Positions 1 to 64,000 of a stretch of DNA of 64,000 bases are shown piece after piece (position 1 is the stretch's first letter; each line of letters begins with the position of its first letter). The stretch covers positions 62,001 through 126,000 of the forward strand of contig JABANN010000003.1 of the NCBI GenBank assembly GCA_013115125.1, read 5' to 3'. The stretch comes from Perkinsus olseni. Taxonomy: Eukaryota. Both the position numbers and the translations under genes were made by a program. The notes beneath the pieces are model-generated. The model had not been told where the DNA came from and did no database searches. It saw only the letters and a program-made list of their open reading frames with translations.

Positions 1-51
1 TCAGAGATAATCTCAGACCTGCTGCTTCGTGTTGAAGATGGATCGACCCAT
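1..51 (-). CDS. Probable first exon of a gene running off the left edge (MGRSIFNTKQQ, then a GT donor)
   Basis: The reverse strand reads CAAAATG GGT CGA ... CAG CAG|GTCTGAG. Too short to identify. Confidence 0.3.
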
Positions 52-475
52 TTTGCCGTTTTGTGTTGCGAGTTGTCTACTTCGGATTCCCGGGTTGGAA
101 GACGGACGCTAGCCCACAGGGATCTTGGGATGTCTCGAGTTCGCTGCTCCTCGTTAAGAATGTGCCACCCTCGTGGAGTTCAGCAAAGTGGTGATTGTAA
201 CGCCGTCGCGGTGAATGGTAGAGCTGCACCGCGTGGCGGGTGAATATAGCTGCATCAAGCGCGGATGGAACCGGCGGGCATTCGCTCGGTGCAGGCGCTG
301 AGATGAGCGTGGGGGTTCGGTCGGTTGTGCGCTAATAAAAGGCGAGTTCCTAGTCGCATCACAGTCCTGCATTGACACACTACCGAGACGCGAGTGCGCC
401 GGTTGCAGTTGTCTTATCGGAATGGAGTTGACAATCACCTCATCAAGTTCTTTTTTCTTGGACTTCCGTTCAACA

Positions 476-2672
476 ATGAGCGTTTCTTCCGACTTTCTGC
501 AACCTGGTCACTGTACTGCTACTGCTGTAGATGGGGCGGCCACAGCTGACGGCGGCTGCATCGCAGCCACGAGTGCCGATGGTACCCCTTTGGACTTCCG
601 CCTCGTGTATGCCATCCCGTCAAGCAGGATAATATTAATGCAGTGACGGTCTTCTCTAGGTACATTCCTCCGAAGACGTACGGCCCTAATGGGAAGCGAG
701 CTATTTACAAGCAGTTCCAGGCCTATCCTCGTATCGTAGATGCGGCGAGGGCCCCCAGCTACGCCCCCACCAAGCCTGATCAGGAGCCTAGTAATCCCAT
801 CGGTTATATCGACATGCCTGAAGGGACAACTTACGGATATTGGGAAGCTGCCTACGGCCTCATGAACGAGGCTGGTCTTTGCATGGGCGAGAGTAGCTGC
901 AGTGGGCGTCTCGCCTCGATCCCTATAGGTGAGTGCGATTAGTCAGTAGCCTAAAGACGCGGACCAATTTTTCTGTTCCTTTTGTAGATGAAACCCCGAA
1001 CGGTGCTCTATTCTGGGTTGGAGAGCTGGCAAGCGTCGCTCTGGAGCTTTGTTCCACCGCCAGGAGTGCCATCGAAACCATGGGTCGTTTGGCAGAGGAG
1101 CACGGCTTCTACGGAACCACCGAGGTTGAGGAGGCTGGAGAGGCCTTGACTGTAGCTGACGGCGACGCGGCTTGGGTTTTCCACATCCTTGCTGACGACA
1201 CTGGTAAAGGGGCTATCTGGGCAGCCGAGAAGGTCCCTAAAGGCCACGCGACCATTGTTCCCAATGTTTTCGTCATTCGTGACATCGATCCCGAAGACAA
1301 GGAGAACTTCATGTTCTCTAAGAACATTTTTGATGTTGCGAAGAGGTAAGGTCTTCGCTGTGCTCCTAGTGTTCAGTCCTAGTGGGTTCTTTGCCTCAGG
1401 TTAGGTTGGTGGGATGGTGCTGGTCTTTTGGATTTCACCAAAACATACAGTGTTGGCGAGTGAGCTAGAAGCCTAGCGACAGAGTAGATCATCTCGAGAC
1501 TCCTAGATACACCCATCCCTATTATGCCGGTCGTCGTTTGTGGAGAGCATTTTCCTTGTGGGCCCCCTCCCAGAACTTCGATCCGAAGCTTGGCGTTGAA
1601 GTCGAGCGACCAACATACCCTTTCTCTGTGAAGCCTGATGAGCCGATAACCCTTGACCAGATGAAGAGGTTATACCGAGATCACATGGAGGGTACTCAGT
1701 ATGATTTGACCAGCCACGCGACAGCTGGCGGAGCTTTTAGAACCCCTAACACTGTTAGGCTAACAGGTAAGTTGCCCACGCTTTTTATTGGGGGTTCGAG
1801 GGGAATAATATTGTTATGTATTGGTCGTAGATACGCCGAAGGCGAAGCCGAAGATTCGATTGAGTACGGTGCCTGGGAGCGAGCGATCTCTCTTTTCCGG
1901 ACTCAGTACGCTTATATTGCTGTGAGCTACAAGGGACGTCCCGGGGTGCTCAACTTCGCCATAGGTGAGCAACATGCTCGACGTCTTTTTTATCTCATAC
2001 GCTGGCGTTGATCAGGCGCTCCACACGCAAGCGTGTTCGTACCCATCGTCGTGAAGCCGAAGCCGAGCGTGGTAAGTTACAAGACACACCGTAATTCGCT
2101 AATTGCGTTGAACTCAGACATCTATTCCCGCACTGGAAAACGCTTGGCAGGGTGAGTTCAACGAGAAGTCGTTGTGGTGGGCTGTCCTGAGTGTTTCCAA
2201 TACTATGGACTTGAAGTGGTGCTACATGATCAAGGATGTCCAGAAGGCGCAGAAGGAAGCCGAAGATGAAATTGACGAGATAATGAAGACCAAGTCTCTT
2301 GATGGTGAGTGTAACTACGCCATCTGCCGTTGCGAGCCGTCTTGCTTCTCAGAGATCGAGAAGCAGACACCTGAACTGTGCGACACTCTAACTCGCCGTT
2401 GGTTCAAGCTGCATTACACACTTTTAGGGAAGTACCAGAACGGATACACCGACTGGGGTTATTCAAAGGTAAGATAGTCTCCGGAAAAGCCTTCCATGTC
2501 GTTCGCTACGCCTGTCTTTATTCTTTAGCCCGGTTATGGTCCCACTACGGAGTGGCTGAAGGCAGTCGGATTCGACAAGTTCGACGCTACCAAGAAGCAG
2601 TTCGATGATCAGAAGGAGCGCTTCGCAAAAAGCCAAAGAGACGCGGATGATATCCGTAGTAGGAACGAATAA
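476..2672 (+). CDS. Peptidase C69 (dipeptidase A/secernin-like Ntn hydrolase), copy 1, multi-exon
   Basis: HCTATAVDG N-terminal nucleophile Cys, then MNEAGLCMGESSC, LELCSTARSAIETMG, GEALTVAD, PNVFVIR, RRLWR, YPFSVKPD and WERAISLFRT. Exons are joined by GT-AG introns. A 14-nt insertion sits at 1751-1764 (see findings). Confidence 0.85.
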
Positions 2673-2960
2673 GCTCAGCTGGGTTGGCGCACCGTTTTCC
2701 GGGGGCCCTGCCCGGCTTCTGTTACTTTCTTGTTTACCGTCTCCTGCGGGGTAAAGTTTTAGTTTTACTGGCTCTGTTGGAGTTTTTTCTTTGATCGTTG
2801 TACTGCAAATGTTGTGTTGGAGGTCTCACTGAAGTTCCAATCTCAGCTAGAATTTTTGTGCGCACTAAGTGTAAATGTTTGGGCTGTCGCTAGTACGATG
2901 TGAAGACAGCAAAACTCCATCTTCCTGACATTTATTAATATCTTAGTTTACCTGCTTTAA

Positions 2961-5459
2961 ATGTGTAGATTATCTTTGTTACTCTTGAGCGGTTTGGGCT
3001 TGGCTTTGGGGACCAGCGTCGAGGTAAGATAAAGATGCGTGCTTTCTCGTTCAGCTGACCGTTCAGGGACTTTAGATCATCTCTTTTTAAGTTTACCGTA
3101 GATGCAGGGTTTGAGCTCTTTTGACACGTTCTCGCTTTTTTAGGGCCCTAGAGATCGAGTACGTCAAGACCATGATCATTGCACTGCAATCGCGGTTGAT
3201 CGCGCTGCGACAATAGACGGTGGTTGTGTTTCTGGAACAAGTGCAGATGGGAGCCCAATTGATTTCAGGATGGTGTAGGTATCATCCAGGATGCGGTTAA
3301 TGAAGTTGTGAGCGTCAGGTACGTTCCTCCGAAGACTTATGGCGCTGGGGAGAAGAGGGCTGTCTACAAGCAAGTGGACGATTATCCGAGGATCGTCGAT
3401 GCCTCCCGAGCCCCGAGTTATGCGCCAACCTCGCCCGATCAGAAGCCTAGTGTACCTATTGGTTACATCGATATGCCTGAGGGCACGACTTACGGCTACT
3501 GGGATGCCGCTTATGGTGTCATGAATGAAGCTGGCTTGTCAATGGGTGAAAGCAGCTGTAGCGGTCGGTTGGCTGCTGAGCCGAGAGGTAACAGACTGCA
3601 TGGGTGCTCCTTCTGATATGAAATGCGTTAACGGGTTTGCGGACAAACTCTCCGGAAATCACAATTGACTAGCTAAGTCTCTGAATTATCATGTTTTTTT
3701 TCTCAGAGGACGAGTCCGATACCTCCAAAGCCCTCCTTTGGATCGGAGAACTCTCAGACATTGCCATGGAACGGTGTGCCACTGCCAGGTGTGCTATCGA
3801 GACGATGGGCGGTTTGGCGGAGAAGTATGGGTTTTATGGCACTACCTCGGTTGTGGAAGCCGGTGAGGCCTTGACCATTGCTGATAAGTCCGAGGCTTGG
3901 GTGTTCCACATTATGGCTGATGATACTGGAAAGGGAGCTATCTGGGCAGCCCAAAGAGTTCCCAAGGGTCACGCGACAATGGTACCTAATGTCTTCGTCA
4001 TTCGAGAGATTGACCCTGACGATTCCCAGAACTTCCTATTCTCGAAGAACATATTCGATGTGGCCGAGAGGTATCAACACGAGGGCGGGATCGCTGTGTA
4101 ACCACTCGAGGAGTATTTCGTGGCCGTAGACGGTCTGTGCTGGGCGCTTCAAAGAATGTCTTGCGCTTTCAGGCTCGGTTGGTGGGATGGCGCTGGCAAG
4201 CTCGACTTCGTCAAAGTTTACAGCGTGAGCGAGTAAGTTGATGATGCCTTGTGAATGCGGGCTATCTGGCAATTGGTAGATACGATCACCCCTATTATGC
4301 TGGGCGTCGTTTGTGGAGAGGTCTTTCACTATTCGCGCCATCGCTCAACCTCGATCCCAGACTTGGTGTCGAGTGGGACCGAGCCACCTACCCTTTCTCC
4401 GTGAAGCCTGATGAGCCAGTTACGGTTGATTTCCTCAAAAATTTGTATAGAGATCACTACGAAGGGACTCCGTATGATCTAACTAAGAATGTCGTTGCTG
4501 GCGGCCCTTTCAACACACCCAATAGGTACGTACATCCTGAGTAGAAGTTTATCAATCTCTTTTTAACCGTCGTCCGCAGGTATGATGGTGCTGAGGCTGA
4601 GAAGTCTTTCAAGCACGGTGCATGGGAGCGCGCTATATCGCTATATCGAACGCAGTACTCGTACTTCGCTGTATCCTATCAGAATAAGTCGAATATTATT
4701 TTCTTCGCTCCAGGTAAGTGCCCTAGCGGCTTCCCGACGCAACTTCCAAGCTTCCTTTCAGGCACTCCTCATGCGAGCGTTTATGTTCCTATCGTAGTAA
4801 AGCCTCATCAGTCTGTGGTAAGTTTCTGGTCTCAGAAGGCTCGTATCGGTTATCGTGCGTTCTCCATTCAGACGTCAATTCCTGCTCTCGAGTATGCGTG
4901 GCAGGGGGAGTTCAATCGTAGCTCTCTGTGGTGGGCTGTGCTGTCTGTGTCCAATGTCATGGACTTGAAGTACCGCTATATGATCGAAGATGTTCGCAAG
5001 GCTCAAGTGGAAGTTGAAAGCGAGATCGATAAGATGTTATTGGACAAGTCGGATGACGGTATGACTTAGGAGCGACGCTCTCGTATGTCCATCGTTTTGT
5101 GCTGTTCAGAAATTGAGGAGGCCATGCCTGGTTTCTGTGACGACTTGACCAGAAAGTGGTTCGACCTCACTTTCACCTTACTCGGCAAATATCAGAATGG
5201 ATATGCTGATTGGGGTTACACTAAGGTGAGTTACCTGGACTAGTATCATTCTTTCATCGATCGGTCATGATCCCAGGTCGGATATGGCCCGTCGACTGAG
5301 TGGCTCGAGCGTGCCGGATTCGGTAGATTCGCAGCTTCCAAGAAGCAATTTAAGGATCTCAGAAGGCGCTATGCGAAGTGCCAGAACGAAGCTGACGAGA
5401 TACGAAGCAGAATCAGAGGTCAAGCCTTTGAAGCTGAGGCTGTTGTCATCACGGAGTAG
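2961..5459 (+). CDS. Peptidase C69, copy 2, with signal peptide, multi-exon
   Basis: MCRLSLLLLSGLGLALG signal-like exon 1, then DHCTAIAVD. Same motifs and matching intron positions as copy 1. Confidence 0.88.
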
Positions 5460-6021
5460 TCAACAGATAATCGCGGAAGCGCAAATCATAAATAGAGCAG
5501 GAAATTATCTGTCATATTAGGGTGCGTGTTTCATTGTTGGAGGCAGTCTTGTTGTGCACTCAAGTTAATAAAGTGGGTGATTCTACTTAATACATATCTC
5601 ACAACTTGCGACCGAATGGTAGACGAGTGGTTCATGATATTGAGCACGGCGAAGATCATCGTGGAGCCTTATAGGTAGTATTATACTAGCATACCCGGCA
5701 GTTACTCTAGAATTAAGTCGTTTGCAACCGAGTCTGCTGTACTTTCAACTCCGCGCACCTCATGGAGACCTAGCAGTAATCGGGAGAGAAAGTTTTACTT
5801 CAGCTGAATCACCTGCTAATGCCTGCGTTTACACAGTAGTGCGCCCATGCGCCCATGAGCCGTGTTCCAACTCGAAACTTACAGAGGAGTGGAGTGTGGT
5901 GCACTCCCCTCTCCTTGGGAGGACGTTCACTGGCACTTTATACTGAGGGAAACTCGAGTCGAGGGATAACATAGAAACACTTCCGCGCTGAGAAGGGGCA
6001 CCGATCATAGCTCTCAATCCC

Positions 6022-7169
6022 TTAATCTTTCTCAGCAATCGCGTTCAGATGCTCATCAATCTCTGACGGAGTGAGTTTCCTGAAAGACAATAACTGCACA
6101 GAGAAAGCACCCTCCGACATAAGTGACTACCTGAACCTGGTGTCTCGGGTGCTCATGACGCATACCTCAATGTCGCTCGGCTTGAAATCCGTCGACAAAA
6201 CCTATGGTGGAACATGAATTCTCTGAACCGAAGGACCGACTGGAAAGCCACCAAGTATTACTGTCTGCAAGGCAGCAATTGCCTCTTCAATGGTGCCTGT
6301 TTCATCGAAGCCCTCAGTAGCGCCGGAATCCACTCTCTTTCGGACTATCTTTTCCAGCGCATTCGTGGCTTCCTGCAGGGGTCAGACAGAAGTAGCTCGC
6401 TAACAGATTTGAGCATGGTACTACCTGTTCCTTGGTGCCAGCTGCAGCAGCCTTGCAGCCCACATAATGTCCCGCAGGATCTACCTTCAATAGTTGAGGG
6501 CCAAACTCGTCGTCAATGCCGAAGAACAAAGCAACTGCAGAGTAAACACTCGTGAGACTCCTGCAGGGCTTTAGGTGGTCTACTTACTGACGCCATAGGG
6601 TCGCATATAAGCATGCTGGGTGTAGACCTGGGCCAAGTTAGCGATCTTCTTAGCTAGATAGTGGCAAGGGATCTCGCAACCGTTCTTATCCTCATACCTG
6701 CGAGAAAATCTAGATTTTCCACTTCGTACGGGTAGCAGCTTACTCAGCAGCGGTTTCACGCGCCCTATTGACGAGAGCTCGAGCATCGGCGGGCATGCCA
6801 GCAGTGACAACTCCCAGGTTGGAGGTGATGCGATAGATCGAGTTGGTGAAAGAGCCATCCTGGAGCTTATCCTGAAAAAACACCGAGTCGAAGTTGCCAG
6901 AGAAAACTATCGAGTTTCGCGAAGCATGTACACTCACCGGAATCTTCTTTTGGCCAACAACAGCTACCGTATTCTGCCCCTTCAATGCAAGGCATGTTAA
7001 ACCAGATGTCTTCACGGCTTTGAAAGCATATTCAACCTGATGTCAAACTCTCGCGGTACTCAAGAGCACGCAAGTAGACATACGACCCGTCACACGTTAC
7101 TACCTGATAAAGGCGCCCCTCGGGACTGAAGATTGTGATATGACGGTCGTAACCGGACTGGCGGGACAT
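6022..7169 (-). CDS. PSMA6: 20S proteasome subunit alpha type-6 (alpha-1)
   Basis: [53 protein letters not shown]; ends [12 protein letters not shown]. Confidence 0.95.
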
Positions 7170-7327
7170 TTGACCAAAAAAATCCAACGCAGCTGAACAG
7201 TATGAGGATACTCACATTGCCAAGACGCTGTCAACACAACGCCTTGACGGAAGGCAAGTATTAAATGTCACAAAAACGCGGGAACAGGAAGTCCCGAAGT
7301 CAATCACGACCATCCAGGCAGTAACAC

Positions 7328-9773
7328 TCATGATGGTGTAGCACATGCGAAGAGGCGATCATTGGGCATAGCCGGGGGTGCAGCAAACTCTGCCTCCAGA
7401 TCCGCTATTTCCGAGTAGGTTACGTCGGGGATGACCACCGAATTCATGGCGTCCAGGAAGGCCTCTCTGTCGCCACCAATGATCTCCCGAGTGTCCCTCA
7501 GCAGAAGCATGAGACACTCGTCAAAATCACGATCCCGTAGACGCTCATCCAAGATATCAAGAATCGCTATCCCGGCAGCATAGAGTACAGGCTCCTTGTC
7601 CAATAGGTAGAGGTCCCATACCAATGCCGCTGACTCGGTAGTTAACGGCCTGGAATACAGCGTCAGGAACCACATAGGGAGGAACTGATCCGGGCTGATT
7701 CCGACATCTGTCAAGTGCCGGTGGAGTGCTGGATTATGAGCCTTCAGGAGCTTCATGAAGATCCGAAAGCGTCGGCTATTAGTCTCAACGTTGAGCTGGT
7801 AGAGGCCTAGCAGTGTCGGTGAGCTCAACAGGAGTGATGCGAGGCAGACGAAGGCACCGAACGGGTCCATATAGAGGAGAAGCATCGCCGCCAGAAAAGA
7901 CATACCTTTCAAGCAACACCTACATGGTCAACCACGGGTGAGCCTCCTCACCTTGGACATAGCCGATGTCCGGTCTATACATAGCGAACGCAGAAAGGAC
8001 TAGACGGCACTCCTGCCGCAGAGGACCGTCAGGCACGCACATCACCGCGAGATCGGGTAATGTTCTAGGTAGGTCCAGGTCAATGGCTCGGAGCTGCGCC
8101 ATGAACGACCCTAATTGAAGTGATCACAGAGCATCGAAGAAGAGTCCAGGAAGGTCGATTGCTTACCCGGCTCCACTCGTCCACTTGGTGATGCGTCCTC
8201 GGCGAGCGCCATCGTGTTCACGGCTGCCAACCATCTGTTTTCCTCGGCTCTGCAAAGGTGACACTTCCTGGTGTGACACAGTAGCCCACGGATGATTACT
8301 TCGCCTTCCTCACGAGCATCTCGTACAAGCTCCTAGTGACCCTTAGAGGGTTACCTATCGCAGCGGGCCATAGCGCAGTCCGGGCCCGTGGCGGGAGCCC
8401 GTGTCTGCGCCACATTGACGCCATCCGATACGGTACTGGCCGATGGGGCAGGTAGTTCGGCAGGAAGTCCTTCATCCATACCTGCACCCGAAGATCAAAG
8501 GCAGGACTGACCTCACACCAAGGGATTCTACCTCCGTTAGTCTCTCAAGTGCTCTCTGCCGCTCATCACGAGCGCTACTTTCCCTGCAACGTCTAAGCTT
8601 GCCTTGTTCGAGAACCTCCGCGACCTGCAGGAAACATAGATGGGAATAATAACGTCGCTGCCATCTACGCAATACCTGTGCTTGGTGCCTACAACGCTCC
8701 AACCAGGACTTAGCAGGGAGATGGGCGGGTCTGAATGACCGAATGTCGGTTTGCCTGTCATCGGTATGGCACCGATGCTTCCCACCAGCCGATACAGTGT
8801 AGAGGAAAAGTATATACCGAGGGACCATGAGGAGGTCGCTCAGCCGGTATCCGTCTTTCGGGTGCTCCCCTTTAATCACACCGGCTTTGCCGGAAGAGTC
8901 GAAGACAACATAAGAACCAGAGGGTGATGCCACAACGCTGGTCGAGCCCAGAGTCCCAACAAGCTGACACTCTGCCGGGCACTCTATCCGTTGAAGGGCT
9001 GCTGACTGAGGACGCTGGCCACCCCAGACAAGAACTTTTTTGAAATGCTGGTAGGTGTTGCTGCAGCAGGCACACATCGCCACCGAGTGATCGCTCCCAC
9101 AGGCCAGCGTAGGGCTGCATCTCGGACACAATAGTGAAGCCACCGACTGGATGAGGATTGGAGCAGGCACCACGTCGGGGGCATCTGCCTGAACTTGGCC
9201 GTAGTAGTTGTTGCCCCAGCCGTACAAACCGTTCTCATCAGTGAGCACCACGACATGTTCCGGACCCACTGCTGCAGACCGTGCCCGGCCAGGGAGTGTC
9301 ACCCGACCAGGGGTAGAAACTTTGCTCGCACCTCCGTGGCCAAGAGCGCCCAAGAGGGATAAGCCCCACGTGTAGACATCGCCGGCGCGACTGAGTGCCA
9401 GCAGAAAACTGGTACCCGCATGCAGCTGATCAACTACTATGTCCTTCAAGGGGAGGAACGGTTGAGGACGCTCCCCCAGGGTAACCACCCGACCATCTTG
9501 TAAGAGAGCGTAGTGATGGCCTGTCCTCATGGATACAGCCACAGGCTCGCACTTGATGTCAGTAGGCAAGTCGGACGCCTCAGGGAACACTTCAAAAACC
9601 TGGGAGCCCCATACAAGTACAGCGATGTCCGGACCGACTCTTGACGCAAGGGAGAGGCGAGGGCTGGTGCTAGTCGAGTCACGCGCTGGGACCGGCAGCT
9701 CGATCTCGATAGTCGGAGACTCTGGTGACTCCGTAGAAAGCAGCGCAACCACCGCACCTGCTGACGACGCCAT
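7328..9773 (-). CDS. RCC1-repeat plus Rab-GAP TBC domain protein (TBC1D12/14-like C-terminus)
   Basis: RCC1 repeats (VYTWG..GALGHG, LYGWGNNYYGQV, LACGSDHS); RPAHLPAKS segment; TBC motifs IDLDLPRT (Arg finger), YVQGM (Gln finger), WFLTLYSR and VWDLYL. Confidence 0.88.
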
Positions 9774-9901
9774 GGCGGTAGCCAATACGATCTGAACATC
9801 GAAGAAGAAAGGTCCGAGACGCCAACGCAAGCCGACGAAAGGAAGCAGGAAAGATGGGTGATAATATAGTGCGGTCCAGTCGTAGTACAGCGCAGGAGAA
9901 A

Positions 9902-11123
9902 CTAATCCTCTTTATGGTCTTCGCTTTCCCTAGGCTTCTCACTCTCGTCTCTGCGGGCGCTCTTTTGACGGCTCTCGCTCTTATCTCGTGAAGCGCTCCG
10001 CTTCCGGTCATCATCACCTCCACGGCTTGAGCTCCTCTGTCGGCTACGGTCGCGGCTATCCTCACGGCGAGAGGTACTGCGATGTGTAGACTCATCTCGA
10101 GACTTGGAATGGCGCGAAGCGCTGCGACGAGGGCTCTTGGTAGTGGGCCTCTCTTCGCTCTTTCTGCTACTGCGCTCGCGCTTCTCAGAACCCTCACGTG
10201 GGCTATCACTTCGATGCTCCTCCGCCACGCGATCCTCAGAGCGATCAGCATCGCGGCTTCTAGACCGGCTCTCCCGATGCTCGCGTCGGCTTCGGGAACG
10301 GCGGGACTCGGAATGATCAGCTTCTCGCGACTTGGAGGTTTCCTCATGGGGTTCACTTCGGTCCCTGGAATGGCTGGCATGCTCCTTCTCACTGCGGCTC
10401 CTAGAGCGGCGCTCGGAACGCTCATCTCTGCGAGAAGTCCTCGATCTCGACTCGTGGCGCGACCGCTCCCTGTCTTCGACCTTTGAAGTAGATGAGCGAT
10501 CGCGGCTGTCCTCATTCTTCCTGGGAGATTCCGAATAGGAGCCACGTCGATCTCGGCTGTCTGACCTGAAAACAGAAAGCTAGAGAACCATACTGGCCAT
10601 CGAGAAGATTCTGATGCGTATCACTACTTACCGACTGTCGTAGGAACCAGAGCGAGACCTGGACGACCTTGAGCTTGATCGAGACCTTGAATAGGACCGG
10701 GACCGAGAACGGTAGCTGCGTCCACGACGAGATCGGCCGCGCGAGTAGCTGCGACTCCTCGACCGACCGTAACGCCTGCGGCCATAACCCCGCGAGGGAG
10801 AGCGGTAGTACCTCCGTACTCTGTCCCTGAAGTGCAACTACTCGGTGAACCACAGAAGCTGCAGCACAAAGCACAAATCCTCACCTGGGGCCGGCCTTCG
10901 CCCACTGTAAGTTCAACGTGTTGCCGTCAACTCGAGCGGAAGCCATGCCACGGTAGGCGTCTTCCGCGTCACGCTCGTCGTCGTACTCCACAAAGCAGAT
11001 GTTCTTTCCCGGAGGAATGTAGCATCTTATAACGCGGCCGTAACGCCCGAACTCGTCCTTGATGTCACGCTCGGTTGTACGCGAAGAGATGTTCCCCACG
11101 TACAGAGTGTTGCGGCTATACAT
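9902..11123 (-). CDS. SR-family splicing factor (RRM plus long RS domain)
   Basis: RNP2 LYVGNI and RNP1 ICFVEY followed by RS/RD dipeptide-rich exons. Confidence 0.9.
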
Positions 11124-12002
11124 AGGGGGAAGGGTAGTGGGACCGAACGCTCTGCAAACAACGAAAAATAAGGCTCATACGACGAGCTCATTCAGCCGAA
11201 AGCGACTACTGCAGACTGAATAAACTGAAGCGGGCCTGAGGGAACCAGTAGTCGTCAAGGAGAGGGTGGAAGCAGAGACACCGTTATCCCTTTAACGCTA
11301 CCCGTCGAAGCTAACGGTCAGCTATACGTGGATCCCCGATTGGACAAGCGTGGAACGGTTGGGGAGGGGGCCGGAGGACTATAACACAGCAATGATACGA
11401 GATGAGGACATACAAACGCAGTGTTAGCATTAATCGTACAGTTGTTAGACCTCACCACGATAGCTACCATAACAATCGGGCTAGTGCCTGTCAATCGTGG
11501 GCGAGGAGAGCGGGAGGCAACTCGTAGTCCTGACCTTCCCCCGATGTCCTCGCGCTTGAGCATAATACTTCTAGCCCTACTATACTCCAAGGAGAGAAAT
11601 CAGCGTAAGCGGGTTTGCTTGCGGGTTCCTGCGATGATGGCAACCGTGGAGGAAACTTGAGAAAGCAAGATCGCTCAAGATGGTTCTCGGTTGTCGTTCC
11701 GATCGTCCACTTGCTCGACTCCAGTATGCCGTTGTTCCCGTCTGCCTATCGCTCGCGGCTGTTCGATTGTAGCCACGAAGAACGATTGTAACCCACGACG
11801 GAGCCTCTACGCAAGATAGCAGTAATCAAACATACCTATTCCACCAACAATTGGTCGGCCTGCCCGTGCGAGCGCTGTTTGTTTGCTTGGCTGGTCGACG
11901 TTGATGAGCGTATCGCTCGTGATTCGTATTGTACAGCATGTCGAACGGCTATAATTTAGTTTCAGAAGATCCTCCCTAGTTTACTGCTCTTGATTTTAAC
12001 GA

Positions 12003-12482
12003 ATGGCCAAGACCGCGACCTTCCGGACCTCACAGCGAGGTAAAGTGGTTTGCATAGTCGACGACAACGTCTACCATATGCAGCGAGTCTACAAGGATCG
12101 GGTCTACTGGTCGTGCAAGTCTCGAGCGAAAGGCTGCAAGGCCCGGCTCGTAACCTCGGGAGATGAGGTGGTGAAGCAAAGCCACGAGCACTGCTGCGGT
12201 CTGAGCACGCGGGGAGTTTCCCGGGCCAACTTCTCGTTTACTATGCCGTACAACACACCCGTGGAGGGTCCGAACTCTTCGACGACGGCCATGCCAGCGC
12301 CGTCGGAGGCAGCTGTCACCTCTGCGCCGCTTGATTTCACTGGTCAGCAGATCCTCTGTGACGGCACGATGTTGCAGGGTTATCCTATCCCTCCGGAGGC
12401 GCAGGTCACCGTAGAATTGGATGATGCAATTCGGAATTCTCCGCAGGTTCCCGACGCTCCCGTTGATCCTTTGCTCTGCTGA
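12003..12482 (+). CDS. FLYWCH-type zinc-finger protein, single exon
   Basis: F-TSQRGK..C..D..VY...YWSC....KGCKARLVT.......HEH pattern typical of the FLYWCH (WRKY-GCM1 fold) domain, followed by a Pro/Ala-rich tail. Confidence 0.75.
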   Translation: MAKTATFRTSQRGKVVCIVDDNVYHMQRVYKDRVYWSCKSRAKGCKARLVTSGDEVVKQSHEHCCGLSTRGVSRANFSFTMPYNTPVEGPNSSTTAMPAPSEAAVTSAPLDFTGQQILCDGTMLQGYPIPPEAQVTVELDDAIRNSPQVPDAPVDPLLC

Positions 12483-12774
12483 TTCGTTCTTTGTATCATC
12501 TCGTGTAAGTTAGCTGTCACTTTTCTGTTGTGCACCATTAACAATAGCTTCGCTGATGACCGGGGTTGCGTTTGCACGGTTGGCGGTCGATGTCTTCTCA
12601 CGGTCAGCGTGCGTTGGACTTTACTATAGTCTTCACAAAATCTCGTCACTTCATCTGGTTGCCTCATGTTTGTTTTATAGCCAGCAGTATCACCTGCTGT
12701 AGGGCCTTAGTGATCTAACATAGCACTCATCTCTCAGTTGTCGTGCTTCGACGGCTTCTTTTGAGCCTTATCCA

Positions 12775-15700
12775 ATGGTGGCCTACAAGTATCCCTACGA
12801 CTTGTATCACCAGGCCTTCGAGAACCCAGAGCTGGCCCATCGCACGGCGTGTGTGAAGGTTGGTGAGGACGGCGCAGTTTCGGACGTCTTAACGTATGCC
12901 GAGCTGTGTAGTCAAGGAAGGGATATGGCGTACTGGTTGAGTGCGATACTTGGGGTTAGGGAGGGGGACTGCGTGGGTGTGGCAATCGAGCGCTCAGGGG
13001 CGTGGCTGAGTATCCTGTTGGCTTGTAGTGCCCTGGGCACTGTGATGGCGCCGTTGGATCCGTCGGCTGATGAAGGGTAATCATGGGAGTTTCGCTGTGG
13101 GCGCTCTCGCTGATGCTGCGAAAACTACGACTTACCTGGATTTGAGAAACCTGAATTGGGAGTTCATTTGAGTTCTTTTCAGGCGACTCCGCGATCTTCT
13201 CTATCAAACGTCACCGGATATCTTGGTAGTTCGTTCGGGTGTTGGAAATACCGCGGGACTGGAATCAATGGCTGCCTGCCGCGTGATCGACATTACCCGA
13301 TCCGATGCCGTCTCGAGCCGTCCCCACCATTGGGTTGCTCCAACACTCTCGGTCTGCGATCCCGGCTACAGGCCGCTCTTCAAGATGTTTTCTGGAGGAA
13401 CAACTGGAACGCCGAAGCTAATACCAGTCACGCATGGCATGCCGCTGTCGGAGCTACCAGGGTATGCCGAAGATGTAGTGAAGCTGCCACCGGGGAGTCC
13501 TCAACCCGTAGTCCTCCAGTTTTCTGGGCTTCAATGGTTAGCTTCTATGATGGGCCAAGTTAATATCGCTCTCGCTACTGGTGGGGTTTGCCTCTTCGCT
13601 GATTGTCTGAAGGTCGGCTTACAGTGCGTTGACTATCCCCCAACTATAGTGGGGGCGGTCCCTACGCAACTGTTTCTGAACGCAACCCTCTTGTCGAAGT
13701 GCAAGCTTACTCACCTTTTGCTTTGGGGCGAGGCTTCAACTCCTGCTAAGCTGGCTGAATTGCAAGCCTTGGTTGGGAAGGCTCGAGTGGTGGACTTGCT
13801 GATTGCGACAGAGTTCTGGCTGTGCCTGGTTTGTGATGGTAGTATGGGGGTTGTCCTTGAGCTTATCGGGCATGTTTGACGGGGTTACCGTTTCCAGCTC
13901 GAAGTACTTTACGTCACCCTCATTGTGAATATCCCAATACATACCTCATCATTCGGAGTCTCTTTTGGTTGGGGTAGACTGTTTTCGAGCCACCCGTACC
14001 CTCCCTCGACGCATGTCTGTTCAGATGGTTCCGCGATGTTCCGAACTCTTCGCTCGAAGGACGTTGAAATCAAGTTAGCCCCGCTAGGGGATGAGGACGC
14101 AGCGCCGGTGGATCACAGGTATCTGTCTTCGCTTGTGGCGTCTGAATCCGTTATTTACATTTCTGTCCCTCTGCCGACTCAGGCCTCGAAAACGCGGGGA
14201 ATTGATGATGCGCGGCCCCTTTGTGTGCCAGCCTTTAACAGACGAGGAAGGTTGGTTTAGAACAGGAGATGTTGCTGAGATGGATGATCGAGGTAGTAGG
14301 TGGGTAATGTGGGCGCATTGTCGGCGTGGCTCAGATTTTTAGTCGATGCGGCTTTCTGCCTTCTACGTTCTCTTGTTGTAGGTCGAGTGCATTACCTTGG
14401 TCGCTTGGGTGGAAGGCTAAAGGCCTCAGGAGGGGTTTGGATCGACGCGCTGCCCATTGAGCAATTGGCACTTTCCTGCGGTGCAGGTGTCGAGGAGGCG
14501 TCCGTTCTTACCCACGACGGGCGCAACTACATGTTTGTATATATGAAGAAGTTGGAGTCTGAGGCGAGCGACTCCGACTCTGACGACTGGTATGCTGGGT
14601 CATCGGATAACTCTCATTCCGATGATGACGGAGAAGGGTCGCGTACTGCTCCTTCTTATGCGATCACCGAGGAGGATGAGTCTGCTTTGTCGATGTTGGG
14701 CCAGTACTCAACTTTACGCAGCGCCCTGGCCGCGAACAACGATGCTGCGGTTCTTGATTTGACCATTCGGATGTCCTGCAAGCCCTTACCGAGGAATCCC
14801 AATACGAACAAGATAGACCGATTTCAATTGGTCAAGGAAGTGCTTGGCCACGAGAACTCATGGAGGCAGTGTCTGGAGCCGGAGCGACGGCGTCGCCTGA
14901 TGAGCGCTTGGAAGCGTGTTGGGCTTTGGGGCGCCGGCTCACTGTTAGCATGTGGCCCGAAGGAGTTCTTTCTGCATCTGCCGTACATGTGGCTGTCGAC
15001 TCTCTACTTGCCCGTCTTCGAGGAGGATGCTACAACTGTGAGGGAGAAGATCGGTCTCTTCGTACTACGCCTCATTAGAAGTTGCCCGCTCGACCGTATA
15101 GGGTTCTTTGCTGCGTGGTTTGCCCTCTCCCGCCGTTTCAAACCGGTCCGGAAAATGACTTGGGTGTGGACCTTAGTCGGAGCCTTCTTAGCCTTCAAGG
15201 ACGGGCGTTTCCTCTCTTGGCCGCCCGCGTTCTGGTACGCCATTGGGAACCAGAGCAGTTATGAGTCGGCCAAGTGGCTGTCATGGGGATTCGCTAAACG
15301 CCAGATCAAGTGGAACGCGCAGTGGTTTTGGTGGTACCTCTCGTTGAGATGGTTACGGAATGCTGACAAAACGACTTACGGTGGTTACGGAGGGGACTGG
15401 AGGAATCAGGTGGCACCCAAAGAAGATAAAGTCGCCGTACCCAAGGACGATGAGAGCGTTGATGGTATCGAGAGGCAGGATGCCCTCAGCGTACTCACTG
15501 ACGAGGCCCAAGATACGCCACTAGAAGCAGCGGAGCAGTCGGAGGGGTCGCTTGGCTTACCTGTTCCGGAGGATCTCAGACCAGTAGAATCAACGGCTCC
15601 GTCTGTCAACCTGGATATGCCCGAGGAGAGCCAAGGTTCAAGGGTTGCTGGTGAGGGCGGTGAAAACGTCTCTACTGCGGACTCCCCTTCTTTGCCGGTT

Positions 15701-17788
15701 GAGGGAGGCGGGCAAGCACCCATATCGGGAAAGGCTAGCATAGTCGACGATGACATCATGTCTGCCTCGGACCTCGGAGAGAGTCCCGATACTCTAACTC
15801 CGAACGAAACGAGTGCGGAGGAGAGCCTTCCGGTGGAGAAGCTGGAGGTGCCTCCCCAGAAGTATCATTACAGAACCTTCCAGAAATGGTGGTGGCATGA
15901 GAGGGCTTTGGACCGGTTCGACTGGACGAGGACTCATTTTGTTAAGGGCGTTCGTAACGTCGTCCGCACTGTTCCAGATGCGACGCAGTTGGTTGGGGAT
16001 GTTAGCTCAGAGCAAGTATGCGCTTTGGTGTCGGGTATCACAGGTTGGCCTAAGGTGGACGCCAGCACAGATCTGGGCGGCATGACGTCGCTGCAGATCT
16101 CTATGCTTATGAAGAGGTTGCCGGGGCAAGTTGCCGCTAAGGACGTTTTGCTGTGCAAAGATGTCGCCCACTTAGTGGCATTGTTGCAGTCGCCGATGAA
16201 GGAGGAGGCAGTCTTGCAGCCTGTTGGTTCTGAGGAGCCTTTCCGGGCATGGTTCTCACCGGGGCAGTTGAACAGAGTTTGCAAGTGGGCCTTCCAGATC
16301 CGCGGTGATCTGGACATGGATCGCTTGCAGGATGCTGTAGATCGCATGGTTGATCGGCACCCCATGCTGAGAGCTCGGGTCGTCGGACCAGCCCGCATAT
16401 CGAGCTTCCTTTACGACAGCGTCATGGTGCTCTTGCCGACTTTGTCCCGCCTTCCCGAGCACTCCTGGACGTCGTGGTGGCTTCGGCTGCTGATTTGCAA
16501 GCCTCTTTGGCATGCATGGGTTAAGGTCCGTTGTCGTGAGCGCGAAGGCCATGTCCCAATTGGGGTTCGCTGGGCGTGGGGGAAGGACCCTCGTAAGTGC
16601 CAGAGGCAGATGTTCCGAGCACGAAGCGATATGGAAGACGACAGATCCGACGACACCCCTCTCAAGCTGTATTTGGTCCAACAGCGCATAGACGACCCCG
16701 AGAACCCGGAGACGTTCATCGTGAGACGTCAGTGGTTGTTCGTCATGATTCGGCATGCGTGGTCCGACGCTTTGTCTTACTTCCCCATCGCGGACGACCT
16801 GAGCAAGGCGTTTTCGAACGAAGATCTGCTTGGCGAGCCTTTGGAAGTGGTCGACCCTCGACCATTGCTACAGCAGAGATTCTACGATGGTCTTCGAGTA
16901 ACTCACGGAGCCCCGGATCGTAACAGTTTCCGTGGCTCGTATTTCTATGATGAATTCATGACTAGAGATGCATATCATCACTACTGCAAAATTACTAATA
17001 GATTCATTTGTCACTTCCGTTATTTGGCCGAGGAGCATTATCACATCCCGCTGGAGCACTTGTTGATTGCCTGGATTTCATTGAGCTTGGCTCGTGCTGA
17101 CCAGAACGAGAATGTGGGTATGACTCTCTACACTCCTCTGCGTGATGGCCCGATGGAGAGTCAGATGCTTGCGCTTCTAGCCGACTGGCGCGACTTCGAC
17201 TTCGATTTCTCCTTTGAAAGAGGATCTGTGATGGACGCGGTTCTTCACGTTTCGGATAAGCTCAGGAGGCGTGACTACACGGTTTTTGACCAGCCTGGCA
17301 ATCCCGAGGCGACTCTGTTGAACTTCCTTTCGCTGGACACCCGCGTCCGCGGCAATGGGAGGCTACGTCATGTCCATGTGGACAAGGTTGGTTTTCGTGA
17401 AGACGACAACGATAGGTCCTGGGGCTGGGTTGATCGACAGCAGTGGCGCGAGGGCCCCGGACATCGCCAGCGCAGCATGACCCTCGAGCAAACAAGCGCT
17501 CGCGGGGCTTGGTGCTTCGCGATGACGTTGGCTCCTGAGTATTATCCTCCGGAGTGGTGCAGAAGGTTCTCCTATTATATGAAGTTGACGGCTGACCAGG
17601 TCTTCAGGGATCCACTCGGCTCGTGTGGACGTGTGCAGTATGACGAGGAAAACTACGCAGAGGAGTGGAAGAAGTGGGAGAGGGACTCTGAAGCGGCCGA
17701 GAGATACGACATGTTCCAAGAAGATGAGTTGATGTGGTCGAAGTTGCCCACACAGACTGCAAGTCAGCACGCTATTCGTGATGATTAG
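12775..17788 (+). CDS. NRPS-like enzyme: adenylation domain, hydrophobic membrane segment, carrier (T) domain, terminal condensation domain
   Basis: A-domain cores [37 protein letters not shown] and [12 protein letters not shown]; carrier motif GGMTSL (Ser codon about 16088); C-domain RHPMLRA and RHAWSDALS (about 16751). About 4 introns in the 5' part; the last exon is about 3.4 kb. Confidence 0.85.
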
Positions 17789-17940
17789 TTTCCTCCAGCC
17801 GATAAAAATTACGTTGCTTTCTGTCCGGTGAAGTATCTTGAGTTGACCATAATATTCGAGGCGCGCGCTCATGTCGCGGTTCCGCGTTCGTCGCCCGACT
17901 CGGAGGAGCTTCGACCCGTAACAGTTAAGATTTTTTGTAA

Positions 17941-19500
17941 ATGCTTTTACATGACTTGGTAAATGCTCCTCGTCCACACTACATTTGCGTCCTCCTCTCG
18001 GGCCTCTCCGTGCTGCTGTATAACCTGCGAACGATCAAATTCGGCTTGGATCGGCCTGTAGAACTCTGGCCCCTTGCATTCGTCTGTGTTAGTCCAATGA
18101 TCGCCGCTCAGGAGTACCACAGGTCGTTCTTAGTCTCCCTTGTGACTTTCACGATATGCTCGACGTTATTCTTCTGGTCGATTGGGCTCGAGTGGTACGT
18201 TGGCTTTGTTACGGGCCTTATGTGGGGCGTCCTGTGGGACCTTCTAGAGTTCTCCGACCTCTACTTGTTCAACGACAGATTCGATACAAGCAAGCCAACG
18301 AGAAGAGCGACGTACTGGACCACCATAGTCTACATAACCTCCCTCTTTTTGGGGACATTCTTTGCCTTGAGCACTCCCTTGCATGACGCCCCGATCCTGA
18401 TCCAGCCGATTTCTCTCCTCGGCTTTTACGCGTTGGAATTCACCGTGTTCACAGTTAATGCGGCTGCCGGTCAACTGGTTTTCTCACAGGACCGGAAACC
18501 TCTGGCAAAGATCGTGCTGTGGTGCATGATTGGTTGGACGTTCATCTCGGCGATTCAGTTCTACGTTCCACGACTTTCCGCTGGGCCTTCGGCAAGAGTG
18601 GCTACGATCACGCCTGGGGCAGAGCTCGGTGGAGTTTCATGTGATAAGACTGTAGTTGAACAGTATGAGAAGGATGCCACGTGCAATGGGACGCTGGAGA
18701 GGCAGCTCGAATTGACCCGACACGCTGTCACAGTCGGTGGCGCCAAGTTCGTGGTGTGGCCGGAGATGTGGCTCGGGCCGTTCCAGAATCTGACAGATGC
18801 GGAGGATTATGTTTCCTCTCATGTGGGGCCGTTAGCAGGACGGCTGAGCGCTTTCGTGTCTGTCGGGGCCCTCGTTGGTGAAAGTGGTAATATTGCGATC
18901 ATGGTGGGACCGGAGGGCGAAATTCTGGGTGTGTATGGGAAACAGAAACCGCTCGCTCTGGTCGGAGAGAAGAGCTTGTTAAGGTTTGGTTATCCGACAT
19001 ATGAAATTCCCTCGACATCTCTCGTTGAACGGAATAGAACCTCCTCTGGCAAGGTTGGGACACTTATTTGTTACGATGTGGATTTTACTGGACCTCTGCG
19101 CTCCATCATTATGCAGGGGGCGGGGCTGATTCTAAATCCGTCGCAAGACTGGTCCGCAGTTAGGGACCATCTATCGCAGGCCGTCTTCAGAGCGGTGGAG
19201 AGCAGGGTTGCCATTGCGAAGGCAGACATGGCATGGGACTCGGTTATCGTGGATCTTTGGGGGCGGAAGCTTGCTCGGTTCCAGAGTCTCAACGAACGAG
19301 AGAATGTCTTGGTTGCGACAGTCGAGCTGGGCAACGGAGCGCCAACGGTCGCCACGGTGACTGGTGATATCCTCCCGCTGCTTTGCGCTGCATTTTCCCT
19401 GTTTGTGCTGGTGTCTGCCGGGCGGAAATGGTATGAAGTTCGACTAGCAAGGCGCGTATACACTCCCGATGGAGAATACGGCTCTCTACTGTCGGCGTGA
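17941..19500 (+). CDS. lnt: Apolipoprotein N-acyltransferase (Lnt)-like membrane nitrilase-superfamily enzyme, intronless
   Basis: About 6 N-terminal hydrophobic helices; Glu-Lys-Cys triad in VVWPE, YGKQKP..VGE and LICYD; RAVE..V.I motif; C-terminal T.ATVTGD followed by a TM helix, as in bacterial Lnt. Confidence 0.85.
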   Translation: MLLHDLVNAPRPHYICVLLSGLSVLLYNLRTIKFGLDRPVELWPLAFVCVSPMIAAQEYHRSFLVSLVTFTICSTLFFWSIGLEWYVGFVTGLMWGVLWDLLEFSDLYLFNDRFDTSKPTRRATYWTTIVYITSLFLGTFFALSTPLHDAPILIQPISLLGFYALEFTVFTVNAAAGQLVFSQDRKPLAKIVLWCMIGWTFISAIQFYVPRLSAGPSARVATITPGAELGGVSCDKTVVEQYEKDATCNGTLERQLELTRHAVTVGGAKFVVWPEMWLGPFQNLTDAEDYVSSHVGPLAGRLSAFVSVGALVGESGNIAIMVGPEGEILGVYGKQKPLALVGEKSLLRFGYPTYEIPSTSLVERNRTSSGKVGTLICYDVDFTGPLRSIIMQGAGLILNPSQDWSAVRDHLSQAVFRAVESRVAIAKADMAWDSVIVDLWGRKLARFQSLNERENVLVATVELGNGAPTVATVTGDILPLLCAAFSLFVLVSAGRKWYEVRLARRVYTPDGEYGSLLSA

Positions 19501-19646
19501 TTTCCGCTACTCCTCTGTTACCATGGCCTGTATGGTAGAATTCTGACATGACTTGACACTGTCAAGTTGACAGTAAGATGTCATTGCGATGCGTTCAGTT
19601 TGGGGGATGACGTAACGCGAGCAGAGTGTCTGGTCCTTGTCGTCTA

Positions 19647-21178
19647 ATGTCCAAGCGAGTAGCCGAGAGCCAACTGACCAAGGATGATGCCCCAGAGGAA
19701 GACAATGTGGAGGACCCTGGCACTGGACGCGAGAGGGCCTCCGCTGACGTACGCACGAATCAGCCGGGCATTGGTTGGGCATTGGCATGAATTGCCGAGT
19801 CAGATACTTGCGAAGCGTAAGATTGTTTCAGTGAGACGGAAGAGTGAAGCGGCGGCTGCTCCCGCAGCGGAGAAGGTACTGAGATTTATCGGGCGGGTGG
19901 ATTACCATGAAGAAATACTGGTCTCAGCCTTCTACCGCCTCGGAAACGGAGAGTGTGGCTTCTTCCCAGAATCCATTTGCTAATCTAGGAAGTGAGTTCC
20001 TTCACTTCATCCGCTTCATTCGGATCATCCGCCTTTCCAGCATCATCCAAGTCGGGAGAGAGTGAGGGAGGCCCCAAAAGCAGTAATCCATTCTCTGGCA
20101 TCTCCTTCGCAAGTGCCTCAAAAAGTGGCGGAGGGAGCCTCTTCGGCGACATTGGCAAAAGTAGTGAGCGGGTTGTACATTAGCATTTTCAGCTCCGAGA
20201 TTCGGCTGGCTTCTGTAGGTATGGCCGGGGGAGCCGGCAGTGGATTCGCTGCCTTCGGCGCCGACCAAAGCAGCAAGTCGGAGACGGGCGAGCCGACCAG
20301 CCCGGAAGAAGGTGTCATCGTTAGAAGAGACTTAATGTCCTTTTAATCTAAACACTTCAGGAGATTCGTCCGAGACGTCAGAGCCCCAGCCCCATCCTGT
20401 TTGCAGTGGCGAAGAGGGCGAGTCTTTGATGTACTAAGGCGTGGTGGACCAATACGACGTACTGCACTCGGCATAGGTTCTCGTCTGATTGCAAGCTATA
20501 CAAGCTGATGAAACAGCAAGACGAAAAGGAAACAGCCGGCTCAAGTACGGAGTTGTTGGTTTCCGTTCCAGGCAAAGGCTTCAATGCAGGCAGTAGTGAA
20601 AGCAAGGCCAGCGGCTCGAAGTATAAGTGGACGGAACGAGGCATGGGCAGCCTCAGGGTCCTCAAGAAGGACAGCGATGATAACGTACGCGTTGGAAGCC
20701 ACTTTCTGTGCGGAAAGCGGTTCTTCGTCAGGCCAAGGCGGCTGGACGGATAGTCGTTCGTATGAAGGGAGTGTGGAAAGTTATATTGAATACACCGATA
20801 TTAGATGCCGATAAATATGAATTGGTAATAAGGCGCATTTTTCATCTGCTCTTAGCTGGCCTTTCGCTTTGGTCTCCGCGCGATTGTCCTCTGATGGAAC
20901 CAACTCTTATTTGCCTCGTCCAGGTGGGTACCAAGAGCGTCAAGTTCTTCGGTCTTGACGACGAGAGCGACGAGGAAGGTCAATTGGCGTCCTATCGCGT
21001 TAATGTACTAGGACAAATCGGCGTTTCATCCATCGTCACAGTATTGTGCTTCTCCGCTCAGTTGCTTTCTTCCGAGAATCAGTCCGAGTTCTTAAAGGCG
21101 GTCAAGAGCTTCTCATTAAGCGGTGCCTCTACAGCCGCCCCGACGCCCGAGGCAGCAGACAAGAAGGAAGAAGCCTGA
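19647..21178 (+). CDS. NUP50: Nucleoporin Nup50/Nup2-like (N-terminal importin-binding motif, F/FG-rich linker, Ran-binding domain)
   Basis: MSKRVAESQLTKD and ILAKRKIV N-terminus; SNPF/SLFG repeats; KWTERGMGSLRV..RIVVRMKGVWKVILN RanBD motif. Confidence 0.8.
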
Positions 21179-21264
21179 GGAAGTTCTCTAGCCCAAATAG
21201 TCTTTGCTTGTTGTGTTAACTCCACTGTTCTCCAAGTTTCACCCTTCAGTCTGTGCTCCGTCTG

Positions 21265-22170
21265 ATGGGACTCCGATCGAAGCGCAGAGCTCTTCCAAAG
21301 AAGAAATCCTCTTCGGCGACTGTAACGCTGAAAGCCCCTGCGGGTTTAGGGGTCGAGGCCGAGCATGAGGAGCCGGAAGGTAATAGACGGTGGGATGCGC
21401 AAGAGTTGCTAGTTCCATCCCGAGGAATAATACAGTCCTTTTTCGACGGAGAATATTGAAGGTTCGCTGAGATGCATCGCACAAGTCAATTCATTCCAGG
21501 TGCCATTTCTCCAGGACAGGATCAAAGCGTGGTAGAAGCTTCAGTAGAGGACACCGCTGAGGGTACCACTGGGAGTAATTCGCGCCCAATTTGGATATCA
21601 GCATTTTTCTGGCGCAGAAACACCTTCCGAGCCGAAGTCGAATGCCGAGCCCAAGTTCTTTTGGATGGACCCCGCGGCCCAGGCAACTCTAGTCGGGTTG
21701 AAGGCTCGAGGTGAAGAGAGAGCCGCCAAGTTAAGAGCCGCCAGGGCTCAGCCCTATGTGGTGAAGGTAATTGACCTGTGTACCCTCTGTGCTTACAGAG
21801 GTCTCTATGTGGTTCATCACTAGGGCTTCACTGTCGTTAACAGTAGCACGCCACTCACGTCTGAGGCCCGGCGAGCAACAACAAGCACTCAGTGGCTTCA
21901 GGAAGGTGAGTCCAGTGGGCGGAGTTTCGGTTGTTCATTGTGGCTTCGTCTCAGAGCTCTACGGAAATCGCACGAGGAAGAGATCATGGAAGGTGCTCAA
22001 TGATCGCAATCTCACCGATGCGTGATGAGCAAGTCTTGGCGAAGCTGCTACTGTCCCTCTGTACGTTACGTCCCTCTTGTTCACAGTTTCTACGTACTCG
22101 CGACGACTCGTGTTTTATGCTGTTAATCACGGCTTGCGGCCATGAGCCGGAGTATGACCGTGCTCCGTGA
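21265..22170 (+). CDS. Hypothetical protein, multi-exon (boundaries approximate)
   Basis: MGLRSKRRALPKKK start and a chain of GT-AG-bounded open exons (EPKFFWMDP, QWLQEELYGNRTRKRSWK). No family recognised. Confidence 0.45.
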
Positions 22171-22230
22171 TGGTATCACGAGTTCAGTCCCCGGGAGAGA
22201 TCTCGCCACGCCGGGAGAAGGGATGATTGA

Positions 22231-24316
22231 GTGATGCCAAGAAATATTCTGGCCTGGACTGTGAAGAACGTGATGCGATATGATGCTTGCTCTCGAAGGG
22301 TAGTATCGACCCGTCCGATGCCCAACGACTACGCGCCGGCGAAGGCCCGCCAGACCAGACAGAGGCGCCTTCCTTTTTTATGCTGTTTTCGGGAAAACGA
22401 CGACCACGACCTTGATCGAGATGAAATTCCAAGCCACCCCAAGTAATGAGATGCCGCCAATAATGATTTTGTACTAGAGAGTTCATTCAGAATTGCGATT
22501 GAGGCTGGGCCTACAGCACGGCGGGCCTCCTATCGTACTTCTAGTGGCATCCCGGTTAATCAGTGCTACGATAGCGCACTGGTATCGACTACTGTTACCG
22601 GGAAGAACTTGCATGCTCAACTGCGAGACTCAGGTGAGACTATGCTCTGACACGGCGCAGCGTTCTCTGCCGGTAGAGTCTCGATCTTTAACGGAGAAGT
22701 CGGAGGATGGCGATCATAGCTGTTCGCCGGAGGAGGTCGAGGTCACATTCAGCCAAGGGGAGACGGAGGGCGATGGCTCAGAGAAGCCTCGAGGAACGAA
22801 ATTGATCCGGTGAGTTACGGACAGTGCGATGTTTGCCCACCCGGTGGAGGGCTTCACTTCTACCGATGAGTACTCAATCCCCGTATGAATCGAATGCGGA
22901 TGAATCCAGTCACAGCTCTCCTACAAAGGCTTATTTTTGACTCTCGTACGAAGTGTCGTTGACTCAGATCGGCATCGGACCCGAAGTCTTGTCGTATCAA
23001 CCAAATTGCCGAGGTGCAGGTGGTCATGCCTGCTTCAAGGCCCAGAGCTGACGGCACGGCTGAAGAAGAGCGACGCGCTGAAGGTTCGCCTTCCTCCCGA
23101 CCCCGCTGCATTCCGATTTCAGATGCGGACTCAGAAGCTGTAGTGGATGGCGCCGAATCTCTGCCGAAGCCGTAGGAATTGAACGTTTTTCACGCATGTC
23201 TCCGAGGCAACCTCGATGATTACCACGGGCATGCTCTCTCAGGACTCCTCGATCTCGACACGAGCGCGATTTCGATCTAGACCTCGACGGAACATCTGAC
23301 GGTTACTCACCAAGTCCGGGACGAAGATCGGGTACATGGTGTTACTACGAAGACTTTTATCTTGGCAGCCTGTGTGATAGGCTCTTTGCGAAGACGTCAT
23401 ACCGACAGACCCAATCTTCCACGACTGTCCTTATCGAGCTCCCCAGGGAGCTCTCCACCACCAAGCGGATTGAGCAAGAATGAGAAGTTTGTGCATAAGC
23501 ACTAACACAGTTGACTTGCCGAATCATCAACTGTCTCAGGCCGAAGCGCCGACATACCGGACAGGCAGAGGAGAACTCCTCTATTTCTCCGCCCCACACT
23601 GGCGGACGTCCTCCCCCAGGTCAGCTACAAATGCCATTCATCGTGTGGCACTCCCGGTCTCATCTCTCAGGCTCAAGCCCGACCAATTCGCCACCTGCTA
23701 GTCAAGACCGTGCGGTTGGAGTAACAGCGCGACCAGCTAGACGCTCATCTGGGTCCTCGGTTTCGACCATACCTAGAATCCCGCTCGGCGATAGTCCTTC
23801 CAGCCCTCGGACCGATGGTACCGTGACGCGCTTGCTCGGTTCTGCGAGAGCGCGGAGTTTTGGAGCGCCGCTCACCGAGAGAACACAGGAGCGCAGAGGC
23901 AAACTCCACTATGCTGCTGTAGCCGCGGAGAACGAGGAGTGTACCTTCCGACCGCAAATTTGTGCGAAGAGCAGAAGACTGGTCGCACACAGGAAGACGG
24001 AGCTGGAGTTACGTCAACGAGCGAGTGCTGCCCTCCGGCAGCAGGACGAGAACAGGCAAGTTCTGGTGCCCACACGGACAGATGTTCCGCCACCTCGGCA
24101 TCTCGAGTACGAGAATGCTGGAAAAACTCGTATAGCCACGTCGAGAATATCAGTAGCACAGCTGAAGGCTGCTCTAGCATCCAGCTTGCCGGAGAACGGC
24201 CAGCAAGCGCGTGCGGAAGTAATTCACGTCGCTGTGGGTATGGATTGAAGAAGTTGATTCGTGAACGACTTGCATGCTGCAATGCCGTCTCATTTACTCA
24301 GAAACGGTTGTGTTGA
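22231..24316 (+). CDS. Hypothetical low-complexity protein containing an ECTFRPQI motif (boundaries approximate)
   Basis: Plus-strand exons with GT-AG boundaries and a long Ser/Pro/Arg-rich exon at about 23500-24060. Confidence 0.45.
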
Positions 24317-24805
24317 TAGCAGAAGCGGTCTCGCAAGCCCCACACAAATCTTGACTGCAAAGAGAGTGTGTAAATATTAGAGGTCATGCTCATTACTAGG
24401 AGCTTTCGTCGGGGGATGTATTCCTTTTGTACGGCAGCTAGCCGGCTCAGTCAGGGGGTTCATGCAGCGTGACCACACCAGCTCGCTGGGAGAGTCTATG
24501 TGTAGATCTTCGAGACAAGCACCTGCCCGAGTGCGTAGTAGTGCGCTTCAACTGGGCACCTCACCATTGGTGAAGCAGAAAATGCGTTCACGTCGGGTGC
24601 AGTCCTTGCACCTAGACCAAAACTCAGCCATATCCTCCGCCATTCTAGGTTCGACTAGGACGGCCAAGAAGACAAGGAATCGCATGGTGGAAAGAATGGA
24701 CTCTAGACCCACTCATCACATTGACTTCACATCAACAAATTCCATCGTCACCCAACGAGGGTATGGGAACGAAAGCTCGGTAGAGGTTGGCTAGGGAAAA
24801 CTCAT

Positions 24806-26192
24806 CTACTCATTGCGTTGCTCTACAGGCATCACTTTCGTATACAAGTCGTATCTGAGTGGGCTAAGCGATGACTAGTTCGGTCTAGGACCTAGACTCT
24901 AGGTCGTCCCTCATGACCTTTTCTGTGTTGCTGTCGGAATATTCTGTCGAACCTTGTCGACCATGGTTAAGTCAACGTCCACAGTGAACCAGCCATGCTT
25001 TTCGTCAGTCTCGTCCACAACCTAAACTCCAACGCCGTGGCCGATACTCTTCCCACAGGCCAAGTATTACCTCGCCCCAGGGGTTAACCACCATAGAATG
25101 CCCCCAAGCCTGGTAGTCTTCGGGGTTCTCGCTGCGAGAGGGAGACGCCATCACAACGTAGCACTGCGAGTCGAGTGCTCGCGCCCGTGCAAGCAGCCTC
25201 CAGTGAGCCTGACGAACAGGGCCGGATCACTCGGGAGCCACCCCTGCTTCGACGGTTGACGGAAAGCTTACAGGGCCAGTAGTCATGTTGAAAGCTCCGG
25301 GATAGATGAGCATCTTTAGATCGGGAGCAACATTGCGGAGCAGAGCCGCATACTCTGGGAATCTCACATCATAGCAAATCCCCAGCCTAGAGCGGAGAAG
25401 AAACTGTTAAATCATCTTCACTCATGGCATTCATGCATTCGCTACCCGAAAGGCCCCCAAGGAGTGTCGAAGACGCATGGACCGGTGTTGCCAGGACTCA
25501 AAGTCTCAGACTCAAAAAATCGAATGCCGGGCTTGTCACCATCTGCAGGTACGTCTATGTCGAACAGATGTGCCTGCAACAGAATCGGTGCATCAAGGAC
25601 GCCGCCAGAACAAAGTCAATTATCTAGTGCGCGAACTTGTACTTTCCGATGTGTCTTCACCAGCTCGCCCGAGTCGTTGACCACTAGGGCGGTGTTATAC
25701 ACTTTGTCTCCTTCGAGCTCGGGTATGGTACCACCGATGATCCATACCTATACCACAGACGGGTAAACGGAAGAGTTCTAACTAAGAGGCCATACCCTCT
25801 TTTCCTTGGCGACTTCCTTGACCATATCTAGCGTAGGGCTATTGTGTATGCGTTCGCCGTACTGCCGGAAGTACCTTATCACGATGGCCGTCAATAGGGC
25901 AGCCTACGATCAGCAGTTACTTCGGATGGTAGGGACACGTGAACATCTCCCCCAGGACACAGAGATCGGGTTTAGACATTTCGATTGCTGCCAAGAGCGT
26001 CTCTCGAGCACCTGATGACAGAGAGCCCACGATACCAGCAACGCAGCCCTCGCGAGAATGAGTGCATAGTCCGTGATTGAGACCGAAGTATTGCGACATA
26101 CCGCGAAGAGAGCTGGCCTTGTCGGGGAGCACTTTTGTTTGCAGGAGTGCTACACGCAGTGAGGACTTGAGAGCAGGGGAAGCTGCCGACAT
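24806..26192 (-). CDS. NIT2: Omega-amidase Nit2-like (nitrilase family)
   Basis: LRVALLQ, LGEMF, YNTA...[53 protein letters not shown] and VRQNIP. Confidence 0.92.
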
Positions 26193-26851
26193 GGAGGAGG
26201 TATACACAGACAATAAAAATCTACGAATCTACTTCATACACTGATGATTACCAGAACCGCGGAGGATGACTTAGGAGGATCTTCGGGTGATAATTCGACG
26301 TCCGATCGTCGGTTGGCTCACACCCTGTCTAAAATCCTTGTACACTGGAAGAAACACAACCGTCTTTGTCCAAAATGAAACAGTCTGCTCTGTAAAACAG
26401 TCTCTGTATAAGTTATACAGTACAACCGGCGCGCGAGACGCTGATAATGCTGTAGTGTTCCAACCCGGGCGCTGGAGGGGTTACCGCAGACCGAGCAGAA
26501 GCACAGTTTACGAACTACTGACACTAATACTCTGGTAGTCAGTAGCTGACTCACTACTGCAGCTAGCAAGGCAAGCACGGAGTGGGAACAAAAATAAGCT
26601 TCGGGTGTTTGCGGACAGCTAGGTTTGACATGACGACTGGAAGGACGTCACTGTACGATAGCCCTCTTCTGGCTGAATTAATAGCGTCTGTCACAAGCGG
26701 GCAGCAACCAAAGCGAGAAACTTATGGACGCGTACATATATGGTTGCTCGCTCGAAGGCGACTCGAGCTCACGATGAAGTGCGCCTTGAAGGCCAAAAAA
26801 ATTGAAACAACACGTAGTGAACCAGTCGTCATGGTAGAGCGTCACTTGCTG

Positions 26852-28232
26852 TCAGTGGTCCAAAAATTCATCGAAACGCGGGAGTGCGTTCGAAAGCGCC
26901 CCTGACGAGCGCGCGCTGAGAGCGCATGTAACAGTCCCTTGGCCGAATGAGGATGAGACAGCTAAGCCATCGCTGCCTGTAAGGTTCAGATACAGCCTTC
27001 CGCTGCAGCAAGCTAGAAAATCTAGAAGAGGCTCAGCACCGTCAAACTCATTAAGACCTTCCATAAAAGAATCGTCATCAGTATCCGGGGCGGAGTAGCT
27101 GGCAATGTCTTCACAGTCCATCGTACTCACACCATCCAATGCCAGGCGAAAATTCAACCAGGAGGTGGTAGTCTCAGTCGAAACGGATTCCGCGGAGGTC
27201 TTCGAACGAGGTTCGATTATCGTTTGGTGTAGCGGGCAGTACGTACTTGGCCAGCGTGCGAGTTTCTGAAGAAGATGTTCCAAACCATCTCGATTGGCAG
27301 CACGTCGTCTCACCTGGCAGAGCGGATAGTCGCATTTCCTGCCAGCTCCATGATTAACACACAAGCCGGTACTGCGATAGGCCACACGCCCACAGCCACA
27401 TATGCCGCACCTAGCACCTCCTCCGTGAGCAAAGCAGAAACCTGTACTTCCTGAGAGCACCATGGCATAGAAGCTCTACGTACAACACTGTCCGCACCTC
27501 TAGCACTCTTTGTACATTCCGGGAACTCGCAGCGACGTCCTCCGCCATGAGACACGCATTTGTCGCTGCGACCGACTGCTGACCGAGGACAGCCTTTGAA
27601 TTGGCACCGCCGGCCTCCCCCGTGGCCAATACAGAGACTCGTTGCTCCTTGAGCGAACCGACTACAACCACCTGCAAGGAAGAGCACAGCCATAACAAGT
27701 CAGCCCGGAGGCCATCCTGGTCAGTTAATCTCTCGCGTTGAGTGGAAACAGATCTTTCACGAGCAAACAGCATCGCACAGAGTTAAAAAAGGGCGATTGG
27801 CCTGGACCTTCATTTCCGGTGAACCACCAGTCTACTGCGAACGGACCCGAATCGCTAACTTAATACTCATTCACGCAATATACTGAGCACAGAATCCCTG
27901 CGCATTGGTCTAATGCCCCTTGAGTTCTAGCCTAGTACTATCTTCAAATCCAGAGAGTTTGCCAACGTTGTGCGGAGACCTCAAGCATGCTCCCAGAGCG
28001 ACGAGGAATGACAATCCAAACACATTCGCCCTACTGGGGTGCTGACACAATTTGCCAGTACGCCTCCTTTTCGACCCCTTAGACGGTACCGAGACTTTGC
28101 GGGGAATGCTCTGAAAAAGGGCAAATTCATGAATGAACAATAAGAGCACCCAGATCGGGGCACATTCACACTGCAGCATCCTACTTCCACGGTCCGTGTG
28201 CCTGTGGTTGAGCAAGACCTCGTGCTGGCCAT
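26852..28232 (-). CDS. WRKY19-like Cys/His zinc-finger repeat protein (C..HGGGRRC repeats)
   Basis: Repeats CSRFAQGATSLCIGHGGGRRCQFKGC, CVSHGGGRRCEFPEC, CFAHGGGARC and CVNHGAGRKC; acidic C-terminus. Start codon uncertain. Confidence 0.8.
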
Positions 28233-30238
28233 AGCGGAGGGAAAAACTGACAAACCACGGTGAACGCTTGAGCGGAGCCTAGCCGCTACTCGCAGAACCC
28301 ACAAGCACTCAAACTACACACATACACATCCGAGGACCCTGCCCAATTGAATGCACTGAACACGGGACGAACCGAGGCTGAGGATTCAACAAGTCAAGAG
28401 GATGAGCATCGAAATCGTATAGAGGCAGTACTTCCCAAAAGCCAACACTCCATAGATCGAAGACGGGTGAGCCACGGGTCTACGTCTTCAAGGAGGGCGT
28501 ACGTCCTAGTATATCCACAGTAGAGACACTCAGTACACAAACATGATCTCTACCAATGCCTCGTTGATTCGAGCTGGGGGATAAGGGGCCTGATTAACAT
28601 TGCTACTATCATCAGTGACTGATGGAGAGGGGCTGAGACTGAGCCGGCCATTTGTGGCGCACATTGCTTGTTGCCTTATTACCCCAACAGCACTGACTAC
28701 ATACAATAATTCCAGATAGCATATTAGCGACATAGTACAGGGCTGGCAGAGCAGCAGCTTACCGAACTATGAAATGATGGGTCTTTAGAGGAAGCCGAAC
28801 TCGAAGTCCTCAGAGGAGTCGCAGTAGGGGACCGCTCACCACATCATAACCACCGCGCAGTATGAGCAGAAACTTCCAACGAACAGGTTTACCATGCCGA
28901 TGATGCATAGACATCCAGCAGCACTTCAGAAGACCGAGCATAAGACGAAAATCACGGGCTCTGTTTCACCGAGCATGATACCCTCAGCATACCATTACGG
29001 AGATTCATAACAATGATGTTATGATGGGTGATGGATACAAGCCCCTACCGTACCATTCGACGGCTTCGTTGGCAGCATCAATTTACCGAATTGGGTAAAC
29101 TGCCCTCCACTCCGCCCGCGCGCTGTGATGAGCAAACCGTACCAGGCTCTCCACAAGCGCGACTGCACCTTACTATCGTCATAACAGATACATCGGAGAG
29201 TGGGATCGAGATTCAGCAACACTCGGGAAAAGAGAAATGGGTGACAAACGTGGACGCCGACATCATTGCCAGATCATCATGATCATCCACCGTAACAGCG
29301 AACGAAGCGAGGAAAGGCAACAATAGCGACGACCAGTTACAAAAGAAATAGAAGACTTGTAGAAGAAAAGACAAACGGGCGGCTACGAAAGAGCGATGAC
29401 AAGACAAACGATGATGCTTCTCGCAAAAGATACTTCAAACTCAGCTCTGAGAGCGACACGACTCGCACTCAACTGCGTTCACAAATCCATAATGTATCAG
29501 GAAAATAGTCGAGGTATGCAAGAGGTGCCAAACCGGCGCAGTTGAGGCGAGAAACGTGACGCGGAGCTGTACGAGTATACTAGCAGAGACCAAAGCCGTG
29601 AGTTCAAAGTCGAAAGGCAACAGATGCTTGCGTGTTGTTGAGAGCTATAACAAGACGTTAAACTGCCACCTCCGTTATCAAAAAGTCGGCAAGAACTCTC
29701 TACAGACTAAGAGCAGAGGACTACAGTAGCGTAGGGAGGTTGATGCGACTTCATGCCTCATCCGAAGTATCTAGCACCTAATCAATGACGGAAACCTGGC
29801 AAGCTGCATCGTTATGGGTTTAATCAAATGATACAAAAGAAAGTGTACATCAATGCAGGGCTCATTCGGCAATCCGGAGAGAAGGCCAGTAGACTGCTAC
29901 AGCACATCTGATAGTTTCTGAACCATCAAGTTCACCGTGGTTGTAGCCGCAGAGTTAACCGGAGAACCAAATCATGAGCAGTTACCTGTCTGGCGTTAGC
30001 CTGACAACCAGGGCAGTACTTCGGCAGCATACTCAAAACCCACGAGCAACCGGTAGTCATAGTTGGCAAAGATGCAACCAACAACAGCAGCAGCTCAAAG
30101 CACAAACGACTGTTGTGTTCGCTTCTGGGGAGGCAAAAAACACCGTTGAACTTGTCAAAATCACTAATTTCGTAACCGCTTCGGAGTCTCGTGAAGCGCT
30201 CACCGAAGGGCTCAACGAGACTCTCGAAGGGCAAATAT

Positions 30239-31396
30239 CTACATAGAGATCAAAAAGCTGCTGTTATCGCTACTCGCTAGAGCAGCGCAGCAGCCAGCCA
30301 GACAACTCTGACACAGCACGTCACCATCATTCGAGACGGTATTCTGGCAACCAACGCACCGAGGGAGTTGGGCTACGGGAGCCGAGACGGGTACAGTGTC
30401 AATTTTTGGCGCACCACGAACCATCTGGTAGGACGACCTCGGGATGTTTCTCTCGAGTTCAGCCTGCTCTTCTTCAGGGTCGGAGTCGATGATATCGTGA
30501 GTCAGAGAAGAGGGCAACAAGTTAGCTGGGGAGTTTCCGAACTCGTCCTTCTCGCAGAGCTCCTCCTCGACAGGGTCCGAAATTCTGCCGCAGTCGAACG
30601 TCGCCGCATGCTGAAACCCGTGGGAAGGACTAAAAACACTTGGACTAGAACTCTTCGGCTTGAAACCATCGGGCGATTTCTCGGAACGGGGACTGCTTCC
30701 CGCCACTGATGAGACGGTCGAGTCCGACTTGGGCGGCGATCTCAACTCGGCTTCACCGTGGGCGAAACTGAAAACGAACAAATGAGCTTTCTAAGCACCA
30801 TGAGCTCCTACCGGCATTTGGATCCATGACTGCAGTGACCACTTAACCACCAGATGCACATCACGGTTTTTTCTGTAGCTCGAAGTTCGGCAGCCGAATG
30901 TGCGTAGGTGCACGCAGAACCCTTAGTGCACTTGCCTGACATCAGAAACTCTGCAAGTAGACAGAATGCCATCGATGTTGTTATTACCTTGCCTGTAAAG
31001 TCTACAAAGACTCGTTTTCTTTAAGTTCGGCTGCTGTTGCAGCTCCGACGTAGAGTGAGCGAAGAAACACTTCGAACCGTAATGACAGCGTCCTTCCAAG
31101 TAGAGGCTACACACCTGAATCGAGAGCAACGATTCACGCTATAACAGGCAGCACGAAGCAATACCGCCCGCCGAAAACAATACCTTAGTTTTCAGCAGGT
31201 GCTTGCTGAGGTCCACTGGTCGCATCTTCTTGTTGTCGCTCCCTCCGCGACTTCTTCCCTTGTTGCTGTTGTTGGCATGATTACGAGATGGTCTGCTTGG
31301 GGGCTCCGTAGCTGACCTTCTCATTTCAGTAGCAGAAGGTGAGTTGAGCTCAGGGCTCTGCTTGCGGGGCGCTTCTCCCAGAACAGACGACGACAT
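30239..31396 (-). CDS. Triple CCCH (C-x8-C-x5-C-x3-H) zinc-finger RNA-binding protein, TIS11-like
   Basis: KTKVCSLYLEGRCHYGSKCFFAH, KTSLCRLYRQGKCTKGSACTYAH and KTVMCIWWLSGHCSHGSKCRFAH after removing 3 introns. Confidence 0.9.
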
Positions 31397-31949
31397 TTTT
31401 CAATAAATCTCGCAGCACGGAATGTTGCTGAAAGAACGATCGGTAATACGCGGTGTCATTCATCCACTCCCAACCCATTCACAAAGCCAAAGAACTTCTG
31501 GAGAGACGGAATACCTATCAAATAAACGCTCACGATTTCTCTTTCTTCCGGCGAGTCCGGCCGAAAACCGAGTTCGCATCGAATCTTTTGGAATGGGGAC
31601 AGATCCGACACAAGAACCAAACCCTGTCACACTACGAGAAGAATATCGTCCATGGCCCACACGGAGGGCTATTGGGCTCTACAAGATGTAAATCGAATAA
31701 GTATTTCTCATAAGAACCGTCCTCTCCTACTGTACCGACCCCAGAGAGGCATCAAGACTGATATAGCTAACGCGCAGAATACCGCTCCGCTGCACGAAAG
31801 TAGCGCTCGCCCGATGTCGCAGAAAAGTCACTGACTGAAGACAACTCAAAAATCGTTCTTGTTGGTGGAAGAGGGGTAATGAGGTTATGATGAAACAAGT
31901 AACTGACGTGATTGGGACACCAGAGGGCATAGGCCTCAACTGGCGTCAT

Positions 31950-34714
31950 TTAGCTTCTTCCGCCCAACTGGAACTTCTTCCGGCGCTTCTTCATGGCCAA
32001 CGAATTCACCTTCGGCTGGCCAGCGCGATCACTATGGCCACCAACATGCTTCCGGTGACGAATCTTCCACAGCTTGCGACCAGAGATGGGTGCTAACGAT
32101 TCGACGTTTACGCCAACTGAAACGGAAATACTTGAGACGAGTAAGCGTGCACAGCGTGACATCATTCGAGACACATGTCGAGACAGAACTCACCATTTGA
32201 AGGCTCCTTTCGCAACATGCGGTCTCGCATGCTTCCAGTAAGCAGGCGCTTTCTGGCCGACTCGAATGTCTTCAACGGATCAGACGACATCTTCCGCTTC
32301 ACACCTGTGAAAGGGTATCATCAAGCCTTTGAAGCCCCGCGTCAGCACGTCGGCCAGCTTCGAGAACCTACCTTTCCCCTTCTTTTCTTCTGCACTGCTC
32401 CCCTTCCCCAGAGCCGCAAGCTTAACAGGATTGGACTCATCTCCATCCGCGTCTAAGGAGTTCAAGAAACTCTGCGGTACGAGGTACTCCGGCAGATCCT
32501 TCAAGTTCTTCTTGATCGTGGAACCGGCAACCTGACCACCAACACACATGAAACTGCAGACTTTGCATAGAACCAAGGTAACCTTTGGCCGAGCATGCCA
32601 CGGAAGACATCCACCGCATCGGGATACGACGTCGCACCGCTTGCATCATTCTCACCTTGGCGTTGTTCTGCCTTAAACTCTTTCGAAGAGCTTTGGCATC
32701 TTCAGTATTCTCCTGCAATTGCTGTTTCATCTTATCCGAGTGTAACACCTCCCTCATGAGCTCAGATTGGCGCAACACAGCTACTGCCTGAGATCGAGCC
32801 GCAATGACCCCCCCCCCCGCGCCTGTTCGTCCACTAGAAGTGCATCACTACCTTCTTCGTGATCGAGTGCGACACATCTTCGACCCGGTACTTCAAGCTG
32901 GCAAGTTCAGCGATATCCAGTGGCAACGCTTCAATCTCAACCCCGGCCTCTTCGATCTCGGCTAGTACCTGAATTCAGGATAAATCCGTGGCAGTCAGAC
33001 AAGCAAGCACTGCAGCGATACGTATGAAACCCCTGCCTCATCCTCGAATCCGGACAACTACCTCCTGCCACTGCTCAAAATCATCCACCAATGTAAGAGC
33101 CGTACCGTTAGCGCCACCTGACATCACAGAATGCGTTGACACGGAGACCGAAGCGGCAAAAAAGAATCTCCAGCTGTAGCACCTCGGGCCGTCCTTCCCA
33201 CACGATGAACATACTCTCTGGCAGTCTCGGGCATATCAGCATTGAGGACAGCCTTCACGTCGACGAAGTCGAGACCTCTGCAGAGCGATCCAATCCTGAT
33301 CATCGCTCGAACCCGTTGTTCCGCCTACCTATGTATAGCCTGCTCCTCTGCTCCCGAGCCCGACACAGCTTGATTCGTTGCGATTAGGACGTCGATGGCG
33401 TTCATGTTGAAGGACTCGATGATCTGGTTGCGGCTCAGGAAGGGTAACTCATAGTTAAGCACAGCGACACTCCCCATAGAGAACTTATCCAGCAGTAGCT
33501 TGTAGCGGTAAGCACTGTCAATGTCCTTGGCAAAGATCAACGTCTTCCCCACCAAAAGCTTCAGTTTCAGCAAACCATAGACAACCAAGTACTTCTCATC
33601 CGGTCTTAGAGGAAGGTAGAACTGCTTCAGGTGGCCCTCGCCGCCAGCGGCCCCGCTTTCAGCGTCCTCCAATTTAACGATGACCGGTTTATGCAAGCAT
33701 AGGCCCTTAAGGGTCTCCACATCATCGTTGAGGGTGGCACTGAGTAACATGCATTGATAGCGATCAAGATACCCCAGCACGCCCTTAATATCATCCTCAT
33801 AGCCATATGACAGCATAAGGTCAGCCTCATCAATAACGAGGTGCTTGATCGTAGGGCCTAGGTCTTTCCGGGCCTTCAACACGGAAAGACATGCTGCGGG
33901 AGTGCAGACCAAGATACTAGGCAACGCCTTCCGATAGGGATGAGTCGTAGTGTGCATATCACATGAGATGACGTCGAAAGCATAGTGCAAGAGTGAGTTC
34001 ACCACCTGGTTCACCTACAGATATAAACGTGCCTCCCCAACGTTCTTTGTACCGAGGACTCTACCTGCACGCAGAGTTCCTTAGTAGGCACCAGGACGAA
34101 GGCCGTCAAGGGGTGCCTGGTTCCACTCTTGGGTGCGTTGGCCAAGAGCTGCTGCAGTAACGGTACCACATACGCGATAGTCTTACCACACCTGCACAAC
34201 GATTGAAGTAGTTCGTCTATACGCCATGATTAAACATTAAGGCCACACAGCTACAGCCTGCTAGGATACGGTAACCGGTATCAGACACCACGGTTAATCA
34301 ATAACTCTCCCGATGTACTACCCAGTCCTGGCCTTCACTAACACATCCTTATTCTCCAGCACCGATGGGATGGCCCTCGACTGCACGAGCGCCGGCCTTT
34401 CGAATTCCAGCTTGTTCAGAGCCTTTGATATGCGGCGATCTGTCCGACACACACAAATAGCAACGCGATATAGACCAGCGCAGCAGTCAAGCGCAAGTGT
34501 GAAGGGTCCCATCTGCTCATTCCCGCGTGAAAAAAGCCACGTCCACGCCCAGGTACGCTCGGCGCCCTCGACCCGTCCATGTACTACCTATCCCATGCTT
34601 CTCGCAGAAATCAGTCCAGTTTATAGAGTAGTCTAGCACCGCATAGGAGAGCTCCCCTTGCTGCTGCTCCTCTTCCTGCGGTGGTTCAAGATCGCCTTCA
34701 GTTCCCGATGACAT
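31950..34714 (-). CDS. DBP9: DEAD-box RNA helicase DBP9/DDX56
   Basis: Q motif, [51 protein letters not shown] and [10 protein letters not shown]. Confidence 0.92.
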
Positions 34715-34863
34715 GGAGAAGTCTTGGGTGATTGCGGCAAAACCTTGAACGGCTGAGGCGCGCGCCATATGCGGCAGCGGAGCGAAGCGAGATTTGCATG
34801 CCATTTTCAAATCGAAAGTTGTGTCACTGCCCTTTCGGGTCGCCATCATGCCGCTCGCAGAAC

Positions 34864-34977
34864 AGTCCTGTAGGATTTGGCTGGTTAAGGTTGACAAACG
34901 TTTCACTTGTGATCCGTATAATCTACCATGTCAGACGTGTATAATTCCGTTCCCACTCAAAAAAGTCCTGTAGGATT
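34864..34977. promoter_or_regulatory. 14-bp direct repeat AGTCCTGTAGGATT x2 in a divergent intergenic region
   Basis: Exact copies at 34864-34877 and 34964-34977. The core TCCT-GT-AGGA is dyad symmetric. Confidence 0.45.
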
Positions 34978-35293
34978 CTAGGCAGAAGTTGACTTTCGGC
35001 AGATCACAATAACGGAGTTCTCGGAGAGCTGGAGTTCCTTTAGCAGTGAAATTCGAACAGCAGAATCTGTTCTCGGATATGCAAAGAACTGACAAGGTTA
35101 TGATCTTTACGTGCTCGTTGGTAGTACGTTTGAATGGCGGTGTCGGACATCATTTTGTGAAGATTTGGTTCGGGCCCGGTAAATTTTTCCCGGAAAGCAT
35201 GCCTAGATTCTACAGTATTCTGGCGCTAGCTCGAGGATGCATGTGTAGTGCGGAACGGATTCTTGAGCGATTACTCGAGCAGTTTGTTTCACA

Positions 35294-36664
35294 ATGAATC
35301 TGTCCTTGTCTCTGGATAGAGCAGCTCTATGGCACATAGACACGCTTCAAAGGGTAATGCCGTTCATCGAGAGGGACATACCTCTGGTGCCTGAGGCTCT
35401 AGAGCATATAGCATCTGAATTGCGGTCGACCTGTGAGCGCAGGGCTGTAATATTGTACAGAGCTCTAAGTTGGCTCTTGCCTCCCTTTTTGATCGTGCTC
35501 TACTGCTTTGCTAACTGCGATGCCAGTGTTTTCGTATTGGTGTTCGTACGGCCTTTGCTTGACGGTTGGCTTGCGCCGTATATTGGCCGGGTTCCACAGA
35601 AACCGGGGCAGTCGGCGTTGTCTGCACAAGAGCTTGTGCTCTTCGGAGTCGGTCTGCACGTTATTCAGCTTATTTACCTGTGTCATACTGTAGCAATATT
35701 GAGCAGTCCTTACGGATTCTGTAGTAATATTTTCCTCTTCCTTGTCACAGGGTTCACCAGTTATTCCTACTGGGTTACCATTATACTGTGCATTGTTAAG
35801 AACGCCATAATCTCTATGGTATCTATAACACAAATTGCTGTGCTCGATACCATTCATCAGGAGTATATATCGGCCTACTGGTGCAGCTGCGCCATAGTTT
35901 TGGCGGTTCTCACTCCGGTGCATCTCGAGACCGTCGCTCGTATTGTAGCGGAGCGAGAGGCTGATAGTTATAAGTCCCACATGCATGACTTACTACGGGC
36001 GAGCTTCGATGCTACCATTTGGGTTGACAACGATCTGCGGGTCGTCGGAGACTCCGACCCTCGGCTGGATTATGTCTTCCTGACTCCGATGAGGGATAAA
36101 TCCCTGCTCGACTTTGTCGAAGACGAGACAGAACGGGAGCGGTTCGAGCTTTATGCGGCCAAGTCGAGAGCGTCGCGATCAACCACGCTGTTCCATGCAA
36201 CTTTCCGGACTGCAGCTGAAGAAGGCTGTCGACACTTCGATGCTGATGTGTATATGACCTCCAAGTACTCTTTGTGGTTGCAGGCCGGTCAGCAGCATCT
36301 GATTGGACTCCGTCTCCGAGACAACCGATCAGAGCCAGGCTCGCCTAAGCAAAGCAACGGCTGCAGCTTCCTCACTGATATATCGGGACAATGGGAGTGT
36401 CCAGAGTGCCGGTGTGTCAACTTTGACAATGCTGATACGTGTATTCTATGTGAGAGGCCTCGAGGTCAGTTGTTGGGCTCCGTAGATGGTTGCAGCTCAG
36501 TGGTGGGTCGAAGTCATCACGTGAGTCGTCACGCTGCTAGTTCGACCAAGAGCTTCATTTTCGATACCATTTATGAGGACGATGAAAGTGAGGCTGACGG
36601 AGACGAGGAGGACATGGTCGACGTTGCCGACAAGCCGGCGGGCATCCGGCAGAGGAGCCCGTGA
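35294..36664 (+). CDS. Multi-pass membrane protein with PAS-like region and RanBP2-type zinc finger, intronless
   Basis: About 5-6 hydrophobic segments; LLRASFDATIWVDNDLRV...SLLDFV PAS-like segment; WECPECRCVNFDNADTCILC (W-x-C-x2-C-x3-N-x6-C-x2-C). Confidence 0.75.
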   Translation: MNLSLSLDRAALWHIDTLQRVMPFIERDIPLVPEALEHIASELRSTCERRAVILYRALSWLLPPFLIVLYCFANCDASVFVLVFVRPLLDGWLAPYIGRVPQKPGQSALSAQELVLFGVGLHVIQLIYLCHTVAILSSPYGFCSNIFLFLVTGFTSYSYWVTIILCIVKNAIISMVSITQIAVLDTIHQEYISAYWCSCAIVLAVLTPVHLETVARIVAEREADSYKSHMHDLLRASFDATIWVDNDLRVVGDSDPRLDYVFLTPMRDKSLLDFVEDETERERFELYAAKSRASRSTTLFHATFRTAAEEGCRHFDADVYMTSKYSLWLQAGQQHLIGLRLRDNRSEPGSPKQSNGCSFLTDISGQWECPECRCVNFDNADTCILCERPRGQLLGSVDGCSSVVGRSHHVSRHAASSTKSFIFDTIYEDDESEADGDEEDMVDVADKPAGIRQRSP

Positions 36665-36832
36665 CCTGGCTTCTCGATTGCATAATATTTTCCCCACGTC
36701 CAACCGGTCCGATAGCTGCGAGGCAGCTCTCTTGTATCTCTACGTAACATTTAATTAGCCTATTTCACAGATCTGTCGAGTTTGTGTGGGTCGAATTCAT
36801 TTTCGTACTAGTTTTATTCGATCGTTCTTCTA

Positions 36833-39800
36833 ATGCCTGGGATGGGCTCGTCTTCAGAGCCGAAGCGACGCCAGGCGTGGCGGCGCCTTCTGCCCAAGTG
36901 TTTATGTCGCAAGCAGAAGGATGAAGTGCCCCAGGATGCACAACTTATATGTGCGGTGAATGTACCCAAGCTCTGCAGTAAGTGTGTTCAGGGCTGGTCT
37001 AACTCGGTTATGACCAGCAAATACACAGTTCTCACGTTTCTGCCCAAGAACTTGTGGTACCAGTTCCACGTCTTCTCCAACGTCTACTTTCTCTGTATGG
37101 CAATGTTGCAATTAGTACCTGCTATCTCTGACTCTAATGGTAAGCCGACTATGCTCACACCTCTAGCTTTGGTGCTGGGTGTAACGGCGTTGAAGGATGC
37201 CATCGAAGACTATCGGCGGCACAGATCCGATGCGGTTGAGAATTCGAGAGTAGCAGTGAGGTTGAATGCTGGTACAGGGCAGTTGGAGAAGGTTCCGTGG
37301 TCTAGTTTGGTGGTTGGCAACGTGGTGAAGCTGCGGAAGGGTGATGCTGTTCCTGCTGATATGGTCTTGTTATCGAGCTCTGATGATACCGGCACTGTGT
37401 ATGTCGAAACTAAAGACCTCGATGGTGAGACTAATCTCAAGGCTAAGGTCTGCCTTGAAGAAACACAAGGGCTGGATGTTCGGAAGATTAACGCAGCTTC
37501 ATCGGCTCGCGTTGATGACCACCTCTGCGTTCGTATTGCCTACGAGCAGCCTACGGCGTCACTGTATTCTTTTTCCGGGTCGATCGGTATAAACAACGAG
37601 GCTCCGTTGGCTCTGTCGGCTGATCAGCTGGTTCTACGTGGATCGAGTATTAGAACCACGAAGTATGCATGGGGAGTTGTCGTCTACACAGGTCACAACA
37701 CTAGGCTGATGGTCAACTCAGCGGCATCCTCCTCGGGAAGGTACAAGCTGTCTAAGCTAATGAAGATGTACAATACACATATCTTGCAGCTGTTCGCGCT
37801 GCAGATGTTCTTCTGTGCTATATCAGCGGTCTCCTACGCTCTTTGGAGCAACCTGTGGCAGGACAACTGGTATTTAGAGCGTCCAGAAGAAACCATTGGT
37901 ACGAAGATTCGCGAGGTGATTGAAGTTTTTGGTCGGCTCGTACTTCAATTCACTCTCTTCGTCCCTATATCCCTGCTGACTACCTTGGAGATCGTGAAGG
38001 TTGTCCAAGGTTATATTATTTCTCGCGATAGAAAGATGGTCCATGGCGATGTGAAGGCGCAAACCAATTCGGCTGGCACGGCCGATGATCTGGGGTGCGT
38101 GACTCACGTGTTCTCGGACAAGACCGGCACTCTCACCGAGAACTGCATGCTCATCAACACGCTTGGTATAATGGGTGACTTGAACCGCCAATTCGGTCCG
38201 AACCCACATTTGATGCAGCCGTGTGATACTCATGTGAGCCAGAAATTCCCCACGCGAGGTATCAAGGCAGTATCGACTGGGAAGGATGAGGCCAACCTTC
38301 GGCGGTTGTTGCTTGTTCTGGGGCTCTGTCATTCTGTACTCCGACAGCAGCGGGATGAGAGCGACTCGGACGATGGGGCACATCAGGGGACCCCGGTGGC
38401 GGGTAAATTGAACTACGCCTCCTCGGTTGATACTACTGGTGGCTCTTCAAGCAGCTGTGCAGCGGAAGATCCCAAGTCTACGGATGATAGCGAGGATCTC
38501 TATGATGCATCTTCGCCGGATGAGATGGCCTTGGTGGCTGGAGCACGCGAACTCGGTTTCGAGTTTTGGGGAAGACCGAGCGCCCACAACATTGTCATGA
38601 AGTTCACCAACGACTGGGCTAGGAACTTAATTGGTCATGACGGTGGTGTTTCTGATGACACCGACTTTATAAACTATGAGGTTCTGGAAGTGCTCGAATT
38701 CGACAACGTACGCAAGCGCATGAGTGTCATGGTGCGCAGTCCCACTACGGGGAAAGTTATGCTCCTTGTGAAAGGGGCCGACTCTACAATGCTGGAGGTC
38801 GCCACGTCTGAGACAGATTCGAATGGTCTGACTACCTACTTGCTCGGCCTTGCCACTCAGGGCCTTCGGACTCTGGTTTTAGGTGTTCGTGAGCTGAGCG
38901 GTTTCCCACTCGACAACTGGCGTGCACGCTACGGTAAGGCTCGCGCAGCTGGAGATACCGATGCCCTCAGCGAGCTGATATCGGAAGCCGAGATGGGAAT
39001 TACTATCGTTGGCGCCACCGGCATCGAGGATAAGCTCCAGGATCACGTGCCGGAAACCATCTCCGAGATTCGGGCTGCTGGGGTGAGTATGTGGATTCTG
39101 ACCGGCGATAAGGTGGAGACGGCCATCAACATCGGACGGTCCAGCAATTTGATCTCTCCTAATGGGGAGAACTTCGTCATCCAGGATCCTGATATGAACG
39201 AGAAGGATATCTTGGAAAAGCTCCAGGACATATCTGACAGGGGCGCGGAGCCAAGAACTGTATCGCTGACTATATTGGGCGACTGCTTGGCAACAATCCT
39301 GAAGAGTGACGATCTCCGCGAGCAGTTCTTCTCTGTCGGGTTGACCAAGTGCGGCACGGTTATTGCTTGTCGAGTCTCCCCGGCTCAGAAGGCAGACGTT
39401 GTGGCGTGGGCACAGAAGTACCACAGCAGTGGTACCATGCTGGCAATTGGTGATGGTGCCAACGACGTGGGAATGATTGTTACTGCCGACGTGGGTGTCG
39501 GAGTTGCCGGTCGGGAGGGAGCCCAAGCAGTGAGAGCAGCAGATTTCGCAATACCGAGGTTTTGCCACTTGCAAAGGCTACTCTTCGTTCACGGTCGCGA
39601 GACTATAAGAAAAAACACGCTTTTTATATACTACACTGTGTTCAAGAACGTCGCCTTTGGTATTCTGGCTATGCTGTTCGGGCCGTTCTGCATGTTCTCC
39701 GGTTCTATCATCTACGATCCTTTCCTCAAGGCGTGGTACAACACGTTCTTTACTCTGCTTCCTGTCATGGCATACGCCATCTTTGACCGAGACCTGCCTT

Positions 39801-40567
39801 ATAATATCCTCGCTAGGTGCTCCTTCCTGTACAAGTGGCCTCGGCCCTTGTTCTCGAAGCGAGTCCTGGCAATGTGGTTTTGGCACGCCTTCTACGTTGG
39901 TGGTGCCTGTTTGATAGTGTCTACTTACTTTTCTAGTGTATTCATTAGGAATCGCCGTGGTATGGTCGTTACCACGCTTCCCGAGCTATCGGTACTCGTA
40001 ATGGTGGTCCTCATTCCTCTGATGAATCTCATGATTTATCGTTGGGTCAACTCATTTCATTGGTTCACAACTCACTTTTTGTATAATATCTGTACCGTTC
40101 TATTTGTCGCGGCTCTGTTCATCCTCTATCGCTTCTTCCTCTGGGACATCCTCTTTAATCCCATGGGTGTTGCCATATGCCTAATGGGCTGGGCAACAGC
40201 TGTTTTACCGCTCATATTCTACCATACCTATATGTCGCTCTTCAAACCTGACAACGCTCGGATTGTCAAGGAAAGGCTTCACATGGGTGTGCATGATCTG
40301 GTCATCGGTAAGGGTGGTCCGGAGGTCGGCGGTGCTGCTGAGGTCTTGGTGCCTAATCTCACCGCTATTGAGCACACGACCACGCTGGCGTCGAGTGAAG
40401 TTGCCCATGAGGCGGCTCCGAGGTCCATGCGGGATCGTGTGAACTCTACCGGTTATGCCTTCAGTGAGTCGGAGAACCAAGATAGAATCGGATTATACGC
40501 CCATAGTAAAGTGCTACAACCGCTCTCTTCGAAGCTCGGCATCTTGAGGGAGAAGTCCCCTTGGTAA
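36833..40567 (+). CDS. P4-type ATPase (phospholipid flippase), intronless
   Basis: TSKY..LTFLPKNL, LDGETNLK, VPISL, FSDKTGTLTEN, SPDE.ALV, RKRMSV, KGAD, TGIEDKLQ, LTGDK.ETAINIG and GDGAND. Confidence 0.97.
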   Translation: MPGMGSSSEPKRRQAWRRLLPKCLCRKQKDEVPQDAQLICAVNVPKLCSKCVQGWSNSVMTSKYTVLTFLPKNLWYQFHVFSNVYFLCMAMLQLVPAISDSNGKPTMLTPLALVLGVTALKDAIEDYRRHRSDAVENSRVAVRLNAGTGQLEKVPWSSLVVGNVVKLRKGDAVPADMVLLSSSDDTGTVYVETKDLDGETNLKAKVCLEETQGLDVRKINAASSARVDDHLCVRIAYEQPTASLYSFSGSIGINNEAPLALSADQLVLRGSSIRTTKYAWGVVVYTGHNTRLMVNSAASSSGRYKLSKLMKMYNTHILQLFALQMFFCAISAVSYALWSNLWQDNWYLERPEETIGTKIREVIEVFGRLVLQFTLFVPISLLTTLEIVKVVQGYIISRDRKMVHGDVKAQTNSAGTADDLGCVTHVFSDKTGTLTENCMLINTLGIMGDLNRQFGPNPHLMQPCDTHVSQKFPTRGIKAVSTGKDEANLRRLLLVLGLCHSVLRQQRDESDSDDGAHQGTPVAGKLNYASSVDTTGGSSSSCAAEDPKSTDDSEDLYDASSPDEMALVAGARELGFEFWGRPSAHNIVMKFTNDWARNLIGHDGGVSDDTDFINYEVLEVLEFDNVRKRMSVMVRSPTTGKVMLLVKGADSTMLEVATSETDSNGLTTYLLGLATQGLRTLVLGVRELSGFPLDNWRARYGKARAAGDTDALSELISEAEMGITIVGATGIEDKLQDHVPETISEIRAAGVSMWILTGDKVETAINIGRSSNLISPNGENFVIQDPDMNEKDILEKLQDISDRGAEPRTVSLTILGDCLATILKSDDLREQFFSVGLTKCGTVIACRVSPAQKADVVAWAQKYHSSGTMLAIGDGANDVGMIVTADVGVGVAGREGAQAVRAADFAIPRFCHLQRLLFVHGRETIRKNTLFIYYTVFKNVAFGILAMLFGPFCMFSGSIIYDPFLKAWYNTFFTLLPVMAYAIFDRDLPYNILARCSFLYKWPRPLFSKRVLAMWFWHAFYVGGACLIVSTYFSSVFIRNRRGMVVTTLPELSVLVMVVLIPLMNLMIYRWVNSFHWFTTHFLYNICTVLFVAALFILYRFFLWDILFNPMGVAICLMGWATAVLPLIFYHTYMSLFKPDNARIVKERLHMGVHDLVIGKGGPEVGGAAEVLVPNLTAIEHTTTLASSEVAHEAAPRSMRDRVNSTGYAFSESENQDRIGLYAHSKVLQPLSSKLGILREKSPW

Positions 40568-41759
40568 GCGAGCCACGGTGGCTTCGGTCGTTCGCTTGCA
40601 GCCTTCCATTGTGCCCGCTGAGGTACAGAGGGGTCTACTTCCTTCCGTCTAGCTGCTGCGATACCGCAGTGTATAATTGAGATGCGGTTTTGCTGCTCTG
40701 TTCTCATAATCGATTGGATGCAGCGATGGTAGCTCAGATTGGCTGTAAGTGTATACCGGCCTCGAAGAGATGTGTGATTTATAGTTAAATTCGCAGTCGT
40801 GTTAGATGCAGTACTTTAGAGCAACTCCCCTCCGTGTGAAAGAGTTGCTGGCCGGTTTGATGGCCCGTGCAACCATGCACGGGTCCGGTGTTGTGTGTTT
40901 GAACTGATGTCGATTCACAGTATCATGATTGATGTATTCATTAGCAGTCTGTAAACCTGTTGTCATCAGTGCTGCATATCTCTGTCATATTTGTATCTTT
41001 GGTTCCGCTCACAGCCTCTGTTTTATTTGGGTTTGTGGCTGTCGTACAAGGCTATACTTCGCGATAGTTGATGAGTGGTCGTGGGCTGCAGCAGCGGCAC
41101 CAAGGCCGCTATGCTTGGATTACATTATTAACTCCAATGATTTGTGTTGTAAAGTTTATTCATGCGTGGATGGACGAGCTGTTTGAGACACATGGAGGCT
41201 GTTCGCATCTTGATCTCTACACATGCGAGCATTGAAGGGAGATATCTGCGCTGACGCCGAGGTTCGCGAGTCGCGAATCGCGACAGGTATTAGGGAAGGT
41301 AGCTTTTGCCTCGGCAGGACCGCTTGTTATGCTCGTCATCGTTTGCGATGTCGAGCGTATTTAGTCGGCATGTATTTGGCGGATTCTGCTACCAGAGAGT
41401 AGGGGAGTCTTACTGCTAGCTCCGATTCTAGCTCCGGCCCTGTGTTTGGTAAGCCATGCTGGCTTTCAGGCCGTCCGCCCTCCGTGGGAAGTTTCTATTC
41501 GAAACTTGGGACAACCACTCCACATCAAAGTTGCGGGAGAACTTCTGTGGCTGCCAATTTCTGTGATTCTGACGGACTTTCTTAATACAGTCTGATGTGA
41601 TCATTCGTTGATGTTTATCGCGCTCGTTAGGGCTGCGCAACTTCCTTCGCTCAACCCGTTGTATCGTGCGCTTGCAGATGGACGCACGCCACCCTTCTCA
41701 TCGTAGGAAGCTCTCAATTCCTCATTGCTCAGCAAGTTCGCCTATTTCCTCGTTATCGT

Positions 41760-44700
41760 ATGAAACCAGCGGCTCATCACACTAGGGATCGTCGCACTAA
41801 GAAACTCCTCAGAGACTATGAAGACCAGGCCATAAGAGGCCTCCGCTTTACCGTCAATGGCACGTAAGCTGGCTCGCGCTCCCGCTTATTCTGAAGGGGA
41901 GCGTCGCATGTCCTCTAATCCCTACAAGGATGGTCTGCCCTATATGGTTCAGGCCTGTCCACGTGGAAAACATCGACCCAGAATGCACCTTGCTGGAGTG
42001 GCTGAGGGCGTCTGGACTGTGTGGTACCAAATTGGTTTGTGGAGAAGGTGGATGTGGTGCGTGTACGGTGTCTGTCTACACTACTGACATCGTAACTGGC
42101 AAGGTGGGGGGGGGGGTTCGCGAATTCTTGGATCATCCATGTTGCCGCAACTTTCAGGCCGTGCACCGGTCAATAAACTCGTGTTTGGTGTCCGTCTGCG
42201 ACGTCGCCGGTTGTGAAGTAACGACGATTGAGGGTGTCAAGGTCAACGTGGGGGATCCCGAAGAGGCTGCGACGTTGTTTCGATCCGTAGGGTGACAGCT
42301 GCGAAGGCGAATGCGACAACGATGAGAATCGTTCGGGGACCGGCGGCTGCAAGTCGAACAAGCACGGTAGGTGGAGCGGAAACGCCGGCTTCGGCGACAC
42401 CGCAGCGCATCCGGTCTGTCGGATGGATGAGCGTGTATGTATGCCTCAGGGCCTGCGAACACTATGCTGCATCCAATCCAAAAAAGCCTTGCTGAGGCGC
42501 ATGGCTCCCAGTGTGGTTACTGCACCCCCGGGATGGTGATGAGCGTGTACGCCAAGTGGGCGGACGGGAAAAGACAGGTAAGATTGGCAGTAGTCAAGGG
42601 CGCTGCCTGACATCTTAGCCCCGCAGCTCGAAGCCTGTCAGATTCGCGATATCGAAGATGCGCTTGATGGGAACCTATGCCGTTGCACCGGCTATCGGCC
42701 TATCTTGCAGGGCATGTACAATCTAGCCGAAACTTCACAAGGGAACGGTGGAGATTCCATTGAGGTAGGTCGGAGGCACGGCCTCGTACGACGCCAGTTG
42801 CGCATCCGTCCTTGCTTTCGAGTGTTCGATGGTTTTTCAGAGTCTGGAATCTTGGAGCGACAACTCGTTTTTAAGTAGAAACTCTTTGACGACGGCGGAC
42901 CACACACCTTCGTCCAAGGCGCATTCGAAGGATTCTGCCGACGAGAAGCCCCTTCCTGGGAATCCTGACCGCCCGCTGTTCTTGCGCGGCCAGCACGTCG
43001 GGCACTCGTGTGACTATTATCGGCCTACTTCTCTTCACGAGCTCCTTACCATAATGACATACGTTGGAAACTACAGGTGAGTTAGAAGGCCACGAACGCT
43101 CGATCGATTCGTCGCTCGCCTGTTTGCACACTACCTCATCTGGAGTCTCGCTGCTCAGGCTCGCGGGGGGGCACTCTGAGCGGAGAATCGATAAGTTCTT
43201 CCGAGACGACCACGCCTATCCTATGGCATTGATATCAACTGCCAGAGTGAGAAGTTACCGCACAACACACTCGGTGACGTTCATGGTCGTAGGTGAAGGG
43301 TGCTATGAACTCGGTGAAGTTCGATCCCGATGGCAACCACGCTATTATCGGGTCCGCCGTCCCGCTCACCACTTTGAGGGAGCTCATCGAGCAGGCGGAC
43401 TACTGCGGATCGGATGTGTAATCGTCACTATTACGTTCCCCCTCTCGCGGTCTCGCTACAGAGCATCTCTGTCCTCGCTTTCTCAGGCTCCGTGGACTAG
43501 TCGCCATGCTCCGCCTCTTCGCCTCCGAGCACATCCGTAACGTCGCCACGCTAGGCGGTAATATCGCCACAGCCAGCCCGATCTCTGGTGAGCTCCGATC
43601 ATTGAAGCAGCCGCTCAAGTTTTGTTGTCAGATCTGAACGTCATCTGGCTAGCCGCAGGAGCCTCTTTCCAAATAGCGAGACTGTTCGAGTCGGGACAAA
43701 TTGAATACCGAGACGTAGGGTCTCCGCACTCGGGAAGAGGCATCGTGGATTTTTCTATCAGGTCCCCGTGGACGAGTTTTTCATATCTTATCGCAAAGTT
43801 GACCTGCATGACAAAGAAGTTTTAGTGAGCGTCACCGTGCCGCTCCGCTACGACAGGTTAGGTGGAGGGTTGGTGCTATCAGTCATACTGAATCGATTTC
43901 ATCTCAGTTTTCGAGTGTTCAAGCAGTCACGACGTCGCCAGGATGACCTCGCCATCGTGAATGCCGCTATTGCTGTACACACGGCAGCGAATGGTGTGAT
44001 CACTGAGGCCCGCGTAGCCCTTGGCGGGATGGCTCCTACTACCGTAAGCTCGTCAAGATCATTCCCAAAGGAAAAAGCGGATTTGGATTCAGGTTCGTGG
44101 GTTCCGGACCGAGGAATCACTGGTTGGACACTGTGTTGGCTGTCTCGAAACGACGCCGAGGGTTGTGGAGGCCGTAAAGGCTGAATTTTCATTGGCTCCC
44201 GGAACACCTGGAGGTGAGCGTTAATACCGATCTCGAGCCTGGCTACGAATGCCGTGTTCCTCCTGTTAGGCATGACCAAGTATCGTGTAGCCTTGGCTCG
44301 CTCGGTGCTGTACAAGTTCTGCATGGGCCTCGATGCAGGCGCCACTGAGTACGCGGTTCGGAGTCTTCGCTTCGCTCCAGTCTGAGATTCAGGTATGGTT
44401 TTACACCGGTCCACAAGCGTGGATTCCAGTACTATACTCCTCTCGGAGACCCCTTGGACCCTGTGGGCAAACCTGTGAAACACCTGGCTGCGGATAAGCA
44501 GGTATCTTATGCTTGGTCTTGGTCTGCTTCTCGACCCCTTCACGGCGGCGGCATGATCACCCGGTTGTTATCCCAGGTCCGTGGATGCGCTGACTATTTC
44601 GACGACATTGCATGCAGCCGCAATGAGCTCTACGTCGACTTCGTTCTCTCTACGCAGTCCACCGGGTCGGTCGTCTCCATGGATTTCTGCAGATGCCGCG

Positions 44701-47700
44701 ATATCGAGGGATTTGTTGGTGAGGTAATGAGCAATCAATCTTAGTTCCTCGGTTGGATCCCCGCGTTCCCAAATTCACAGGTCACTCACGAGGATTGCCA
44801 CGGTGCTCGCTCACTGGGTGCGATCGTCCATGACGAACCTGTCTTCGCTGTCGCTGATGCGGGATTCCATGTATCGCATTGCGGCCAGGTGAGTAGCCTG
44901 CAGGGTGTGAAGAACGCCTCGGGGTATCTCCTCGTGGTCAGATCTTGGCGCTAGTCGTAGCGACCAGCCGATACGCTGCACGAGTAGCCGCCAGAGCTGT
45001 CGAGGTACCGGATGCTCGCTCGTCTCTAGGCCGTCAGAGATCGCGGATGCTACATTCTGACCTATCCCGTCGCGATCAGGTGACCTACTCGGAGAACCGT
45101 CCACAACCGATAATCAGCATAGAAGATGCCATTCGAGAACAAAGCTTCCATGAACTCAATTTCGCGGGTATGGCATTGCTGATCGCCCCCTCAATGGCCT
45201 AGCGGTTCCGTAATGTTTAAACCTCGCGATTCAGGTGGAGGCGACAAGGCATGCATCCACAAAGTGCTGGACCTGCATATGGGTTCCAGCATCGAGGAGG
45301 TTATTGCTTTTTGCCGTTCACGACCTGACGAGTACGCCGTTGTCAGTGGCCGCTTCAAAATGGCCGGTCAGGAACACTTTTACTTTGAGACCCAAGTGAG
45401 CCTCCTCGGCAGTATCATTAGACTCGTGTCCATTCCGGTATTTTCAAGGGCGCCCGCGCAGTCCCTGCTGATGGAGGGACCGAGGTCGAAGTTTTCTCCT
45501 CTACGCAACATCCACATGAGACACAAATGTTCATCGCTGAAGTTTTGGGCATACCCTTCAATAGGGTTGTCGTTCGGACTAAGAGAATCGGTAGAAATAC
45601 CAGGAATCTCGCGGCCTTCAGGGTGTTCACTCGCAGGTGGTGGCTTCGGCGGGAAAGAGTCTCGCGCGTGCATTCTTGCTCCTTATGCTGCGCTGGCAGC
45701 CGTGAAGTTCAATTGTCCAGCCAGGTGACGATAACCGAGCACTACGATCAGTACGCGTAGTAGGGCTCTTCTCACGGCAGGTTTCAAATGGACCGTGATG
45801 TCGACATGGCCAACAGCGGTAAGCGTCATGCATTCCTCGCTGACTACACAGTTGCTGTCCGAAGAAGCGACAAAACGCTTGTCGCCGCTGACGTCGATTT
45901 ATACGTGAGATGATGGCGATTTCCGTTCATCTCCGACGCCCTTGCTTGAGGCTCCGAGTCTTCGCAGGCAAATGCTGGTTACTCCCACGATTTGTCGGAG
46001 CCTGTGCTAAATCGGGGCATGATGCATATGACCAACGCCAACTTCGTGCGCAACGTTCGAGTCACCGGTGAGTACCACAAGGTCGTAGCGTTCCTCTCGG
46101 CCTCGGTTCATTGGAGGAGCGTCCATATCAGGCCGCTTGGCGAAGACCAATATTGAGAGCAACACGGCATTCCGAGGCTTCGGTGGGCCCCAAGGACAAG
46201 CAGTTGCCGAAGTAGGGCCTCAATCCTCAAAACCTTAGTCGTATCATAGGGCTCAGGCGATGTTCGAGCATGCTGCATGCGAGCTGGGAATCACGCGGGA
46301 AGAGCTCGAGGACGCTAACTGGGCGCACGGACCCCATGGTGAGGGGAACCTGACTCACTACAATCACTGTCTCGGAGACGAGGTGAGCTCGGACTGCGTC
46401 TCATCGATCGTCCACTCCTCGAGTCTGGCAACACCTGGGCCCTCGGTATCCTCGGCAGGTGCCATCGAAGGATATGTGGGCTAAGCTTATGACTGACTCG
46501 GAATTCCATAAGCGGCGAACTGAGGTCACCGAGTTCAACAAGCAGAATCAGTATGTGAAGCGGGGAATCGCCGCGGTCCCCATACGGTAGGACAGGCATC
46601 GAGCAGACCCCTAGTCATTGCTATCGCAAGATACGGCATCTCCTTCACTGCTACGCACTTGAACCAAGCGACGGCACTAGTCAGTCTACAGAAAGACGGA
46701 TCCGTACAAGTTTGTCATGTTGGCGTCGAGATGGGACAAGGTCTCAACACCAAAGTGTCTCAAGTGCGATGTGAGAATCACCGTACCTGCTGATGCATGC
46801 TTGTGCAGGTTGTTGCGAGCGAACTGGGCATCCCCGTGGAGGCGGTACATATCGCTGAAGCTAATACCAGCAGGGCCCCGAATGGCGTGCCTACTGCTGC
46901 CTCCAGCGGGACTGACCTAAATGCGAATGCCGCGGTTGATGCTTGCAGGCAGCTTAAGGACGCCATCAAGGTAAGTGCACCGAGCATTGAGCTGCATGAA
47001 ACATGCATCCTGCAAACTCAGAACTATGTGGATCCATCCATTATCAACCCCCAGAAGAGACTAGCCAGCGCGGCCACCAAAGCTTGGTAAGGCTTCCATC
47101 ATCCATCTAGTTCCCTCCACATCCACTTTTCTCATTGCGCCGTGTGACTCCTGGCTTAGATCCGCTGTTGACCAGGTTCGATCGGAGATGCCTCAGCGCC
47201 GTTGGGTTCTACAGGACTCCAGAGATCTCAGGAGCCGACTGGTCCAAGAAGGAGGTGAGTTTGACGCTCAGCTATGAGTCCACCAGAGCGAGTACTCATC
47301 GCAACCCCCGTACAGGTCAACACTTTCAACTCGGTTCCGTTTTACTATTACACTTACGGAGCCGCAGCTTCGGAGGTCGAAGTGGATTTGCTCACCGGAG
47401 AGGCCCGAGTGGTACGTGTCTCCCCCCTGACACCCGCCTGTGAGCGGTACCTTGTGTCAGTTACGCGTTGACATAGTCCATGACGTTGGGAAGTCCATTA
47501 ATCCCGCCATCGACATTGGGCAGATAGAGGGTGCGTTCATGCAGGGGTACGGCCTCTTCTGCATGGAGGAACCGGTCTACGATCATCAGGGCCGCTTAAT
47601 CACTCGCGTGAGTTCATTAGCAACGTTTTGACTTCCTGAACGTGCGATCTGTAGGGGCCTGGATCGTACAAGATTCCTTCATTCGATGACATACCTTGTG

Positions 47701-48051
47701 ACTTCCGTGTGGCCCTGTACGATAGGACTAGCGGGCCTTCTATCCGCGCTAGCAAAGCGGTTGGAGAGCCACCACTCTTCGGAGCTGCAAGCGTGAGTCG
47801 GAAGCTGTGTGGTATGCCTCCACCTCGTGCCATCAGTGTTGGTTGGCATCCTGTGCACCCTTCTGTTGGTGTAGGTATACTACGCCATCAAGGAAGCGAT
47901 CTACGCTTCCCGAGGAAATCGAAAACATTTTGAACTAGTTAGCCCGGCAACCCCCGAGCGTATTCGTTTAGCCATATCTATCCCCGAAACTGGGGATGAC
48001 TGCCGAAGTAACGATGAACCGATCGAGGACAAGTGGCACGCCTTCGCCTAA
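41760..48051 (+). CDS. XDH: Xanthine dehydrogenase (2x[2Fe-2S], FAD and Mo-cofactor domains), highly interrupted by introns
   Basis: [87 protein letters not shown] and KAVGEPP. Confidence 0.95.
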
Positions 48052-48452
48052 GCGTGTCAAACCCCTCTACAAGTGCCAATTGCTCGGAATATGTTCCAGT
48101 ATTCTTCAACCTGGGAACATGACGAGCTCGCCCCTGGCACATGCTGAGGCCGAATGTTTTGTACTGCTTCACAGTGTAGTATATACGCCCGCGCAGACGT
48201 GGGCATCTACAGGTAGAATTTTTCATCCGACTTTGTTGACGACCTGCGGAATGATCGTGGGTATCTACTGCTTGAATTTTTTATTTGACTTTTTCAACGA
48301 ACCCCATACAGATGCTTCTGTGTCCCGCACCATTCTCGATGCTTTTACTATGTACTGTACTGGGCTGTTGAGTTCGAAGATAGTTGCGAAGATATAGATG
48401 CTATCGCGATATCGTCATTCAAGGGGAATTATTTCTTAGCCTGTAGCTGCGA

Positions 48453-49701
48453 ATGTCAGCGAGGTTGCCGGAAGAGGTACCGCTAAGGTCATCGGCAAGG
48501 CTGCATGGCGTGAAGCTTAGCCAGGCAGTGTTCGACGATGAGTCTCTGAGAAGTGAGCCAAGGTTCTGAGAGCGCGACTTAGGAGGTTCTTCCCGCGTTG
48601 AGGTACTCCAAGAAAGGTCCGGAAGCCAACTAAGAGCGCTGGGAGCGCCGCACCTGCGAAACGGCCTCCGGAACTGGCTGGACTCGAAGAACCTGACTCG
48701 GGCGCGCATAAGAGGGGCCGCTCGAGAAGAAAAGCGCGTCCGACGACGCCTACTAGCACTAAGTCTTCGAGGCCTAAGGCTAGAGCGAAGGCGAAGAAAG
48801 GGCCAGCCCGGCAGAAAGTGGACCCAGTCGATGCTACCAACAGTCCCAGTCATTCAGCAGCAGCCGCAGTAGGCCGGGGCTCTAAAACAACAGTGACGGA
48901 GCCTTTGCGACCTTCAAAAGAGAGAAAAAGGAAGAGTGTAATGTGTTTAGAACCGCCGCAGTTCCACTTGCATCTTCAGGCCAGCGCTAAGAGAGTAAGA
49001 AAGACGATATCGAAGGATCCTGAAGTAGTATCGGACGCGCTGTTCTGTCGTGAACATCTGACCAGGTTCACTCAAGTGGCTCGAAGGCTCGCGGGGTACG
49101 CCTTATCGTAGAGGGCGGAAAACAGGGAACGGGCGATACCCCTGTGGATTGGTCTGAAAAAGTAGGACTGTCGGAGATTTGTCGCTCGTGGGAAGCGGCA
49201 TCCGGGGAATATGAGAATTCGAAATGCATTGTCGGCGCCGACTTTGAGAAGATTTCTAGTTGGCGTCGGATGTATAGCAGAGCTCTCGGTTTTCTGCTAC
49301 ATCCTCTTGCACTCATCTCTTGTCTCTTTCTCAGACGCCCGACGCTCGCGGCACAGCGCATTCGGTCGATCGAGAAACCTCTCTCCAGTGAGGCGCTGAC
49401 CTTCGCTCGCTTCACGAGATTGGCTCTTCAGGGACGACAAGCGGCCGACATGGTTACCCAAGCGTTACCGACGAAGGTTCGTCCTTCCTTCGAGGCGGTT
49501 CGGGTGAGTCTTATCGACTCCAGCTCTCCTCTGCCATCGTTAAGGTCCCTCAGAACGAGAAGGCCGGCCGAGGCTCGCAGAGGTGGACAAGGCGTTCTAG
49601 GGCGAGCCGTCCCTATGGGGCTCATGGCAGCAGGGGTCGTGTCTGGCATGATCATCGCGTACTTTTATCCGGCCTTGCGAGAGCTGCCACACCGCTTGTG
49701 A
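48453..49701 (+). CDS. Hypothetical protein with basic low-complexity N-terminus and C-terminal hydrophobic helix
   Basis: Plus-strand exons with GT-AG boundaries ending GLMAAGVVSGMIIAYFYP... Confidence 0.5.
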
Positions 49702-50161
49702 GTTCCCTTGCTTGTATTGGATTGAGTGTGCGCCCTACTCGACTGGTCCGGTCAGCAGCTGTGGTCTTTTCTCAGGTATTAATACATTTGGCACGTCAGG
49801 TGTGGACACTAAGCGTGAAGTAATATGTACTTTTATGCTCCTGTCCAAGGTGTTTTATAATATGTTATTCTGAAAACAGAAGCCTATCATTATTACCTTG
49901 CCGTTAATGCGTCTCATCCTCTCATATTGGGGTTCTCGAGTTACCTCTTTGCCCGGGTTCGGTAGTGGCAATTCTTCGAACTCGAGCAGCGGAGCGGCTT
50001 GACGGCAGCCGATCTGGCCCACCGCACAATGCTGGTTCCTCTGGCGCTCGCGTCATCGGTAGCCCTACTGTCCATCGACTATTGAGCAAATAAGTTGAGT
50101 TTTAGAATGAAAGAGGCCTGATCTGGAGATTTTCGTTTAGTTTCTCAGTCCGCGGCTCCCC

Positions 50162-51548
50162 ATGGCGCGTCAAGGTTCCTTAGAAGCGGGCACAATATTG
50201 ATAACAGGGGACGTGAGCAAAGAGTGCTCAGTGACGGCGTTGGCGTCCCAGCCTGGCTCCCCGGATATGATCTGGGCGGCGAGGGAAGATAAATGCCTCC
50301 TCGGCATTGACACACGTTCTAATGTTGTAGAGGTGAGAAGATGGAGATTTTGGTTCAGATCGGGTACATCTGTGGTGTGCGTGTCGTTGGGCGGCCACTG
50401 GCAACCCATTCGTGGCTGCATATCTCCGCCGCGGGTGGACTTCCGAACTTTTTCAGACTCGTATAACGTTACCTGCTGGTGGTGAGCTGGTTGGGAGTTG
50501 CGTGGCCTCGGCTACCTCTGTTTATGTCGGCGCCGAGTCTAATATCCTCAATTACGATACACGCAAGGGGTTACTGACAGCGGCGTATGTTCCTCAAAAC
50601 CAGGTTTGGTCAAGGAGCGCGGCTCCGTGAAGCATGTGTATCGTGTTGTCAGACTAATGAGGTCAATAATTTCTCTCTGTCACCGGATGGCAGTCAACTG
50701 CTCGTGCCTACTGACGAAGGGGAACTGGTGTTCCTCAACGCAAGCACTTTGGCCAAATGTCGTGAGACAATACGGATAAACGATGAGGAGCAGGTCTCAC
50801 TTCGGGTTAGTTCTCCACCGTTACAGTGCCTTCAGTGTTCCAGGTCTGCTCCTGCGTCACAGCGCGCACTTCCCTTTGCAACCCCTCAACGACCATTGAC
50901 GTTCTCACTGGCGGGTTCGACTGTACTGTGCGGCGTTTTGCTGTTGAAAAAGAGAACTACAGAGTGCGCGGTACACTCGACGTTAGCAATGCGGTTAAAG
51001 TGAGGAACGAGAAGCGACGTGAGCGGAGCTCCACGACTCTCCGCCACAGGACGGAAATTCTGCCCTGCCGCTTGCCTTCAATCCCCCCTTCGTCAACTGC
51101 ATCGAATTCGACTCGTTCGCGAACGACTCGGCTGTCGCGGGGACTGGCAACGGCTCCCTATGCCTGATGAAGTTCCGGGGCGACTCGATCAACTTCAAGG
51201 ACCTCCGAGCAAGCATACTCAGAGTGAGATCGACTGCCACTTCCTGTTCGTCGATTTGCCTTGCGCATATTCTTCCGACTCAAACCGCCCATCGCCTCAT
51301 CCACTCAGATACCTGCTCATAGCCAGGCAGTAGCCGACCTGACCTGCCTACGAGGTCGCCGCGTAGCCTCTGTTGGATCTGATGGACGGCTTGCACTATC
51401 GTCTCTACTCGGCAGTGCACCCAGGGTTCTGCAGCAAGTTGATCTGGGCTGGAAGCCTTCCGCGGTCCGTTCTGTGGGAACCGATGGTCTTACCGTCGTC
51501 GTCGGTGGAGTTGATGGCCAACTTCAATGCTTTGATGTACGATCATAA
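50162..51548 (+). CDS. WD40-repeat protein
   Basis: NEVNNFSLSPDG, VLTGGFDCTVRRF, AHSQAVADL..VASVGSDG and VVGGVDGQLQCFD. Confidence 0.8.
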
Positions 51549-52003
51549 ACGATGATGAGATCTATCCAAGTTTACCAAAGACAACCAAAGGGTGGTGTTA
51601 AACCAGTGAGATCGTACTCGCGCCTTCGGGCGGGCGCTAAATTCGATAAATTAGCGCAACATTCAATTTTCCGCTGTCACACATACCCACGATGTTCTTG
51701 AACACCTCATCGACAACAGCAGATATACATGAGATGCGAACTGTGTGTCTCGTAACGAGGGAGAGAGATCGTCGGAAGCAATACTTGGTAAGTCGTTCCT
51801 GAGGTAGTCTTGAACACACCAACGAACAGAGGAAAGGTTCCAAACCAGCTTGAGAGAGAACTAGGCCCAACACGGAGGTTGAACGTCTTGTAGTCTAACT
51901 TCGCCCTTTCACGGGACTCATTGTCATGTTGTGATGAGTTCCTTGTCGCGAGTAAAAAGGGCGTAGCAGTTGTCGTAGCGTTCTCTGGTCTCGTTGGTAG
52001 GGG

Positions 52004-55000
52004 ATGGACTTCTTGTTGTCAGGAATCGCGGCTCCCCGCGATTTACGATCCGAAGTCCACGAAGAGAAAAAAGGGAGCGCGTATGGGTGAGACGGCTCCG
52101 GGTAGTAACAAGGCTTCTCTCGGATTTTGGAGTCCGCTTATCTTTTTGTTCAGCATCGCCCAAACGCGAGAAAGCGGCCGCGTCAGCGGAGCTAGGCAAT
52201 ACGACACCGAGCTCTTGGGCCCCCGAGCTTCCTGTGGACTCATTGGCAGCGTTCTCCTCATCCACTTGGAAGTGAGTCGCCCTCTGGAGATCACGAGGGG
52301 CCTGTAGCTGTGGCAGCGGATGGGGCTCTTCAGGACGGATTTCTCATCGGCGCGGAGTCGCGCTGGGTATACGCAACGCTTGAAGGACATACGTGAAGCC
52401 TACGGGGTGATCTCGAATGCAAACAAATCAGACGAGGCCAAGCTCGATCATAGAGTAGCTTTGGAACTTCTAGCTCATATGATGAAGAACAATCATTTTG
52501 AATGTGCTAATGGCAGGTCTCGCAGCTCTTGGATATGTGCGTGGACATAGTCGAAAAACAGAAGAAGCGTAAGAAGGAAGAGCAACTTTCTCTCCACTTC
52601 AAGGCCGTGTCCAGCGCATACTGGGCAGCTCAGTTAGTCTTCAGTGACCATGATGGTTGCCCTCTAGGTTGGGACCAAGTTCGAGGGGCGCTGACGCAAA
52701 TGGCCAGGCGTACTGATTCTCTGGAAACAGTTCGGATCGTCGAGAACCTTGCACTGGATTTGGGTGACACTATGAAAGTGGAATCGCGCATCGTTGCGTT
52801 GAGCAAAAAGGTAATAACCTCCTAGGTCCCCTTGGTGGTGTGGTTGTCGATGTTTGCGTTGAACGACTAGTTCGTACCTTGTGCGCAGGTTCACGCCTCT
52901 TCGGTCAATCATAGAGCCGCGGAGAACAAGTGCGAGACACTTCGGAAACAGGTAGTCCGGGTACCGACCCGCTAGTCCTCTGTGAGGTTGCCCTGCACCC
53001 TTTCTGCTCACAACTCTTCATTCGTCCCTGGGTGCATTTTCGGTATTTTTAAGGCCAAGAAGCTGGAGTCGGAATTGACGGTTACCAAAATTGAGCTGGC
53101 TAACAGAACGAAAGAATGTGGAGCATTGCAGCGGAGAGTGAATGCGAGTGCTCGGAGGTAGTAGGCCACGCGGGCGTGTCCGTTGGGCGCTTGACGGGAG
53201 TTCTTCTGTCTTCGTCGTGCGCGGTTCACGGGGAATGTCTCATTTGCTGCTGAAGGTACGAACAGCTGTCGAAGAACGTCGACACGCTACAGCGGGAGCT
53301 AGCTATTGCTACGGCGGAACTAGAAGCGCGAGATAATGGTGCCCAGCCGAATCGAAACTCACTAGCCACTTCCAGGGGTAGTACGGATCAAGGACGCGTC
53401 GTGTATAGCGCTTCCAGGCTCGAGAGACTCAGATGAGAGAGGCGCCCATGCGAAGCGAGCCCGTTATCTTGCCAACCAACTGGCCCTAGCCGTAGGAAAG
53501 CGTCAGCTCCACAGCATTGATAGATTCCTCCGTCAGATGCAGCAACTGGCAGCATTGGAGAGACAGAAGAAGTGGTGGATGGCAAAGAGCGCGGTTCTCG
53601 AGGCAGAAGCATCATCATTGATCGCCTACAACGAGAATGTCTCAGCGTAAGGCCGTAGCGGCAGTTGTCCTCGAGGTGGAATCGGTATACAGGGCCAGCG
53701 CGGATGAAGACATGCGGTCAAGACTGACTCATCTCGTGTGGAAGATTATGAACGAAAGCCCATTAGAGGACGGGTAAGTAGTGAGCTCGTAGCGCATCGT
53801 CAGTCCTCTCGTTACGTCTCAGGTACGGGTTTGTTAATACGGTTGCTCAACTGAAGGGCATCCTCAGCGAGGGTGTTGGTAAAAAAGTGAACAAGTTGCC
53901 CGAGATCACGCCGTATCACCAACGTGGCACCACCATGGTAGAAGAACCCGTTGGGTTATCCGAACACTTCTGTATCATCAGATAACACCGTTCAAGGCGA
54001 ATGGTATTCCGATTCCCAAGGGCTACATGGTTCTGTCTCCACAGCAAATCGACTTTTTGACGATGGTAGTAACCAGGCCGGATTTTGCGTCGTCATCAGC
54101 GGAAACGAGCTCAGGTCACGTCGACTCGTGGAAGATGTGCATTACCCTACCTCTGCGACGCCGATTCCGTTGCGACTGAGCGCGGACGACAAGACTGCAT
54201 CAACGCACTTGGGACTGAATTCTGGGCGCAACAGAGGTCCGGAAAATATCTCAGGAGAGGCTGCTGGATGGTTGTGGTCATTCACTCTTCATTGCGACCT
54301 AGTAGATACGCCAACGCGGTTTCCAAGGCATTCAGTCGACTGAAGGATTTGTTCGAGGTGCACGCAATCGACCACCTAATCAACACCCTCATTGTAACGT
54401 GCTCACTCGCTAGCGAATCACTCGACCCTGTCCTTCTCGCTAGAGCATCAGCTGTGAGGCTCTTGATTGCGACCGAGGCTCTTTATGGGTGGTGGACTCG
54501 ACGCAGGGGATTATGTGGACTTACGTCCAGAACGCAGGCGAGACCGAATTCAGGAGGCTGGAGGTACCATGACCGGATGGCTCAAGCGGGCCCAGGGTGA
54601 TGGTCAGATGGAACTCCCTAAGCGGGGAACAGACCCGTACTCGGAGAACATAGGCCTGGTGGCGAGTGCCTACCTCCTCAAGGAAGCCATCAGCATTTAT
54701 AATGCGTACGAGGATAAGCGTTTCAACAAGAGGTGGGCGAGCAAGCGAGGCTCTAGAGTTCGAAATAGCTGCTCTGCCTGACGTGCAGTTTCGATCGCAT
54801 CACAAACTATCGCACGAGGTCAGTGCTGTGTCTACCAGTCGTTAACGAGGACAGGGTTACATGCATCGTGAGTCAAAGGCAGCTGCACGCGTGACAGACC
54901 GGCTGGGAGCGCTGATAGAATCGATTCCCCCCAGGTACAAGCAGTGAACAAACGGCGAGATCCAGTATTCGACAAGGACGATGAAACGATCCTGAGAAAT

Positions 55001-55259
55001 ATTGCGGTACTAAGAACGCTGAACGATAGAGCTTCGCCGCGAGGATCTCAGGTCCTGGGGCTGGAGATGGTTATGATATTCGAAAAAACGGCCGTCAGCG
55101 GATGGTCGATGAAGCGTGAGCCGACTAAATCTCAATGTTTGCCGAGTGACTTCGGTGATTTACAGGTCAGACCTACTTACTGCAATTTGCCACGGAGATG
55201 ATGCAATACTGCACAAAGCCAAGCACGCTCGTGAACTTGCTGACGCTGTAATAGGGTAG
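52004..55259 (+). CDS. Coiled-coil protein with C-terminal GAF-like domain (may be more than one gene)
   Basis: Helical N-terminal exons; IGLVAS..ISIYNAYEDKRFN..FDRITNYRTRSVLCLPV...VQAVNK...FDKDDETIL matches the GAF NKFDE-type signature of cyclic-nucleotide PDE GAF domains. Confidence 0.6.
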
Positions 55260-55368
55260 ACTTCTACCTGGCGAGAGTGTAGCGCAGGCGCGCCGTCGGC
55301 CAGTCACAGCTTTTAAAACTTTTTGAGCCAAAGCGTCTTCGTAATTTCTGTAGACGATACGAACGTGG

Positions 55369-56869
55369 ATGCGCGTTGTTGAATATGTGCGCTGCTGCTG
55401 CTGCTGCACTTCAAGGTACTTGAACGAGTTATTCCAAGCGAAGGAAGTTGCCCTTCACCTCGTCGTGGGTGGCGTGACCGCACAAATTGTGAGAGCGACC
55501 TGTTTGAGCATATTCTCGAGCCAAATGTCTTAGATCGCTGGCGGGTCTCAGCGTAGCCACGCCACCACAACCGAGGCTCAGAAACAGCTGGATAAGAACC
55601 TCAGACCGTGCTTGGCGGGAATGACGGGAATCGTGGGGTTAACGGTAGTTTGGAGAACTGCCCTCTTGTGTAAAGGCGCTTGAATGGAGTGAATCTTTTA
55701 ACTGATTAGGCGAATTCCCGGTGCCCTCAAACATTCCACTTCCCGTCGCTGGGGTCGAGCAGATCATCAAAACGGATGCACGAAGTGATCGGTTCCTGAC
55801 AAGACAACACCGAGAAGAATTGTGCGATTTTTAGGATAAGCTAAGCGGTGTCTATGATGCTTTGGTCGACTTGTCCCCTCCGGAGTTGGTCGATAGCAAT
55901 TTGCGTAGGAACAGCAGGAAAGAGAGGTGATGTACCCCCCCACTGGCTGAGACTCGATCAGCCCTGTTCGAACGACAGATACGTACTGCAGTCATACCCG
56001 TTGTTTGATAAGAGAACCACCACAGCGGTCCTGCAGTTCGTTTGCGCAGATGGGAAGAGAACGACCTTCGGCAACGATGAAGTGTTCGATCCTTTCAATG
56101 TTGGTCATACTAAGGTAGAAGCAAAATCCCATCTCGCCACCTGAATTGGCATTTGCTTACCCGCAGGTTCTGAAACAGATATGCAACTATGTCGTGGTGC
56201 TACTGAGAGAGTGGTACCCGGTAGCCGACCGTCGGGCTCTCCATGATATTTGGGCGAAGGCTGCTAAGAATGTGAATCCAGCGGACACAGTTGTATCAGC
56301 AGGTGGGAATCTGGCGGCGCTGAGGTCGGAGAGTGACTCTTCCTCTAACTTCCAGCTCCTACTGAGCACAACGAGGATACCAATCAGTCGGAGAGGTCGG
56401 AAAGCGGTGAGTTGTAGGCCTGCAGCGAACATGGGCGCAGTTGCATGATTTCGCAGAATACAGCGCGGATCATGAGGACTCGGAGGAAGAGGGGGAGGAT
56501 GATGGAGATGATGCTGTTGAAGTAACTGTCAGTGGTGGAGGTCAACTGTGGGGACTCACAGAAGAGGAACGCCAGATAGATTGGAGAACGGCTGAGGTAA
56601 ATTGTGACGGAAAACCGCCAGCTGTGTGCATTGATTTATCTTCGTCCCAGCCTGGATGGGACGTGCGGAGCCTTGCCACAATTTACCAATCATCATTCGA
56701 AGCGGGTCTTATGGCCGCTCAGGTAGACCGTGAAAGTGGACCGTTACTCACTCTCTTCTGTCTTGTATTTTCAGGACGTCGTCAATAATTTAATGAATGC
56801 GTCTTGAGAGCACAGTCAATCACTGGATCTTGTTATGGTCATGTACAGGGTTGTCGTCAGGACTCGTGA
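55369..56869 (+). CDS. Hypothetical protein, multi-exon, with acidic linker (start uncertain)
   Basis: Chain of spliceable exons (DKLSGVYDALVDL, YVLQSYPLFDK, VLKQICNY, EDSEEEGEDDGDD). Confidence 0.5.
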
Positions 56870-57246
56870 AGACTTGCGTTCGAGCCAAGGGTTCAATGAG
56901 TTCTAGGTTTGCTCGCTTATCATGCTTTGGCGGAGGCGCGGTCTTGACCTATGAATAAGTTCACTCACAATCTTATTCCTGCCGGTGATTGTGACGTGCT
57001 TTATTCATGTGGGAATTTGCCGATCGTCAATGGTCCAACTCGATTTCATTTGTCACGGAGCGAGTCTGTTAGCGAGCTGCAAGCGTTGGAAATCATGGGG
57101 CTACGTACAATGGTGTTGCTGTTCTATCTGTATCTCGAGAGATGAGTTCAATGGTGGCTGGGTTGAGGTGACAGTTGGAACTGTTTCGGGCTTCTTAGCG
57201 GCAAAGCAGACAGTGGTGGTCAAGTTTCTTATTTTTCCTTCGACAG

Positions 57247-60001
57247 ATGGTAGAAAGTGGGGCCCTACCCACAGTGATCAACACGTTCCTGCCGTTGCTG
57301 GTTGTCTTCGTGGCAGTGGCATACGTGTAATACGCGGGGAAAGGGCCCTCCGCTGATGGACGCGTTGCCGCCAGCAACAGCTGGGTCAATGTCTCATTCC
57401 CCGAGCGGCACTGTGTCCACTCAGCATTCGAGCGACAACTGAGTTGAAACCCATTCGGAGCTCATTGCCGGCAGGTACTTCGCAGGCGACTATGCTGGCC
57501 ATGAGATTGCCCATCATAATAAAGCTTTTGTTCATCCCCCGGATAGGAAGCTGATCGATAAATATGATCTACTCCAAGTAATGACAGAAGGTCTTGTCAC
57601 GTTTTTAGTCAATGGCGAGAAACGTACGCGTGGTCGAATTCACAGGCACAGCTATCGGAAGAAGCTGCAACGCGGGAGCGAATAGGAGCTCATCCTAAGA
57701 GTGTTGTTCTCGGCTTCGGGGCATGCTTGGATGGCGTTACGCGAGGCACCGAGCTACTGAAGGAGGTAGTAGTCCCGTGGGTAACCGCCTTGACAGTTTT
57801 CGCTTGCCTCAGCTCGACATACAACCTGCCGAGCATCCGCAAGATCATGATGTCATCAGCAGCCCGAAGGATTTGGCCGAAACATTCCACTACTTTTTTG
57901 AGCACGGCGCCGCGGCGGAAAGGTGATTTGTGCGGGACGCACCTCCTACAGTAGACGGCGATCGCCCAGATACGTGTCGAACAAGACGCTCTTCCATCAG
58001 CTGGTGACTGCTGTTCGTGGTTTTGGTGAGCAGCACGGTAGTTTCTGGCGATTCGGTGGTAATGCTCCTCACATGGGATGCAGAATACAGATGGAGGTAA
58101 TATGATGCCCGGTCGCGTGGGATTAAGCCTACTTACAATGGATCTATGTCACCTGAGCTGGGCCTCCATCGAGCAAGTCTTCTTCCTCTCGGTCCTCGGT
58201 CGGAGAAGAGTGATACTGGGCTCCCTGTTGATTCTTCATGGGCTTCTGGTTCTGGGACTTCGTTGGTGTAGCTGAAATTCTGGCAAAGGTCTTAACGTCA
58301 GGGCCATAATGTTCTGCTCGGTGCACATGTGACGAAGGAGCTGCGAGATCAGTTTGCTGCACCCTTGCCCGTGGCGGGAGGCCTAGCACCGACATCGACG
58401 GAAGGTAGGCCTTGATGAAGCCCTATGAGGTGAACCAGATTCCTTGCAGACAGCGATGATATTCATATAATTTTGGAGAGTGTCTCCGACGAGCTGTGGG
58501 GTAATGACACCTGCCCACGAGCTAATCGCCTAGGTAGTAATGGGACCGGTGATGCTGATCGTAATGAGTCAGAGTCTTGCTCAAAATGATGATTAATCGT
58601 TATGCTACTGGTGACACTACCTACACGTGGTCCTGAACTCGGTGCGAAGAATCTCACTTTCGTTTGCTCAGCTCTCCATAGTGACGTCCACTCACCTTAT
58701 CTACGTGGAATAGAGGAGGTTCAAGAAGAAATAGACTCCGGTGCGTTCAAGCCCGACGCTCTCGTTTTGGGTGCCTTCCAGATGATGGACGGGTAAGGTG
58801 CGCGGTACGGCCGAGACGAGAATACTGAGATCTCTAGGTTCCCGTTCCCAGCTGAAGGGGAACGGCTACAGAGGCTCCAACGGGCCAGACAGCTCATTGA
58901 TGAGCAGGACCCTTCCGTTAAGGTCCATGTTGAACTCGCCAGTTTTGCCAATTGTGAGACGCATGGTCGTTCGTCATACCCACAAAGACTTCTATTCGCT
59001 CAGCGGAGTTCATGAAGGAGTTGTATGATACTGGTATGCTTACGAGGGTGGATAGCCTCGGCATGAACGAACAGGAGCTTACAACCTTCACGGACTGGTT
59101 GAGGTGATAACCGGGTTCTTGCCTGCTAGGAGAAATACTTCCGGCTTCGTGCTGGTTATTATGGAGAGACTCTCGGGAATGATCACGTCCTGGAGTAGTT
59201 ATCTCTGCCATAGACGGCGACGGTCATGTGACTATGCCGATACCTTTTGACTTTCTCTCAGTAAGTCGCCTACAAGTGACGGAAGCCTGATCCGTGCGTC
59301 GGACTCTCGACCGAAAGTCCGGAATGTTCTCGATGCTTTACGGAATCTTTGGAAGCTCATTGAGGACGCTAATGAAGGATTGTACTAGTGGGGTCTCAGT
59401 CATATCCTCGTTCGCTACACTTTCTCCGTAGGAACACTACCAGGAAGGTTACTCGTATCCATGTTCACACGCTGGCATTCCAAGCTGTGATGATCAAGAC
59501 CGGTGCATGGAACCGAACGTGAGTGTCTGTGCTAGAATCGGCCTCTGGAACTCTCACGAAATCAGGGCGGAGGCGATGAGCAAGGCGAGTCTTACAGCAT
59601 TCCGGCATGTCTGTGGGTTCGCAACTAACGAGGATATAGACCTCAATAAGGGCAAGGTACGATGGTCAGGTTACTCAGTATGTTGCACCATGTGGGCCAT
59701 GATTGAAGCCTCTAGTCGCAGGTTCTGTTATTCGATACCTTCGTGGATAGCGAGGACGAGGAGTTAGCTCAAAGGAGAGATGTGATCAAGACTAGATTCC
59801 ATAACGGGGTGGTGCCTAGCTGTTATTTCTCGCGCGGGAGTCATTCGTTTCCAGGTTGTATGCTGGGACGGCACTCGCGACTCCGACTCCAGCGAGAAGG
59901 TTACCATGTGTTTGAGTCCGAATATCATCTGCACGGACCCTGTAGCTACCATCGCGGCTGGAGACAACATCTCAGGCGCTGCGGTGGCGGTCCAAATTTA
60001 A
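57247..60001 (+). CDS. ADPGK: ADP-dependent glucokinase (ADPGK), N-terminally membrane-anchored
   Basis: LGFGACLD, FEHGAAAERY, GGNAPHMG, DDIHIILE, PRANR, VHVELASF, VDSLGMNEQEL, TRIHVHTLAFQ and TIAAGDNISGA. Confidence 0.88.
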
Positions 60002-60137
60002 CATCGAGACAGTTTTATCTTGTATCAAAGAATAACTTGCGGCGAGGTTCCATCGTTACTTTAATGCCACAAACGCTCAGCAGTCGAGTTCGGAAGGTGG
60101 TATCCGGCCCGATTCCCCTTGCAGTTTCACTGCGCTA

Positions 60138-61660
60138 ATGCCGTACCGGCCGTCTGCATTGGGCCCTGATCTTGCTGGCGGCGGAGGTCATTCCGGGTCG
60201 CTTGCGGGCATCGGGGCAGCCATGTCCTCGACAGTAACAACACACGCATGTCGAGTCAATGCCCACGCCTTTGCCGGCTTCCTCAGCGGGCTGTGTAATG
60301 CTGCAACTACCGGCCTCAGTATCAACTCCTGAGTGCTCTCAGGTGCTACAGCTGCCCTCTATCCGCTGGAACTAGTGAAGGTGCATACTCAGCGGCATCA
60401 CAATGGCATGGGTCGTCCCGATTTGCGGGCTATCTTCACGGATGTTGTCCGGAGAGAAGGGCTTCGCGCAAGCCTTTACAAAGGGTTCGGTAGGCGAGCA
60501 GTTCACTTCGGTGTTACGCACTCACCCTTTTCAGGAATTAGCCTCGTGGGGTCGTCACTCGCTTGGGGCCAATATTTTTACGGGTGAGAGCATAGCACTG
60601 TCAGCGAGGCAGCCTGAGCCAGTTTGTTTCAGCTATAATGTACTGAAGTCGGCAAATCCTCTAAACCTTCCACCCGCATGGAACCATCTTGCTAGTGCAT
60701 TCGCGGCTGGTTGTGCGGTAGTATTACACTCCTACTCACGATGGATCCTGTTGCTCTCATTCTTAATCCGGCTCTCGCTCTCAATGGGCATTCACGATTA
60801 AGATTTTGGCATCGTTGGAAGCGTATTCCAGGTGCAAGCGTTGCTTTGCCCGTTATGGGTCGTCAAGGTCAACGTTCAACTCGGAGTTTATCCTGGGGGA
60901 ACGGCAGGATGCATCCGAGCACTATATCGGACGGAAGGTCTCTCTGGATTCTACAGAGGATTGGTAGGGTGCGATAGTTTCTTGCAGTTGAAAAGCGCGG
61001 TTTTTTGTAGACCCCCGGTCTATGGGGATGCACTCAAGGTGCGGTACAGTTCATGGTCTACGAAGCGATGAGGTCATAAATGACACGAACATTCAGTTCG
61101 CCCACCATTTCGATTCCTCAGGTCAAAGCTGCAAGCCTATCACGGCACTGAGCAGCTCAGTCCAGCAGATACTATGCTTGCAACAACTATAGCGAAGTCA
61201 GCGTCGATGGTAATATCGGTAGTCGTGCTTTCGCGTGCATGAGAGAATGCTCCTCTGCATGTCTGTGCTGATTCTGGTGCTGCAGTTTTCCTTTTTTGTT
61301 CAGATCATAACGAACCCCATCACGGTCTTGACGGTGCGTATGAGAGATGCCGGTGTGAGAGGCTACAAATACGATAACATCTGGAATTCGATCAGGAGGT
61401 GAGTCAAGCTTGTCGTGCTTGCACCATTCCCGTCTTTCCTGTATGCCCATTTTCAGCATACTCGCCAAGGATGGCGTACTCGGTTTCTACAGAGGCGTGC
61501 TTGTTTCTTTGGTGAGTCGGTTCTGGTTCGAAAGCGACCGCACACGCTGCTGTCTGCTCAGGTCCGCGTGATGCCCGCTCAGTGGTGCACTTTTGTAACT
61601 TACGAATGCGTGAAGGACGCCATCCTCCGTTACCAGGAGGCCAACTGCCCTGGGTGCTAG
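60138..61660 (+). CDS. Mitochondrial carrier (SLC25), resembling folate/FAD carriers
   Basis: Three carrier repeats: YPLELVK, CPLWVVK and TNPITV..VRM; GSSLAWGQYF; GAVQFMVYE. Confidence 0.88.
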
Positions 61661-61896
61661 TTAGAGTTAACTTGATTCCTTGTTTCTCATTAAGTTGTCC
61701 CTATTGACCCGCTGTACCATATGTGATACTGTTAGAGAACGAATGTAGGATTATTCATCGAGCCCGAATCGGAAGAATTTGTCCCAGGCCAGCCTTGATG
61801 TGGTTTCTCTCTCAACATCGGATGAGTTGAGCTAACTTCCTAGTTCAAGCCGCCCTAGGACGGTTGAAGGAGGCGTTGGAGTCACCCTTGTCTAGT

Positions 61897-64000
61897 ATGA
61901 CACAGAACGGAGTCCCTCGGCAAGACTCTTCTTCCTCATCGGAGCGATATGGAAATAGATGGTATGATTACCAAAATCAGCTGAAGAAGCGCTATGGACC
62001 CGGTGCAGACCTGCTGATCAGGATGGGTTACGTGAGACTCCTCTTGGCACCGTTCAGTGACGCTCACTCGTCCGAGCCCGTAGGTGCCTGATGCGAGAGA
62101 TCACACGGTTCATGCTAATCCAAATCATGGTCGTCGCGGACTAGGCTACTCCCCGGAAAGTCAAGAGGGTCCAGCCTTCCGACGAGGACATGGTCCCCGG
62201 GACGCAAATCGAGGTGGGTTGGAGGTCACGATTGACGGAGATCACGAGCGATGAGCTTTTTAGAAGAATTACAAGAATTGTTGGACAAGTGCCACTGGAA
62301 CATTGGCGAGGATCGTTTCACCCATGAAGAGCTTGCAGCCGTTCCATACGCTGAGGAGGAGCCCCTGACAACATTGAGCGACGACGAAGGGCTCCCGGTA
62401 CCCGAAGAGCTCGAAGACGCAGACTTCATAGCGATGAGAGTCCGGGGCTCCCGAGTCGCAGGAGAGAAGAAACGTAGGAGCATATTGAGCCTCGGATTTG
62501 GTCCACCCCTGTCATGCCAGGTGGTCGAGGGCTCGCCAATCGTAAGATGAAGAAGGCGGCGAAGCTGCAGAAAAAACTACTTGCGGTTGAGAAGAGAAAG
62601 GAGCGAAATAGCGCTGCTGTCAGTCCTCAAGCGCGAGTACGTCCCATTGATCCTTCTAAGTTATTCTTTGATGACCCAATCGGAGATTCATAACTTTCTC
62701 GGGGATTCACCTTTCGTTGTCAATCGAGCCACTGGTTATTCGAGCAAGCTCTTGGCAAGTGTCGCCGACCATGCCGCGCCGCAGAAGCAAATTCAGAGAA
62801 GCAATACTAGCTGCAACTATAGAACTACACGTGAGCTGTAGAACACTTCCCGGCGATGAGTCATATATGCACACAGGCTCGATGTCACGAAGTTGTTACA
62901 GTCGGACGCGCGAAACCCTCCCGAGTATCGCACCGACGAAGCGTTTGAGAGTCACGCTGGCTGGAGAAGGTATCTTGCGCGGTTCGCTGATAGTTGTACA
63001 CTGAGTTCAGGGGCTCGACTGAGAGAATCCTCGCTCCCGCTCGGCCGGAGTGCATCTCCGATGCGGGGGAGAAAAATACTTCGAGACGAGAGGAGACGTC
63101 GAAAGAACGAGCTGATAAGGAGTGTAAGTGCCGTGATGTTCTATACCCGTTGACGCGCCGCGCAGCTTCGAGTATCCGTGATCGGACACTGCGGACAAGC
63201 AGCCACTTGTTTCCAGGTCTGCAGATTTCTCCGCTCGGAGCTAGGCTTTGCGCTGCCGCACACCTTCTACAGCGAATGGTCGTGCAACCCCAGCCAGTCT
63301 CTAGTCTATCTCTACGTTAGCTGCAAGGATCGGGTCCAACAGCCTGAAGAATTCACAAAAGAAGCAGCATCTGGCAGGCCGTAAGCACACGTTTCCTCGA
63401 TCTCTCAGCTTTATCGCCCGTTCCTCCGCTGCCTCGTCTTTATGCTATCGTTGCGGCCCTGGGAACCATGAACTCCCCAACTTAGATATCGTGGGTTCGG
63501 TACTTCTACCACGGCTGCCCGTGCGGCAGAGGAGCACTGGAAATCCAAGAATTTCGATACTCTTGTTTACTACACGGTTGCCAGTCGCTCCTCCAAAATC
63601 ACTGACCGCCTTTTACAGTGAGTTTCTCCAATGACTCGAGCCTTGGAACCGTCTCCTCTCTTGGTAGATACGAGGACCCTGCGATCGTTTTCGTTGTTGC
63701 CCATGAAGCCCTTCATGTGGTTGAGTTCTTAGGTGATCTGGCTAATCTTACAGTGGTCAGGTTCACCTTCGCATGTCGCGAGTCAAGATTCCATACAAGT
63801 ATGAGGAGGCTCTGGCTGATTGGGTCGGATTGCAAGTCGTGCGGAGCTTCTCCAAACGTTACCGCGAGGTCGCCACGTTGAACGCGTTCAAGTTCACTCA
63901 CTCACCTGTGTGTAGATCTTTTTCACTACGGACGAGGCCGCGGAGTTCGCTCAGCGCATGGAGCGATTCCATGCACTCATATGTGAGGCCCTCAGTAAAG
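61897..64000 (+). CDS. Putative zinc metallopeptidase (HExxH...E) with G-patch-like N-terminus; runs off the right edge
   Basis: Spliced reading RFLRSELGF...RYRGF...AARAAEE...DRLLQY...VVAHEALH|VHLRMSRVKIPYKYEEALADWVG; N-terminal YGPGADLLIRMGY. Confidence 0.6.

Follow-up and report, generated by a model that had tools for sequence, protein, structure and literature searches.

Neighboring NRPS-like and Lnt-like genes in the nuclear genome of Perkinsus olseni

Two adjacent genes of the alveolate Perkinsus olseni, here referred to as A and B, are probably best explained as separate, expressed nuclear genes that are neighbors through ordinary conserved gene order, with A coding for an NRPS-like enzyme and B for an Lnt-like protein that work by the mechanisms proposed at the end of this paper. 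Both are located on the forward strand of a 64,000-nucleotide stretch of contig JABANN010000003.1 (positions 62,001 to 126,000), hereafter the window, whose own numbering is used throughout. A preliminary description, made from the sequence alone, had combined them into a single candidate membrane lipo-amide biosynthesis module, possibly of bacterial origin.

Gene structures, transcription, and genomic setting

Gene A (12775-17788) consists of five exons, and its spliced coding sequence of 4569 nt encodes a 1522-aa protein with a single terminal stop. Spliced contigs from all four RNA runs delineate four GT..AG introns (13077-13182, 13839-14024, 14119-14182, and 14293-14381). Exon 1 (12775-13076), which begins with the start codon at 12775 and has its exon-intron joint in 4 of 4 runs and its frame checked, codes for the N-terminal part of the adenylation domain (Pfam AMP-binding, E 1.5e-10); exon 2 (13183-13838), bounded by RNA joints, codes for the adenylation core with the A3 motif GGTTGTPK (AMP-binding, E 6.7e-13). 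Exon 3 (14025-14118) is defined by joints 13837/14024 and 14115/14180 with GT..AG ends in 4 of 4 runs and an open spliced frame, and exon 4 (14183-14292), which contains the A7 motif RTGD, by RNA joints, the frame, and its coverage by the P. chesapeaki ortholog in tblastn. The 3407-nt exon 5 (14382-17788) is intronless and encodes the adenylation C-subdomain along with the helical, linker, carrier, and condensation regions; collinear contigs follow it from 14380 to 17826 (run X7), 17824 (X8), and 17790 (X9). An AG acceptor for spliced-leader trans-splicing is found at 12736-12737 of the forward strand: in a contig of run X8, the loose 5' letters directly before 12736 are ATCTTGGCTCA. With this AG added, they correspond to the last 13 nt of PmaSL1, the Perkinsus spliced leader whose sequence is printed in PMC3101222. 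The gene A mRNA bears the Perkinsus spliced leader.

Gene B (17941-19500) is intron-free, codes for 519 aa, and is represented by collinear RNA contigs in two of the four runs (17847-19548 in X7 and 17923-19547 in X8). Its ATG at 17941 and the gene A stop codon at 17786-17788 are separated by a 152-nt spacer (17789-17940) that no RNA contig bridges, in agreement with the initial claim of two co-oriented genes 152 bp apart. The intron-free stretch from ∼14381 to 19500 is real as well: the last gene A intron ends at 14381, and RNA contigs and a frame check confirm uninterrupted coding in 14382-17788 and 17941-19500. However, such a stretch, previously set against an otherwise intron-rich genome, is not unusual for this window, which also includes a P4-ATPase ORF of 1251 uninterrupted codons at 36812-40564.

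The window is Perkinsus nuclear DNA. With its bacterial relatives and lack of introns, gene B could raise the suspicion that one or both genes are bacterial contamination or an assembly artefact. This explanation deserves next to no credence and is refuted by several lines of evidence: the four spliceosomal introns and the spliced-leader tail of gene A; the contiguity of both genes with eukaryotic genes (FLYWCH, RanBD1, RabGAP, RCC1, and P4-ATPase) on one stretch; the base composition of A and B (GC content and GC3; 0.64 and 0.61), which lies inside the spread of the remaining genes in the window (0.56-0.65); the orthologs in three Perkinsus species; and the presence of the stretch in DNA and RNA runs from several studies.

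Domain architecture of the gene A product

In the gene A product, an adenylation domain is followed by a helical domain of ∼185 aa, a disordered linker, and then the carrier and condensation domains, so that the A, T, and C assignments of the preliminary description were right. Pfam AMP-binding matches the full-length P. chesapeaki ortholog (P0108) at 1.6e-33, NRPS adenylation domains head the PDB sequence matches of the family, and TIGR01733 is the top NCBIfam model in 4 of 4 family members, albeit under its cut-off. The A3, A8, and A10 residues, the carrier Ser, and the HxxxD motif are invariant in 13 of 13 family rows. At the A4 position, an alignment to the PsoA adenylation domain places WLA of gene A opposite the NRPS FDA. 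The Asp responsible for binding the alpha-amino group is thereby exchanged for Leu, which makes an ordinary alpha-amino acid unlikely as the activated acid.

The helical middle domain (14819-15376; residues 174-359 of P0001), originally labeled "TM," is conserved and Trp-rich, with P, G, and FW columns nearly invariant over 32 family rows, and a Pfam search matched no family to it. Its AlphaFold model (mb28683b60c56) comprises eight helices, with pLDDT of ∼65 to 97 per 10-residue block, mostly 80 to 97. In Perkinsus, the Kyte-Doolittle 19-residue mean peaks at 1.12, below the 1.6 taken as the threshold of TM-grade hydrophobicity, and all but one of the eight predicted helices contain 2 to 8 charged residues, whereas 21 of 31 family rows reach or exceed 1.6 in the homologous domain. 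The "TM" label, and with it the earlier view of this protein as membrane-embedded, is only partly confirmed. The acidic, low-complexity linker that follows (15383-15994) is predicted to be disordered (pLDDT <50 over model residues 334 to 539) and shares 56% identity with that of P. chesapeaki, compared to 75 to 90% for the folded domains; the condensation domain, at 90%, is the best-conserved part.

The carrier (T/PCP) domain (15995-16195) contains the predicted phosphopantetheine-accepting Ser957 (numbered in the spliced protein; 16088-16090) in the motif GGMTS; this Ser opens helix 38-47 in model me151f8d58484, and its column is also invariant in 32 of 32 rows. The condensation domain (16244-17644) contains the motif RHAWSD, with His1179 at 16754-16756 and Asp1183 at 16766-16768, each with a conservation of 90% or higher across 61 rows. 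The window protein is below the Pfam cut-offs for PP-binding and Condensation, the latter giving a weak E of 0.05; among 23 relatives, 8 score high enough to reach the PP-binding cut-off, and one relative, P0134, clears the Pfam cut-offs of all three domains (A, T, and C). The carrier-condensation model me151f8d58484 (pLDDT 87.3, pTM 0.87) aligns over its whole length to solved PCP-C didomains. Foldseek returned 228 matches at E <= 0.001, headed by 2jgp, the TycC PCP-C bidomain (E 9.3e-19), and including 7x0f (AmbB-TC) and 6cgo (the enacyloxin chain-releasing C domain), and all 30 of 30 ESM Atlas matches are Pfam Condensation clusters (score 0.98).

In its NRPS adenylation domain, the carrier Ser that opens helix 2, the HxxxD motif, and the PCP-C fold, gene A resembles stand-alone A-T-C enzymes and releasing C domains; a condensation domain terminates NRPS-like modules "more rarely," in the words of a passage of PMC10522769. 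It differs from the A-T-C enzymes in the insertion of the ∼185-aa helical domain and the ∼200-aa disordered linker between A and T, in the TM-grade hydrophobicity of the former in most relatives, in being barely seen by the Pfam PP-binding and Condensation models, and in its phyletic range. HMMER recovered 157 representatives of the family at E <= 1e-3. Among the 25 clusters looked up, 2 came from EukProt and the 5 that had an organism name were all from dinoflagellates (Gymnodinium smaydae twice, Polarella glacialis, Polykrikos kofoidii, and Prorocentrum cordatum). So far, all named members with the A-helical-T-C order belong to Perkinsus or dinoflagellates, and a scan of 185,579 prokaryote species genomes with one peptide pattern detected no relative.

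Gene A could also be compared with the membrane-bound NRPS-like polymerases of the epsilon-poly-lysine synthetase type, which make cationic homopoly-amino acids. According to passages of PMC10522769, Pls and PosA (the epsilon-poly-L-lysine and delta-poly-L-ornithine enzymes) share with gene A the single A-T module, membrane-associated parts (putative in gene A), condensation-type chemistry, and the lack of a thioesterase, and 7wew, the epsilon-poly-L-lysine synthase adenylation domain, is among the PDB matches of the family profile (1.7e-35). However, many ordinary NRPS adenylation domains far outscore it. In the same passages, the A-T part of the Pls family is followed by ∼730 residues with six TM helices, whose three pairs flank three segments of ∼180 residues each, i.e., A-T-(TM pair-C1-TM pair-C2-TM pair-C3), and the substrates are diamino acids. 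In gene A, by contrast, the helical domain and linker precede T, the only, canonical, condensation domain is at the end and has the PCP-C didomain fold, and the Asp for an alpha-amino acid substrate is replaced. Having been compared at the level of architecture, a Pls-type identity was rejected as very improbable.

Gene B, a divergent Lnt-like protein

Hydropathy analysis of the gene B product predicts a polytopic membrane domain (hydrophobic segments in residues 14 to 209) and a last TM helix (473 to 491), consistent with the proposed membrane-embedded nature of this protein; the CN-hydrolase domain (Pfam CN_hydrolase, E 1e-12) lies between them, at residues ∼215 to 470. The catalytic triad is encoded at 18763-18765 (E275), 18940-18942 (K334), and 19069-19071 (C377), and its columns are invariant or nearly so among the relatives. 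In hhalign, the eukaryote-clade profile matches the bacterial Lnt profile over residues 8 to 497 with a probability of 99.94% (E 6e-37), which bears out the Lnt-like N-acyltransferase fold. Similarly to bacterial Lnt (TIGR00546; 5n6h, 5vrg, 5xhq, and 5n6m), to which it is homologous along its whole length, gene B has a polytopic membrane domain at the N-terminus, a CN-hydrolase domain outside the membrane, and a final TM helix; it also shares the Glu-Lys-Cys triad. In contrast to bacterial Lnt, it has a eukaryotic host, lacks ∼19 columns after the K-x8-GE segment of the hhalign alignment, and scores 24.8 bits with LNT_N (cut-off 27.1) and 68.6 bits with TIGR00546 (equivalog cut-off 132.9).

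A word-filtered search in which 8000 candidates were scored found 103 relatives of gene B, none of them from dinoflagellates; besides Perkinsus and two sequences without an organism name, all relatives found are bacterial. Identity to any bacterial relative is 37% at most, and the nearest ones come from Chloroflexota, Syntrophomonadaceae, Meiothermus, and Actinomycetota, not from Proteobacteria. In a tree of 67 rows, a P. marinus paralog groups with the Perkinsus orthologs in a single clade (SH-aLRT 99), whose sister is the pair of unnamed sequences (support 100). At least two Lnt-like paralog lines exist in Perkinsus. Phylogeny, one of the checks initially suggested, places this joint clade beside rather than inside the sampled bacterial groups. 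Because the relatives outside Perkinsus and the two unnamed sequences are all bacterial, a bacterial origin of gene B is plausible from sequence comparison. Acquisition of A and B together is not supported, as the one-pattern scan of prokaryote genomes detected no A-family relative.

It is improbable that gene B is a true apolipoprotein N-acyltransferase of a bacterial-type Lgt/LspA/Lnt pathway, retained or acquired by Perkinsus. The whole-length homology and the intact triad would fit such a role, and the P. marinus ortholog has been deposited as "Apolipoprotein N-acyltransferase, putative." In addition, a LolA-like gene is found directly upstream of the gene B relative in a Meiothermus locus (L021), which suggests a lipoprotein context for at least some of the bacterial relatives. 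However, the score is well under the equivalog cut-off, the clade is on a long branch (1.01), and the eukaryote-only profile matched no solved Lnt structure at E <= 1e-3. Neither Lgt nor LspA is known from eukaryotes, and gene B has no known lipoprotein pathway partners.

Adjacency of genes A and B

In the module previously suggested, A would make an acyl or aminoacyl thioester or amide, B would N-acylate the same molecule or its protein or lipid acceptor, and selection would maintain their adjacency. The two genes are indeed adjacent and co-oriented, both belong to acyl-transfer enzyme classes, and contigs of both are present in two RNA runs. The suggested synteny check showed that P. chesapeaki retains the pair on one contig (FOL47_003273 for B and FOL47_003274 for A, with 70 to 86% protein identity). 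However, the unrelated RanBD1/NUP50 gene (FOL47_003272) is equally retained, and this three-gene synteny is therefore uninformative on the A-B pairing in particular. tblastn screens of flanks of up to 10 kb, from which very distant AMP-binding genes would escape, revealed an A-family gene next to none of the gene B relatives (0 of 80 prokaryote-genome and 0 of 80 metagenome loci). The two families also differ in range, as A extends to dinoflagellates, where no B relative is listed, while the relatives of B outside Perkinsus and the two unnamed sequences are bacterial; furthermore, only orthologs of A were found in Perkinsus, despite the paralog lines of B.

At the RNA level, A and B never share a contig in the 4 runs, and the two runs with both genes have them on separate contigs. 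Gene A contigs stop at the positions given above for X7 and X8 and at 17823 in X12, and the gene B contig of X7 begins at 17847, a separation of merely ∼20 nt. Such proximity of co-oriented genes in a trans-splicing host means that A and B may share a precursor transcript and be expressed coordinately. Their active sites, by analogy, are expected on opposite membrane faces, because Lnt homology puts that of B on the non-cytosolic side, while A depends on ATP and lacks a signal peptide. Beyond position, nothing ties A to B; a single lipo-amide module, possibly acquired as a unit, is not supported and appears unlikely compared with separate genes in conserved order.

Proposed mechanisms

As separate proteins, A and B can be assigned the following tentative activities. 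Gene A would be a stand-alone single-module NRPS-like enzyme whose adenylation domain activates a carboxylic acid other than an ordinary alpha-amino acid. The acid would then be loaded as a thioester onto the phosphopantetheine arm at Ser957, and the terminal condensation domain, through His1179/Asp1183, would transfer it to an acceptor with a free amine or hydroxyl, so that an amide or ester is released. Anchoring of the enzyme at or in a membrane is the most likely role of the helical domain and would point to a lipid-like acid or acceptor.

Gene B probably came from bacteria, before the split of the Perkinsus species and paralogs. By analogy with Lnt, its product may transfer an acyl chain from a phospholipid to Cys377 and from there to an amine at the non-cytosolic membrane face. 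Both proteins plausibly act on acyl groups at membranes.

Structure and transcription of the two genes

The two co-oriented genes of interest, an NRPS-like gene (gene A, 12775-17788, plus strand) and the Lnt-like gene that follows it (gene B, 17941-19500, plus strand, 519 aa), were compared with the RNA contigs of four public runs (X7, X8, X12, and X9) placed on positions 12400-19900. All four runs contain the identical four GT..AG joints of gene A, and these define exons at 12775-13076, 13183-13838, 14025-14118, 14183-14292, and 14382-17788 on the plus strand. The spliced coding sequence of 4569 nt encodes 1522 aa and ends in a single terminal stop. The RNA contigs of this gene begin at 12736, leaving a 5′ untranslated region of only about 37 nt, and end at 17826, 17824, and 17823 in three of the runs. 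The X8 contig has 11 extra 5′ letters that, taken with the AG at 12736-12737, are identical to the 3′-terminal 13 nt of PmaSL1, a Perkinsus spliced leader printed in PMC3101222; the gene A mRNA is therefore trans-spliced to the spliced leader.

Gene B is covered by collinear and separate contigs (17847-19548 in X7 and 17923-19547 in X8), and none of the four runs, two of which contain both genes, has a contig joining A and B. The absence of gene B contigs from X12 and X9 proves nothing, and the contig depths of A and B (98 versus 73 in X7 and 55 versus 7 in X8) cannot be used to rank the genes; such contigs reveal neither precursor transcripts nor expression levels. The spacing between RNA contigs is about 20 nt from A to B (17823-17847) and about 75 nt from B to the next gene (19548-19623), which would fit polycistronic precursors resolved by trans-splicing.

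The RNA contigs and the spliced frame bear out the start of gene A at 12775, the common orientation of the two genes, and their spacing of 152 nt, as given in the preliminary description. The intron-free stretch that had been singled out there is real as well and extends from 14382 to 19500, but it is not special here: the same window carries a P4-type phospholipid flippase (P4-ATPase) in an uninterrupted open reading frame (ORF) of 1251 codons (36812-40564, plus strand).

Upstream of the pair, two sets of ORF pieces with matches to Peptidase_C69, a dipeptidase family (933-2008 and 3685-4098, plus strand), look like tandem copies, and a FLYWCH zinc-finger ORF (12000-12479, plus strand; Pfam E value of 1.7e-11) lies just before gene A; the RNA contig over its 3′ part stops at 12553. 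Downstream lies a RanBD1/NUP50-like gene with FG-type repeats (about 19623-21200, plus strand; intron at 19749-19803), whose RNA contig depth is very high, about 1500 in X7. Other eukaryotic genes in the window include RabGAP-TBC, RCC1, a DEAD helicase, and pieces of xanthine dehydrogenase. Contamination was considered as a source of the genes and ruled out. The composition of genes A and B (GC content, GC3) is not foreign, with GC3 values of 0.64 and 0.61, respectively, versus 0.56 to 0.65 in five other ORFs of the window.

The NRPS-like protein

The adenylation domain is recognized by the Pfam AMP-binding model in two exon translations of gene A (1.5e-10 and 6.7e-13) and, at 1.6e-33, in the full-length P. 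chesapeaki ortholog P0108 (1506 aa). In all four family members tested, the best NCBIfam model was the amino-acid adenylation domain TIGR01733, always far below its cutoff, and the best PDB sequence matches of the family were NRPS adenylation domains. The spliced protein contains [12 protein letters not shown] and NKIDR, and the A3, A7, and A10 motifs are present; the columns of the core motifs A3, A7, and A8 and of the A10 lysine do not vary among the 13 rows aligned. By these matches and motifs, gene A carries the adenylate-forming domain expected of NRPS-like A-T-C (adenylation-carrier-condensation) enzymes. The A4 core motif is FDxS, and its Asp holds the α-amino group in amino-acid-activating domains. 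In the alignment with the adenylation domain of PsoA, gene A has WLA opposite FDA, and the family consensus is W-x-A-S. Given this replacement of Asp by Leu, the substrate is probably something other than an α-amino acid. An acidic Ser/Asp-rich insert of ~30 residues in the C-terminal subdomain (about 14570-14660) is predicted to be disordered (pLDDT of <50 at model residues 66-94).

The A10 lysine is separated from the carrier by a domain of ~185 aa (P0001 residues 174-359; 14819-15376 in the window) and, after it, an acidic linker of ~200 aa. A second structural model, built from 32 rows, has eight helices in this middle domain, with pLDDT mostly of 80 to 97 over the block, and a disordered linker with pLDDT of <50. 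Several columns of the middle domain are nearly invariant, and its identity to the P. chesapeaki ortholog is 75%, versus 56% for the linker; no Pfam family matched it in either the window protein or P0108. In Perkinsus, the domain is rich in Trp and charged residues, its highest Kyte-Doolittle (KD) mean over 19 residues is 1.12, and neither the three Perkinsus rows nor those of four near relatives contain a segment at a KD of ≥1.6. Among the 31 family rows that have at least 100 residues in this domain, however, 21 contain at least one such segment and 13 at least two, with a maximum of 2.68, so that a membrane part in this position, after the adenylation domain and before the carrier, is a family trait. 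The firm assignment of this region as transmembrane was thus only partly right: for the window's own protein, peripheral or interfacial membrane binding seems as likely as insertion. Wimley-White octanol hydropathy was dropped as nondiscriminating, given that it flagged the soluble condensation domain as strongly as the middle domain.

The carrier and condensation domains are barely visible to Pfam alone, which gave Condensation at an E value of only 0.05 for the window protein and did not report PP-binding. An exhaustive HMMER search with last-exon residues 560-1162 retrieved 157 representatives at E values of ≤1e-3, many of them 1200 to 1970 aa long and matching at their C termini. Among 23 representatives scanned with Pfam, AMP-binding was found in 21, PP-binding at or above the cutoff in 8, and Condensation above the cutoff in 2; a single one, P0134, has all three together. 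The AlphaFold model of the carrier-condensation part (61 aligned rows; mean pLDDT, 87.3; pTM, 0.87) had 228 Foldseek matches in the PDB at E values of ≤0.001, in a list led by C, E, and PCP-C entries. The top match was the TycC PCP-C bidomain (PDB code 2jgp; E value of 9.3e-19), and the next ones were LgrA, PvdL, further PCP-C didomains, AmbB-TC, and the releasing C domain of enacyloxin.

In this model, Ser957 of the motif GGMTS, in which Thr takes a position usually occupied by Asp or His, starts the second carrier helix (38-47), and the four-helix unit aligns to PCP-C didomains; Ser957 is shared by all 13 rows of one alignment and all 32 of another. In the set of 61 rows, conservation of His1179 and Asp1183 (RHAWSD) is at least 90%, and the family motif aligns to the HHxxxDG of NRPS condensation domains. 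In addition, the nearest ESM Atlas clusters are Condensation in all 30 cases. On the strength of the fold match, the conserved Ser and HxxxD, and the Atlas clusters, the carrier-condensation reading of the preliminary description was right: the model predicts a carrier domain whose helix 2 begins with the phosphopantetheine-accepting Ser, followed by a condensation fold with a putative catalytic HxxxD.

The whole protein is similar to stand-alone NRPS-like A-T-C enzymes, and by analogy a free nucleophile would receive the thioester released by its condensation domain. What sets it apart from them is the inserted helical domain and linker and the lineage in which it occurs. Membrane-bound single-module enzymes of the Pls type, the ε-poly-lysine and δ-poly-ornithine synthetases, are described in PMC10522769 as having A-T followed by a C-terminal part of ~730 residues with six transmembrane helices in three pairs around three segments of ~180 residues. 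Assignment of gene A to this type of polymerase was rejected: its carrier is followed by one soluble condensation domain with no segment at a KD of ≥1.6.

A word-based protein search with gene A found only three Perkinsus proteins. From the HMMER hits, 25 clusters were looked up; the 5 that name an organism all come from dinoflagellates, namely, Gymnodinium smaydae (twice), Polarella glacialis, Polykrikos kofoidii, and Prorocentrum cordatum. Of the remaining clusters, 2 come from EukProt transcriptomes without a name and 18 from unnamed ENA, Logan, or JGI records. No relative was detected in prokaryotes in a search of one genome per species (185,579 species) with one peptide pattern, which is a weak negative, nor in viral contigs, in which 47 pattern matches yielded none. 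Literature searches found no description of the A-helical domain-T-C layout and no paper linking Perkinsus and nonribosomal peptide synthetases. Such enzymes apparently represent an undescribed perkinsid-dinoflagellate family.

The Lnt-like protein

The best protein matches of gene B are from P. olseni (93%) and P. chesapeaki (70%), along with a further 70% match that clusters with the P. marinus ortholog. Pfam recognizes CN_hydrolase (1e-12; 48.4 bits versus a cutoff of 23.2) and gives LNT_N 24.8 bits, just under its cutoff of 27.1, whereas the Lnt equivalog model TIGR00546, which matches over the membrane and hydrolase parts at 5.5e-19, scores 68.6 bits and does not reach its cutoff of 132.9. 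The protein has a hydrophobic series within residues 14-209 and a last segment at 473-491, with five segments at a KD of ≥1.6 and more at 1.0 to 1.6. In 26 aligned rows, the triad residues Glu275 and Lys334 are invariant and Cys377 is at least 90% conserved; in sets of 13 and 6 rows, all three are invariant. Gene B can accordingly be read as combining a CN hydrolase that bears the triad with a predicted polytopic N-terminal domain and C-terminal transmembrane helix, the features expected of Lnt.

When Perkinsus and bacterial rows are combined in one profile, every solved Lnt protein is matched along its full length (6e-59 to 1e-51). The profile of six rows of the eukaryote clade (A6) has 17 PDB matches at E values of ≤1e-3, all of them soluble CN hydrolases of the nitrilase type and none a solved Lnt, and a phmmer search of the PDB with the single sequence of gene B had no hits. 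Alignment of the eukaryote-clade profile with a bacterial one (ten rows, most named apolipoprotein N-acyltransferase by their source) by hhalign gave a probability of 99.94% and an E value of 6e-37, pairing residues 8-497 with columns 19-526. This whole-length profile homology, taken with the below-cutoff score, indicates that gene B truly belongs to the Lnt-like superfamily but is a divergent member, similar to bacterial Lnt in fold and triad but not its equivalog.

Three N-x-S/T sequons are present in the CN hydrolase domain, at Asn249 (18685-18693), Asn283 (18787-18795), and Asn365 (19033-19041); P. chesapeaki and P. marinus each have sequons at two of these positions. The sequons fit, if weakly, a lumenal or outward-facing hydrolase domain. 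No literature linking Perkinsus and apolipoprotein N-acyltransferase was found, nor, judging by titles and abstracts, any on a eukaryotic Lnt.

In a 67-row tree, the three Perkinsus orthologs and a P. marinus paralog form one clade (SH-aLRT support of 99), the sister of which consists of P0009 and P0010, two sequences from Logan and ENA records (SH-aLRT support of 100). These two share the gap pattern of the Perkinsus clade and could represent either additional copies from eukaryotes or the nearest donor lineage. In this tree, which was built by a quick method and includes several rows with odd composition, the combined clade has a long branch, lies next to a large group of bacterial sequences, and is nested in no sampled phylum. 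The closest relatives in prokaryote genomes, 29 to 37% identical to gene B, are mostly from Chloroflexota (Anaerolineae) and Syntrophomonadaceae, also from Meiothermus and others. JGI metagenome contigs contain 333 relatives, the best of which is 37% identical, so they offer no environmental perkinsid copy for a deeper synteny test. Acquisition from bacteria is plausible for gene B, whose relatives other than those in Perkinsus and P0009 and P0010 are bacterial; acquisition of the two genes together is not supported. As placed in the tree, the putative transfer of gene B occurred before the Perkinsus species and the paralog diverged.

The flanks of 15 bacterial loci with gene B relatives (38 ORFs scanned with Pfam) contain varying neighbors. 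In five of them, all from Chloroflexota (L004, L010, L029, L052, and L073), the gene for a PadR-family regulator immediately precedes the Lnt-like gene, in the same orientation, at about 9270-9900 in each locus. A LolA-like gene lies upstream of the Lnt-like gene in the Meiothermus locus L021 (9204-9854).

Do the two genes form a module?

The preliminary description had the domains right, apart from the firm transmembrane call, and was largely correct as an observation. It went on to interpret the two genes as one lipo-amide pathway, and this part is not supported. In P. chesapeaki, the orthologs of B (FOL47_003273) and A (FOL47_003274) are found on one contig of 262,041 nt, so that the pair is indeed kept. 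As a control, a search with an exon of the RanBD1/NUP50-like gene identified FOL47_003272, also on a P. chesapeaki contig of 262,041 nt and in the same order as in the window. Because this unrelated neighbor has been retained too, the adjacency of A and B is not informative in itself, and no linkage beyond the general three-gene order was seen in this species.

The bacterial context and the family ranges point the same way. A tblastn search with five A-family proteins (E value of ≤1e-4) found no match around gene B relatives at 80 prokaryote loci (1,031,589 nt) or 80 metagenome loci (676,322 nt), and neither an adenylation nor a condensation domain occurs in the flanks of the 15 bacterial loci scanned with Pfam. 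The A family occurs in dinoflagellates, but none of the 103 gene B relatives obtained in a filtered search is from a dinoflagellate, and the only one with a EukProt source is a P. marinus protein. Copy numbers differ as well: Perkinsus has at least two Lnt-like lines, while only orthologs of gene A were found.

Topology would be a further obstacle. The hydrolase domain of Lnt is located on the noncytoplasmic side of the membrane; the Lnt layout is kept in gene B, which has a basic C-terminal tail, and gene A has no signal sequence. By analogy, gene A would need ATP and a phosphopantetheinyl transferase, while the hydrolase domain of gene B would be turned outward. What could still be said for a functional link is that the RNA contigs of A and B are only ~20 nt apart in a trans-splicing organism, which makes a common precursor transcript possible. 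Set against the three-gene order, which explains the adjacency, the lack of the A family at all 160 bacterial and metagenome loci, and the differing ranges and copy numbers, a shared pathway is unlikely.

A combined scheme can nevertheless be outlined, although it appears quite improbable. The membrane-anchored NRPS-like family would build a lipid-linked amide or ester, and the acquired Lnt-like neighbor would have been recruited to the same pathway. With its helical domain placed between adenylation and carrier domains, gene A would make its product at the membrane, and gene B would act on that product after its arrival at the other membrane face. If true, this would give the parasite a surface lipo-amide without a counterpart in its mollusc host.

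Implications for Perkinsus and its relatives

In a compact, trans-spliced genome such as this one, a functional module cannot be recognized from tight adjacency and gene order shared with a sister species alone, and the two genes are better considered separately. Perkinsus species parasitize oysters and clams. With gene B, a bacterial-type Lnt-like enzyme has become fixed and has been duplicated in a eukaryote, here a parasite of molluscs, which is rare; a counterpart would not be expected in the hosts. Perkinsus shares the A-helical domain-T-C layout with dinoflagellates of at least four species. In this group, which is noted for unusual lipids and toxins, the gene A family points to a small-molecule or lipid product that is probably membrane linked.
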